Positions 1-56,081 of a stretch of 56,081 nt of DNA are shown here, piece by piece. Source of the DNA: Diploschistes diacapsis (taxonomy: Eukaryota); the NCBI GenBank assembly GCA_023645945.1, contig JALAIB010000005.1, forward strand, positions 1 through 56,081, written 5' to 3'. The position numbers and the translations under genes were made by a program. Every line of letters begins with the position of its first letter. Positions within the stretch are counted from its first letter, which is position 1. The notes beneath the pieces are model-generated. The model saw only the letters and a program-made list of their open reading frames with translations. It was not told where the DNA came from and did not search any database.

Positions 1-141
1 TATCGAATATAAGGGTACATGGGATTCAATTAAGTACTCTCCGGGACGGTTCCTAGGAGATGAGGCGCCCATCCGCTAGGGATTTTCCCGGGTAGTACTT
101 ACATTGAATGCCATGTATCTAAGGGCCTAATTGTAAACACG
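1..141 (+). mobile_element. 3' end of a cox1 group I intron (window starts inside it), containing a long hairpin
   Basis: Ends in G immediately before cox1 coding sequence resumes (G GTA TAT GCA ATG ATG TCT = ..VYAMMS). Positions 13-120 fold back on themselves. Confidence 0.65.
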
Positions 142-4457
<4,316 letters not shown>

Positions 4458-4746
4458 CCATATAATTGATAGCTTCATAAAAACATAAAGTGCTGTCACT
4501 TAGAATATTTTATTGTTAATTGATTGGGTTATTATTATCTGCAGTTCTCTATAAAATGTGTAATTAAGATGATAGGCATTTGTAATGGTTATAATACTGG
4601 AAGTTTATTTTATAGATTATTTTGCATATTTTGTAATATTTGCATAAGGACGAGGGAAAGTAAAACCTCTATAACCACCTGATAGAAAACCTTCTAGTTT
4701 AATTTAGATATCTTATTGTTCGTATTTAAGTACACTTATTTTTATT

Positions 4747-4784
4747 GGTATAACACCTACATTATAAAAAGTAGGTGTTATACC
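4747..4784. terminator. Perfect 14-bp stem hairpin (possible terminator or processing signal)
   Basis: GGTATAACACCTAC-10 nt-GTAGGTGTTATACC; function inferred only. Confidence 0.35.
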
Positions 4785-4811
4785 TTGGTAGATAAGTAAG
4801 ATAGCTACACG

Positions 4812-4997
4812 TTAAAGCTGCATATATTACAGGTTTTACTCTTCGGAAAAGCCACTCTAAACAAAGGTGGGTAACTAATCATGTACTAAGTATAGTAGAC
4901 TGCATTAATCCCGAACTAAGTCCTGGAAAAAGATGGTTTGTAGTGAGAAGAATGATATCTTAAAGCGTTACATAGAAGCCATCTTTATTTGCTGACT
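4812..4997 (+). repeat. ~185-bp direct repeat, copy 1 (structured non-coding element)
   Basis: Near-identical to 18988-19171 (CTTCGGAAAAGCCACTC...GAAGCCATCTTT). Confidence 0.9.
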
Positions 4998-5359
4998 AAA
5001 AATTTAGTATAAAATATACTTGGTATCAAATCTTCTCTATAACGTGTTGTTAACTGAAATCCCTTTGCTATATACTCTACAGATATAATAACACGAAAGT
5101 CAGGGGGGGGGGGTACCAGGTTTAAATGAAGAGTGGGTCTGGACAAAGCACTTTTATATTCTGGACATGAGCCAGTTATGTTACTATTACATCAATCCAC
5201 AATATATATAGTATATTAATAAGAATATAGTACTAAATGTCTGAGTTCACATAATAGTTAGATTATGTAGTGATTACCCATTTATAAAGAATGTCTAATT
5301 ATAACACTACATATATAGTATGTTAGTAATTATAGACGTAAATTTATTTAATAAATGGT

Positions 5360-5428
5360 GGTCCTATGACTAAATCTGGCAGAGCGGAATACTGTTAATA
5401 TTTAGGTAAGTGTTTAATTCACTATATA
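5360..5428 (+). pseudogene. trnN: Degenerate trnN(GUU) copy
   Basis: AGAGCGGAATACTGTTAATATTTAGGTAAGTGTTTAATTCACT matches the trnN at 25289 but acceptor and D stems are broken. Confidence 0.7.
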
Positions 5429-5500
5429 AGCGTAATAGTATTAATGGTAAATCATTGTGCTTCGGACATAAGGTTGTGAGTTCAAGTCTCACTTGCGCTA
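5429..5500 (+). tRNA. trnR: tRNA-Arg(UCG)
   Basis: Acceptor AGCGTAA/TTGCGCT, anticodon loop CTTCGGA, T arm GTGAG-TTCAAGT-CTCAC. Confidence 0.75.
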
Positions 5501-6077
5501 AACGTTTTTAGTTTTGCGTTCTACTTATAAAAACCTAAATTAGGGATATATATTGGTAAGATTGTTTTTAGCTAAAGCTTAATAGTTATACTATCTGGGC
5601 TAAATACTTTAAAATTTAATATTTTTTTAATCAATTTTTCTAGTTATTTTTTTGTTAAGTATAAGCACTAGAATAGTTATTGAGTCATCACTCAGGTAGA
5701 GATAACTATTTACACCAAAGACAAGAGCTTTAAATCTTGAATAGACATATGTCTATTCTACTCATTAACAGCAATTTTGAAGTTTTTAACAACACCATCT
5801 TTACTGTAAAAGACACTAGTTATAACCCCTGCTTGTTTATCCAGCTCAATATTTAGAGGATCGTTATGCAACCCGATAACATCAACAAAAGGAGAAACAG
5901 AATAATGACGTCTAAACGAAAAGTTCGTTCAGTCAGTTCTCCTCCACCCAATTTTTATAATATAATACTAAATGTTTAACTTGACATAATAGTTATATTA
6001 TATAGTAATTAGCCATTTAGAAATAACAATGTATAATCATAACATTAGATATATAGTGTATTAGTGATTCTAGATAA

Positions 6078-6317
<240 letters not shown>

Positions 6318-6449
6318 TATTTATTATACCTTGTCTGGTTGTATTTATAGCTACAAAAAAACAAATGTTAAGACCTTGTATGGTTTTATTAATAGCTACA
6401 AAAATTATATAAAGTAGTTATAATAGTATAGTACAAAATGTTTGAGTAC

Positions 6450-6592
6450 ACATAATAGTTATATTATATAGTAATTAGCCATTTAGAAATAACAATGTAT
6501 AACCATAACATTAGATATATAATGTATTAGTGATTCTAGATAAAAATTTATTAAACAAATGGTACAAGCAGCAAAAATAATAGGAACCGGTT
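6450..6592 (+). repeat. Duplicate of atp9 upstream region plus first 11 codons
   Basis: Near-identical to 5984-6126; abuts the end of the plasmid DNA polymerase. Confidence 0.9.
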
Positions 6593-6594
6593 GA

Positions 6595-9500
6595 CAACAA
6601 CACAGGCAATTTATTCTTAATAGTAGCGTATCCTTCACCATAATTTATTTTTGTTATAGATTTAAACCCTTTTAAAGTTCACCATGGTAAGCCTTTTGGA
6701 AATCTTCTTTACTTACAGATTCAGATAAAGCATTATTAAATTTTATAGTGGTTTTATTATCTTTATCTTCTATACAATATGTTTTATTACCTAAAAAATA
6801 AGCCTCTTTAATGTTATGCACCAATTTGAATTTTCCTATTTCATTACCAACCAAGTCATTGTTTAACGGTTTATCTGTGACAATGTTATCTATATCGCTA
6901 TAATATATTTTACCTCCATTACGAAGAATATTTAATTTTACTTTGTTCATGTATACTCTTGCGTATGCTGTCACAGCAGAACTTATAGCAACTGAAACAC
7001 TCTTTAAGTTTTCTTGCAAGAAAACGTCCTTAGCGTCACTGTTTTTTAATAGATTTAGTTGTGTTTCTTTATAATCAACTTTATGATCTTCACATATATC
7101 TGCGGATATACTTGCTTCATATGTTACAAGTAATTTGTCATTTATATATTTTACATCACCTACTATTTTTCTAGTCTGTAATATTTCCTGGTATTCTTCA
7201 TTAGTTACTAATCTAGTTATAGATTTGTTTAGATTCATACCGAACCTACCTATTAAACTATTTAAAAATAATTTAGCTATATTCTTTTCTACTGTGTTTT
7301 TAGCATTAGATTTAATACTATAAAAATTATCTACGTACTTTGTAAATACGTCGTATGATCTATCAAAGTTATACCCATGTAATACATATATTTTATACCC
7401 TTCTTCATATGCAAATTTTAACTCTTCACTAAAATATCAACCTTTAATACAACCAATTGGGTTATATATACTTTTTTCTGAAAACTTTGTTGGTATTAGC
7501 CCTAAGTAGTCGTCAGTAGTCTGTATTTCACAGTAGTAAAAACCAAATAAATTATCTTTACAGTCTTGTATGCTCTTATTTATTGTGCTTACGTAAGTAC
7601 AATTTAATCCAGGCATAGGGTTTAATGCTGCATACGGGTATAGCGAATTCACGTCATAATCATATAAATCCTTTCCGTGTGGTATATATACTTCCACTAT
7701 TCCCCCATAATAACTTTCTTTTATATCGCTGTAAACAGATTTTTTATTTATTAAAGGTATATTATTTTGATAGAATTTCTTTAAATATATAGCCATAGCT
7801 AGACTTGATATTGTATAATAATCTTTTACTTCTACACCATAATATGTACGTATGTACTCCATAAAAATCTTCATTATTTCATATAGACTTTTCAAATCAC
7901 CCTCTAAATACTTTATTGTTTCATCTTTAGTATTTCAGTTCTTAACTCTCTGTTCTTCTCCCATCATTGCGTCATCAAGATCTATACCAATGTTTTCATA
8001 CTCCTCTGCACTTATATTATCAAAATAGTGTTTACCAGGCTTTACACCACTATAGAAAAGCGTTTTATCACTTACAAATTCATAAGGAAACAGACCTTTT
8101 ATAACACTCGGCTTATATCTTTCACAAAGTTCAGATAATTTATTTGTCAAAATATTATAAGAGTCTACTATTTTAATTTTGTATCTTTTCTTATATGTTT
8201 TATTGGGATCTTTACCTTTGTAATAAAACGTCTTTCAAACTACTAAACATATAATTTTACCATCTCTAACAATAGGTTCATATTGATAAACATCAGGATT
8301 TTTTTCACATAAAGAAACTACAATACGTAGTAAGAAAGCTACGTCAAATTTGGCAAAGTTATGTACATAGAAAACATAATTATTATATGTTTATTTAAGC
8401 ATATCATTAAGACAATTTATTATTATCGCGTCTGAATCTAAAGACTGATCTATATAAGAAGTTTTTATTCCAAAAAGGTCTCTTTGTTCAGGATCAGCAT
8501 AAAAACCTGTCGTATAAACTTTTAATATATTATCTTTATTAAGATACATTTCAAAATCAAGAGTACCAAATTTATAAATAGCGTCACCTTTTTTTAAAGC
8601 TGTTTTAGGGTTTATAGACTTAAACTGCTGACAAATCTCTTTAGCAACTAGTTCATTTTTTATAAAGTATAAAGTTACATTTCCTGTTGTTCTATAAAAA
8701 CTATCTTGATCTTGTTTTTCATCTACTACACTACTTCTTTTATCTCCGTCTACGTAGTATATATCAATTTCGTTTACGTCAGGTAAGATGCTTTTCACAG
8801 TAGTTATCATAATATTATCTTTATCCATAGATTCATAAAAATCTACATCTCTTGTAAAACCTTTAAAATCCTCATAATAATCCTTTACACGCTCAGCGAA
8901 ATTTATTCTTTCACTACTTTTAAGTATTATATACTTTACTAGTCCATCTACTACAACTTTTTCTAATTTTACTCCAAAATGATTAATATCTGATGTTATA
9001 GGTAAAAAACTTAAACTAGTATTTAGTTTAGATACATTAACTAAATCTTTATGCTGTTTTAAAGGTACTGAGAGTTTCTTACGTTTTACTATAGTATCCG
9101 TGTAATATACTCTTGAAAAGATAAATTGAATACCTATAACTTGATTATACTGAATATCATATTTTTCTAGCGTATCAAGCAATCTATTAGACACCTTTAA
9201 TAAAATATTTTCCATCTTTAAAAATAAACTATTTTTATCCCTATATTGAAAAAAGAATTGGTGTCCTAAAGTTTTTCATTCTGTAACAGATCAATTATTA
9301 CTTTTACTAGTTGTTTCTATTTTATATTGTATTCTTAATAACAAGGAGTACCTTGTGTCTATATCACATTTTACAAAATAATCATACACCAAAGCTTTAT
9401 CATCTAGAGAATCTGGACTAAGATAAAAGATGTTTTCTCTAACCCTTTTTCCAATAGAAGCGACAGAAGAGACATACCGAGTGAAAAGTCGATTTTTTTT

Positions 9501-9599
9501 TTTTATGTTAAATATCATAGAATTAATTATTATTAAATAAAAGGACGTTAAAACATTAGATTTAGGCCCTAACAGCCACCGGATAAGCATAAAAGCCAA
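6595..9599 (-). pseudogene. dpoB: Linear-plasmid-type (protein-primed) family B DNA polymerase, decayed
   Basis: One frame with TGA=Trp: ExoI TLDFEMY, ExoII FYVHNFAKFD, motif A YDVNSLYP, motif B KLFLNSLIGRFGM, motif C altered to YSDIDN; internal TAA at 8391-8393; frameshift or truncation near 6672. Confidence 0.92.
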
Positions 9600-10152
9600 A
9601 CTTTCTCAGCGTTTTCCACCCAGTATAGAAAAAATTTGCTTATTGATTTTACATTCCAAAAAGGTCCTCTTCTCTATATCGTACCGCTTTTTAAATCTAT
9701 ATAACCCGTTGACCTTTTTGGGATACAAGGAGTCATTTAAAAACAAAGGATACGGAAGGATTAGAACAACATTGTGAGGAAGCTTATAATAGGGGTAATA
9801 TGTTTGAGGAGGAACGTGAAAAGATGGTAAAGGGGTCCATAAAGGAAGAAAACGAATGGATGCGTAAATGTGCTGAATGTCACAATAGTGATAATATTTT
9901 ATCTCAAGAAGCTTCTGAAAAGCAAAAAGAGCAATAATTTTTAGTATTATGCTGATCCCAACCTAGAACAACTTAGTTATAGGAATCTCTAGGATTAATT
10001 TTGATATATACCAGATATAAGTATAGTCATTTAGTGATAATTTATCTAAATACATTTGGTACCTATTGAACCCTTGACACTCTATTATATTTAACAGTAA
10101 AGTTAAGCCTGGTACAGTGTAAATATAACTACTGTATTCTTAATTTAGTAAA

Positions 10153-10929
10153 ATGAAAAAAGAACTGATTAATATCTGTAGCCCATTAGATCAATTTGAA
10201 ATCAGAAATTTAATAAGTCTAGACGCTCCTATACTATTTAATATTCATATATCCGTAACAAATATAGGTCTATATTTGTGTCTAGGTGCATTTGTTGTTT
10301 TATCTTTAAACTTAGTGGCTACTAATGGTAATAAAATAGTATCTAACAAATGATCTTTAGTACAGGAAACAATATATGCTACTGTGCATAGCATAGTGAT
10401 AAATCAAATAAATACAAAAAAAGCACAAATATATTTTCCTTTTATATATAGTTTGTTTTTATTTATACTAATTAATAATTTAATAGGTATGGTGCCTTAC
10501 AGTTTTGCTTCCACAGCACATTTTGTATTAGCCTTTTCTGTAAGTTTTACCGTAGTACTAGGTGCAACATTTTTAGGTTTTAATAAACACGGGCTAAAAT
10601 TTTTTTCTTTATTTGTGCCTGCTGGCTGTCCTCTAGGATTGTTACCTCTTTTAGTATTAATAGAGTTTATATCATATTTAGCAAGAAATGTAAGTTTAGG
10701 TCTACGTTTAAGTGCAAATATCTTGAGTGGTCATATGCTATTAAATATATTAGCAGGATTTTGTTATAATATTATGACATCAGGTTTTATATTCTTATTT
10801 GTGGGTTTAATACCTTTAACTTTTATTATAGCATTTTCTGGTTTAGAGTTGGGTATAGCCTTTATACAAGCCCAAGTGTTTGTAGTATTAACTAGTAGTT
10901 ACATAAAAGACGCATTAGATTTACATTAG
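10153..10929 (+). CDS. atp6: ATP synthase subunit 6
   Basis: SPLDQFEI, SLGLRLSANILSGH, IQAQVFVVL...DALDLH. Confidence 0.97.
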
Positions 10930-11020
10930 TCAGAAGCATAAATCTTGTTTATTATATATATTTCTAGGTTTAGAAAATTACATCTATAAAATTGTATATA
11001 TATAATATAAGAATATTAAA

Positions 11021-11167
11021 ATGCCACAATTAGTACCATTTTTTTTTATAAATGAAGTTATATTTACTTTTGTTTTACTTATAATAATGATATACGTGTT
11101 TACTAAGTACATATTACCTAAATTTGTACGTTTATTTTTAACACGTCTTACTTTACTTTTTAAGTAA
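11021..11167 (+). CDS. atp8: ATP synthase subunit 8
   Basis: MPQLVPFFFINEV...KYILPKFVRLFLTR, 48 aa. Confidence 0.97.
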   Translation: MPQLVPFFFINEVIFTFVLLIIMIYVFTKYILPKFVRLFLTRLTLLFK

Positions 11168-11179
11168 ACTTTATAAAAC

Positions 11180-11248
11180 GTTCTTATTAGCTTAACTAGA
11201 GCTAGCCACTTACAGTGTGCTGGTTAGGTTCAAAACCTCCTAAGAGCA
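11180..11248 (+). pseudogene. Degenerate tRNA-like sequence directly before nad2 (identity uncertain, possibly former trnR-ACG)
   Basis: Acceptor GTTCTTA/TAAGAGC and AGGTTCAAAACCT T arm present; D and anticodon arms shortened. Confidence 0.5.
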
Positions 11249-12928
11249 GTGTTGATTTCATATATAATTAGCCTATTATTATCTAATGCCGTCGCTTTAA
11301 GACGTGATTTATCTATCTATTATAACCGTACTTTAGTTTATATTTTATTTTATAATTTTATATTAGGGTATTTTAGTTTAAAAATACTATCCCTAAATAA
11401 AGGTATAGGTTTATATGGAGGTCTATTCAATAGTACTGCTATAAGCAACACTTTTCATATCTTTATTTTTTTTTTAACTTTTATTATACTGTTAATTACT
11501 AGCTTTTATCCAAGAAAAATTTGAACAAATATAAGTTTAAATGTTAACAAATTATTGTTTAATACACATATATTTAACACTAAATTGTTAAATAAAAAGG
11601 GGGATTTGTATAAAATAATTGAGTACCCATTAATATTATTGTTCATAATAACAGGAGCTATTTTTCTTATAAGTAGTAGTGATATAATTTCTATATTTTT
11701 ATCGATAGAATTGCAAAGTTATGGTCTATATTTAATAGCTAGTATACATAGAAATAGCGAATTATCTACATCTGCAGGTCTAACATATTTTTTATTAGGA
11801 GGGCTATCTTCTTGTTTTATTTTGTTAGGTACAGCTTTACTGTATACAAATTCAGGTGTTACTAACTTAGATGGATTTTATTTAATAACTAATATATCAG
11901 AAGTAAAGGATAATATGATCAATATAATATCTTGATATGGCGCTACTTATATAAATTATTCTTTATTAATAATGTCTGTAGGGTTATTATTTAAAATAAG
12001 CGCCGCTCCATTTCATTTTTGAAGTCCTGATGTGTATGATGCCATTCCTACTGTAGTTACAACATTTGTAGCTAATATAGCTAAAGTTTCTATTTTTATA
12101 CTTTTTTTAGAAATAGTTCATTATACTAATAGTTATTATTCACTATTTAATTTTAATTGAACTATAAGTTTACTTATAAGTTCGTTATTATCTTTAATAA
12201 TAGGTACGGTATTGGGATTAAACCAATCAAGAATAAAAAGATTATTAGCTTATAGTACTATCTCCCATTTAGGTTTTATACTATTGGCTTTAACTATAAA
12301 CAGTATAGAATCTGTGCAAGCCTTTATATTTTATATTATGCAATATTCTATATCTAACATAAATGCTTTTATTATAGTAATAAGTATAGGATATACTTTA
12401 TACGTATACATTAATGATAGTAAAGAGTATAAAACACTGGTAGATAAGAATAACTCACCTATACAGCTTATAAATCAAATAAAAGGGTATTTTTCTATTA
12501 ACCCTATGATGGCCATAAGTTTAACCATAGTGGTATATTCTTTTGTAGGAATACCCCCTTTAATAGGTTTTTTTGGTAAACAAATGGTTTTATCTTCTGC
12601 TATAGATAAAGGATACATATTTTTAGCACTAATTGCAATATTAACAAGTGTAATAAGTGCTGCTTATTATTTAAATATAATAAAAGAATTATTTTTTTAC
12701 CATTCCGACTATAAATTAGACATTAATTTAGAAAATAAAACATTCAACAGTTTTATTTTAACAAAAGTTTCAAAATTGAAAATACCATTTAATGTTAATA
12801 ATATAACATTGTCTACAAATTTAAGTATTACTATTTCAGTTTTAACTTTAATTATTTTATTATTTATAATAAATCCTCAAGAATGATTAAGTATAGCTAA
12901 TATATTAGCCATGATAATGTTTAATTAG
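11249..12928 (+). CDS. nad2: NADH dehydrogenase subunit 2 (GTG or TTG start)
   Basis: [56 protein letters not shown] directly followed by nad3 ATG. Confidence 0.95.
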
Positions 12929-13393
12929 ATGAGTAGTATTACCTTTTTTACTGTTTTTATACCCATATTAGCCTTAGTGCTATTAACAATTAATTTTATA
13001 TTTGCCCCTCATAGCCCTTATCAAGAAAAAGGTAGTACATTTGAATGTGGGTTTCACTCCTTCCTTGGTCAAAATAGAACACAATTTAGTATCTCCTTTT
13101 TTATTTTTGCTTTACTATTTTTATTATTTGATCTTGAAATTTTATTAGTATATCCTTATGTTGTAACAGCTTATATTAACACTATATACGGATTAATTAT
13201 AATGTTAGTTTTTTTCTTAGTATTAACCTTAGGATTTGCTTTTGAACTAGGTAAAAATGCACTAAATATTGATAGCAAACAAATATCCTTAAAACGTAGT
13301 ACAGTAAAATCGGACATAGGTATGTTTGTACCAGTTATAGGATTAGTGGAAATATGCAATAATATACCATCAATATTGCAATTTTTGTGTTAG
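12929..13393 (+). CDS. nad3: NADH dehydrogenase subunit 3 with a short extra C-terminal tail
   Basis: EKGSTFECGF, FLLFDLEILLVYP, FELGKNAL. Confidence 0.95.
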   Translation: MSSITFFTVFIPILALVLLTINFIFAPHSPYQEKGSTFECGFHSFLGQNRTQFSISFFIFALLFLLFDLEILLVYPYVVTAYINTIYGLIIMLVFFLVLTLGFAFELGKNALNIDSKQISLKRSTVKSDIGMFVPVIGLVEICNNIPSILQFLC

Positions 13394-13490
13394 GCCTATG
13401 TATTATATTAGTTGTAGTACCTTAAGTAAATAATGGTAAATTTGCAGAGATGAGGTGATATTAATCATAAATCTCAAACAAGCAATAATT

Positions 13491-13567
13491 GTTACCATGC
13501 ATGATAACCGCTTGACCGTTCTAATGTACCTTGTGATCATAAAGAACCAAATTCAAGTAGCAGCTGT
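13491..13567 (+). repeat. 77-bp inverted repeat, copy A
   Basis: Exact reverse complement of 18638-18714. Confidence 0.9.
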
Positions 13568-13874
13568 GCCAATTTAATTCTATATTTATATTAGTAACCT
13601 TAGTACACATAAACCTGGGCCTAACACGGGTTTAGGTTCTACAGGGGATCCTGGTTTACCTAGACCCGTATAATATTTCGAACCAAGACCAATCATGTAT
13701 TAGTTTAAGTGCTTTTATACTTTAGTACAAATATTACATAAATATGTATAATCACGGTTAGAAAACGGTCGATAGGTTTGTAATAGGTAAAAAAAACAAG
13801 CCTATGTACTTTTGGCTAAATAGTTTATCAGATGAGGCAAATATAATCATAAAAAAAAAAAAATAATTACAACA

Positions 13875-14144
13875 ATGAATTTATCACTTATACTTTTTTT
13901 AATTGGTATTTTGGGATTTGTGTTAAATAGAAAGAATATTATACTAATGCTTATTTCTATTGAAATAATGTTATTAGCAATAACACTTTTAATACTAGTG
14001 AGTTCATTAAGCTATGATGATATATTAGGTCAAGTATACGCAATATATATTATAACAGTAGCAGGTGCAGAATCAGCTATAGGTTTAGGTATACTAGTAG
14101 CATTTTATAGATTAAGAGGTAGTATTGCAATAGAATATAAATAA
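13875..14144 (+). CDS. nad4L: NADH dehydrogenase subunit 4L
   Basis: [31 protein letters not shown] 1-nt overlap with nad5. Confidence 0.98.
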
Positions 14145-17100
14145 TGTATCTAGCCATAATAACTTTACCTTTATTAGGATCAATAACATCTGGTTTCTTT
14201 GGTAGAAAAATAGGAATAACAGGATCACAAATAATTACATGTAGTTCAGTGATAATTACAACATTACTAGCTATAATTGCCTTTACAGAAGTAGGGTTAA
14301 ACAATATACCAGTTTCCATAAATCTATTTAAATGAGTAGATTCGGAATCACTGAATGTATTATGAGGTTTCAACTTTGATTCTTTAACAGTTTCAATGTT
14401 AATTCCGGTGTTAATAGTATCATCCTTAGTGCATGTATATTCTATAGGTTATATGAGTCACGATCCTCGAGGTCGCGTTAGGGGAAAACGCGTCTATGGG
14501 GATAAATTGTCAAACTCCGGGGATATCCTAAAGCTTAAGGTACCAAGCTGTAGTCGAAAGGCTATTAGTGGCTGAAGTAATTACTCAGGTATGGTAACAA
14601 GCCTTAAGATGAGTGAAAACGAAATGGACAATCGCGGATCTAAATTCCTATGCATACATAGGATAAAAGAGCAAAGAGTAGACGGCAGTTGATCTATTAA
14701 ACCACATTTAATGGATTTAAGGTGTACTCTAGGGGGTTTCGAAAGGAACGGAGGTATAAAACTCGGTTTCAACATACAACAGTGTTGAAATTCCCACGTC
14801 AAAAACCCATCTAAGCAATTCGAAAAAAAAAATTTTTCAACCTATAATTCTACTATTGTAAATCCTGGAGTCTGATCTGGTCTAATAGATGGTGAGGGTT
14901 CATTTAGTGTGATAGTAGATAGAAATAAAAAGCGTAAATTAGGTTGACGTGTTCATATTAAATTTCAAATAGGTTTACACACTAAAGACCTTAACTTATT
15001 ATATCTATTACAACAATACTTGTCTGGTATCGGTTCTATACATTTAGCTCTAAACCGAGAGATAGTTAATTATTCAATAGATTCTATTGAAGATTTAAAT
15101 AAACTTATTCTTCATTTAGAAAAATATCCGTTGTTAAGTCAAAAAGCCGCGGATTTTTTTTTATTTAAACAAGTGGTAAACCTTGTAAACAATAAAGCTC
15201 ATCTAACTGTTGAAGGTTTAAAGCAAATATTAAATATAAAAGCATCTATGAATTTAGGTTTATCTGACATGTTAAAATCAGAATTTGCTGGATATACTCC
15301 AGTTGAAAGACCTATAATAAATTCTGATAATGTAAATTTAAACCCTCATTGAATTTCAGGATTTGTTAGCGCTGAGGGGAATTTTGATGTTCGTATACCA
15401 TCGAGCAATAGTAAATTAGGTTATCGAGTACAATTGAGATTTAGAATAACTCAACATAGTAGAGATAATAAATTAATGGAGAAAATAGTTGAATATTTTG
15501 GGTCAGGAAAGATATACAAATATGGTGGTAAGTCTGCTGTTAGTTTAACAATAGTTGACTTTACTGATATTACCAATATAATAATACCATTTTTTAATGA
15601 AAATGCTATAATTGGTATAAAACTCTATGATTATCTTGATTGATGTAAAATTCATAGTTTAATGATTAATCGTTCTCATTTTACGGTTGAGGGTATAAAT
15701 TCTATTAGAAAGATAAAATCTGGTATGAATATGGGTAGAAGTTTTGAAGATAAATAACCATTGTTAGTATCAAACACCCAATAAATCAATTGCAGGATAA
15801 ATTTGACTTAAATGCATAATCAAAGATTCTTTAGTTATTTAAGCTTATTTACTTTTATGATGATAATTTTGGTAACTGCAAACAATTATTTATTAATGTT
15901 TGTAGGTTGAGAAGGTGTGGGTATTTGTTCATACTTATTAGTCAGCTTCTGATTTACTAGAATAGCAGCTAATCAAAGTTCAATATCTGCAATGTTAACT
16001 AATAGAGTGGGTGATTGCTTACTAACTATAGGTATGTTTACTATACTGTGATCTTGTGGTAACATAGATTATAGTACAGTATTTTCACTAGCACCTTATA
16101 TAAATGAAAATATTATAACAATGATAGGAATATGTTTATTAATAGGTGCTATGGCTAAAAGTTCTCAAATAGGTCTTCACGTTTGATTACCTATGGCTAT
16201 GGAGGGTCCAACTCCTGTATCTGCATTAATACACGCTGCTACTATGGTAACCGCCGGTGTATATTTATTAATGCGTTCCTCACCTTTAATAGAATACAGT
16301 TCAACTGTATTATTGTTATGTTTATGAATAGGTGCTATTACTACTGTGTTTAGCTCTTTAATAGGGTTATTCCAACAAGACATAAAAAAAGTTATAGCTT
16401 ATTCCACTATGAGCCAACTTGGAATGATGGTTATAGCTGTAGGTTTATCATCTTATAACATAGCATTATTCCATTTAGTTAATCATGCTTTTTATAAAGC
16501 ACTATTGTTCTTAGGTGCAGGTGCAGTTATTCACGCTGTAGCTGATAACCAAGATTTCAGGAAATATGGGGCACTAAAACAATTTTTACCTTTAACATAT
16601 TCAGTTATGCTAATAGCTTCTCTTAGTTTAGTAGCATTCCCATTCATGACAGGATTTTATAGTAAAGATTTTATATTAGAATCTTCTTATGGTCAATTCT
16701 ACTTTTCGGGTATAGCAGTGTACTTTGTGGCAGTAATTGCTGCTATGTTTACCACTTTATATTCCATAAAGGTTTTATACTTGACCTTTATAGCTAATCC
16801 TAATGGGCCTATTACTAATTATAAATTTGCCCATGAAGGTAACATATATATGAGTTTACCTTTAATAATATTAGCTATTTTTTCCGTCTTTTTTGGTTAT
16901 ATTACTAAAGACATGTTTATAGGGCTAGGTTCTAGCTTTTTCTCTGATAATAGTTTATTTATTCACCCTTTGAACGAAATATTGCTTAACACAGAATTTG
17001 CAGTGCCAATATTTTATAAACTATTGCCTTTATTATTAACTGTATCTTTAAGTATTTTATCTTTAGTTATAAGTGAATATTTTTCTAGCTGAGTTATTAA

Positions 17101-18373
17101 ATTTAAATTTAGTTATATTGGTTATAATATATTTAGTTTTTTTAATCAACGTTTTTTAATTGAACTTTTATATAACAGGTATATTACAGATTTAATATTT
17201 AAATTAGGAGGACAAACTACCAAGGTGTTAGACAAAGGTTCTATAGAATTAATAGGGCCTTATGGTTTAGAAAAGGGATTAATAAATATGAGTAAAAATC
17301 TAAGTAAACTAGATACAGGTGTAGTTACATCTTATGCTTTATATATCTTAATAGGTTTAATATCTTATATTATAATACCTTCAATCTCAACTTATGATAA
17401 TTCATTGTTGTTATTAATAATAATATCAGTATTTATCAATATAAATAAATCTATTACTAGTAGCAATAATCATAATACTTTAAATAGTTCGTTATTGTTA
17501 AGCTCTTTTGGAACTGGTTTAACTAAAATTCTAACTAGAATTTTTTCTAAAATAACAATTGCATCCCTTCTAGCGGGTTGTATTTCGGTTTTTATAATTA
17601 CAATGATTAAATTCAAACTAGACATACCAAACATACCCACAGACTTTTACAACGTATTACTCACTAGTTATAGCTTTTTTGCGTGTAGATTATTCCTTTG
17701 AGGCTTGATAGAATACTTATTAGAAAACTTTAATATCAAAAATTTAAATGTAAAAGATTTTCTAGATTGTTTACATTATTTTTTTAATGTACTGCGTGGA
17801 GTACTGAGTGGACAAAATAAAGCTACTATGGGACATATGGACAATGAAGAGCTACCTCTGAGCAATAAAAACAAAGAGCTACCTTTGAGCAAGAAAGGTA
17901 TGACATTAAATATGGACAACATTTTTAATCATCCAACCGGATGACGTCCCCCTAAAACTGGTGTATGTCCAACTGTGGGCCATGATCCTATTCAATATCC
18001 TGTAAATAAGGATGAATCAAATAACCCAAGAGCGGATATGTTAACTAATTCGGTAGTACCAAGCGAAATGGAAAAAAACAGGATTATAGGGGTGTTAAAA
18101 CAGTTTGAGGGAAGGGATGCTAAACCTGCACTACTATCAATATTTACAGTATGAGAACTTAATTGATTGGGCAGAATGTTATATGCAGCTGCCGGTAATC
18201 ATAATCCATCCTACCACACATTAAAGAATGATGTTTTAGCTTTAAATGGTAATTTTGGTTTACCAGATACTGGTTTAATTACATCAGAAATCCAACATAG
18301 GTACGTAGTAGATGGTGTAATTTCCAAAAGGATGCTTAGATTTTTAGAGGAGAATAAACATTTGAAGGTGTAA
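14144..18373 (+). CDS. nad5: NADH dehydrogenase subunit 5; exons 14144-14467 and 15815-18373; about 960 aa including a ~300-aa C-terminal extension
   Basis: [52 protein letters not shown]; no TAA or TAG after the usual end (~17450) until 18371. Confidence 0.95.
14468..15814 (+). mobile_element. nad5 group I intron (position 324) with in-frame LAGLIDADG ORF 14468-15757
   Basis: U|...G| boundaries; [10 protein letters not shown] and [11 protein letters not shown] motifs in an uninterrupted frame. Confidence 0.9.
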
Positions 18374-18391
18374 AAAACTTATGTTAAATAA

Positions 18392-18537
18392 ATGGTACAA
18401 GCAGCAAAAATATGGGTATAGGTTTAGTTACTAAAGGTCTTACAAGGGCTGATGTACTGTTTGGAGTTTTAGGGTTTGCATTCGCTCTGGGTTTATTTGC
18501 ATTAATGATGGCTTTCTTGCTATTATACGTGGCATAA
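18392..18537 (+). pseudogene. atp9: Internally deleted atp9 copy
   Basis: ATGGTACAAGCAGCAAAAATA start and identical 3' end GGTTTATTTGCATTAATGATGGCTTTCTTGCTATTATACGTGGCATAA; middle lost. Confidence 0.88.
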
Positions 18538-18637
18538 TATTTACTAAACCTTTTGTAGGTTTATATATAGCTATAAATAAAAGCATTAACTAGATAAATT
18601 AATAAAATTACTATAATAACTATAGAATTGGGCTGGT

Positions 18638-18714
18638 ACAGCTGCTACTTGAATTTGGTTCTTTATGATCACAAGGTACATTAGAACGGTCAAGCGGTTA
18701 TCATGCATGGTAAC
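18638..18714 (-). repeat. 77-bp inverted repeat, copy B
   Basis: Exact reverse complement of 13491-13567. Confidence 0.9.
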
Positions 18715-18987
18715 TTATCCTGTTTAGTATACAGCGCATAGATCCCAATTATCCTTTGGTTTTCTCCTTGGAGGATTCAAAGGAATAATTTATTCTTTTT
18801 TAATTACTTTCCTTTTGGATAGAAAATTCTGTCCAACTACGGATTAAAGAGCTAACGTGTTATCGTATATATATGTGTATATAGTGGTATACCAATGTAA
18901 AATACGGTACATACAGTCCCGTTACTGTAAGGGTCAGGGCAGATACTAATTTCTTATATTAATCTTTAGTAGATGAAAGTAATACAT

Positions 18988-19171
18988 TAAAGCTGCATAA
19001 ATGATAGGGTTTAGCCTTCGGAAAAGCCACTCTAAACAGAGGTGGGTAACTAATCATGTACTAAGTATAGTAGACTGCATTAATCCCGAACTAAGTCCTG
19101 GAAAAAGATGGTTTGTAGTGAGAAGAATGATATCTTAAAGCGTTACATAGAAGCCATCTTTGTTTGCTGAT
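18988..19171 (+). repeat. ~185-bp direct repeat, copy 2
   Basis: Near-identical to 4812-4997. Confidence 0.9.
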
Positions 19172-19421
19172 TATAAAATTTTTATAATAGTTGAATGATT
19201 TAATATGTATTTATAATAAAATACTATTAAATCAATATAAGTATTTATTATTTAGATATAACTAGAGCTTAGTAGCATTACCTTACCACTTCACATTTAA
19301 GTGTAGGTTTTACCAAGCCTATATGTTTTTATAACAAAATAACTTATAAATATAACACATATGTATATAATTAAGTATTGAAAAAAATGTTAGACTTAAT
19401 ATTATTATAATTAAAATAAAA

Positions 19422-21602
19422 ATGACAATTATGTTATCATTAATATCAATTATTGAAGTTTTATTAATAACAATCCCTGTTTTATTAATAGTAGCCTTTG
19501 TAACTGTAGCAGAAAGAAAAACCATGGCAAGCATGCAACGTAGACTAGGTCCTAATGCTGTGGGTTACTATGGTCTTTTACAAGCATTTGCTGATGCCTT
19601 AAAACTATTACTAAAAGAATATGTATCTCCTACCCAATCAAATATTATATTATTTTTTATAGGGCCCGTTTTAACTTTAATCTTTTCACTGTTAGGTTAT
19701 GCTGTTATACCTTATGGACCTGGTTTAGCAATTTATGATATGGATTTAGGAATATTGTATATGCTAGCAGTATCGTCACTATCTACATATGGTATATTAT
19801 TAGCTGGATGGTCTGCTAATTCTAAATATGCTTTTTTAGGGTCAAAGTGGCCCACTAGAAATGTAAGTTTCTATATGCAACGAACTATATGCGAGAAATT
19901 AACAAGAACATTATTCTTAAACTTATTAGGTACTTTATATGTAACTCTAAATTTTAGCATAAAAATGTTAGGCTTTAAAGTAAAAATCCTTTTAAGTGTT
20001 AACAACCCGCAGGTAACCAAAGTGTTTAACTCATTAGTAGGAACCTCAGAGGCCATACGTTCGTTATCTATGTTATACATAAATTCGTTTACATATATTT
20101 TTAATTTACTTATAAATAAAAAAAAATTAAATAAAGTGTGTATTAGATCTTATATAAAAATAAATAATCCTGAAAATCCAGGTAATAGTGATATTAAATG
20201 ATGCCAATGACTGGCAGGATTGATTGATGGAGATGGAAGTTTTTATCTAACCAAAAAAGGATACGTTAGTTTAGAAATCACCATGGATATTAGAGATGAG
20301 CATGCTCTACAACAAGTAAAAAATGTTTACGGGGGCTCTATAAAATTAGTTTCAGGTAAAAAAGCTCTTAGATATTCTTTGCGGCATAAGTCAGGTATAC
20401 TTTCTATAATTAGAGATGTTAATGGAGAAATAAGAAATTCATATAGATTAACACAATTAAACAAGATTTGCTTAAAATATGATATAGTTTTAGTTTATCC
20501 TAAAAAGATGCAACATAATAATGGTTGATTATCTGGATTTTTTGATGCAGATGGTACTATAACGTTAAATAAAAATAACGGACAGTTAGCTATTGCGCTA
20601 ACTCAAAAAACTGGTGAATTGTTACAACCTTTTACTGATTTATATGGAGGATCTATTTATATAGACAGAACTACGAATAGCTACAAATGGTTTATTACAA
20701 ATAAAGATGGTATATTGAAACTTGTAGATTATTTTAAACAATTTCCACCAAGATCCCTAAAGAAAAATAGAATCCTACTTATTAAAAAATGTTATGAGTT
20801 AAAAGATATGAAAGCACATAAGTCACCTAATAATTTTTTAACTAAAACTTGAAATATTTTTATAGATAACTGAGATAAAAACGAAAATCTAACATAGATA
20901 AAGATATGGTCCAATAAATACATATGTATTTATTTCGCACTTAGAAGTACAGCTCAACTAATAAGTTATGAACTTATATTAACATCGGCCATATTATTAG
21001 TTGTACTATTAACAGGTAGTCTAAATTTAACAGTAAATATAGAATCACAAAGAGCAATATGATTTATTATACCTCTACTGCCAATATTTATAATATTTTT
21101 AATAGGTTCTATAGCAGAAACTAATAGAGCTCCTTTTGATTTAGCAGAAGCTGAATCAGAGCTTGTTAGCGGGTTTATGACAGAGCATGCTGCTGTTATA
21201 TTTGTATTTTTCTTTTTAGCAGAATATGCAAGTATAATACTTATATGTATTTTAACAAGTATACTGTTTTTAGGGGGATATTTATTTAAGAACATTGACT
21301 TAACTTTTCTAATACAATTTATAGATATTGATTATTATTTATATGTAATAACTTATGATATACCTATAATTTCAGATAATCCTTTTATTGAAGGTTTACT
21401 ATATAGTTTAACTCTAGGAGTAAAAAGTTGTATTATGGTTTTTATATTTATATGAGCTAGAGCCTCTTTTCCTAGAATAAGATATGATCAATTAATGTCT
21501 TATTGTTGAACAATACTATTACCTATAGTTATAGCTTATATAATTTTTATACCTTGTGTTTTATATAGTTTTGATATTATACCAGTTAACATAAACTTAT
21601 AA
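19422..21602 (+). CDS. nad1: NADH dehydrogenase subunit 1; exons 19422-19842 and 20938-21602
   Basis: [22 protein letters not shown](S)[31 protein letters not shown]. Confidence 0.96.
19843..20937 (+). mobile_element. nad1 group I intron with in-frame LAGLIDADG ORF (to 20897)
   Basis: [10 protein letters not shown] and [10 protein letters not shown]; core AACCCGCAG, TCAGAGGCCATAC, AAGATATGGTCC. Confidence 0.9.
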
Positions 21603-21680
21603 TACGATTATATAAATATTCATTATTTAGATATAAGTAATGCTTACAATTAAAAGTAAATACAAATAACTAAAACGTAA

Positions 21681-23144
21681 ATGACACTATTACTTTTATT
21701 ACTGGTGCCTTTAATGGGTATATTTATTATATCTACTATTACATCTTACGATGTAAATATTATAAATATTAAACGTATTAAAAGAATTGGTTTAATAACA
21801 TCCGTTATTAACCTTATAATATCATTGTTTATATTTATTATGTTTGATTTTTGCACAAATCAATTTCAATTTGTGCAAGAACATCACGAAATAAGTTCAT
21901 TTGATTTATATTTAGGTATAGATGGCTTATCTATATACTTTATATTATTAACAACTATAATAATGCCTATTTCATTATTATCAAATTGAACATCTATAAC
22001 AGAAAATATTAAATCCTTTATAATTATAATATTAGTACTTGAAACCTTATTATTAGCAGTATTTTTAGTTCTCGATATATTATTATTTTATATATTTTTC
22101 GAGAGTATATTACCTCCATTATTTATATTAATAGGACTCTATGGTTCAAGTAATAAAGTAAGAGCAAGTTTTTATTTGTTTTTATATACATTGCTTGGTT
22201 CATTATTTTTATTATTATCTATATTGACAATGTCATCTATAATGGGGACTACTGATTTCGACGCTTTATATAAAACTAATTTTGATTATATTACACAATT
22301 ATTTTTATTTTATGGTATATTTATAGCTTTTGCAGTAAAAACACCTACTATTTTCCTAAATACTTGATTGTTGAAAGCTCATGTAGAGTCTCCTCTATCT
22401 GGAAGTATAATTCTGGCTGGTATAGTTCTAAAATTAAGTTTATACGGTGTATTAAGACTTATCTTGCCTCTATTACCTAAAGCTACTATAAATTACACAT
22501 ATCTTGTTTTTGTTATAGGAGTTATTACAATAATATATGCAAGTCTAAGTACATTAAGAACTATAGACATAAAAGAATTAATTGCTTATTCTTCTGTTTC
22601 ACATGCAGCAGTATACTTGGTTGGTGTATTTAGTAACACTATGCAAGGTATAGAAGGTGGTATAATGCTAGGATTAGCCCACGGGTTCGTATCATCCGGT
22701 TTATTTATATGCGCAGGAGGTGTACTATATGATAGATCTTCGACAAGATTAATAACTTATTACAGAGGTATAGCTCAATTAATGCCTATCTTTTCTATTT
22801 TATTTTTTATCTTGTGTTTAGGTAATTGTGGTGTTCCATTAACTTTAAATTTTATAGGGGAGTTTATGTCTTTATATGGTATATTCGAAAGATTACCTTT
22901 ATTAGGTATATTTGCTAGTTTATCTATAATATTATCCGCAGCTTATACCATATACATGTTTAATAGAATAGCATTTGGGGGTTCATACTCTAAATATTAT
23001 CTTAGTAATATACCCGATCTAAATAAACGTGAGCTATATACATTATTAACACTTGTTATATTCACTGTTATATTAGGTGTATATCCTAGTCCCATACTAA
23101 ACGGTTTACATTATTCTGTTTCTTGTCTAATATATAATAGTTAG
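21681..23144 (+). CDS. nad4: NADH dehydrogenase subunit 4
   Basis: GIDGLSIYF, WLLKAHVESPLSGS, DIKELIAYSSVSH, LAHGFVSSGLF. Confidence 0.97.
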
Positions 23145-23232
23145 CCGTAGTATTAAAATAAATATATAATACATGTATCAAAAGCTGATATAAAATAATT
23201 ATTAATAATTACCTTATAAATTAAAAAATGTT

Positions 23233-23412
23233 TGGATACAAATATAGTTAAAAGAGGAAAGTCCGAAGCCAGTAAAATTAATATAAATTTATAAAAGTTT
23301 AAACTTTAGTACATTACAGAAAATAAGTAAACAAATAAAATGAAATAACAATCTTTAATTTGGCATTTATTTAGCTTAATAAAATTAACAGGAACCGGCT
23401 TAATTGTATTCA
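23233..23412 (+). ncRNA. rnpB: Mitochondrial RNase P RNA
   Basis: P4 signature GAGGAAAGTCC (23254-23264) and ACAGGAACCGGCTTA (23388-23402); internal ACAGAAA; terminal complementarity GATACAA/TTGTATT. Confidence 0.8.
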
Positions 23413-23599
23413 TTCTATATACGTTATATTTCGTACATAATCAGTCTTATTATTATTAAAAACAAGAGGTTAATAACCTATAATAATGGGATACAAAATA
23501 TATATATTTATATCTCATTTATATACATGTTAACATACTTTAGTTATATCGGTAACTAAAAATTAAATTTATAGAAATAATTCTATAACAAATATATTA

Positions 23600-25110
23600 T
23601 AAAAGAAATTTATATTGAGTTTGATGATGGCTCTGAATGAACGCTATCCAAATGCTTGACACATGCTAATCGAACGTCAACCATGTTTTACTAAGGTTGA
23701 AGTGGTGTACAGGTGAGTATGGTATGGACCTTACCTTAAAGTAAGGGAGTTAAATCCCTTATAAACAAAAAAGAAAGACAATTTTCGCTTTAAGAAGTTT
23801 ATATTTCGAGTAGCTTTTTGCTAAATGATAAATATTTAGTTAGCTTAATACTCGTAGCCAAGACTGGGAGGTTTATTGGTCACAGTGTGGCATGAATAAA
23901 GCCCACGGTTAACTACAGCAGTGAGGAATATTGGTCAATAGCCTAACGGCTGAACCGGCAACTTGGAGGAATGTATAGGGAAAACTGGTAAAATGTGATG
24001 TACCTAGTAATATTAGTGATTAATATGAGGCTAACCGAGTTAGTTAAAATTCTAAGTATATATGTGATTATGACAATATGTGCTTATTTCTTGACCAAGT
24101 CACGTGCCAGCCGTCGCGGTAATACGTGGAAGATCAGTGTTATTCATCTTTATCAGGTTTAAAGGGTACCTAGACGGTTAATTAAGCTTTAGTAGGAACT
24201 AATTAACTAGAGTTTAATGTAAGAATGATTGAGTACGGTGAGTGTAGAGATAAAATTCTGTCATACCACTTAGGAACTGGTAAAAGCGAAGGCAACTTTC
24301 TATGTAAAAACTGACGTTAAGGGACGAAGGCTCGTATCAAATAACAGGATTAGATACCCCAGCATTGTGGGCAGACAATGATGAGTGTCATATGCAAGAG
24401 ATAAATATATAAAAAAATATTTTGTGTATAAATGAAAGTGTAAGCACTCCACCTCAAGAGTAACGTGGCAACATGGGAACTGAAATCATTAGACCGTTTC
24501 TGAAACTCGTAGTGAAGTATGTTGTTTAATTAGATGGTGCACAAATAACCTTACCACAATTTGTATAACTATAGTACATAATAATAATATAGTTACAAGC
24601 GTTGCACGGCTGTCTTTAGTCTATGTTGTGAAACTGTGGTTAGATCCATTAAATAGACGTAAACCCTTACTTTATTTATTATAAAGTAGTTCGCCGCTAT
24701 ATTGGTAGTGATATAAGGGACTAGGACAAGTCATCATGACCTGAACATTGTGGGCTATAGACGTGCCACATTACCCTTAACAAAAAGATGCAAAATTGCG
24801 AGATTTAGCTAATCTTTAAAAAGGAAAAAATATTGATTGTAGTCTGAAATTCGGCTGCATGAAAAAGGAATTACGAGTAATCGTGTATCATTATGGCACG
24901 GTGGATCTTTTATCAGCTAGGTACTAACCACTCGTCAGGCACTGAAAGGAGGATGTGCAATAAGTTTGGTTTCTACGTTATTACAATTTAAATATATGTT
25001 TTTAAATATTAAAATAAGGGGTCTTCGTATGCGTGGCTCTGATTAGTGTTAAGTCGAAATACGGTTCGTGTAGTGGAAATTGCACGGGATTGATTAAATT
25101 TAACTATACA
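23600..25110 (+). rRNA. rns: Small subunit rRNA (ends approximate)
   Basis: GAGTTTGATGATGGCTC, GTGCCAGCCGTCGCGGTAATAC, GGATTAGATACCC, AAGTCGAAATACGGT. Confidence 0.95.
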
Positions 25111-25201
25111 TCTAAAGTGGAGAAATATTGGTTCTATATAATAGTCGGGCTTTATTTCTCCTAGAGATATAGAAGCTTTATTCAGAGTTGATGTATCTCT
25201 A

Positions 25202-25286
25202 AGGAAGGTTCCGTTTGTTGGTATGACGGGTTGAGCTGTAAACTCAATAGTGTAAACTGTCGAAGGTTCGATTCCTTTTCTTCCTA
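25202..25286 (+). tRNA. trnY: tRNA-Tyr(GUA)
   Basis: TTGAG-CTGTAAA-CTCAA anticodon arm, long variable arm, GGTTCGATTCC. Confidence 0.9.
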
Positions 25287-25288
25287 TA

Positions 25289-25359
25289 GCCCCTGTAGCT
25301 CAAAGGTAGAGCGGGATACTGTTAATATCTAGATAAGTGTTCAATTCACTTTAGGGGCT
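25289..25359 (+). tRNA. trnN: tRNA-Asn(GUU)
   Basis: GCCCCTG/TAGGGGC acceptor, CTGTTAA loop. Confidence 0.92.
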
Positions 25360-25360
25360 T

Positions 25361-25432
25361 TACGTAATAGTATTAATGGTAAATCATTGTGCTTCGGGCA
25401 CAATGTTGTGAGTTCAAACCCCACTAGCGTTT
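25361..25432 (+). pseudogene. trnR: Degenerate trnR(UCG) copy
   Basis: Paralog of 5429-5500 with mismatched acceptor and T stems. Confidence 0.6.
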
Positions 25433-25544
25433 TACTTATAAAAACCTAGCTGTGGATATATATTGGTAAGATTGTTTTTAGCTAAAGCTTAACAGTTAAT
25501 ATATATTATGCTGTGGTTTTGTTGAAAATATTTATATAAATTAA

Positions 25545-26354
25545 ATGACAAATATTACTAGAAGTAACTTTCAAGCACATCCTTTCCATCTTGTATCTCC
25601 TTCACCTTGACCTATAAATACTAGTACTTCGCTATTAACTTTAACTACATCCACAGTGTTAACAATGCATGGTTTTATATTAGCCGTATATTTTTTAATA
25701 ACAGCCTTTATAAGTTTAATATTTTCTATGTCATTATGATTTAGAGATGTTATATCTGAGGGTACATATTTAGGTAATCATACATTGGCTGTTCAAAGAG
25801 GTCTTAATATGGGAATAGGTTTATTTATAGTTTCGGAAGCTTTATTTTTTTTAGGTATTTTCTGAGCTTATTTTCATAGTGGATTATCTCCTACAGTAGA
25901 GATGGGAGCTCATTGACCTCCTATGGGTATAGAAGCTATTAATCCTTTCGAATTACCATTATTAAATACAATAATTTTATTATCTTCAGGAGTTTTTGTA
26001 ACATATGCTCATCATTCTTTAATACAAGGTAATAGAAAAGGAGCTTTATTCGGTACTATGTTTACAGTTATATTAGCTTTTATATTTACAGTATTACAGG
26101 GTGTAGAATATACAGTGTCATCTTTTACTATCAGTGATGGGACATTTGGATCTTGTTTTTATTTTGGTACTGGATTTCATGGGCTACATGTCATAATTGG
26201 AACAGCTTTTATATTTGTGGGTTTGTGACGTTTGACAGCCTACCATCTGACTGATAACCATCATTTAGGTTTTGAGTCCTCAATTTTGTATTGACACTTT
26301 GTGGATGTGGTATGGTTGTTTTTATACATTTCAGTTTATTACTGGGGTTCGTAA
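25545..26354 (+). CDS. cox3: Cytochrome c oxidase subunit 3
   Basis: [46 protein letters not shown]. Confidence 0.98.
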
Positions 26355-26961
26355 TATATATGTTTGTTAATTATCTTAAACCAAAATATACTATGTATTA
26401 TAACAATATAAAGTACTGATACTATAGTATCCTTTACTTTATTATAAAAAACTTGCCTTTAATCATATATATTATTATATTCTGTAGCACTTATACAAAT
26501 ATATTATTCAATAATTATTAATATGCTTAATGATATTATAATATTAATGAATCCAAATCCAAACCCAATGGCAGTAGAAAATGCGTTAAATCCAGCTAAT
26601 CCAAACCCTATGGAAATAGAAAATGCGTTAAATCCAGCTTAAACGGGTTCACAGGGTAGTTATTCCGGTGGTGGAAATAACCAACCAAATGATAACCATG
26701 GTAACGATGGTTGAAAAACTGCGCATGGACCAGAGAACCAGGTTCAAGGTGCAAGTTATAGATAACTTAATGAAATACTAATAAAGATGGCTGAAAAGGA
26801 ATATAATATTACCGTGTGTATAGCACACTATTTCAGGTAGTATTTTTTCACCATTATGAAGGAGAAACTATTTTTCTTCTTCCTTCTTGATCCATTTAAA
26901 CATGGAGAGAACGCGTTTGTATCCAGCTTTTCTGGTATTACTTTATAATTTTAATATTAAT

Positions 26962-27234
26962 ATGCACAAAAAATACTTGTTCACACTTAAAAACTCCAAA
27001 CTATTCAATTCCATTTTCAATAGATTTACTATTATTAAAATAATTTCTATATTCTCTGTTGGATTTTTCTCTAGATATTTTTTTAATACATATTTTAATA
27101 TTAATGTATTCACTCAATATTTAGATATTATCTCTATTTTATATTTCACATGATTTGCAGGTTTTGTTGTTACTATAAACACAATTACAAATATTTTAAA
27201 AGAAATATCCACTCCTTTCAACTTTTTTATGTAA
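26962..27234 (+). CDS. Orphan two-helix membrane ORF, probably truncated by the RNA polymerase insertion
   Basis: MHKKY...KIISIFSVGFFSRYFFNTYFNINVF...; ends at a 20-bp tandem duplication (27225-27264). Confidence 0.45.
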
Positions 27235-27246
27235 TTAGATAAGGTT

Positions 27247-28844
27247 TTATGTAATTAGATAAGGGTTGTTTAAAGTTGGAATATTTTTACTTAGTACTCA
27301 ATCAATTGTAGGTATTTTATATTCAATACTTTCATAGATAAAAGTTCTTTTATCTGCTATTCATTCTATATCATCACCATATGCATTTAATATAGATTCT
27401 ATGATATTTTTATCAAATGTTCTTAGATAAGGTTCATCTGAGTATAATTTTTCATATACACTTTTCAACAATGATATTAATGACCCCATTTTGTCCGCAG
27501 TTGTAGCAAAACAATCGTGTATTGCATAGAAACTATAGTTATATTGATACTCTTTTTTAAATGATAAAAATAATAATGTAAGTGCTGAAGCATCCAGTGA
27601 ATGAATTAAATTAGGCATAAGAGCAACACATTGTTTTCATTTGTCGTATACATTAGAAACACTTCTAGTTAAATTTAATGTAGTTCTACTATAACTAAAA
27701 GGTTTAATTTTTACAGTTTCTGATTTTAAGTAACTTTGAGTTACTAATAAACCACTCCCTGAATTTAAAACTATAGGTAGATTTAAAATATTGTGAATCT
27801 CTGCTACAGTTGTTAAGTAATCTCTTAACTTTTTAATATTTTCAAAGTCTACATTTATTATAGTCATAATAGTTTTAACTAAGACTGTAACATCCTTATT
27901 ATTAATTTTACTACTATTTTTAATATATCATACCATTTTTTTATCGTCTACTCCTGTATCTTCATATTATTTATCATAATTAGATAAAGAATCCTTAATA
28001 TACAATTCCATAGAATATCTTGTTGCATTATATGGAATAGTCATTATAACACTTTTAATATCGCTACGTTCTCAGACAAACTCATATAGTCTTGAGTAAT
28101 TTTCATGATAAGCGTCTGATGTATCACCCAATTTTGATTTTAATATATCAATTAACCTTATTATAATATAATTGTAAAAATCATTTGGTTGTTTATCTTT
28201 GTCAGATGTATTTAAGTTAACAATATCATATAACTTAGTTTCATGAGATAATAGAGATAAGTGTTGGAAACCGTTACAACTAGCGTCTAATTGTATAGGT
28301 AAAGATGTTTTAAATTCATTAGTATTAAAATCTTTTAAACAATCATAATATTTTTTTAATTCTAGACAAAAAGCCAGGAATAGATGCTTATTTTTAGCGT
28401 TTTGTAGTAAACCACTTTCTTCAAAATTATAAATTTTATCTTTATTATCTTCTACTCAGGATATTATTTTCACATATGATTTTTTATCTAGACCATTACC
28501 ATAACAATTAGCACCATATATATATAGATAGTTTATTTGATTTTTATTATCTTTATGAATTGTTGATTCATTGCTAAATAATAATAAACTTTTAGATAAA
28601 TCATTACTTTGGTAATTAAAATAATCGGGTACACAATATACTCTACCTCTATTATCTAATCTAACAGGAAAATATATTCTATATAGATTTATATATATAT
28701 TCGCTATGTTTAATATATTAAATTCTAGTACATACTTACTCATTTCAGATTTATATTTTTTCTCAAAATAGCTTGAAGATCATTTATTTAACTTGACATC
28801 AAAATTCTCTTTTTTTATATTTTCTATCTGCTTTTCATCAATAA
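27247..28844 (-). pseudogene. rpo: Plasmid-type single-subunit (T7-like) RNA polymerase, C-terminal half
   Basis: FPVRLDNRGRVY, PIQLDASCNGFQH, RSDIKSVIMTIPYN, PNLIHSLDAS, AIHDCF in one frame; internal TAA at 27967-27969. Confidence 0.92.
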
Positions 28845-28917
28845 GAGACTTTAATTTAATAGGTAAAATATATGACTTTTAATCATTATAATAGGGGTTC
28901 GAGTCCCTTAGGTCTTA
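28845..28917 (+). tRNA. trnK: tRNA-Lys(UUU)
   Basis: GAGACTT/AGGTCTT acceptor, CTTTTAA loop. Confidence 0.88.
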
Positions 28918-28920
28918 AGC

Positions 28921-28991
28921 ACGGCCATAGGTTAATGGTAGACCGTTCGTCTTCCACACGATATGTGTCGATTCGACTTCGACTGGCCGTA
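28921..28991 (+). tRNA. trnG: tRNA-Gly(UCC)
   Basis: ACGGCCA/TGGCCGT acceptor, CTTCCAC loop. Confidence 0.9.
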
Positions 28992-28996
28992 CCAAA

Positions 28997-29069
28997 GGGT
29001 TAGTATCTTAACTGGTAAAGTACTTCACTGTCAAAGAAGTTTATGCCGGTTCAAATCCGGTCTGACCCG
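28997..29069 (+). tRNA. trnD: tRNA-Asp(GUC)
   Basis: GGGTTAG/CTGACCC acceptor, CTGTCAA loop. Confidence 0.9.
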
Positions 29070-29074
29070 TTAAA

Positions 29075-29156
29075 GGAAAAGTTGCCATAGGTAAGGCGAG
29101 ATATTTGCTAAATATTGTGTATTTTACACCTGGATGTTCGAACCATCTCTTTTCCG
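29075..29156 (+). tRNA. trnS: tRNA-Ser(GCU)
   Basis: GGAAAAG/CTTTTCC acceptor, TTGCTAA loop, long variable arm. Confidence 0.88.
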
Positions 29157-29268
29157 CTTGATAAACACCTAGCAATTAGGATTTAGATCTTTTGACCAAG
29201 TATACAACATAAACTTATACAAAATAGGAGTAAGATAAGACCCCTTTGATGTGTAAACTTGATTGCTA

Positions 29269-29339
29269 AAGAGTATAGTTTAATGGTAAAATAGGAAGCT
29301 TCAAACTTCAAATTCTCGGTTCGAATCTGAGTACTCTTG
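29269..29339 (+). tRNA. trnW: tRNA-Trp(UCA)
   Basis: AAGAGTA/TACTCTT acceptor, CTTCAAA loop; supports TGA=Trp. Confidence 0.92.
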
Positions 29340-29346
29340 AGATAAA

Positions 29347-29390
29347 GGTTTTTTAATTTAAAGGGCAAAGTGCGTTTTGGATAAAAACGA
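29347..29390 (+). pseudogene. Degenerate 5' half of trnI
   Basis: GGTTTTTTAATTTAAAGGGCAAAGTGCGTTTTGGATAA resembles the 5' half of trnI at 31310. Confidence 0.55.
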
Positions 29391-29669
29391 ATGCCCTTTT
29401 ATAACTATGTTATATAAAGTTTTAAATTTATATCTTTATTCTAAAATGTGCAATAAGCTTTTTATTAGTACACTGATAAAACTACATATGCATAATCCAC
29501 AGACTCCTATGATTATGTATTGGAATTTTATATAGCTTCACGCCGCTTATCGAATGCATATTCGGTGGCTTAGTACTTTAGGATATATATATCCCTTTAT
29601 ACCACGTAATGATCAGATCCGTATAATGGTACTTAAGTAAATCTGTTATTATACAATTTATAAAAAAAC

Positions 29670-30359
29670 ATGAAATATTTTAACATAAAATCTATAACTT
29701 AGGCTCTGCACATAATTTTTGACGGTAACACACAAGAACATACTACAGGTACACCTGCTAATACTATTTTAAGTTTTTATTTTAAACCAGAATATGGTTT
29801 CGCTATTACACCTGAACAAATACAACCTATAAGTAATATAAAACCATATTTTTCAATTGAAAAAGTTGATGGAAATAAACTTGTACCTCATGTATTTGTA
29901 TAAATTAAAGGTCTTATTAAACCTAATTTTAATGATATTTTGGATCAATTATACGATACTATATTGGAAACTGTTGATTTTAACGGTAACTTGTTTTCAA
30001 GTTTTGTAATAGCTATGAAAGGATCTAAAATAGCTTTTTTTCAATTTTATTCTTTTATTAGTTTATTGGATGAGAATGATATAGCCCATTATAATGGATT
30101 TATACCTCTTAATCAGTTATTAACTCAAGAGGGAGCATACAAGATTAACGGTTTAAATCCTTTCGAGTATAATTTGTATACAGGAAAATATAGTGATATA
30201 CTTACTAAAGCTAATTTACTTAAACATATAAACGTGGAATCTACAAAAAATATACCTCATCCTCTATGAGATTTATTAAATGAAAATCATAAAGAGCATG
30301 TACACAATTTATTTGTGATGGTAAGAGATAATATACCTGGTTCAGATATAAATAAGTAA
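29670..30359 (+). pseudogene. Free-standing ~229-codon ORF with PD-(D/E)XK nuclease-like motif, inactivated
   Basis: One frame with TAG at 29700 and TAA at 29901; reads ITPEQ...KP[Y]FSIEK...PHVFV[*]IK...LDQL, consistent with an ancestral PD...EIK. Confidence 0.6.
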
Positions 30360-30363
30360 AATA

Positions 30364-30437
30364 GAGAGAATTGACCGTGGGGGTTGAGGTGGTAAGCTTT
30401 AAACTAACGGTTATCAGTTCGAATCTGAGTACTCTTG
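30364..30437 (+). pseudogene. Chimeric tRNA-like sequence (trnS-UGA 5' half plus trnW 3' half) with UUA anticodon
   Basis: 5' AGAGAATTGACCG..AGGTGGT.AGCTT matches 32585; 3' GTTCGAATCTGAGTACTCTTG matches 29319-29339; loop CTTTAAA. Confidence 0.65.
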
Positions 30438-30445
30438 GTACTAAA

Positions 30446-30484
30446 GGTTCTTTAACTTAATATGTAAAGTGCGTCCTTGATAAG
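30446..30484 (+). pseudogene. 5' half of trnI(GAU)
   Basis: GGTTCTTTAACTTAATATGTAAAGTGCGTCCTTGATAAG, ending just after the anticodon loop. Confidence 0.7.
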
Positions 30485-30520
30485 TATGTTATCCAAGTTG
30501 CTTTAAATGAATTAAAAATA

Positions 30521-31319
30521 ATGATTAAAATAAAAAGAATCTTTTGTACTTCTAGTCCCACACACATATATAATAACAATTGTTCCCAGTATTTCTCCCC
30601 CGCCCCGCCCGTTTTTACAGAACAAGTAAAACCTATAAAAATTTTCCAAGATTCCTATTTAAATAAATTAGATATTGTTAAAGACTATAAAAACAACACT
30701 ATTATTTATATGTGATTTAAGAAAATTACCGGTCAAGTGTACGTGGGAAGTAGCTTAAACAAAAGTAACCGCCTATACTCATATTATTGGGGTTCGAAAT
30801 TACATAGCACCAAAAAAAGTAGAATTTATAATAGTATTAATAAATATAGAGATAGCAATTTTTCTCTAGCTATTTTGGAAGTCTGTGACGATAAGGATGG
30901 TAAATGATATTTAGATAAAGAAACGTTTTTTATTAAATGAGCTATGAAAATGTACGGTGACAAAGTTTTAAACATATTAACTGGAGGGGGATCGAGTACG
31001 GGATACACTGATACATCAGACGCAAAAATAAAAATGAGTAAATTAAAAGCAGGTATAAGGCATAATATGTATGGAAAAAGGAAAAAATCATACTTAAAAA
31101 ACACGTAACACCATAAGTAATTCCATGGGAAACAGGGTTAGCTATAGCGTAAGTGTTTTGGTGAAAAAGATTGGATCTAATGATGAGTTTATGTTTAGTT
31201 CTATAAAAGACGCAGCGAAATATATTGACACTTCTAGCACTACTATAAAAAGATATTTGGACAGCGGTAAATTATATAAAAGTTTATATGTTATAAGTAA
31301 GTTATATAAGATTCCTTAA
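30521..31319 (+). pseudogene. Free-standing GIY-YIG endonuclease, frameshifted near 31100
   Basis: IIYMW..ITGQVYVGSS...NRLYSY, NFSLAILE, LNILTGGGSSTGY, C-terminal FSSIKDAAKYI; stop codon overlaps the trnI 5' end. Confidence 0.82.
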
Positions 31320-31381
31320 CTTAATGGGTAAAGTGCGTTCTTGATAAGGATGAGATTAGTGTTCAAATCACTAAGGAATTA
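31310..31381 (+). tRNA. trnI: tRNA-Ile(GAU)
   Basis: GATTCCT/AGGAATT acceptor, TTGATAA loop. Confidence 0.9.
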
Positions 31382-31758
31382 TCTATTTAACTAATTTTTG
31401 TTATTAAATAGAATTACATTATTAATGAATAAACACTCTGAACACTGAATTACTGAAATCTTATCTGTCTGCAGTAGCGAGTTTCCGTAAAGCGATGGTT
31501 TGGTATCGTAATATCCTAGTTAGTATGCGTGTGACTGGTATACGTTTTAATAAACTAGTTGGACCTACTAAGAAACAAACTTAGACTGGTTGATAATACT
31601 ACGCTTGCAACACAGTGTAACTATATGTCATAAAAATCCATGCTCTTTTAAATATATCACTTTACGTATATAATTAATGTGATTACTATATGGACAGATT
31701 TAATCCGAAACTCGGGTATGTATACTATATATACATGTGCTAATTGGATTAAATATAA

Positions 31759-32526
31759 ATGAATAAAAATGAAAAAAAAAAAATGCAAAGTATATTAATT
31801 GGGGTAAATAAAGCCTGGCATCTACCTTCTCTGCCCTCGCTCGTAGCCGTTTTCCATAATCATCCTTTGGTGAGAATAGTGAGAGTACTTGGTGGTGTAT
31901 CGATATTGTTGGTATTAGGAAAATTTAAACTAGCCCAAACTTTATTTTACGTTGTATTCCCTTTAGCAGCTATACAATTTACATATATTATATTGATAAA
32001 TGCGATTAAATTTATATATCTAATATACCTATGAAAAAATGGAAAATTAGAAGTAATAAATTCACCCTTAGATAGAATAGCTACCTTTAGCGTGAACTTG
32101 TTAGCATGTATTAAAGGTACGTGTGTATTGGGCTTGAGCGGTGTAACCGCCCTCGGAATGGGCCAGGGCATTGGTGAACTGTTAACTAGTTATGGTTGGG
32201 ACCCCATATTTAGAGATACACTAGGTAAAGGTCTGAACACAGCGCTCAATGGATTAGGGTTTTAAAATCCTAATAAAGATATAACTAAATACCAAAATGA
32301 TTTAAATAGTTTAAGATACAGCTATAATCAACTTTCTACTTTAAATAAGGAGTTATAAGAGCTAGAATCTGTAAGCAAAAACAGTGGTCTAGATAACTCT
32401 GAGTTGATTAAATAAATAAAAAAGGATATCGGGGAAAGAATCGAAAAGGAAAAGCTAAAAATTATTAAATCTAATAGTAAAATATTATCTGAACTAGAAG
32501 CAAAAAATGCTTTTGGGAAAAAATAA
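31759..32526 (+). pseudogene. Hypothetical membrane protein of a type recurrent in fungal mtDNA and plasmids; three in-frame TAA in the C-terminal part
   Basis: AWHLPSLP...HPLVRIVRVLGGVS...KLEVINSPLDRIAT...CIKGTC; stops at 32263, 32356, 32413. Confidence 0.65.
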
Positions 32527-32584
32527 TCGTATTACGTCAAAATTAAATAACTAACTGAAAGACTGAAAAACTAAAAGACTTAAA

Positions 32585-32672
32585 AGAGAATTGACCGAGT
32601 GGTTTAAGGTGGTGAGCTTGAGCCTTACTTGATAATAAACTTATCGCATCCGTTCGAATCGGATATTCTCTG
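32585..32672 (+). tRNA. trnS: tRNA-Ser(UGA)
   Basis: AGAGAAT/ATTCTCT acceptor, CTTGAGC loop, long variable arm. Confidence 0.88.
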
Positions 32673-32688
32673 AGCTTTTAATGCATAT

Positions 32689-32759
32689 TTCCCATTAGCT
32701 TAATGGTAGAGCTGGATACTTCTAATATCTTGATTAAGGTTCAAGTCCTTAATGGGAAT
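32689..32759 (+). tRNA. trnR: tRNA-Arg(UCU)
   Basis: TTCCCAT/ATGGGAA acceptor, CTTCTAA loop. Confidence 0.9.
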
Positions 32760-32867
32760 CTTATTGTATTTAATATAAATTGTACTATTAAACTAATACA
32801 TATTAAAAATATATATAAACCTTATATTTAGTACATTTACACTGTGATTTAAGATTTTTAATTCTTA

Positions 32868-32939
32868 CGGGTTAGAGCCAGGTGGTTAGGCGTCTCATTT
32901 GGGTTGAGAAGTTTTTAAGTTCGAATCTTAATAACCCGA
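32868..32939 (+). tRNA. trnP: tRNA-Pro(UGG)
   Basis: CGGGTTA/TAACCCG acceptor, TTTGGGT loop. Confidence 0.9.
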
Positions 32940-33223
32940 TAGTTACCTATATAACTAAAGTATGTTTGTACTGATACCGACTTTTCCTTCAGGAAGAAGG
33001 GTAACATAGTTAGTTACCTTCCTTACTCCGCGCTTTGCGTAGGAAATAATATTAAGCTGTCCAGATTCCCAGTGGCCTACTACGCCCACCTCACAGATAA
33101 GGGTTGGTAATGCCAAACTCTGCAAATTCTATTTGTCATATTTGTAGTGGTACAGGTACTTGGGCTGTTCAGTACCTGTACATCTTAACTTAGTGTAACC
33201 TCCAGTAGTTAAGATTATATAAA

Positions 33224-33297
33224 AGCCAGGATAGTTCAAATGGTTAGAACATTAATTTCATGCATTAAATATGAGAATTCAAATTTCTCTCCCGGCT
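33224..33297 (+). tRNA. trnM: tRNA with CAU anticodon (Met or Ile2)
   Basis: GCCAGGA/TCCCGGC acceptor, TTCATGC loop. Confidence 0.85.
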
Positions 33298-33579
33298 CCT
33301 TTTCTTTTCAGTTTTTGGATATTATTACTATATAGGCTACAGTTCTGAGCTTTACATTAAAAAAAAATAACAGATTTTTATAATAATTTCTTATAATGTT
33401 GGCTGTATATTGTGTTGTATTTATATATTGTTGCTTTAAAATAAAACCTTAGCCATTTACATAATAATTATATAATCTGGTTTTTATGTTTAAACTCCCT
33501 TTTTGGAGATAATTTCGATTTTATGCTACAATAGTGTTTTATTAAAATACTCTTATAATTTTTTTTTTAATTTGTTTTT

Positions 33580-34269
33580 ATGGGTCCAATATACCTTATT
33601 GTTGAAGGCTTTCTAAGTGGTTTAAGTGCTTTATCTTTAGTTTTACTTACCATTTCTTCTATTCTTTTTGGTGTTTTTGTTATAATAGGTAAAAATCCTA
33701 TAGTTTCTGTTCTATTCCTAATAGGGTTGTTTGTTAGTATAGCATTGTATTTAATATTTATTGGTGTCAATTTTATAGGTATAGCCTATTTATTGGTCTA
33801 TGTAGGAGCCGTTTCCATATTATTTCTTTTTATACTTATGTTAATTAATATAAGAATTTCTGAGCTATTAAGTGATAGTAAAAATAGTATATTATTAGTA
33901 CTTTTAATAGGGTTATTTTTTACTGGTACAATAATTGATATAATACCTATTCAACTTATAAGTAAATATTTTGATATTATAGAAAATACAATCTTTTTTA
34001 CTTGTTTATATTATTGAGAAAGTAATATTGTATGATTGGGTAATATATTAAGTATAGGTAGCATTCTGTATACTAGTTACAGCATATGATTAGTGTTAGC
34101 TTCAATTATATTACTATTAGCCATGGTGGGTGCTATAGTTATTACAATTAAGGATAAAGATTTATATTCTAGCATAATTAGTAAAGAGTATAATTTAACT
34201 ACATTGAATAGTAAAGTTATACCTACAATTGATTTAAATATTGGATTAGATCCAAATCAAAACCTGTAG
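33580..34269 (+). CDS. nad6: NADH dehydrogenase subunit 6
   Basis: KNPIVSVLFLI, YLLVYVGAVSILFLFILML, IILLLAMVGAIVIT; TAG at 34267-34269. Confidence 0.95.
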
Positions 34270-34386
34270 GATGCTCCCAGATCTTTTAATAAAGATCTAA
34301 TAAATCATGCTTTTAAAGATCCAAGTCAAAATCTGATGGATGCTCCCAGATCTTTTAATCCAGATCTAATAAACAATGCTTTTAAA
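34249..34386 (+). repeat. 69-bp tandem duplication at the nad6/orphan ORF junction
   Basis: GATCCAA.TCAAAA.CTG[TAG/ATG]GATGCTCCCAGATCTTTTAAT..AGATCTAATAAA..ATGCTTTTAAA, two copies. Confidence 0.9.
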
Positions 34387-35547
34387 AATCCTATAAAATC
34401 TACACCATCTAATGAGTCTATCCAGTCTTCTTTAGATTGTATTAAAAATATGCAAGAAAAATGTAATACATTTAAACCTGCAAGATGTTTAACTACTGAC
34501 AATGTAAGTGAGGCAACGGACTATGTAAATAATACTCTAACGCTTTTCCATAGTTATTACCAAGTAATTGATTATAGATATTTAGAATATATAAGTATGA
34601 TGAAATTATATCTACTAATTTTCGTTTTACTTGTTTCTTTTTTTTTACCTATTCTTACTAGAGCATTTGACGGCCTATGCAACATATTGATGGATATTAT
34701 AAGAAGATTGGTCCGTTCAATTATGTTAATATTAAATAGAGTGTATCCTATTCTCTTGAGAATACTAAATAGAATACTAAATAGAATGCTAAATAGATTA
34801 ATGAGAGGTTATCGATTAATTCAACGTTTACCTAGAGTACCTCCTCTTCTAACGCAAAATAGAAATATCTTTGGAAGAATAGCTGTTAGACTAAGATGAT
34901 ATTATGGATTATGAAGAGTGCGAGTGGCTGTAAACTATTGAACAGAAAGGAATCGTGTTATGTTTGTGGATAATTTACTGAATAGTTATCCTGGAACGTA
35001 TGGCGAGCTAGGAATGCTGATAAGAGCTAGCGGTTATAACCCTACAAGAGAACAAGCTAGAATTTTATTTGATAGTGATGGCTTGAGGAATTATCGTAAC
35101 TATTTAATGACCTATAGACGTATACCATGAGGATTAGAACCATTTAATTTCTCGCCACAGATAATTCGTACTCAACGGGGGCTACTGCCAACCTACACAA
35201 GGCTATTAGATATTTTAAATAGCATTACTCGTCAAGCAGTGAGTAATCAGCTATTACAAGCTGAAAATATTGCTCTAAATATAGAACAATATGCCGTATT
35301 ACGTCATGAAATGGCAGTAAGTCGTAGAGTTGTGAACTCTAATGTAGATCTTTATATGTTTGTAACAGGTGGTTATTGAACAGCGGATAATAGTTATGTT
35401 CTGCCCGCAGAGGATGTACTGACATTATTAAGCGAATTGCAAACCCTGCAAGATTTTTGACTACTATATGTAGAATATTTAAGAGCAAAAATTGCATTTA
35501 TGATTGCTCTTGAGAGAACAAGAAGATCAACATCATGATGATTTTAG
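34336..35547 (+). CDS. Orphan 403-aa ORF in frame with nad6 (one TM helix, Arg-rich amphipathic segment)
   Basis: Uninterrupted with TGA=Trp from ATG 34336 to TAG 35545-35547. Confidence 0.75.
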
Positions 35548-35725
35548 GTTTATAGTTTTTATTCCTAACTATAGCTACAAACCTCAATTAAACTGTAACG
35601 GTAAAAGTATAAATATCATATAAAGCCCAGGAATACTGTGTGGCTAAAACATACCCAAATAAAATACAATCTAGTATACTTATATAGCGATACTATAATA
35701 AACTATAATTTAATCTAACAATTAA

Positions 35726-38700
35726 ATGAGAATATTTAAAAGCCATCCCTTATTGAAACTGATAAATTCCTATTTAGTAGATTCACCTCAACCAAGTAAC
35801 CTAAGTTATTTATGAAATTTTGGATCTCTTTTAGCGTTTTGTTTAGTTATACAAATAATAACAGGTGTAACATTAGCAATGCATTACAACCCTAACGTAC
35901 TAGAAGCATTTAATTCAGTGGAACATATTATGCGTGATGTAAATAACGGATGATTAATACGTTATCTACATTCTAACACTGCTTCTGCATTCTTTTTCTT
36001 AGTATATCTACATATAGGTAGAGGATTATACTACGGATCCTACAAAGCACCAAGAACTTTAGTTTGAACAATAGGAACAGTATTATTTATATTAATGATG
36101 GCTAAAAATAAATGGCCAAATTGAATGTTAACTTATCATACTAAAATCAGTCAAAAAAAATCTTATACAAGTTTTAGTAAACAAAGAACTAAAGCATTAT
36201 ACAGAGTAGGACCGCACGACAAATAAGTATTATCTATAATTATATGCGGTATGTTAGGGGATTGATGATCAGATAAAATAAAAGGTCAAATATCTCCTAG
36301 TGTAAGATTTAATATAGAACAAGGTCTGAATAATACTGCTTATATACATAATCTAACTCTTTATTTCAATAAAAAAGGTTACTGCTCCGCTCCAATATAA
36401 GTCCTAAGCTTGTAAAAAAACAGTTAAATGGTAAGGAACATTGATTTAATTATAGATTAACATTATTTTCTTTCACTTCTTTATTCTGGATACATGATTC
36501 TTTTTACAAACAAGTTAATGGTATTAAAATAAAAGTGGTTCCTAATTGAATAGGTGAGTATTTAACTCCTATAGGATTAGTTCATTGAATAATGCAAGAT
36601 GGTTCAAGACAAACTAAACAAGGTATAAGTATTGCAACTAATAATTTTGTTTACAATGAATGTGTGTTTTTATGTAATATATTAAAAGAAAAATACAATC
36701 TTAAATGTACAGTAATTAAAGCGGGTCACGTTAATCAATGAAAAATAAGTATTTGAAAACAAAGCATGCCTGATTTAACTGCAATAGTTAGACCTTATAT
36801 AATTAATGAAATGAAGTATAAGTTTATTGATTATATTTAAATCGCGACATTTACATAGCGCGAGGTATGAAGTTAAAAATCAAAGTCCATTTCTAATTAG
36901 AGTATATGCAATATGTATTTAAAAATATACTTTGTAATAATAAATTACTAAGAAATAGTATATCCTGACAGGGATATAGGATAATAAAGCTTATTATCTG
37001 GCAATGCTGATGAAAACGGTTAAAGACTTCATATTTAAGTTAAGACCGTCGGTCAAATACATGATCGCTACAGACTGGGTCATCGGTGGGTGACTGAAAT
37101 GTTGCTTAATGTACAGTCGGAGACTTCTATAACAAATTTGTTATACATAAGGCTTCAAGTGATGTATATTATAAAGAAATAAAGCAAATTTTGGGGACTA
37201 ATATACTGATGAAGTACAGGGGCAATTATTTAAATATGATTAGAATGATTAGCCGAAGTTTTGACTGCTTTCCTGGGTTATACATATGGCCCAACATGAT
37301 TTAATTTTATAATTATAGTAAAACACATTATAAATTCAGAAAAAACAATATCTTTATAATAGCTTGTTTCACAACGTTTTTAGGTAATACAAGTCTAATA
37401 TTATTTTATCTTGATGGTTACAAATTATCTTTATGTAACTATATTAAATATATACAATTATTTTTTTCAATAGCTTTATTTTTTTCTTTTTTTTTTTAAT
37501 TATATATTTTACATTAGATGAAATTAAAAAGCTAGATTTAGTATGTAACATAAAAGATGAAAGGGTTAACTTACATGGACATGTTAATGTTACGCACGAA
37601 GCAGCTAAATAAATATCAAAAGGTATGAGCACTATAGGTAGTCAAATAGGATTAGGTGCTTCTATGGTGGGGGTTAGTACTGCAATAGGTAAAGCTATAG
37701 CAAAATCTGGTCTGCCTCCTCTGCAAAAAGCAGTAATAATAGCAGGAGGATCTTTAATAGGAGGTTACGGTCATTCTATATTTAGTGCTATTAATAGAAA
37801 TAGTGCTAATATAGAAAATAAATCTATAAATTCTAATATATCTAAATTTATTGACGACTCTTCATTAAGTCCTTTAGAAACAAGAATATATGATATACAA
37901 GGTATAAGTATAACTTGTTTAGGTTTACTATTCATACTAACTATACAAATAGGTTTTAAATTATATCTTAAAGAAAACATAAAGTTAAATTTAGGTATCA
38001 AGTTAAATAATACTTTATAATATTACATAAATAAAAGAATTAATTTAAACAAAAAAATGAGCGTAATATATATATATAATATTAGTTATATTAACAATAG
38101 GATTGTTTTTATTGGTTTATGCTAGTTCATAATTCTTAAATAATTTAGATAGTTATATAATAAATTACAGACAAATAAAGTAATGTTTTTAACAAATAAA
38201 TTAACTTACTAATTTAAAGAAAAATTTTGCTAAACAAAATAGAAATTATAGCCATAAGTATTCTGAGGATGGTTTATTCTCTGAATTTATAAAAGAAAAC
38301 AATATAAAACCTTTACAAATTTATCCAGATTTACATCTAGATGAAACAATAAAGTTGATATCTAATAAACCTAAGGATATTAGTGGAGTTTATCTTATAT
38401 ATAATAATATAACAGGTCATTATAGGGTCAGCATATACAAATAGGTTTTATGCAAGGTTTGCTAATCATTTATTATATTTTAGAGGAAGTAAATTACTAA
38501 AACATGCAGAAAAAAAAATATAAACTTTATAGTTTTATATTTGCAATATTAGAATTATTTCCAGAGAAAGTTACTAAAGAAAATAACAAGTTTTTATTAG
38601 ATAGAGGATTTATATTTGAAATCTTTACTACCTGATTACAAAATATTAACTTAAGCTGGTTCTAGTTTTGGATATAAACATACTTAAATAACTCTATAAA

Positions 38701-41700
38701 AATGAAAAACAATTATAGTGTAGAACGACGTAACTTCAGAAGTAATTTCAATAAAGGCAAAAAATTGTCTAAATAAACCTTATAAAAACTAAAAGATAAA
38801 AGTTTAAATAGAAAAAAGATAACTTACACTAAAAAAAGTTTATTAGCTATGAAGAAAAGATCTAAAGCTATAATATTATACAATTTAGATAGAACTGTGT
38901 ATGGTTATTTTAATAGTATAACAGAAGCAGCAAATATTATAAATTGTGGTGATAAAACAATAAGAAGAGCTTTAAAGACTGATAAAAAGATATTAAAAGG
39001 AAAGTATATTGTAAATTATAATAAAGAATTAAATTATAGTCCCATGAGTTTAAATTTCTATGCAATTTTTATAAAAAAATAGAAATAAAGTGGAACAGTA
39101 TGACAGTACTGTTGAAAAAAAAAATAGATTAATTTGTTTTTTTGGCGATGTTAGTGAAAACGGTTAACTATTATGATAAAGACCGTCGGTTATATAAATG
39201 ATCGCTACAGACTGGGTCACTAATGGGTGACTGAAATGTTGCTTAATGTACAGTCGGAACTTTTAGCTATAAAGCTAATAGAATATACGAATTCAAAGTT
39301 ATTCTAGCTTAATTTATATTATTTCTTAAGTAAGTTTGTATGTATTACCATATGGTCAAATGTCACTATGAGGTTTTATTGTAATGCCTCAAATGTATGT
39401 TTTATATTCTATTCTATTTATATCTTTCCAATTTATTGGTTATTCAGAAAAGTTGACTAGACTTAAAGGTATATACAGAGTAGGGCCTCACAATAAAGAT
39501 GTTGTATGTATTATATTTGGGTCTCTGTTAGGAGATGCTCACGCTGAAAAAAGACAACAAGGTAATGGAACTAGAGTTACTTTCTACCAAGAACATTCTC
39601 ATGTTGAATATATGTTTTATTTACATAATTTATTATCTAACTTAGGATATTGTAAACCAAAACAACCTACAGTAGGAACAAGATTGGGTATTAAAGGTAA
39701 AGTAAGAAAAACAGTGAGATTTGCAACTTGAGCTTATACTAGCTTTAATTGAATACATGATTTATGATATAAAGATGGTATAAAAATTGTACCTGAGTGT
39801 ATAAGTTATTATTTAACTCCCTTAGCTTTGGCTATCTGGATTATGGATGACGGAGCTAAAGTTGGTAAAGGTTTAAAGTTTTCTACAAATTCTTATAGTT
39901 ACACAGATTGTTTAACTCTTGTAAGCGCCTTAAATGCCAACTTCAGTATTAAAAGTACAATACAAAGTGCAGGTTCTGAAAATCAATATATTATATATAT
40001 TTGAAAAGAATCTATGGATAATTTAAGAAATATAGTGTATCCTTATATTATACCTGAAATGAGATATAAAATAGATTAAAAATATAATATAATAACATAC
40101 ATAGTTATATAGCTACTTTTGTAAAAAGCGTTAGTATAAATAAAGCAATATTTACTTAAAATTTATTTAGACCGCTATATAGCAACATCTATGAAAACGG
40201 TCAATAATGTTTGTTTAGCATCGAGACCGTCGGTATAGTAAAATATCGCTACAGACTGGTCCATAGATGGGTGTCTGAAATATTTATCAAAATTGATAAC
40301 TAATTATGATGCTTAATGTACAGTCGGGTTTTTCCATACTATTAAGATCGTAATAGTATGCACAAGACAATATAGACAATTATACTGCGTAGTAGTATAT
40401 ATATTGAACATGGTTTACCTATTTTAAACATTTTAGATTTAAATAATTCTAAAAGTCTTATAGGCACAGTATAGGTAAATTGAAAAAGTGGCAACAGTTA
40501 TAACTAACCTTATGAGTGCTATACCGTGAGTAGGACAAGATATAGTAGAGTCAATAAAAGATATAAAATAAAATTTATGTTAGTAAAATCTATATTACCC
40601 ACAATAGGTAATATAAACAAAAATGGGTAAAAAAAAGTAAAAAATTTAAGACTAGACAAAAAAGAATACACCCCCCCCATCTTTTATAGCACTATTAGTT
40701 GGTATCATAGATGGTGATGGTTACATTGAAAGAACTAAACCTACTAAAGGGTTCATAACTATTAAACTTGTTATTTTAGTACATTTGGAGGATATTTATA
40801 CATTGGAATATATACATTCTATTTTAAAGATAGGTATTATATCTATATATAAGGATAATAGAAGTCCTACTTGTAAGTTAATATTTAATAAAACTGACTT
40901 ATAAGAAGTATTATTTCCGTTGTTTATATATCATAAAACATATTTTATTACTAACACTGGAAAGGACCAATTCAATCTAGCTATGTATATATTTAAAAAT
41001 GATATAAAATTATATAAACAAATTTCTAATAAACAAGATATACCCGCAGGTTTTGAACTATGTAAAACACCATTAGATTACACAAAGTTATCTAAAAATG
41101 AATAGTAGGGTTTACAGTTTCTGAAGGTTCTTTTTTTGTTATAAGCTTTGAAAATAATATTTAATACAAATAGAAAGATAGATAATCAAAACGAATTATA
41201 TAATCAGTTTAGTGTAAGTTCTAAATTAGATATAGAAACCGTTATGGATTTTTTTTTTCTTACTCCTTCGGAAGGGCTTACATCCTTTAATAGGTTAAAA
41301 AAACGTACAATATCTAAAGTGATTAGAGCTTTTACGTAATAGTTACCGCTATAAAAGTCTTAATTTTCCTAACAATTTATCAGAAAGTTTTACTACACAT
41401 AATTTATTTAAAATGGGCTCCTTAGAATAGTAATATTCTATAGGCAAATGGGGAGAATTGCAAAAACACCCTACTATATTCCACCGTTTATAGGGTTATT
41501 TGCATCGGAGCTTAATTCGGTACTATTTAATAAAATTATTAAATGAATTAAGAACGTTCAACGACTAACGAGTGAGTAATACCAACAATAAGCTCGACAC
41601 GAAAACCCCACAACAAAGTTTTTTGGTTGAAGACATAGTCTAAACATTAGATAAACTAATGAAAATAAGCATTAAAAACTTATAAAATTTTTGTCATATG

Positions 41701-42346
41701 AGGTGGATTTTCAGTAAACAATGCGACATTAAACAGATTTTTTGCATTACATTTTGTGTTACCTTTTGTATTAGCTGCATTAGCTTTAATGCATCTAATA
41801 GCCTTACATGATAGTGCGGGTTCAGGTAACCCAGTAGGTGTATCAGGTAACTACGACAGATTACCTTTTGCTCCTTACTTTATATTTAAGGATTTAATAA
41901 CAATATTTTTATTTATACTGTTATTGTCTATTTTTGTATTTTTTATGCCTAATATATTAGGTGATAGTGAAAATTATGTAATGGCTAATCCTATGCAAAC
42001 ACCACCTGCTATAGTACCTGAGTGGTATCTTTTACCGTTTTACGCTATCTTAAGATCTATACCTAACAAATTAGTTGGTGTTATAGCTATGTTTTCAGCT
42101 ATATTAATATTATTAGCTATGCCACTTACAGATTTATCAAGATCAAGAGGTATACAATTTAGACCTTTAAGTAAAGTAGCATTTTATGTTTTTATAGGTA
42201 ATTTCCTAATATTAATGCAATTAGGTGCTAAACACGTGGAGTCTCCTTTTATAGAATTCGGTCAAATATCAACAGTATTATATTTTGCTCATTTTTTAAT
42301 AATAGTACCCTTTATTAGTTTATTAGAAAATAGTTTAATAGAATTA
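35726..42346 (+). CDS. cob: Apocytochrome b; exons 35726-36103, 37264-37278, 39339-39374, 40491-40551, 41694 to ~42346; no stop, continues into cox2
   Basis: [47 protein letters not shown]. Confidence 0.96.
36104..37263 (+). mobile_element. cob intron 1 (position 378, group ID) with LAGLIDADG pseudogene 36104-36840
   Basis: ID core GACCGTCGG..ATCGCTACAGACTGGGTCA..GCTTAATGTACAGTCG; RVGPH..ICGMLGD and WIMQDG; TAA at 36224 and a frameshift near 36395. Confidence 0.88.
37279..39338 (+). mobile_element. cob intron 2 (position 393, group ID) with a decayed membrane-protein ORF (~37300-38180) and a GIY-YIG pseudogene (~38183-39082)
   Basis: ID core near 39150-39258; [52 protein letters not shown]. 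Confidence 0.88.
39375..40490 (+). mobile_element. cob intron 3 (position 429, group ID) with intact in-frame LAGLIDADG ORF 39375-40079
   Basis: FGSLLGDAH and [11 protein letters not shown] core 40190-40327. Confidence 0.9.
40552..41693 (+). mobile_element. cob intron 4 (position 490, group IA-like) with degenerate LAGLIDADG
   Basis: [10 protein letters not shown] and [10 protein letters not shown] remnants with stops and frameshifts; GTTCAACGACTA, AAGACATAGTCT. Confidence 0.85.
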
Positions 42347-44263
42347 CCAGAACTAGAACAAGATGACACAGTATTTTCTAGCTATAATTACTCATATCTA
42401 ACTAGCCGAATAAACTTGTTATCAATTATTCCGGTTTTATCTTTATTTGGATATAGTCAATCTAAAGATTATTGTGATACACCTAGACCTTGAGGTTTAT
42501 ATTTCCAGGATAGTGCCACACCACAAATGGAAGGTTTAGTGGAATTACACGACAATATTTTATTTTATTTAGTAATAATTTTATTTGCAGTTGGTTGAAT
42601 ATTATTTTCAATAGTTAGAACTTACACTAACACACTTTCACCTATTTCACATAAATATTTAAATCACGGTACGTTAATAGAATTAATCTGAACTATTACG
42701 CCCGCATTAATCTTGATATTAATAGCTTTCCCCTCCTTTAAACTGTTATATTTAATGGACGAAATAAGTGATCCGGCTATGTCAGTTTTAGCAGAGGGTT
42801 ATTTTTTAAGTGGCCCTAAATCGTATATATTAAATAAAATAGAAGACACCTATGTAGTAGGTAAAAGAAATAATATTGTTAAAAAAATAATTTTTAAGCG
42901 AATGTTCCATACTAGAATAAAAGCTGCATCTAGAATAGGTCCACACAACCTGGATGTTGTTTCAGTTATATTTGGTTCATTATTAGGTGACTGTTATGCG
43001 AGTAAGAGATCAATAGAAGGTACAAGACTTTGCTATAGACAAAGTCTTGTACATAGTGCTTATTTGTTTTGATTATATAACTTTTTCTTTACTAGAGGTT
43101 ATTGTTCTAATTTAAATCCTAGAATGTACAAAAGAGTCTTAAAAAATAAAGATAGTGGTGATAAGACTCATTATGGTTATGAATTTAATACTTATACTTT
43201 TAGAAGTTTTAATTGAATCCATAAAATGTTTTATAAAAAAGGAAAAAAATATATTAACACAGATATAGTTAAATATATAACACCTTTAGCTTTAGCTATT
43301 TGAATTTCAGATGACGGAGGTTGAGCCAAACCTGGTGTAAGTATAGCTACAAATAGTTTTAAATTAAAAGAAGTGGAATTTTTGTTGGAAGTTCTTGAAA
43401 GTAAATTTGCTTTAAGTTGTACTATTCAAATCTTAAAACCTTCTGGTAATTATAATATTTATATTAAAAGAAGCTCAATCCCCAAATTAAGAGTATTAAT
43501 TTTACCCTTTTTGCATCCATCTATGTATTATAAATTAGGATTAAAAAAACAATAAATTTTCTAGAGTTAATTTTTTATAATATTAAAGTTCTTCTAACCC
43601 CCCCTTCATATATACGATAGTCGAGAGATAAACAGTGTATTTATCTCTAAGTTTCCGACAGGATTCTTAGAGAAAAGATTTAATCTTTTCTCTGGCGACA
43701 CGAGTGAAAACAGTTAAAATATTATTATTACATTCAATATCCCACGAAAAGTGGTTGATAATAATACAAGACTGTCAGTAAATAGTTTATTTTCTTTTTT
43801 ATTTATTGCAACAGACTGGGTCACTTGTGGGTGTCAATTTTTGTTGATGCTTAATGTACAGTCGATGAGGCACCAATGATATTGAAGTTACCAGTATCCT
43901 GACTTTTTAAATAGTGATGATGACTTTATCGAATTTGATTCTTATCTTGTACCGGAATCAGATCTAGAACAAGGAACTTTAAGAATGTTAGAAGTAGATA
44001 ATAGAGTTATTTTGCCTGAATTAACACATATTAGAATTATTGTTACTGCAGCTGATGTTATACATTCCTTTGCATGTCCTGCATTAGGGATTAAATGTGA
44101 TGCATACCCTGGTAGATTAAGCCAAGTTTCTGTTTTAGTTAATAGAGAGGGTACATTTTACGGACAATGTTCGGAACTTTGCGGTATATTACATAGTTCT
44201 ATGCCAATAGTTATAGAATCCGTATCCATAGATAAATTTTTAGCTTGATTAGAAGAACAATAA
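42347..44263 (+). CDS. cox2: Cytochrome c oxidase subunit 2; mature N-terminus DTPRPW at 42476; exons to 42799 and 43871-44263; no ATG of its own
   Basis: [52 protein letters not shown]. Confidence 0.96.
42800..43870 (+). mobile_element. cox2 group ID intron with intact in-frame LAGLIDADG ORF 42800-43555
   Basis: [24 protein letters not shown]; core CAGACTGGGTCA..GCTTAATGTACAGTCG. Confidence 0.9.
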
Positions 44264-44322
44264 TACAATATCATTTTTATTAATATTGTAAATACTACTT
44301 TTAGACTTAAAATTTGAGTCTA

Positions 44323-44394
44323 GGGATATTGGCAGATTGGTTATGTAGTTGATTGCAGATCAAAAAAAATAAGGTTCAAATCCTTAATATCCCT
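44323..44394 (+). tRNA. trnC: tRNA-Cys(GCA)
   Basis: GGGATAT/ATATCCC acceptor, TTGCAGA loop. Confidence 0.85.
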
Positions 44395-44395
44395 T

Positions 44396-45579
44396 TTATG
44401 TAAGACTATCAATTAATATACAATAACTGTCTGATATAGTTAACTTGTGTTTATCCTTGCTAATAGTAATTCTAATTGTTTCATCATTTAACAGATAACC
44501 ACCTAAGGATTGTTTTGAATAATCTTTTGGTTCGCATATCATAAGTAATTTACTTGGTAAAGTAAAAATATCACTACTGTTCTTGGGACGTGCTACAGAA
44601 TTTTCAGGAACAAACAGAACATAATGCTTTTCATAAGAAGATGTACTATCAGTATTAGCTACTAACTTTTTCTTAATCATTTCACAATGCTCCAGTATTT
44701 CAATAATTTTACCACCTAACTCAGCATAATAATCATCTTCCACTAAAATAGATAAATCTATATTATTTTCGTTTAACATGGTAAGTCATGATCTGTAGGT
44801 GATTTCTTTACCTGTATGCTTGATGTGTGCGTTTTTTAAATGATTCATATATCTATTAAACATTTTTTTACCTATCTTAATACAAACATTTAACATATTA
44901 TAATACTTATCACTAGCAGAATTTGTATTTTGGTATGTATAAACTAATATAAAATGTAATAAAGATAAATTATACATAAAATCAACACCAATCATGTTAA
45001 CAATGTTATTAGTTAAAATTGCTTTGTCTTTAACTACTTTAGATCTAATTTTTTTATTAACAGCTTGTTCGGATCCAGCCAATAGTTTGCTTAAACTATT
45101 TTTTAATAAAAACTCCTTACTTATAATAAAATTAGTTTAACTACCACTTAGATACTGAGTATTTACACCACCTACCATATAATTTTTACTGCTGTTACTG
45201 AAAATAACATCAAATTGGTCTAAAATTAAAGATTCTATAGTCTTTTAAATTCTTCATTATAAGCAAATCTATCTTGATTTGTTAATAAAGTAATTTGGTT
45301 AGTTAAATGAGAAAGAAACTTAGATGTATGTTTATTTTCAGATATACTATCTGTGTTATTATTATTTTCAGATCCTGAATTGTATAACACTAACTCTTTA
45401 GTATTAGACTTTGTACTAGTAGAAAAAGGGTAAAACTGTACAGAATTATCGCTAGCCTTACCAAAGTAAGAGAATAACCGAATAAAAACAGGTAAGTGAG
45501 TAGTACCGTAGCCATAACAGAAAACTGGTAAACGAATTCTAGTTATATTATTGTTGTTGTTTTTCATTATTTTCTGCAT
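44396..45579 (-). pseudogene. rpo: Plasmid-type RNA polymerase, N-terminal part, frameshifted
   Basis: LGGKIIEILEHCEMI and KLLMICEPKDY...LGGYLLND, typical of mitochondrial plasmid RNA polymerases. Confidence 0.8.
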
Positions 45580-48166
45580 ACCAAAATAGAGACCAAATTA
45601 AGCGTATTCTACTAACATTTAGTAATGGAATAAAAACGACTGACAACCAAAAATTTAGACTGAAACAAGTTTCTCTTCTATAGAAAGCAAAAAAGGTAGT
45701 GATACTATATTAGTATACTATGGTTTTTATCAACACACAATTGTGTTTTAAATATATAAAAGGATAATAGATTATAATCTATTATGATATAACATTGATA
45801 TGGAAAATATTAAATTAGGGCTAAAGTATTTAGCCCTAATAGTATATAAAGGGATTATTATGCAAATCTTAGCTATACATCAAAGGAGAGGCTACATAAA
45901 TGATTGTGACCTATGTATTTTACATAACACATGTATCCTTAGAGAAATTAAATAATAAACGAAGTGAATTGAAACATCTTATTAACTTCAGGAAAAGAAA
46001 TCAAAAGAGATTCTATGATTAGTGTGAATGAAAATAGATCAGCCTAAATCTGTATATTATATATATAAGATCAAATAAACTAAAAAGATGATGGTTTTAA
46101 ATTTAAATATAGAGAAAAAATAAGTAAAATGGAGTACATACCTGTTTGAAAATAGGGGACCCTTCCTCTAAGGCTAAATATGATGTATAAGCGATAGGAA
46201 ATCTGGACCGTGAGGGGAAGATGGGGGTAGTAATTCTATAAGCAGCTCGAATATTAAATAAAAAAATGTGAGAGCGTACCTTTTGTATAATGGGTCAGCA
46301 AGTTAATATTAGATGCGAGCTAAAAGCGAAGATAAACTAATTATAACGTAATGAAAAGTATCTAATATTAGACCCGAAGCCTAGTGATCTTACCATTATC
46401 AGGAGTAAAGTCCGAACGGGTTATCGTTGTAAAGATATCCGAAGAATAATGGTAAGTTAGTGAAAGACAATACTGACTAGGATAGCTGGTTTTCTACGAA
46501 ACCTATATAAGTAGGCGGTTTTAATAGTATCAAGGCAGGTACAGCGATGTAATCTTAATACTCGGTTTAATAAATTTTGTATTATTGCGGGGGCCTAAGA
46601 ATCCTACAATTAAGTATTTGTACTCGAAAGGGCTTTGATAAATATTGAACTGTCAGACATAGTACGATAAGGTTGTATGTCTAAAGGGAAACAGCCCAGA
46701 ACAAGAGTTAATAAGGTTCCTAAATTATTGTTAAGTGAAATAAAGGTAGTTTTTATCCTATTCGGTTAGGAAGTGGGCTTAGGAGCGGCCATCTTTTAAA
46801 GACCTCGTAACAGAGCACTCGCTATTATAAATTAGATAAAGGCGCCTAAGATTTAACGGATCTAAACAATATACCGAAACCTTGTCCATATATAATTATA
46901 TATGGGGTAGTAGAACATAGGGTAAGCATTAGACTTATTTCTTTTTAAGAATAACAATTAGACGACCCTAGAGAGAATGCTGGCATGAGTAACGATAAAG
47001 GTATAAAAAACCTCGCCTTAAGCTTATGGATTTTTCACAATGTAACGGCCACTAAGTTTTAATTCTAAAGAGTTAAACGATGACAAGAACAAAATTATAA
47101 GATAAACAACCTTATTTAGTGAATAAGGTTCAGGAAAAACTTATTATTATTATTTCTACCGTACCTAAAGTCTATCACCAGTAAGCTAGTAGAGAATACG
47201 AAGGCGTTTGAGTGAACAATTATAAAGGAACTCGGCAAATTGGCTCCGTAACTTAGGGAGAAGGTGCGCCACTGATCTTGGTTAATGACAAGTAAAGAGG
47301 AGGAGGCATAGAATGGTGTTGTACGACTGTTTAATTAAAACAAAGCACTTCGCTAAGAAGACAATTCGATGTAAGGAGTGTGAGCTCTGCCAAATGCCGG
47401 CAGGATATAGTATTTTACTTAATCTAAAAAGTTAGGAATTGATAGAATCCCCGGTCAATGGCGGCCTTACCTATGAGGGTCCTAAGGTAGCGGAATACCC
47501 TGGCCGTTAAATGCGGTCTTGCATGAATGACTTAACGATACAACAGCTGTCTCTATAATTGGCTCAGTGAAATTGGAATAACTGTGAAGATACAGTTTAC
47601 CTCTAGATAGACGAGAAGACCCTATGCAGCTTTACTGCGACTAGTTATAGGGTATAATGGGTGGGTTTTAGAGTATAAGGTAATTAATATAAAGTTGGAA
47701 CACCTTTACTTCACTATTATACTTTTCACCTTATATGGTACAATCGCTAGGGGGCAGTTTATGCGGGGCACAGATCCCATAAAAAGTAACTGGGAATATC
47801 CTATATCAATCGGTAAATTTCCTTAAAAGTAAGTTATATTTATAATCTACTTTTTAATTTAACTCGTTATTGGTAATATTTATATTGCTAATCCAATTAC
47901 TATTCTATTTGGCTTAGAACCATGTTTTTATAATAAGTAAGATTTTAGCTATCAAATCGTAGCGATAAAAATAAACATTAGCTTTTAGTAATGTTTTTTG
48001 TTATTAATATTTCTTAATAACTTTGATTAATGTCAGACAAAGCTGAATGGTTTAATCTTGCTATACTGTTTAACTTACACGTTATTCAGTCGCGTAACGC
48101 GGGGCATACGATCACAAGATGCGGAAAGGAAAGGTCTTGGATTGTTGAAAAAGCTACGCTAGGGAT

Positions 48167-49757
48167 TAAGTCTTAGTCCTCCTTTGTAATCAAATTACAG
48201 GTAATACACTGGATAAATTTCAAAAAATACTTTATAGTAGATTTGAAGCGAAACATCCTTAAGGGTGAACGTTCAACGACTAATATTATCAATCCAGCTT
48301 TTATAATTTATTGTTTAATCCACAGGATCAATTTTATAAGCTTATTGTAAGCTCAAGGTTTATGCTAATTTACTTATAAGCTATATAAACCATTTTATAT
48401 AAAACATGTTAAATATATATAAACTAAAAAAAAAGGAAAATCTTACCAAGTTTAAATATAATCAAGGGGATCTTTATGGTAAATTAAAAGATACAATTCC
48501 GGCTAGTAAAGAATGATTTAATAGCATTTACGCTTATAATAAAAATAGCTTAACACTGTTACCTATAGCAGATAATGTTGTAAGTAAGATAATAAAAAGT
48601 TATTTTAACATGTTTTCTAGCAAAATAGAAAAAACAAAAACTAGACGTATGGATCTTAGAGCAAAAATCAGATCAGCTCATAAAATTTGAGTAAGTAAAC
48701 CTGAAATTAAACATACAAATAGTAAGTTAACAATAACTTTGTATATATATGATAGACAATCTAGCTATATTGCGAACAAGTTAGTCAAGATGGAACCTAT
48801 GTGACAACCGAATATGATTAATGGATATTTCAAAAATATATCATTAATATATAATAGAATATCAATATTATTATCAAATATTAATAAATTAAATAATACT
48901 TTATTAAAAATATTTTTAAAAAATAAACATAGAAGCCTTAAAAGCAAAGACCCTTTGCTTTTAAAATATATTAGTGAAATTTTAAATAAAGAAGTAACTT
49001 ATTTAAGATTTAAGCAAATTATATTATTCAATAGATTTAAATTTAATACGTTTATTTCATGTATAAAACAAATTTTGCAAAAACTTTACAATAAAAATGT
49101 AGAATTCAATCTAGTTTCATTAAAAAATTTTCATCTTAATAGTAATATCTTATCTCAAATTATAACAAAAAAAATTAGAAACAAAAACAATAATCCTACA
49201 AGAGTGTTAAGAGCTTCTCTAAGAAAAGTTAGAACACCTGTTTTAAATGATAAAACTGTTGAACGAAAAAAAACTAAACTAATAGAAGCGCAAAACTTAA
49301 TAGTTCGTGATTTAATAGAAATAGATAAAAAAAACTTTGATTTATGTTTAACTAACAATAACAAATGGTATAAGGACAGTGATTTAGAAATTGCGGTCTT
49401 AAATAATACCAAATATAAACTAGTTAGTGGTATAAAATTAATGGCATCAGGTAGAATAACTAGAAGAATAATAGCTGAAAGAGCTAGATACAAAGTAATA
49501 TCTATAGGTTCGCTTAAAAATATAAATTCATCGTATAAAGGGTTATCTTCAGTAATGGTAAGAGGTTATATGAAATCTAACATAGAAAACACATTGCTAA
49601 GATCAGAAACTCATGTAGGGGCTTTTGGCCTAAAAGGTTGAATTTCTAGTTATTAGTTATAGTTATAATAAACAATAAATATATAAAAGAAAGAAATAGT
49701 CTGAGCCATTTTGCAAAAAATGGAAATAGAGAGTAAATTTCTATGATAACACTTTTG
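48167..49757 (+). mobile_element. rnl group IA intron (mL2449/2450 site) hosting rps3
   Basis: Inserted at CTAGGGAT|AACAGG; core GTTCAACGACTA and GAAATAGTCTGA. Confidence 0.93.
48406..49656 (+). CDS. rps3: Ribosomal protein S3 (S5/Var1 type)
   Basis: PASKEWFNSIYAYN, VSKPEIKHTNSK, YNKNVEFNLVSLK, GRITRR...GAFGLKGWISS. Confidence 0.93.
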
Positions 49758-50352
49758 AACAGGCTTATTGCGCAAGAGAGTACAAATTGAGTGCGCAGTT
49801 TGGCACCTCGATGTCGGCTTAGCTTACCCACATGAATGCAGGAATCATGAAAGGTCGGACTGTTCGTCCGTTAAAAAGCTACACGAGCTGGGTTAAATAC
49901 GTCGTGAGACAGTATGGTTTCTATCTTCTAGAGGAAATTAAAGTAAAATAGGAATAGCCCCATTCTACGAAAGGAACTGGGTATGTTAACCTATGGTATA
50001 CCTGTTGTTTATGCTCTGATATTAATGCTACCTCTACAGGTAGTAATACTCATTAAAAATGAGTAGAGATCTTATTTTACACTAAAAGATTGTTTGTAAC
50101 ATAGGCATGGCAGGAAAGCTACGTTAGCCAAAAATAAGTACTGAAAGCATATAGGTACGAAATACATCCTTAGATACTTTTATATAAAAGTAGTATAACA
50201 CTACATACAAAATTGTATACTTTTTCCTAAAAAAAAAGGTAAAAAACACAATTTATTAATAGGCTTTAGTTTTAAGATTTTTGATTTTTTGAGGCATAAA
50301 GTACTAATTTTTTTTTTTACTGTTTAATACCATATCTTAATGTTGTATTATA

Positions 50353-50423
50353 GCCTGGTTAGCATAAAAGTAATGCAACCGTTTTGTAGTCGGTGGAAGT
50401 AAGTGCGATACTTGCACTGGGCT
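50353..50423 (+). tRNA. trnT: tRNA-Thr(UGU)
   Basis: GCCTGGT/ACTGGGC acceptor, TTTGTAG loop. Confidence 0.88.
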
Positions 50424-50430
50424 CCGTAAA

Positions 50431-50502
50431 GGCCCAATGGTCAAATGGTCAAGACGCAACTCTTTCAATGTTGATATGGGGATTCGAATTCCCCTTGGGC
50501 TA
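50431..50502 (+). tRNA. trnE: tRNA-Glu(UUC)
   Basis: GGCCCAA/TTGGGCT acceptor, CTTTCAA loop. Confidence 0.9.
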
Positions 50503-50505
50503 CCA

Positions 50506-50576
50506 TGTGGATTGATGTAATAGTAACATAACTGGCTCATGTCCAGGGTATAAAAGTGCAAATCTTTTGTCCACAC
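50506..50576 (+). tRNA. trnM: tRNA-Met(CAU)
   Basis: TGTGGAT/GTCCACA acceptor, CTCATGT loop. Confidence 0.88.
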
Positions 50577-50579
50577 ATT

Positions 50580-50652
50580 AAGGCTATAGCTTAATCGGTA
50601 AAGCGTACTGCTCATGATAGTTCTAATAGGTGTTCAAGTCACCTTAGCCTTA
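50580..50652 (+). tRNA. trnM: tRNA-Met(CAU)
   Basis: AAGGCTA/TAGCCTT acceptor, CTCATGA loop. Confidence 0.9.
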
Positions 50653-50658
50653 GCTTAA

Positions 50659-50740
50659 GTCCGAGTGCTGGAATTGGTAGACAGGGTAATCTTAAGTTTT
50701 ATTGATGAAAATCATGAAGGTTCAACTCCTTTCTCGGATA
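50659..50740 (+). tRNA. trnL: tRNA-Leu(UAA)
   Basis: GTCCGAG/CTCGGAT acceptor, CTTAAG loop, long variable arm. Confidence 0.85.
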
Positions 50741-50892
50741 CTATGTATTATTATACACTATTATTTATAAATGGCCAGTTACTATATAATCTAACTATTA
50801 TGTGAACTCAGACATTTTGTACTATATTAATAGAGGGGAGCCCCCCAGATTTTCTATATGGGAAAAAAGTTAACTATATAGCTAGAGGGGCA

Positions 50893-50964
50893 AAGGAATT
50901 AGCTTAATGGTAGAGCAATCGTTTTACACACGATAGGTTGAGTGTTCGAGTCACTTATTCCTTA
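50893..50964 (+). tRNA. trnV: tRNA-Val(UAC)
   Basis: AAGGAAT/ATTCCTT acceptor, TTTACAC loop. Confidence 0.9.
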
Positions 50965-51198
50965 TTTATTTCTGGTACTATAATTAAATATATAACTTCT
51001 ATATAAACAAAATAACTAACCATACTTTTTAAAAATTTAAATAAAACCCCTTTTTTTCATTATTTGTGCCTATTTTACTGTTAAGATCAAAAAACAAAGG
51101 TATGTAAAACATATATTATAACTGATTTAACGGCAAATTATTTTGCAAGGGGGGGGGGGGCAATTATAGTATAATAATATATTGCATTTAGTACTCAA

Positions 51199-51270
51199 GG
51201 GGATATAGTTTAATTGGTAAAACTGCGATTTTGCATATCGTCATTCTAGGTTCAAGTCCTGGTTTCTCCA
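51199..51270 (+). tRNA. trnA: tRNA-Ala(UGC)
   Basis: GGGGATA acceptor, TTTGCAT loop, GGTTCAAGTCC. Confidence 0.88.
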
Positions 51271-51277
51271 AAGTAAA

Positions 51278-51351
51278 GCTCAAGAAGCTCAATCTGGTAG
51301 AGCGGAACTCTGAAGATGTTTAGGCTGTAAGTTCAAATCTTACCTTGAGCA
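51278..51351 (+). tRNA. trnF: tRNA-Phe(GAA)
   Basis: GCTCAAG/CTTGAGC acceptor, CTGAAGA loop. Confidence 0.9.
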
Positions 51352-51555
51352 GATGAATAAAAATAATTATTAAAGTTACTTGTTTGGCGGTTATTTATTG
51401 GGCAGTTATTTCATTCCTTATTTTCGCTGTTAAACCCGTTTTAGGTTTAAAACTTATCCACGTATCCCATCTAAAAGGTTTAAGAAATTTGGAATTGGTA
51501 AGCCTTTGGTTGTCGTGATTGATACTTAAAATAATAACCATACTAGTATATAAAA

Positions 51556-51895
51556 ATGGATATAGTTCAATATGTGGAACAACTGTGTGTGGCATAGTAA
51601 GTTTTCTGTTCAAGTCAGGGTATACTCCTAATAATAAATTAACATAAGACAGTATTAATATATTTTTATTAAATATTCTTAATTACGTGTTATTAACCGA
51701 AAAGCTTTAGAATTGTATCGTATAAATATAGTAAAACGAAAGTTTGTGATTTACTTTATTAAGAGTGATAAATCTGTCAATTACCAGGATAAGGTTTGTA
51801 GGCCAAGTGTAAAGAGAGTGTTTTATCAGGAAACCTTATAGAGCCGAGTATACAAAAAACTGGTTCAAACCTGCTAATAGCAATAAGTTATATAA
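51556..51895 (+). repeat. Duplicate of trnH and the cox1 upstream region (degenerate trnH copy at 51556-51628)
   Basis: Colinear with 53772-54190 apart from small deletions. Confidence 0.88.
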
Positions 51896-52685
51896 TAATT
51901 ATACTAGTATATACTGTAGTATTTTATACATTATAGAAGATTATTATAAAAAATTTAAATTTATTCTTGTTTGGTTTTACGGGTTTTAACACAACCTTTA
52001 TCATTACTGGTAACATAATATTATTTATTATAGTCTTAACATTTGTAAAAACACCTAATAATAAAGTAAAATATTCTATTAATTTAGGTTTAAATATTTT
52101 AATATTAAATCTATTTTTTTTATTTAATTGATACATGGTGAATTCTTTATTTTTTTATGCTATGTCTATAGATGCAACTTTATAAATTACATGGTAGGTA
52201 AAGGTGGTTCAGATGATCCTGGTAATGGCTCAGAAGGTAATGAGCAACCTAGTGGGGGACCACCGACCACCTGGTGAAGACCCTGATGGATCTGAGCACC
52301 TGGTTGCTCAACCATAAATAAGTAAAACTAAAAGATCTATAGCTGACCTAGAACAAGCAGAATAAAATGGTGAAAACCTAAGTAAAGAAGAAACTTAGTA
52401 ATGCAAAATATAGAAAAAAGATTAAAGAGAAAGCAAAAGATCTTCCTAAAAGATCTATAGCTCAGCTTTCCATATAGAGAAGCAGATGAAAATGGTGAAA
52501 ACCTAAATAGATTAGAAAAGATGAGACTTAACGGTGCAATACATAAAGAAAAGATAAATAAATATTAGATTACAACCGAAGTATAGGTAAGGTAGTTCTT
52601 TTACTATAATAAGTTATCAAACTATGTACTATATTGTTAACTCATTGATGTGTTAGACTCTGTAGACCTTATTAAGGTCTAAAAA

Positions 52686-52768
52686 ATAGGTATGCTGGAA
52701 TTGGCAGACAGTTTCCACTTAGGATGGAATGGAGATAATCCGTGCAAGTTCAAATCTTGTTACCTATA
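52686..52768 (+). tRNA. trnL: tRNA-Leu(UAG)
   Basis: ATAGGTA/TACCTAT acceptor, CTTAGGA loop, long variable arm. Confidence 0.9.
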
Positions 52769-52799
52769 AATGGAAAATGTAATATGATATAGTTTAAAT

Positions 52800-53413
52800 G
52801 AAAATGGATTTATTAGTGACAGAAATAATAAATATTTGAGAAAAGGCCCTGGTATTTACGTTTATAGATTTAAGTTGGATAAAAATAAGATATAGATTGG
52901 TTCAGCTGTTAATGTTGCACAGCGCTTTAGACAGCATAGAAGTTTGATTTATAAAACAAATAATAATAAGTTATATAATTTAGGAAATAAGTATGTAAAA
53001 ATAACAGCGATATTGTTCTAAATGGGATAATATTGTTAGGTAGAAAACAACATTATTTAGATAAGTACTCCTCACCTAATTTTAATAAAGTAGCAGGATC
53101 TATCTTGGGCTACAAGCATACGGATGAAAATAAGCTAATATTTTACTCAGCTCGTATACGTATAGGAAAGTCCTATAAAAAGAGTGCAAGAGTTAATGCA
53201 AAATCTTTAGTTACTAAATATACTATTATTAAACTAAAGTTGCGTGCCAAGGGGGCTATAGTACGTATATATGACAAATGTTATAATTTAGTTAAACAAT
53301 TTAAAACTATTAAGGATGCAACTAATTTTGTAGGTTTATCTCCTAGTAGTGTTAGTAAATATATAACAAAAGGTACTATTTGATATAATACTTATTATTT
53401 TAAATTCAAGTAA
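52800..53413 (+). pseudogene. Free-standing GIY-YIG endonuclease remnant between trnL and trnQ
   Basis: PGIYVYRF..KI*IGSAVNVAQRFRQH, FNKVAGSILGYKHT, FKTIKDAT. Confidence 0.8.
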
Positions 53414-53697
53414 AATGAAAAAATTCTTAATAAAAGAAACCAATCTGATTTCCAGATTATTTTTTACATGGAGACTAGGGTAATACTGTTAACAATAAAA
53501 ATTAGAAATCACATAAATTAAGTATACTATATAAGTTTAATAGTTTAATAATGGCTTTACAAATACTTAATAAAGTAGATACTTTTTAAAGTTTAAAGCT
53601 GATAAATTTTTAAATGATAGATTTAAATTTATTATAACAAAATAGTATTTAATATTATTAAGGACTATCTGATTTATAATCGTCGGACCTACCTTAC

Positions 53698-53770
53698 TAT
53701 GCTGTAGACTAATCGGTAAGTCATAAATTTTTGGTGTTTACACATAGGTGTTCGAGTCACCTCAGCATAA
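53698..53770 (+). tRNA. trnQ: tRNA-Gln(UUG)
   Basis: TATGCTG/CAGCATA acceptor, TTTTGGT loop. Confidence 0.9.
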
Positions 53771-53771
53771 A

Positions 53772-53845
53772 GGTGGATATAGTTCAATAGGTAGAACAAC
53801 TGTATGTGGCATAGTAAGTTCTCTGTTCAAGTCAGGGTATCCTCC
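53772..53845 (+). tRNA. trnH: tRNA-His(GUG)
   Basis: ACTGT-ATGTGGC-ATAGT anticodon arm, CTCTG-TTCAAGT-CAGGG T arm. Confidence 0.85.
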
Positions 53846-54206
53846 TAAGAACAAAATAGATAATTCTAACAAGTATTATACTTATTAAGTATTAACATAC
53901 TGTTTTATGTTAATATATTTTTATTAAATATTCTTAATTACGTGTTATTAACCGAAAAGCTTTAGAATTGTACCGTATAAATATAGTAAAACGAAAGTTT
54001 GTGATTTACTTAACTTTATTAAGAGTGATAAATCTGTCAATTATCAGGATAAGGTTTGTAGGCCAAGTGTAAAAGAGAGTGTTTTATCAGGAAACCTAAT
54101 AGAGCCGAGTATACACAAAAATTATGAAAAAAATATACAAAAAGAACAAAAAAACTGGTTCAAACCTGCTAATAGCAATAAGTTATATTATATAAATTCT
54201 CTAACT

Positions 54207-55810
54207 ATGTGGGTAGAGCGTTGGTTGTGTTCATCAAATGCGAAAGACATAGGTACTCTATACCTTATTTTTGCATTATTTTCTGGTCTTATAGGTACAG
54301 CATTTTCTGTCTTAATTCGACTTGAACTATCCGCACCTGGTGTACAGTTTATTAAAGATACTCAACTGTATAATAGTATAGTAACAGCACACGCTATTGT
54401 AATGATATTTTTTCTGGTCAAATTAAATGCAAATATGTTAAGTGAAAATTTGAATCTAGCATCTTACTTGCTCTATCGTAAATTTAGCATGATTAAAGTT
54501 GGTGAAGATTATAATAATGATAAAAATAAAGGGTTTAAACCTGAACATAAGTACGTTAAAGTATTAGTAGAAGACCCCTATAATAACAGAGATATTATAC
54601 TTAAATTAACTAAAAAGCAAAAAGGAGTTTATGTATGAGAAACGTTAGATGGTGAAAATATATATGTTGGTCATTCTATTAACTTATATAACCGTATAAG
54701 TTCTTATTTTATGCCTTCAATATTAAACACTAAAGCGCGTAGAGTTCTTAGATACTTAAACAAACATGGTTTCAGTAATATAAAATTAACTATATATATC
54801 ATGAACATTGAATCTAGTTTAGATGAAGTAGTGGCCTTAGAGCAACATTTTATTGATACACTTAACCCAAATTTAAATGTAGATTTAGTTGCTAGTAGTT
54901 CCGGTTATCATGAGCCAATGTCTCAAGAACTAAGAGATAAACTACGTAAACAAAGAGGGATACCTGTATATTTATACGATTATAAAACTCTTAATCTATT
55001 ATATATATTTGAGTCGAAACAAGATATGTATAGTTCAATGAATATTCATCATAAAACTTTAAACGATTGTTTAGATTTAGGTAGCTTATACCTAGATTAT
55101 TTCTTTTTATCATTAGATATGCTTGAAAGTGAAAACATTAACCTTTTAACACTAGATAAAGTTAAAACTTTGATAGTAGAAAAAAGGGATTTATATAAAG
55201 CTAAACATCCTGCAGCTAAACCTATATTGGCTGAATTTAAAGGTGATGAGAGTAAAAACTTAGAGTTTGATTCATTAAATAGTTTAGCTAAACATCTTAA
55301 AGGGGATCGTCAAGTAATTAGAGAATATTTAAAAGGAAATAAATCTGGTTATTATAGAGGTAAATGAATATTTATTTATCAAAAAAAAGACACTTAACAT
55401 AAAAACATAGTTTTCTTACTTATCTCAAGACGTTAAGTAAGAAAAAGAGGCATGGCCGGGTAAGGCAGAAATGTTTTACTTTTTTTTCACTGTATGCTGG
55501 AACACCTTTAGAGCTCTTATAACTAGTAATACAAGCTTTCTTATTTGAAAAGCGGTATGATACAGTTACATTATAAAAGATTAGGCAATCAGCAGGAAAC
55601 CAAAGATATTTGGGCTTTTAAAGCATTAAACACTTATATTGAGTAGGTTCCTCAGAGACTACACGTGAAATACCTTATTCAGTATACTATTGAAAGGTAA
55701 AGATATAGTCCGTCCCGTAGTGAAAATTATGGGGGTAAGCGTATGCCGGCTATGATAGGAGGGTTTGGAAATTTTTTATTACCATTGTTAGCAGGAGGTC
55801 CAGACATGGC
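54207..55810 (+). CDS. cox1: Cytochrome c oxidase subunit 1, 5' part; exons 54207-54418 and 55742-55810
   Basis: [16 protein letters not shown]...[33 protein letters not shown]. Confidence 0.96.
54419..55741 (+). mobile_element. cox1 intron 1 (position 212, group IB) with intact in-frame GIY-YIG ORF 54419-55397
   Basis: [33 protein letters not shown]; core TATGCTGGAA, AATCAGCAG, TCAGAGACTACAC, AAGATATAGTCC. Confidence 0.92.

Positions 55811-56081
<271 letters not shown>

What the first reader, a model, noticed from the sequence alone, without database searches (positions are those of the whole stretch)
17450..18373. Nad5 carries a ~300-aa in-frame extension (second member of the module)
Seen: with TGA=Trp there is no stop from nad5 exon 2 to 18371, giving about 960 aa against the usual ~660-700. 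After a linker (LNSSLLLSS) come two hydrophobic helices, KATMG, a small internal duplication ([16 protein letters not shown]), KKGMTLNMD and a ~150-aa soluble tail unrelated to the Cox1 tail. An open frame this long in roughly 70% AT DNA, where most accessory ORFs are decayed, suggests selection or recent arrival (inference).
Basis: partly seen in the sequence, partly recalled or inferred. Interest (0 to 1): 0.8.

Follow-up and report, generated by a model that had tools for sequence, protein, structure and literature searches.

The report
Fast-evolving passenger protein fused to Nad5
In this fungal mitochondrial genome, probably from a lichen fungus, an essential respiratory gene has lost its stop codon and runs into a 306-residue passenger whose membrane anchor stays conserved while its end domain changes very fast and also turns up fused to a different respiratory gene in another fungus.

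Summary
Spliced nad5 is one 960-codon frame, against 654 for a lichen reference, and the extra 306 codons are not chance. Independent contigs bridge the junction, and three database proteins carry the same fusion.

Against the window, these close relatives differ at 0.5-1% of Nad5 core residues, about 3% of the anchor and 10-33% of the tail, with a sharp break at TL[NQ]MD. All 14 extension changes in the one fully listed contig alter residues. The tail is homologous to the tail of a Cox1 fusion in another fungus (36%, E 1.9e-13). The anchor is homologous to an ORF behind a Cox1-end motif that has a different tail.

Best reading: a modular cargo gene expressed by read-through of essential genes, probably cut free by a protease, with a tail under diversifying selection. 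Expression, cleavage and function are untested; no family or fold match was found. A hairpin at the native end keeps RNA trimming open. Stop-less nad5 and cox1 in lichens are published (PMC13706191); in the passages read, the tails were not characterised.

The parts
14144..14467 (+). nad5 exon 1 (108 codons)
14468..15814 (+). nad5 intron with in-frame LAGLIDADG ORF (boundaries inferred from U|...G| and the restored SHDPHNQRFF)
15815..17452 (+). nad5 exon 2, conserved core up to the usual C-terminus (codon 654), including the two last hydrophobic helices
17404..17470 (+). predicted RNA hairpin enclosing the usual Nad5 end (z -3.7 in an 80-nt window placed on this end)
17453..17551 (+). linker ([18 protein letters not shown]) and basic amphipathic helix; LNS..SLLLSS may be a worn Cox1-end motif (not significant at DNA level)
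17552..17608 (+). hydrophobic helix A, clear transmembrane candidate; homologous to P0008
17654..17710 (+). hydrophobic helix B, marginal membrane span; modelled as a hairpin with helix A at low confidence
17759..17815 (+). amphipathic helix before the motif block
17819..17917 (+). motif block KATMG, 27-nt duplication (ELPLS x2), GMTLNMD; boundary between the conserved and the hypervariable part; candidate processing site
17915..18373 (+). soluble tail, 152 aa / 17.2 kDa; folded part about 17996-18355; homologous to P0006 (Cox1 fusion) and P0007; TAA at 18371-18373
18392..18537 (+). broken copy of atp9 (frameshift and deletions), 18 nt behind the stop; intact atp9 is at 6093-6317
18984..19187 (+). 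204-nt repeat, 93% identical to 4809-5012, which lies behind the Cox1 extension
3657..4457 (+). Cox1 in-frame extension (266 aa) of like layout: hydrophobic pair, KLTMGG, QHYMD, unrelated tail

Best explanation
The extension is a separate, modular cargo gene grafted in frame onto the 3' end of nad5, so that it is made whenever the essential subunit is made. Shown: the open frame, its sharing among close relatives, a conserved anchor, a hypervariable tail, and the occurrence of anchor and tail in other combinations on Cox1. Inferred steps: (1) a cox1-tail-plus-atp9 segment was copied behind nad5, leaving the broken atp9; (2) the 107-kDa precursor is inserted into the inner membrane; (3) a mitochondrial peptidase releases mature Nad5 near the linker and frees the 17-kDa tail at or near TL[NQ]M-D, as must happen in some form for the Met-less Cob-Cox2 frame of this genome; (4) the tail acts on a changing partner (competing mitotypes, mitochondrial plasmids or viruses, or a nuclear suppressor), which drives its diversification. 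My odds: translated and under selection 0.8; shuffled between host genes 0.85; cleaved 0.55; conflict-driven 0.45.
For: Divergence from the window in P0009, P0005 and P0010: core 2, 2, 4 of 414; linker plus helices 4, 3, 3 of 119; tail 16/154, 32/154, 51/153. X2: 14 of 14 extension changes are non-synonymous (neutral P 0.011-0.031), and the tail has 12 changes in 474 nt vs at most 3 in 844 nt of core (p 6e-4). Across all runs, 21 of 23 listed changes are non-synonymous and none is a stop. If X6 is the P0005-type allele (11 of its 14 listed residue changes match P0005 exactly, compared by eye), the anchor shows 4 changes where 13-16 are expected neutrally and the tail 32 where 13-16 are expected. 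Shuffling: P0006 is a Cox1 C-terminal part (77% over 193 aa to this Cox1) with another anchor and our tail; P0008 is a Cox1-end motif with our anchor (33% over 90 aa) and another tail. The only indel seen among the alleles is in frame and starts right after MDN. cob and cox2 form one frame with no Met between them, and the Asp of DYC-DTPRPW aligns with residue 1 of mature yeast Cox2 chains. No tRNA gene lies between 5500 and 25202 to cut the transcript.
Against: There are no RNA or protein data. TL[NQ]MD does not fit the published Imp1 motif [I/V][H/D/F/M]N-[D/E] (PMC8835746). If both helices span the membrane, the site would face the matrix, away from that peptidase (inference). A hairpin encloses the usual end, and yeasts can trim nad5 mRNA upstream of its stop. 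Tail changes in P0009 and P0010 are no more conservative than random point changes (mean BLOSUM -0.25 and -0.55 vs -0.34). Sites shared by the distant homologues are only marginally less variable (14 of 53 vs 32 of 76, p 0.09). The pooled 21-of-23 test is borderline (p 0.03-0.09), and only 40 of 603 difference rows were shown. Fast divergence could reflect import of old alleles rather than positive selection. The family is thin: 6 tail sequences in all. The linker is not detectably derived from cox1 DNA.
Confidence: 0.5

Rival explanations
1. RNA trimming: the nad5 transcript is cut at the hairpin around the usual end, giving a stop-less mRNA and normal-sized Nad5; the cargo is translated separately from an internal Met (for example M151 or M155) or only from a minor precursor.
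For: Hairpin 17404-17470, z -3.7, stronger than any of 62 grid windows along exon 2 (best -2.6). C. sojae NAD4 and NAD5 mRNAs are processed upstream of their stops (PMC11789488 passages). The Ramalina authors raise this possibility. Internal Met codons lie at the motif.
Against: The window for the hairpin was placed after seeing it. The usual ends of cox1 and cob show no such structure (z -0.3 and -0.5), and no shared 3' motif includes nad5. Trimming alone does not explain why the linker and anchor stay in frame with nad5 and conserved.
Confidence: 0.2
2. Neutral young insertion: a foreign ORF removed the stop recently; it is tolerated, trimmed or degraded, and has not yet decayed.
For: nad5 ends are labile in lichens: of 16 nad5 rows seen, 6 are long stop-free and the rest intact, shorter or slightly extended. 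The absence of stops over at least 90 residue changes has only P about 0.04 and is ascertained. Other accessory ORFs here are in pieces.
Against: Divergence is strongly uneven along the extension (p 7.8e-11). There is an excess of non-synonymous changes. In X6 the adjoining atp9 copy has indels while the extension has none listed. Tail motifs are conserved in three genomic settings at 32-39% identity.
Confidence: 0.13
3. Permanent extension: the 960-aa protein is assembled whole into complex I, and the extra helices and tail act as a lineage-specific accessory part.
For: No canonical peptidase site was found. The anchor and linker are conserved. Fungal ND5 already carries an extra terminal helix (PMC8762328).
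Against: The same tail sits on Cox1 in another fungus, so it is not specific to complex I. In Yarrowia the last ND5 helix packs inside the NDUFA11 arch, which may leave little room (inference). A 33% spread among close relatives is unlike a structural subunit.
Confidence: 0.12

Closest known systems
Stop-less cox1, nad3, nad4, nad5 and cob ends of Ramalina and other Ramalinaceae (PMC13706191)
   Same: Lichen mitogenomes in which nad5 runs on for 111 to more than 300 codons past the 654-aa end, and cob lacks a stop after ENSLIEL-, as here.
   Different: The passages and rows read score only stop positions. They do not describe the downstream sequences, their homology or their selection. Whether those tails are homologous to this one could not be tested.
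Mobile ORFs (mORFs) of Glomus and Allomyces (PMC3630166)
   Same: Foreign ORFs inserted at gene 3' ends, sometimes in phase with the host gene and transcribed with it; gene fragments left beside them.
   Different: mORFs encode LAGLIDADG or GIY-YIG endonucleases and duplicate the host's own C-terminus. Here there is no endonuclease match and no second nad5 end.
cox1-cox2 continuous ORF of Pleosporales (PMC5626475) and Imp1 maturation of Cox2 (PMC8835746)
   Same: Mitochondrial polyproteins that need processing; this genome has a cob-cox2 equivalent.
   Different: Those join two core subunits. Here the partner is an orphan, and its motif does not match the strict Imp1 consensus.
Plant cytoplasmic male sterility chimeric ORFs and bacterial polymorphic toxins (both recalled, no call)
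   Same: Membrane-anchored orphan built on pieces of respiratory genes (CMS); conserved carrier with a variable C-terminal domain behind a short motif (polymorphic toxins).
   Different: No phenotype, toxicity, immunity gene or sequence link is shown. The host gene here is whole and is the only nad5 in the window.
[quoted passage not shown]
   Same: Core genes annotated with fused extensions.
   Different: Treated there as putatively non-translated; no family or selection analysis in the passages read.

Membership tests
Nad5 (complex I ND5) | Proton_antipo_M and NADH5_C domains with a complete fungal C-terminus | tested here: met
   Pfam E 2.7e-72 and 2.2e-8; exon-2 residues 1-540 align to a solved ND5 chain, E 5e-273
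Endonuclease mORF | LAGLIDADG or GIY-YIG domain in the inserted ORF | tested here: not met
   0 Pfam families for P0001 at E up to 1, whereas the same scan finds LAGLIDADG in the nad5 intron ORF
Endonuclease mORF | duplicated C-terminal part of the host gene downstream | tested here: not met
   17400-18600 matches only itself and atp9 in the own genome; blastn of 18374-19420 finds no nad5 piece
Imp1-processed precursor | [I/V][H/D/F/M]N-[D/E] at the cleavage site | tested here: not met
   The site reads TL[NQ]M-D; only the hydrophobic P3 and acidic P1' agree
Imp1-processed precursor | site exposed to the intermembrane space | tested here: inconclusive
   Helix A is a clear span, helix B marginal; model pLDDT 44.7
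Polymorphic toxin or effector system (recalled) | conserved carrier with a variable C-terminal domain and a sharp boundary motif | tested here: met
   anchor and tail recombined in P0006 and P0008
Polymorphic toxin or effector system (recalled) | tail with a known toxin or enzyme fold | tested here: inconclusive
   Tail model pLDDT 62; no match stood out
Polymorphic toxin or effector system (recalled) | adjacent immunity gene and demonstrated toxicity | not testable with these tools
   Downstream lies a broken atp9 copy; no assay possible
CMS-like chimeric ORF (recalled) | reproductive phenotype suppressed by a nuclear restorer | not testable with these tools
   no phenotype data
Stop-less mRNA made by 3' processing (CUG-clade yeast nad4/nad5) | shared 3' processing element and a mapped mRNA end | tested here: inconclusive
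   No shared 8-10-mer includes nad5 among 15 gene ends; a hairpin is present; no RNA data

The most novel reading that the evidence does not exclude
Fungal mitochondria carry an undescribed polymorphic-effector system: interchangeable anchor and tail modules ride in frame on essential respiratory genes, are released by proteolysis, and their tails diversify in an arms race with rival mitochondrial genomes, mitochondrial plasmids or viruses, or the nucleus. This would explain the recurrent stop-less cox1 and nad5 genes of lichens.
Probability: 0.3. Interest if true: 0.92.

Novelty: new variant of a known kind. Interest (0 to 1): 0.7.

Why it matters
Long read-throughs of cox1 and nad5 are recurrent in lichen mitogenomes and were recently reported without an explanation (PMC13706191). 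This locus shows that at least one of them encodes a structured, modular and unusually fast-changing protein, not spacer. That makes the open question testable with defined predictions: mRNA end, 107 vs 73 kDa Nad5, a 17-kDa product, and selection concentrated in the tail. If the conflict reading holds, mtDNA, usually seen as a static respiratory gene set, hosts adaptive effector genes that secure their expression by fusing to essential subunits. Annotations that cut nad5 at the conserved end would miss them.

Tried and rejected
Family searches: none for the extension in Pfam, PHROGs or NCBIfam beyond E about 0.3; none in PDB sequences; no usable hit in the protein atlas for the P0005 tail. 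The window's own extension was not searched in the atlas.

Homologue searches: word-indexed search with P0001 found 0 of 1378 candidates; the tail profile found 3 of 7999 longer proteins and 1 of 3861 near-length proteins, adding only P0010. No locus was confirmed in metagenome contigs, viral contigs or prokaryote genomes; patterns containing TGA-coded Trp may miss mitochondrial genes. The own genome holds no second copy.

Folds: tail model, Foldseek best E 0.75 (PDB) and 0.55 (viral), VIA best Z 3.4, rmsd 3.0, 69 aligned. Whole-extension model pLDDT 44.7, with only generic helical-hairpin hits, best Z 6.6, rmsd 2.6, 61 aligned. A weak match does not show a new fold.

Rejected or unsupported: linker as a cox1 DNA remnant (805 and 719 of 1000 shuffles scored as well); homology of the tail to the nad6-linked ORF or to this window's Cox1 tail; tRNA punctuation at the junction; an Rfam element near the junction. 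Recombination among alleles is unsettled: contig sites support three incompatible splits (17973; 18114 and 18198; 17940, 17975 and 18099), but 11 of 11 informative protein columns support one split.

No RNA holder was listed. Only 4 of 23 listed runs were laid. X3 is a mixture of thousands of short contigs; two low-depth ones have gaps in the frame (depth 42 and 16 against about 20,000), read as rare variants or errors.

Ten paper searches surfaced no description of this cargo family; the library lacks most subscription journals. PMC6467859, PMC3847072 and PMC4618339 (passages) added nothing on extensions. No complex prediction was run, as no partner is claimed.

Full report
Setting. The window is a whole 56,081-nt contig of a 29-Mb genome. 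It reads as a filamentous-ascomycete mitogenome under table 4, with the respiratory genes, rRNAs and 23 tRNA calls. Its Cox3 is 87% identical to that of Acanthothecis fontana, a Lecanoromycete, and the best-matching public runs include lichen and rock metagenomes. I take it to be a lichen fungus; this is an inference.

The observation. Exon 1 (14144-14467) and exon 2 (15815-18373) give 960 codons with one stop. The usual end is codon 654 at 17450-17452, by comparison with Ramalina intermedia Nad5 (654 aa, PMC13706191 Table S4) and with solved ND5 chains. The remaining 306 codons (34.6 kDa) were open in 0 of 20,000 shuffles, while the other frames hold 4 to 29 stops. Contigs of runs X2 and X4 bridge the junction without gaps, and three database proteins, P0005, P0009 and P0010, contain core and extension in one chain.

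Anatomy. After a polar linker and a basic helix come hydrophobic helix A (residues 35-53, a clear span), helix B (69-87, marginal) and an amphipathic helix (104-122). Then follow KATMG, a 27-nt duplication and GMTLNMD, and a 152-residue tail whose last 120 residues model as a compact helical domain at moderate confidence (pLDDT 62). A broken atp9 copy starts 18 nt after the stop. A 204-nt repeat, 93% identical, lies behind both this extension and the Cox1 extension.

How it evolves. Against the window, P0009, P0005 and P0010 differ at 2, 2 and 4 of 414 core residues, at 4, 3 and 3 of 119 linker and helix residues, and at 16/154, 32/154 and 51/153 tail residues. The change starts at TL[NQ]MD, where P0010 also has an in-frame repeat expansion. 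Variable columns are 8 of 414, 11 of 153 and 58 of 154 (anchor vs tail p 7.8e-11). In run X2, whose 15 differences on record 6 are all listed, 14 of 14 in the extension change a residue (neutral P 0.011-0.031). Over all four runs 21 of 23 listed changes do so (p 0.03-0.09), none makes a stop, and 16 of 22 sites fall in 17897-18200. Only 40 of 603 difference rows were shown, so unlisted stops in X4 and X6 are not excluded. X6 has 13 differences in 1387 nt of core but 62 in the 1120 nt that hold the extension and the atp9 copy, and its 5 gap bases all map to the atp9 copy. Taking X6 as the P0005-type allele, the anchor has fewer and the tail more residue changes than the neutral rate predicts (4 and 32 vs 13-16). 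This rests on my by-eye match of the two. Against a simple picture, tail changes in two of three alleles are not conservative, and constraint at sites shared with distant homologues is only marginal (p 0.09).

Where the parts occur elsewhere. A search of 1.84 billion representatives gave 4 hits. P0006 is the 3' part of a Cox1 (77% to this Cox1) that continues through a different hydrophobic pair and NSFAMN into our tail (36% over 120 aa). P0008 has a Cox1-end motif followed by our anchor (33% over 90 aa) and an unrelated tail. P0007 has the tail first (39% to P0006) and a weak Cox1-end-like motif at its own end (E 0.024). This window's Cox1 extension has the same layout with a third tail. So anchors and tails occur in different combinations on two host genes. 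With the broken atp9 and the shared repeat, the simplest origin is a copied cox1-tail-atp9 segment. The linker itself gives no DNA support for this.

Mechanism. In Yarrowia ND5 has two helices after the lateral helix (PMC8762328 passages), and this Nad5 has two matching hydrophobic segments. Its usual end should therefore face the matrix, like the Cox1 end (both sides recalled). One further span would put the motif block in the intermembrane space; two would return it to the matrix. This genome already needs polyprotein processing or an equivalent: cob and cox2 share a frame with no Met between them, and the Asp of DYC-DTPRPW aligns with residue 1 of mature Cox2 chains. TL[NQ]M-D resembles such a site but fails the strict Imp1 motif (PMC8835746 passages). 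A hydrophobic-x-M-[DN] motif occurs once in each extension and never in 1410 residues of Nad5 core, Nad4 and Cox3. I therefore favour read-through and proteolytic release, all inferred. The main rival is RNA trimming: a hairpin encloses the usual end (z -3.7), and yeast nad5 mRNAs can lose their stops (PMC11789488 passages). The function of the tail is not identified; its pattern of change is what suggests a conflict role.

What is known. PMC13706191 (abstract, passages, supplement part 3 and 16 nad5 rows) reports recurrent stop-less cox1, nad3, nad4, nad5 and cob in Ramalinaceae; 6 of the 16 nad5 rows seen are stop-free for 111 to more than 308 codons. It offers no analysis of the tails in what I read. 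Glomus mORFs (PMC3630166 passages) differ in carrying endonucleases and host-end duplications. The Stemphylium cox1-cox2 ORF (PMC5626475 passages) and the Phlebia extensions (PMC4019555 passages) are further precedents for fusion. Earlier notes of this scan describe unnamed ORFs fused to cox1 in other fungi; they are unchecked leads, and none matched this sequence. The CMS and polymorphic-toxin parallels are recalled.

Verdict. Real, not chance and not an artefact. The phenomenon of lost stops is known. New here are the Nad5 host, the module shuffling and the allele series with a conserved anchor and a hypervariable tail. Novelty: new variant of a known kind; interest 0.7.

Noticed in passing
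window 41669-43555 (+): cob and cox2 share one stop-free frame with no Met between ENSLIEL and the mature Cox2 start DTPRPW; one hydrophobic segment lies in the linker.
   Followed up: partly
window 34248-34385 and 34270-35547 (+): nad6 ends inside a 69-nt tandem duplication: copy 1 reads TAG-DAPRS, copy 2 ATG-DAPRS, followed in frame by a 425-aa orphan ORF. It may be a former nad6 fusion; DAPR resembles the mature Cox2 start. A hairpin (z -3.8) also lies at this end.
   Followed up: partly
window 3657-4457 (+): Cox1 carries a 266-aa in-frame extension with a hydrophobic pair, KLTMGG, QHYMD and a charged helical tail; no family match.
   Followed up: partly
L006 1347-1744 (G000:C2713): About 400 nt of the Cox1 tail and its 3' flank sit in GC-richer DNA on another contig, probably a nuclear copy, with indels.
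   Followed up: yes
window 1482-2027 (+): 181-codon orphan frame between two endonuclease-like ORFs in a cox1 intron region: hydrophobic N-terminal half, HAMQ, acidic coiled tail; similar layout to the cargo modules.
   Followed up: no
window 6675-9962, 27250-28878 (-): Integrated pieces of plasmid-type DNA polymerase (PF03175) and RNA polymerase (PF00940) genes, split by stops.
   Followed up: partly
window 5952-6126, 6418-6592, 5198-5291, 50746-50832: The atp9 leader is present in several copies, one with a truncated atp9 start at about 6559 and one inverted among tRNA genes.
   Followed up: no
window 13491-13605 and 18600-18714: 115-nt inverted repeat (90%) flanking the whole nad4L-nad5-extension block.
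   Followed up: no
window 12929-13393 (+): nad3 is 154 codons, running about 40 codons past its Pfam match; it may be a short extension.
   Followed up: no
window 55943-56081: The contig ends in a TACAGG tandem array; run X6 shows the same repeat as a loose end at 18635.
   Followed up: no

Follow-up and report, generated by a model that had tools for sequence, protein, structure and literature searches.

The homing endonucleases of organellar introns have been divided into six classes, and the 2021 review that lists them names LAGLIDADG and GIY-YIG enzymes as the most abundant in fungal mitogenomes (PMC8393795). A further publication likewise treats those of fungal mitochondria as either LAGLIDADG or GIY-YIG enzymes (PMC7487136). 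Homing enzymes of the PD-(D/E)XK superfamily are also known, and the two homing families named in a 2012 census of this superfamily, I-Ssp6803I (PF11645) and the Vsr-like I-Bth0305I, are both prokaryotic (PMC3424549). A search of the literature for a PD-(D/E)XK homing family in fungal mitochondria returned no description; the full-text search was thin on subscription journals, where an earlier description may exist. The genes described in this study share their niche and presumed mechanism with known homing genes, and the superfamily is known to include homing enzymes; the family itself, its fungal mitochondrial hosts and its intron homes appear to be undescribed.

The DNA analyzed here, referred to as the window, is a stretch of 56,081 nucleotides from Diploschistes diacapsis (contig JALAIB010000005.1). 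It represents fungal-type mitochondrial DNA read with genetic code 4 and carries 23 tRNA genes, the usual respiratory genes and many LAGLIDADG or GIY-YIG intron ORFs. The sequencing runs containing this stretch are labelled as lichen, rock and glacier-forefield metagenomes and as coded organisms. On its plus strand, positions 29670..30359 form a single frame of 229 codons followed by a stop codon (30357-30359), which under code 4 reads as the earlier note on this DNA had given it. Using tblastn, an intact relative (P0006, residues 1-231) was aligned to positions 29670-30356 at an E-value of 2e-73, and a search of 5.8 billion proteins revealed 60 relatives at E <= 0.01; the frame is therefore far beyond chance. 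Judged by its reading frame, the feature is a pseudogene, i.e. a dead member of a PD-(D/E)XK family of about 230 aa that is functionless now.

In order to describe this family, its members were compared with each other and with known domains. The 60 relatives are mostly 229-231 aa long and bear the name “hypothetical protein”, if they are named at all. An exhaustive profile search against clusters at 50% identity extended the family to 353 clusters at E <= 0.001, including 200 at E <= 1e-10. The motifs P-D, at codon 60, and E-x-K, spanning codons 78-80, are present in all aligned relatives (42/42), so that both the Asp and the Glu asked for by the earlier note are present in every aligned homologue. 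The corresponding residues D61, E79 and K81 of P0006 (window codons 60, 78 and 80) are thus invariant, and further invariant positions in the 42 homologues are E24, H25, T48, Q51, Q94, K118 and H214. Among the full-length family proteins, the Asp is kept in 130/135, the Glu in 129/135 and the Lys in 131/135; based on their sequences, four of the 135 proteins without D, E and K look like an inactive subgroup.

Comparison with domain databases gave few leads. Using hmmscan, neither the whole window frame nor its two pieces matched a Pfam-A family at E <= 10, and 27 of 28 distant relatives showed no Pfam match at E <= 0.01, the exception being a sub-threshold Kbp-5 match. The LAGLIDADG and GIY-YIG profiles belong to this negative result for the family, while the true LAGLIDADG and GIY-YIG ORFs of the window match them clearly. 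A profile search of the PDB sequences likewise revealed no match at E <= 10. Neighbours in the ESM Atlas are unnamed eukaryotic clusters of 67-106 members from Ascomycota and Basidiomycota, and the sole Pfam-named neighbour, HSDR_N_2 at 0.86, is taken as a lead only. Family members are stand-alone proteins of about 230 aa, the longer ones, up to 583 aa, being without Pfam domains. Some distant members show a nuclear-looking composition and N-terminal extensions and keep the catalytic motif. When one such nuclear-type member (P0142) served as query, only three relatives were added, and cluster look-ups for the family gave no informative names. Since the cluster names and the P0142 search were uninformative, the assignment of distant members to a nuclear or a mitochondrial origin is drawn solely from amino-acid composition.

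Structure prediction placed these proteins in the restriction-endonuclease fold. The alignment-based AlphaFold2 model of P0006 reached a pLDDT of 87.1 and a pTM of 0.87 and contains a helix (24-38), three strands (45-49, 62-68, 71-81), a second helix (88-104) and two further strands (111-118, 121-128). D61 opens the second strand, the third strand contributes E79 and K81, and Q94 belongs to the following helix; as modelled, this is the canonical PD-(D/E)XK arrangement with an alpha-beta-beta-beta-alpha-beta core. Among 48,161 chains compared with VIA-align, the best match was the nuclease domain of DrdV (residues 3-144, Z 11.7, rmsd 2.7, 136 aligned), further matches being the mitoribosomal protein mL37 (Z 9.4), BpuSI (Z 9.3), the mitoribosomal protein mS30 (Z 9.0) and HsdR (Z 8.1). 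Most of the 50 matches listed are restriction-fold proteins, and NucC, Can2 and Hjc are also found there. With Foldseek against the PDB, matches were weak, the best being again the DrdV nuclease domain at E 3.5e-3 and none reaching E <= 0.001; the fold assignment is therefore based on VIA-align together with the motif and the topology. The earlier note had read the frame as a PD-(D/E)XK nuclease. This reading is borne out by the conserved motif and by the restriction core of the P0006 model. Metal-dependent phosphodiester cleavage is a putative activity of the family.

The intact family protein was also modelled as a pair. The homodimer prediction scored 0.71 compared to 0.00 for the best control, and the mark applied to such scores is reached by 21/30 proteins solved as pairs and by 0/23 solved as single chains. 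In the dimer model, the pLDDT of the partner is 65-66, the runs share at least 88% of their contacts, and the predicted interface is formed by residues 1-15, 25-49 and 65-72. According to these models, the intact protein most likely pairs as a homodimer. Within the C-terminal region of about 100 residues, no DNA-recognition domain was recognised. Moreover, the structures closest to the model come from restriction enzymes, in which they act as cleavage modules without specificity, an observation that counts against a homing role.

The closest structural relatives, namely the nuclease domains of DrdV (7lo5), BpuSI (3s1s) and HsdR (3h1t and 2w00) with Z-scores of 11.7, 9.3, 8.1 and 6.9, belong to enzymes of Type IIL, IIG and I. 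They share with the family the residue order E...PD...ExK...Q, and the conserved Gln of the family may be comparable to the QxxxY of HsdR. However, the restriction domains are parts of large multi-domain bacterial enzymes that obtain their specificity from other domains or subunits, whereas the family members are free-standing organellar proteins of eukaryotes, 230 aa in length, which possess some 100 additional residues at the C-terminus and show no match at the sequence level. An association with helicase, methyltransferase or specificity modules, as typical of HSDR_N proteins, was not found among the family members.

The comparison with I-Ssp6803I is of a different kind. Both belong to one superfamily, and both are small stand-alone proteins that are encoded in or beside introns and are presumed to form oligomers. 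In contrast to I-Ssp6803I, which resides in a cyanobacterial tRNA-fMet intron, the family shows no match to PF11645, is found in fungal mitochondrial hosts and occupies cob introns and spacers, but in no case a group I intron of a tRNA gene. I-Ssp6803I does not appear among the 50 structural matches listed, an absence of limited meaning. The analogy drawn by the earlier note extends no further than the common superfamily, and the tRNA link is superficial, because tRNA genes are left uninterrupted by all members and PF11645 is not matched. With the LAGLIDADG and GIY-YIG genes, the family shares the niche, i.e. cob introns or free-standing positions, as well as a patchy and often decayed occurrence, whereas fold and catalytic motif are unrelated.

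The copy in the window shows several lesions. An in-frame TAG at codon 11 (29700..29702) falls within the N-terminal helix of the predicted dimer interface and is not a variant among the listed differences to near-identical contigs. The catalytic Asp of the P-D motif is replaced by Tyr (TAT, codon 60, 29847..29849), and a TAA stop stands in place of the Glu of the E-x-K motif (codon 78, 29901..29903). With these two positions altered, the window copy lacks the D...(D/E)-x-K motif, and Lys 80 (AAA, 29907-29909) is the sole catalytic residue retained. Near the C-terminus, one codon of the conserved stretch PHPHIW is missing. All these positions are on the plus strand.

Contigs of other samples allowed us to trace the loss of the two catalytic residues. 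These are about 99% identical to the window and include X2 (3378 nt, 27 differing letters) and X9 (4135 nt, 33 differing letters). At position 29847, X3 and X9 carry G (GAT, Asp) while X2 keeps the T; at position 29901, all three (X2, X3 and X9) carry G (GAA, Glu). In addition, the protein P0075, which falls into the same 90% cluster as the 139-aa 3′ ORF of the window, reads KPDFSIEK...HAFVEIKG, with an N-terminus that is itself frame-shifted. Because the near-identical contigs read G and P0075 keeps both KPD and VEIK, the Asp and the Glu of the window copy were, by sequence comparison, each lost through a single recent G-to-T change, in agreement with the earlier note, which had placed the frame two such changes away from KPDF...VEIK. 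From the T at 29847 combined with the G at 29901 in X2, it follows that the change from Asp60 to Tyr came earlier and that from Glu78 to a stop later.

A third nearby G-to-T change at 29839 (Arg57 to Ile) is also specific to the window type. Overall, T in the window and G in the others is the commonest class of difference to near-identical relatives (7-9 places a run), and the same Glu codon is hit independently in another locus (L023, GAA to TAA). The losses therefore look like ordinary drift in an already dead gene, and a special weight on the loss of both catalytic residues, or a targeted inactivation, was considered and rejected on these grounds.

Decay is frequent in the family. Among 31 family loci obtained from one scan of metagenome contigs, eight carry stops or frameshifts (L008, L016, L020, L022, L023, L029, L030 and L031), in addition to the window copy. 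The stop of L023 lies at the same Glu codon as in the window. Substitutions at the catalytic site comprise Asn for Asp in L027 and L031, Val for Glu in L029 and Ala for Pro in L010. L016/L020 have lost the first ~50 codons, in place of which stands the C-terminal half of a GIY-YIG domain, and their frame is shifted by an A-rich insertion. This mixture of intact, conserved copies with many broken ones, as known from the cycle of invasion, decay and loss of homing genes, is a prediction of the selfish endonuclease gene cycle.

Next, we considered where the gene sits in these genomes. The ORF of each locus was placed by tRNA scans, by tblastn with the window’s own mitochondrial proteins and by cob exon motifs. 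Across the 31 loci, it occupies two cob introns, which follow codons 143 and 132, and no fewer than ten different intergenic spacers. The first of these introns lies between ...GQMSLWG and ATVITN..., after G143 in window numbering, and holds the ORF in L001-L003, L005-L007, L014 and L015 and probably in L004. The second follows Y132 and holds it in L019 and L026, in the latter case alongside a GIY-YIG ORF. Free-standing copies are located directly upstream of cob (L013), in the nad3-nad1 spacer or upstream of nad1 (L018, L030, L011/L012), after cox2 (L021, L031), between trnH and trnM (L008), before trnH (L017, L027, L028) and between trnM and trnL (L022, L023).

Within the conserved tRNA block G-D-S-W-I-S-P, L024 has the ORF ahead of G, L016/L020 have it in the S-W spacer, the window in the W-I spacer and L009/L010 in the I-S spacer, while L015 lacks it there. 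L016, L024 and L015 thus have no ORF between W and I. Different intergenic positions could in general be partly due to changes in mitochondrial gene order; the four positions inside this one syntenic block cannot be explained in this way. Contigs with an uninterrupted trnW-trnI junction also occur in X2 and X3, where they belong to different organisms that are more divergent. In the window’s own lineage, the gene is present in all four runs with this stretch, and its contigs yielded no empty allele, an absence that carries no weight at the level of contigs. Likewise, no species was encountered in which one genome has the gene and another lacks it.

A maximum-likelihood tree was calculated from 26 locus copies and the window copy; L016, L020, L029, L030 and L031 are absent from it, because they are too decayed or partial. 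Location is clustered on the tree, requiring 14 changes compared to a minimum of 13 and a mean of 18.5 after shuffling. Close relatives are nevertheless found at different places, as in the group of L017, L024 and L018 and in that of L014 with L013 and L011. The window copy appears as sister to the main cob-143 clade (support 82/87, not starred).

The cob intron after codon 143 is present in the window as well (39379..40496, plus strand, identified by exon motifs and numbering). Here, it contains a LAGLIDADG_2 ORF (39336-40079, plus strand, Pfam E 2.4e-53) that is fused to the upstream exon. The 3′ core of this intron matches those of L003, L014 and L015 over 142-147 nt at 76-86% (blastn), so that the homologous intron holds a LAGLIDADG_2 gene in the window and the PD-(D/E)XK ORF in the three other genomes. 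One intron with different occupants is a classical sign of an ORF that moves independently of its intron. The PD-(D/E)XK ORF, by contrast, begins with an ATG of its own and lacks such a fusion; in L003, a stop follows two codons past the upstream exon. Rfam recognised no group I intron in L003, L014, L015, L026 or the cob-143 intron of the window, so the class, which may still be group I, is assumed from the site and the LAGLIDADG occupant.

Taken together, intron-borne or free-standing ORFs at differing sites form a distribution as expected of a homing endonuclease gene, whose cleavage and homing activities are putative. The mobile nuclease postulated by the earlier note agrees with the intron-borne and free-standing homes, the variable sites and the many decayed copies of the family, and homing itself is what we infer from this pattern.

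The pattern also bears on the possibility that the frame is the decayed copy of a PD-(D/E)XK nuclease that serves the host, for instance in the recombination or repair of mtDNA, in resolving junctions, in maturing intron RNA or in processing RNA. Such a gene would be dispensable in some lineages and would change place solely through ordinary mtDNA rearrangement rather than through its own cutting. A host function would agree with a motif that is strongly conserved in the 135 family proteins, among them probably nuclear members with N-terminal extensions, and nuclear-type members that keep the motif do leave room for a cellular role. It would also agree with the Ascomycota and Basidiomycota clusters neighbouring the family in the ESM Atlas (67-106 members) and with structural matches that include Holliday-junction resolvases (Hjc, RecU) besides mL37 and mS30. 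However, the gene is patchy, with two intron homes, at least ten intergenic homes and four positions in one tRNA block, and 8/31 of its copies are broken. Moreover, the homologous intron can hold a LAGLIDADG gene instead, and a housekeeping gene would be unexpected inside optional introns. On balance, we regard a host function as unlikely.

The surroundings of the window copy contain a series of tRNA pieces, all on the plus strand. Upstream of it lies an intact trnW(uca) (29269..29339), detected by ARAGORN as SeC under the bacterial code and by Rfam as tRNA with 58.2 bits. Just after trnW follows a weak stretch resembling the 5′ part of trnI (copy A, 29345..29389, repeat D1), which aligns at 73% to a second copy and is unreported by blastn-short at E <= 0.01. 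Directly behind the ORF, a chimeric pseudo-tRNA (30363..30436) joins the 5′ half of trnS(uga) to the 3′ end of trnW around a common AAGCTT, as seen by blastn-short and alignment. Nucleotides 1-35 of trnS(uga) match 30365-30399 at 86%, nucleotides 51-71 of trnW (21 nt) match 30417-30437 at 100%, and the Rfam tRNA model gives the pseudo-tRNA just 21.6 bits (E 0.35). It is followed by the second copy of the trnI 5′ half (copy B, 30444..30488), which is 87% identical to trnI in register and contains nucleotides 7-39 of trnI (33 nt) at 91%. Next comes a GIY-YIG gene in two pieces (30521..31319), consisting of a GIY-YIG domain at 30521-31108 and a NUMOD1 domain at 31125-31319 (Pfam E 2e-6 and 1.8e-5), which runs into the intact trnI(gau) (31310..31381; ARAGORN, Rfam). 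Direct repeats of about 95 nt (29296-29389 and 30394-30488), made up of the trnW 3′ end and the trnI 5′ half, thus bracket the ORF.

A reading along the lines of the earlier note would be an I-Ssp6803I-like element homing to trnW-trnI, with tRNA halves duplicated at insertion. The duplicated trnW and trnI pieces that the note describes are real; the chimera of trnS(uga) and trnW had escaped it. Apart from the direct repeats, such a preference would be in line with a tRNA gene lying within 300 nt of the ORF in L008, L016/L020, L017, L022-L024, L027 and L028, a proximity of little weight, because tRNA genes flank most spacers in these genomes. On the other hand, none of 19 other loci scanned (13 with tRNA genes in reach) showed tRNA pieces duplicated around the family ORF, so that the homologues beside duplicated tRNA halves sought by the earlier note were not encountered there. 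Duplicated pieces do occur elsewhere: L009 and L016/L020 carry duplicated 3′ ends of trnS(uga), 25-27 nt long, which flank GIY-YIG ORFs, and in the window the GIY-YIG gene that extends into the intact trnI directly follows copy B. Neither the window nor any of the 31 loci shows an interrupted tRNA gene, which leaves the tie to a tRNA target unsupported, and Pfam provides no match for the element.

Finally, the first element downstream of the ORF is the 5′ half of trnS(uga). With a trnS half directly behind it, the window ORF fits an older I-ORF-S arrangement, as found in L009/L010. Starting from such an I-ORF-S ancestor, unequal recombination and the insertion of a GIY-YIG gene into trnI might have produced the layout seen in the window. 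Homing to trnW-trnI in the form first proposed is accordingly assigned a low probability and seems quite improbable to us. As a side observation, a tandem-duplication scenario would predict a relic of the ORF in 31382-32584; tblastn revealed neither a second copy nor a relic there or elsewhere in the window.

The window also contains genes of a kind found on mitochondrial linear plasmids, in which PDDExK domains have been reported (PMC10583447). A DNA polymerase B gene lies at 6672-8150 (minus strand), adjoined by an ORF without Pfam match (8391-9746), and pieces of an RNA polymerase gene are located at 27247-28743 (minus strand), where the tRNA cluster follows roughly 1 kb downstream in window coordinates. 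The nuclease gene could thus be the remnant of an integrated plasmid, having arrived together with the plasmid polymerase genes. However, the family gene is adjacent to dpoB or rpo in 0/31 loci, the nearest case being about 3.3 kb away on the other strand (L009/L010), and ten loci carry it inside cob introns. In the window, the ORF is opposite in strand to the plasmid genes and separated from them by five tRNA genes. A plasmid origin is therefore given very little credence.

The interpretation we favour, and consider rather probable, is that the window holds a dead copy from a fungal family of about 230 aa with a PD-(D/E)XK fold, which behaves as a selfish mobile mitochondrial endonuclease gene. 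In this case, the intact protein would act as a homodimer, with Asp61, Glu79 and Lys81 (P0006 numbering) as catalytic residues and the conserved Glu24 and Gln94 nearby, and would cut the DNA of a genome without the gene at a specific site. As the break is repaired on an mtDNA that has the gene, the latter would be copied into the site of cleavage, either together with its intron or by itself. Free-standing phage homing endonucleases such as Seg and Mob of T4, which are GIY-YIG or HNH enzymes, move by intronless homing, and the intergenic copies of the family would have to spread likewise. Once the gene is fixed, nothing would maintain it and decay would set in. The window copy, with its stop at codon 11, the changes from Asp60 to Tyr and from Glu78 to a stop, and the lost codon of PHPHIW, would represent this stage of decay.

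Beyond the window, the family may constitute a third class of homing endonucleases in fungal mitochondria, a proposal for which we see about even chances. This class would consist of a dimeric PD-(D/E)XK enzyme of about 230 aa outside the I-Ssp6803I family, residing in the cob-143 intron among other sites and free-standing between tRNA genes, with nuclear-type relatives across Ascomycota and Basidiomycota that are maybe domesticated or independently selfish. Mitogenome annotation follows the LAGLIDADG/GIY-YIG view, and ORFs of the family are therefore left as “hypothetical protein”. If the proposal is true, it would change the annotation of intron and intergenic ORFs, account for a number of orphan ORFs in fungi, lichen-forming species among them, and add a compact restriction-fold scaffold, presumably with long targets, to the natural rare-cutting enzymes. 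The cob intron after codon 143 occupies a position that has been considered with regard to changes at the strobilurin target site, so that a description of cob gene structure would profit in practice from knowing what this intron holds and whether it moves. Finally, relatives of the nuclear type raise the question of the origin of the gene and its possible domestication.

In the window, a GIY-YIG gene (30521-31319) adjoins a tRNA gene and carries a duplicated piece of it, the trnI 5' half (30444-30488), on its far side. The same arrangement was found in metagenome contigs with the PD-(D/E)XK family gene: in locus L009 (GIY-YIG gene at 11069-12517) and in L016 (1860-3446), as well as in L020, the duplicated piece is a stretch of 25-27 nt from the 3' end of trnS(uga). 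Because duplicated tRNA pieces lie on the far side of these GIY-YIG genes, our results suggest that one lineage of GIY-YIG genes uses tRNA genes as insertion sites. In L016 (629-1542), the PD-(D/E)XK gene is joined in frame, at about residue 52, to a GIY-YIG domain of which the C-terminal half is present, and the frame is shifted by an A-rich insertion after the fusion point. Fusion and A-rich insertion are the same in L020; in both loci, the start of one endonuclease gene has been overwritten by another.

Besides these partial copies, we identified whole tRNA genes that were duplicated and then shifted their anticodon. In L009, trnW(cca) and trnW(uca) lie side by side (9036-9204) with 92.6% identity over 68 nt, as they do in L010, while trnR(ucu) and trnR(ccu) of locus L012 (8214-8286 and 9398-9470) share 94.5% identity.

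The mtDNA of the window furthermore holds integrated plasmid-type genes, namely a DNA polymerase B gene (6672-8150, minus strand; Pfam DNA_pol_B_2, E 2.5e-83) and two RNA polymerase pieces (27247-28743, minus strand; Pfam RNA_pol). The ORF adjoining the DNA polymerase B gene (8391-9746, minus strand) and another ORF of 228 aa (44396-45082, minus strand) showed no Pfam match, nor did two further ORFs, one of which lies between trnI and trnS(uga) (31759-32265) and encodes a hydrophobic product of 168 aa, while the other is situated between nad6 and cob (34336-35547) and encodes 403 aa rich in arginine. Long C-terminal extensions are present in the last cox1 exon ORF (3189-4457; 422 aa, with the match to COX1 confined to residues 2-86) and in the nad5 ORF (15812-18373; 853 aa), each of which runs hundreds of codons beyond the conserved protein.

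For positions 28800-32700, three other samples yielded contigs nearly identical to the window, and the type of difference seen most often, at 7-9 places per run, was G in these contigs against T in the window. This pattern suggests an excess of G-to-T mutations in the lineage to which the window belongs.

Within the PD-(D/E)XK family itself, a small subgroup of full-length proteins (P0101, P0110, P0111 and P0193) lacks the putative catalytic Asp, Glu and Lys together and has P-V, I/S/T and Q/I at the motif places. These proteins may represent inactive or repurposed members of the family.

Follow-up and report, generated by a model that had tools for sequence, protein, structure and literature searches.

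The fusion of the mitochondrial genes cob and cox2 is confirmed as real in this lichen-type fungal mitochondrial genome and as widespread in lichen fungi. The window, by which I mean the whole stretch of 56,081 nucleotides that was analysed, holds a cob-cox2 head-to-tail fusion, apparently that of the lichen-forming (Lecanoromycete-type) fungi, a kind known since 2020. Its product is probably a Cob-Cox2 polyprotein, in which, to judge from the sequences compared here, the linker between the two proteins would act as an internal signal-anchor cut at the usual Cox2 maturation site. As a rule, mitochondria regulate the production of each respiratory subunit on its own. Here, and in a large group of fungi, a core subunit of complex III and one of complex IV stand in one frame, which entails equal synthesis of both and calls for a route for their separation.

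The joint reading frame

Under translation table 4, cob and cox2 form one open frame at positions 41687-43558 of the window, and the stop-to-stop open reading frame (ORF) around their junction occupies 41669-43552. The cob tail (...LLENSLIEL) ends at 42346 without a stop codon, the linker follows at 42347-42475 (43 codons, with TAA, TAG and ATG all absent), and mature Cox2 (DTPRPWGLYFQD...) begins at 42476. An earlier note on this DNA had described just this arrangement, namely no stop for cob, no ATG for cox2 and a Met-free linker of 43 codons, and the translation bears it out. cox2 lies immediately downstream of cob, in frame and on the same strand, with no tRNA or other gene between them. 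This one ORF carries the Pfam domains Cytochrom_B_C (aa 106-206), COX2_TM (272-359) and LAGLIDADG_2 (432-607), the last of these being intron-encoded. Five introns interrupt the fused gene, whose parts, together with the first tRNA downstream, are the following.

35726..36103, plus strand: cob exon 1, beginning with Met; corresponds to residues 1-126 of P0124, a relative without introns (tblastn, 96% identity; Pfam Cytochrome_B)
37264..37281, plus strand: cob micro-exon (TAFLGY), boundaries approximate; the sole match of the motif in the three frames of 36000-39500, compared with P0124 residues 127-132
39342..39374, plus strand: cob exon 3, boundaries approximate (from translations); the intron after it holds a LAGLIDADG ORF
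40491..40556, plus strand: cob exon 4, 3' boundary known to within a few bases (tblastn with residues 144-165 of P0124; translation)
41696..42346, plus strand: last cob exon, ending ...LLENSLIEL without a stop; 5' boundary uncertain by a few bases
42347..42409, plus strand: first part of the linker, 21 acidic or polar codons, the last being Arg; predicted position, matrix side
42410..42454, plus strand: hydrophobic stretch of the linker, 15 codons; predicted to cross the membrane from the matrix to the intermembrane space
42455..42475, plus strand: last 7 codons of the linker, ending Asp-Tyr-Cys; predicted cleavage between 42475 and 42476
42476..42799, plus strand: cox2 exon 1, encoding the mature N-terminus as well as the two transmembrane helices, with ...VLAEG at its end (Pfam COX2_TM)
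42800..43870, plus strand: cox2 intron, whose LAGLIDADG ORF continues the frame of exon 1 up to a stop at 43553-43555 (Pfam LAGLIDADG_2)
43871..44263, plus strand: cox2 exon 2, from HQWYW... to ...LAWLEEQ and the stop codon (Pfam COX2 periplasmic domain)
44322..44395, plus strand: tRNA-Cys, the nearest tRNA beyond the 3' end of the fused gene (ARAGORN; Rfam RF00005)

The end of cox2 exon 1 is supported by intron-less relatives in sequencing run X1, which diverge from the window at 42792/42798 into HQWYW..., and the tRNA-Cys at 44322-44395 is likely the 3' processing point of the fused transcript.

Taken in one genome alone, the open frame is weak evidence, being only mildly unlikely by chance: of 20000 mononucleotide shuffles of the linker 1261 (6.3%) are free of stops, and its five other frames hold 3-5 stops each; the strong evidence is the comparison with relatives. 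Two points would suit an artefact or a dead copy (a stop hidden by an assembly error, a pseudogene or a nuclear copy): the open frame alone has a probability of 6% by chance, and one related locus (L006) looks degenerate. That the locus is such an artefact or dead copy is nevertheless barely credible. An assembly error at the junction, which the earlier note had named as a danger, is very unlikely because contigs of three runs cross the linker with no indel listed within it: a contig of X1 (record 8) covers 42140-43000 with 2 other letters and 0 gaps, contigs of X2 (records 13 and 14) cross the linker with 0 differences, and a contig of X3 (record 22) covers 42310-43000 with 1 other letter and 0 gaps. 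These runs belong to three studies, and one of them may be the window's own source. Moreover, both genes are complete, show strong conservation and occur only once in the window (tblastn found neither the cob 3' end nor the cox2 5' end a second time there), and the fusion is common to more than 150 relatives.

Conservation among relatives

Of the 364 database proteins fetched, 152 have both anchors in one ORF, with 141 distinct linkers. This set is biased by the way it was gathered, since a lineage in which a stop stands between the genes yields two proteins and goes uncounted. Cytochrome b and COX2 domains occur together in 20 of the best 120 "near" matches and in nearly all of the best 120 of 1154 "longer" matches, and 44 fused ORFs of 640-700 aa are intron-less and complete, from the starting Met of Cob through to the end of Cox2. 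In the DNA of metagenomes, both genes occur together at 11 loci, and 9 of these have the fusion; two loci in which cob adjoins cox2 (L008 and L016) are unfused. The metagenomes that contain the window's own stretch are from rock, lichen and glacier forefield. In a quick tree search on 108 columns, in which most forks are open and which shows only that sequences labelled as fused cluster, the window falls among the fused sequences, with weak placement beside named Acanthothecis and Gomphillus Cox2.

Among the fused proteins the linker measures 39-750 residues and is mostly unalignable, and therefore every change of its length has kept the frame. The linker of the window matches those of its closest relatives only (P0124 and P0125), with no clear likeness to the other linkers examined. 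In the one well-aligned DNA pair (L001/L005), dN/dS is 0.77 in the linker as against 0.05 in cob and 0.075 in cox2, and the three gap runs all consist of whole codons. Two further pairs were dropped from this calculation: L002/L006, as L006 is degenerate with many replacements at invariant sites, and L007/L009, as the linker is poorly aligned; L009/L010 are nearly identical, with 1 difference in the aligned part. The lengths, the dN/dS values and the gap runs fit a spacer of nearly free sequence that would have to stay translatable. Together the 141 linkers amount to 12220 codons without a stop, for which the chance at 0.062 per codon is 10^-340 if lineages were independent, which they are not. 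In unfused relatives, cob has its stop 6-15 residues past ENSLxEL, and cox2 loci show an in-frame stop upstream and, for the most part, a Met 10-15 codons (mode 13) before the conserved Asp.

A rival reading is the separate translation of the two proteins. The transcript would be cut inside the linker, or initiation would occur internally, such that Cox2 starts at a linker codon (ATA 42410, TTG 42416, TTA 42419 or ATT 42425/42428) with a leader of about 20 residues, and Cob, made from a stop-less mRNA, is freed by a rescue factor. Table 4 permits these start codons, all of which are candidates for non-ATG starts present in the linker; some nine unfused relatives have Val (GTG) in place of Met at -13, which indicates that non-ATG cox2 starts occur; and other lichen papers assign such starts to cox2 (TTA in Xanthoparmelia, GTG in Cladonia subulata). 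Still, I regard separate translation as unlikely. It leaves unexplained the open frame between cob and the supposed start, where a stop would be harmless or even helpful, whereas the 141 distinct linkers contain 0 stops and all length changes are in frame. Nor is any start-like residue conserved in position: 48 of the 152 fused linkers have no Met at all, 72 have none in their last 40 residues, the position of the last Met is scattered, and no conserved start exists in the linkers. Processing marks are likewise wanting, as ARAGORN found no tRNA between cob and cox2, the Rfam search of 35500-44500 gave only the downstream tRNA-Cys and nothing between the two genes, and the linker has no unusual or stable RNA fold (z = -0.19). 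Fungal mitochondria are not known to complete stop codons by polyadenylation, which also counts against this reading. Finally, a Trinity transcript, reported for Umbilicaria pustulata only, spans the fusion with its frame uninterrupted (PMC7186782).

The same searches bear on three other candidates for the linker, each of which was rejected. A small intron finds no Rfam match, and 129 nt are too few for a group I or II intron; a tRNA-like punctuation element finds no ARAGORN or Rfam match; and a processing hairpin finds no backing in the fold score.

Two deposited records touch on the same region. The Cox2 of Pertusaria propinqua has its start Met inside the linker of the fused protein P0004, being otherwise of the same sequence, and the Cob of Gyalideopsis ozarkensis ends where an identical sequence in the fused protein P0203 continues; by this comparison, both records look to have been cut short or started within the shared frame.

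The linker and the predicted cleavage site

The hydrophobic segment that the earlier note had pointed out in the linker is found at 42410-42454, with a Kyte-Doolittle mean of 1.82 over its 15 residues, and 147 of the 152 fused relatives reach at least 1.6 within the last 45 residues of theirs. In the relatives, the 12 residues upstream of the hydrophobic stretch carry a net positive and the downstream flank a net negative charge; among 136 linkers compared one by one, 107 have the more positive charge upstream, 19 show no difference between the flanks and 10 have the less positive charge upstream. The window shows the n-h-c layout of a signal peptide, with Arg at 42407-42409, the 15-residue core and a 7-residue tail. 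A stretch of 15 residues is short for a stable membrane helix. An AlphaFold2 model of P0124 (40-row alignment) places a helix at linker residues 405-420, its confidence (mean pLDDT 37, pTM 0.21) being too low for it to count as evidence.

The residues at the boundary with Cox2 are conserved. Position -1, relative to the conserved Asp, is Cys in 112 of the 141 distinct linkers, Asn in 12 and Ser in 9 (133 of 141 in total), position -2 is Tyr or His in 82 and position -3 is Glu or Asp in 78; unfused Cox2 leaders end in ...NNC before the same Asp. Classical signal peptidase sites have a small, uncharged residue at -3, whereas in the window this position is Asp, in departure from the rule for -1 and -3. 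As in a Cox2 precursor processed by the inner membrane peptidase (IMP), the extension stands directly before the conserved mature N-terminus D-x-P-x-P-W-G, whereas an IMP-type leader has an initiator Met and 10-15 residues in place of a linker of 43 codons without Met. In yeast, Imp1 cuts pre-Cox2 before its Asp, and position -1 is Asn where the linker here has Cys.

Might the fusion protein stay uncut, with Cob and Cox2 covalently joined in a supercomplex of complexes III and IV? An open and conserved frame would suit such a joined protein, and sequence does not show cleavage directly. I consider it quite improbable, for the junction retains the normal Cox2 maturation residues, with the Cys/Asn-Asp boundary of unfused leaders, and a linker that ranges over 39-750 residues is ill-suited to serve as a fixed structural tether. 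Besides, the cox1-cox2 ORF of Acanthamoeba gives rise to two proteins.

Proposed synthesis and origin

The sequences themselves show the open frame, its conservation and the build of the linker; translation through the linker, the membrane topology, the cleavage site and the enzyme are what I infer for the preferred reading, that of a polyprotein cut at an internal signal-anchor, and it would run as follows. One mRNA would start at the cob ATG (35726) and lose its five introns, and the spliced message would be translated into a single Cob-linker-Cox2 polyprotein. Cob has eight helices with both ends in the matrix, and the N-terminus of Cox2 lies in the intermembrane space. The C-terminus of cytochrome b would be placed on the matrix side, where the first 21 linker residues would remain, and the 15-residue stretch (42410-42454) would span the inner membrane from the matrix to the intermembrane space as an internal signal-anchor, thereby putting the Cox2 N-tail in its proper location. 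The chain would then be cut after the conserved ...Asp-Tyr-Cys and before the Asp at 42476. The likeliest enzyme is the inner membrane peptidase (Imp1/Imp2) that serves ordinary Cox2, and the cut would yield mature Cox2 and leave Cob with a C-terminal extension that may persist or be trimmed away. The comparison predicts a cut after the Cys at 42473-42475, a membrane-crossing linker that is positive towards the matrix, and a changeable spacer that never holds a stop. As to the origin, cob and cox2 may once have been adjacent but separate genes; with the disappearance of the stop codon of cob and the ATG of cox2, the former tail of Cob and the former leader of Cox2 would have become the two ends of the linker.

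The earlier note had proposed that the two subunits are co-translated and then split before D-x-P, with the hydrophobic segment returning the chain to the intermembrane space; of the readings of the comparative data this one has the best support, and it also fits the published uninterrupted transcript of U. pustulata.

A more far-reaching version is about as likely to fail as to hold, perhaps slightly more so. According to it, the linker is a true internal cleavable signal-anchor, inserted from the matrix towards the intermembrane space, and the inner membrane peptidase cuts it behind a conserved triplet of Glu or Asp, Tyr or His, and Cys. Across lichen fungi, Cox2 would hence be made strictly 1:1 with cytochrome b under cob translational control, a cox2-specific translational activator and the export of a free N-tail would be dispensable, and Cob would have, at least transiently, a ninth membrane helix.

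Comparison with known systems

The head-to-tail fusion of cob and cox2 was first reported in 2020 in Umbilicaria (Lasallia) pustulata, and noted in Usnea ceratina as well, in a paper that declares the mechanism that separates Cob and Cox2 to be open (Greshake Tzovaras et al. 2020, Genome Biol Evol, PMC7186782); the literature search returned no paper on the cob-cox2 fusion beyond this one and its preprint. The U. pustulata fusion agrees with that of the window in its two genes, their order and strand, the missing cob stop and the one open frame, whereas in the window the linker is short (43 codons) and the gene is split by five introns.

Another fusion of a complex III with a complex IV gene in a mitochondrial genome is that of cob and cox3 in Oxyrrhis marina (review PMC5029500). 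It differs in belonging to a dinoflagellate, in having cox3 as the partner and in its stop, which oligoadenylation creates, and the two fusions have no common descent.

The precedent invoked by the earlier note, a cox1-cox2 fused ORF in Pleosporales, is correct, being found in Stemphylium lycopersici, Didymella pinodes and Parastagonospora nodorum (PMC5626475); the same paper cites such ORFs in Acanthamoeba and Dictyostelium too. There as here, Cox2 lies downstream of, and in frame with, an inner-membrane subunit that has its C-terminus in the matrix, and a hydrophobic leader ends in Cys before D-A-P-R-P-W-G (P0033, P0044, L021, L026, L027). However, the partner there is Cox1, of the same complex as Cox2, and here it is a subunit of complex III; the cox1-cox2 fusions belong to other fungal classes and are of independent origins. 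Since the upstream Pfam domains in the window are those of cytochrome b, its fusion is no member of the cox1-cox2 family and only works alike.

With ordinary fungal pre-Cox2, which in yeast is handled by Imp1/Imp2 with Cox20, the fusion shares the mature N-terminus and a similar leader end. In unfused relatives a 13-residue leader of the type M-L-N-L-L-...-N-N-C precedes the Asp, whereas the leader here is internal, following the whole of Cob, with no initiator Met and a longer hydrophobic core. Along the same line, fbcH of Bradyrhizobium encodes a polyprotein of cytochromes b and c1 that is split at an internal signal peptide. There, much as in the reading proposed here, cytochrome b is followed in one ORF by an internal signal sequence and then by a subunit that lies mostly on the outer side of the membrane, yet fbcH is bacterial, its partner, cytochrome c1, belongs to the complex of cytochrome b itself, and leader peptidase does the cutting.

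A cob-cox2 reading frame in a fungal mitochondrial genome

The window is a fungal mitochondrial genome of 56 kb, AT-rich (28.6% G+C) and read with genetic code 4, in which a tRNA with anticodon UCA, reading TGA, is present; its sequence also occurs in rock, lichen and glacier-forefield metagenomes. Since the window begins and ends within cox1, the circle was probably opened at the (GGTACA)n repeat at its end. Two further features concern the genome at large. A single stop codon separates nad6 (33571-34266, +) from a same-frame ORF of 425 residues (34270-35544, +), rich in Arg and with a hydrophobic middle part, for which a Pfam search gave no match. Linear-plasmid-type genes are integrated at 6675-9962 (-) and 27250-28878 (-), namely a family-B DNA polymerase ORF (PF03175), an upstream 523-residue ORF without assigned family, and an RNA polymerase (PF00940) interrupted by a stop into two ORFs.

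The earlier note had claimed that cob and cox2 share one frame, with no cob stop, no cox2 ATG and a Met-free linker of 43 codons, and the reading with code 4 bears this out. Translation of 41687-43558 is open throughout, and the stop-to-stop ORF spanning the junction (41669-43552) contains three Pfam families, Cytochrom_B_C (aa 106-206), COX2_TM (aa 272-359) and LAGLIDADG_2 (aa 432-607).

Features of the fused gene and its surroundings
35726-36103, +, first cob exon
about 37264-37281, +, cob micro-exon TAFLGY (about 18 bases) between two long introns, overlooked by tblastn
about 39342-39374, +, cob exon
40491-40556, +, cob exon
about 41696-42346, +, last cob exon, tail LLENSLIEL without stop
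42347-42475, +, linker of 43 codons, zero stops and zero ATG
from 42476, +, Cox2 mature N-terminus
to 42799, +, end of cox2 exon 1; an intron follows, its LAGLIDADG ORF in frame with the exon
from 43871, +, cox2 exon 2, stop codon at 44261-44263
44322-44395, +, tRNA-Cys, downstream of the fused gene
55948-56081, (GGTACA)n hexamer array, at least 22 copies, at the window end directly past a cox1 exon piece

Cob is complete in the window, where tblastn found no duplicate of the junction-side end of either gene. No tRNA-like or Rfam element was found between the two, and the linker RNA folds no more strongly than its shuffles (z = -0.19).

It is very improbable that an artefact accounts for the fusion: contigs from three studies, in sequencing runs X1 (record 8), X2 (records 13 and 14) and X3 (record 22), bridge the linker without indels and with 0-2 substitutions, one of these runs being possibly the window's own source. 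In a fourth run, X4, every bin has depth, the listed pieces being too short for bridging. In the window by itself, an open linker frame is unremarkable: shuffling the 129 linker bases 20000 times left 1261 versions (6.3%) free of stops, although each of the five other frames of the linker has 3-5 stops; it is the comparison with relatives that carries weight.

Fused and unfused relatives

A protein search with a 233-residue junction piece found cytochrome b and COX2 domains jointly in 20 of the best 120 length-matched matches; longer proteins gave 1154 matches, with both domains in nearly all of the best 120. One ORF contains both a cob anchor and the mature N-terminus of Cox2 in 152 of 364 retrieved proteins (141 distinct linkers), a set skewed to fused forms by its collection route, so that no fused fraction for lichen fungi can be derived from it. 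Forty-four relatives are intron-less complete ORFs of 640-700 residues, beginning at the initiator Met of Cob and reaching the C-terminus of Cox2. Closest to the window are P0121 (100% identical), P0124 and P0125 (89-90% over the junction) and P0128.

Among 80 metagenome DNA loci, 11 carry both genes, nine of them fused (L001-L007, L009, L010). One fused copy, L006 (2501-3259), departs at many residues that are otherwise invariant and lacks one codon in Cox2 helix 1; it may be a decaying copy, a nuclear copy or a poor assembly. At L008 and L016 cob adjoins cox2 unfused, with a cob stop 9-14 codons past ENSL and several further in-frame stops; cox2 of L016 has its own ATG 13 codons ahead of the mature Asp. 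Ordinary Cob proteins terminate 6-15 residues past ENSLxEL. Cox2-only loci have an upstream in-frame stop and, in most, a Met 10-15 codons ahead of Asp (mode 13), replaced by Val in about nine; in three loci cox2 is fused to cox1, as in Pleosporales. Other extensions of cob occur in the database: P0350 is a cob-to-cox1 ORF, P0343 combines a cob tail with a match to COX3 in Pfam, and P0263, P0303, P0325, P0326, P0337 and P0358 form a Cob family with a long hydrophilic C-terminal extension.

In a weakly supported quick-search tree of 108 columns, the 157 fused rows require 8 changes of label; shuffling the labels raises this to 63.4 on average, with 0 of 500 shuffles reaching so low a number. 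The five named lichen anchors all stand among the fused rows, and unfused rows cluster with named Leotiomycetes.

Named UniRef entries (P0084, P0282, P0077, P0091, P0097) were compared, as proteins, with near-identical (P0004, P0203) or closely related database sequences for their annotated ends. Cox2 of Pertusaria propinqua starts with a Met that corresponds to an internal linker position in fused P0004, the two being identical thereafter; Cox2 of Lecanora cinereofusca and Gomphillus americanus are 98% and 95% identical to fused proteins; and Cob of Gyalideopsis ozarkensis stops at PENIQQ, from exactly where fused P0203 reads on. Deposited lichen annotations seem to begin cox2, or end cob, within what is a single frame in these near-identical or closely related sequences. 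Lecanora entries show Cox2 'leaders' of 2 residues.

The linker and its putative processing

Past ENSL, the 152 linkers measure 39-750 residues (median 61). Met is absent from 48 of them, and from the last 40 residues in 72; last-Met positions are scattered, hence no conserved start. RNA cleavage followed by separate cox2 initiation at a non-ATG codon is assumed by published annotations giving cox2 TTA or GTG starts; it offers no reason for the upstream frame to remain open, and is regarded as unlikely. In the one well-aligned DNA pair on which the estimate rests (L001/L005), the linker has a dN/dS of 0.77, where cob has 0.05 and cox2 0.075; gaps comprise whole codons, pointing to a spacer that is nearly free in sequence and in which a stop or frameshift is never tolerated.

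Linker starts resemble a former Cob tail (IELA, IELP) and linker ends a former Cox2 leader, which suggests that the fusion arose by loss of the stop codon of cob and the ATG of cox2, the earlier spacer then being translated through. In some fused relatives the linker reaches about 180-750 residues and contains additional, degenerate copies of the N-terminal region of cox2 (P0122, P0123, P0186) or of the C-terminal region of cob (P0126), with extended low-complexity acidic or Gly-rich runs; local duplication seems the likely route of linker growth.

The hydrophobic segment of the linker scores 1.82 in the window (Kyte-Doolittle, 15 residues), and one of at least 1.6 lies within the last 45 linker residues in 147 of 152 fused relatives. 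The 12 residues preceding it are net positive (K+R 1.29 vs D+E 0.48) and the flank past it net negative (0.51 vs 1.04). In 107 of 136 linkers the upstream flank exceeds the downstream one in positive charge, in 19 the two are level and in 10 the order is reversed, a bias expected if the upstream flank remains in the matrix. Ahead of the Asp, position -1 is Cys in 112 of the 141 distinct linkers (Asn 12, Ser 9), position -2 Tyr or His in 82, and position -3 Glu or Asp in 78. That the fusion protein remains uncut is held to be less probable still than separate initiation.

Considering the membrane topologies of Cob and Cox2 and the role of yeast Imp1, the comparative data favour, with fair confidence, the co-translation and splitting put forward earlier: cob and cox2 would be transcribed as one mRNA and translated into one Cob-linker-Cox2 polyprotein, the hydrophobic linker segment would span the inner membrane from matrix to intermembrane space, and the chain would be cut where Cox2 is usually matured, the inner membrane peptidase being the most likely enzyme. 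The separation of Cob from Cox2 is now testable at the predicted cleavage site.

Comparison with known fusions

The fusion itself is not new, and the window adds a further case: Greshake Tzovaras et al. 2020 (PMC7186782) describe it for Umbilicaria pustulata, where a Trinity transcript is reported to run across the fusion in an unbroken frame, and note it in Usnea ceratina too. A literature search on the cob-cox2 fusion gave that paper and its preprint, with no further report. A 2026 Lecanora paper notes conserved cob-cox2 adjacency and does not mention the fusion. The Pleosporales precedent cited in the earlier note holds, cox1-cox2 fusions being described there (PMC5626475), and that source gives Acanthamoeba as a precedent for one ORF yielding two proteins; in both, cox2 is fused too, but its upstream partner is cox1, whereas in the window it is cob. 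In Oxyrrhis (PMC5029500), cob is fused to cox3, while in the window it is fused to cox2.
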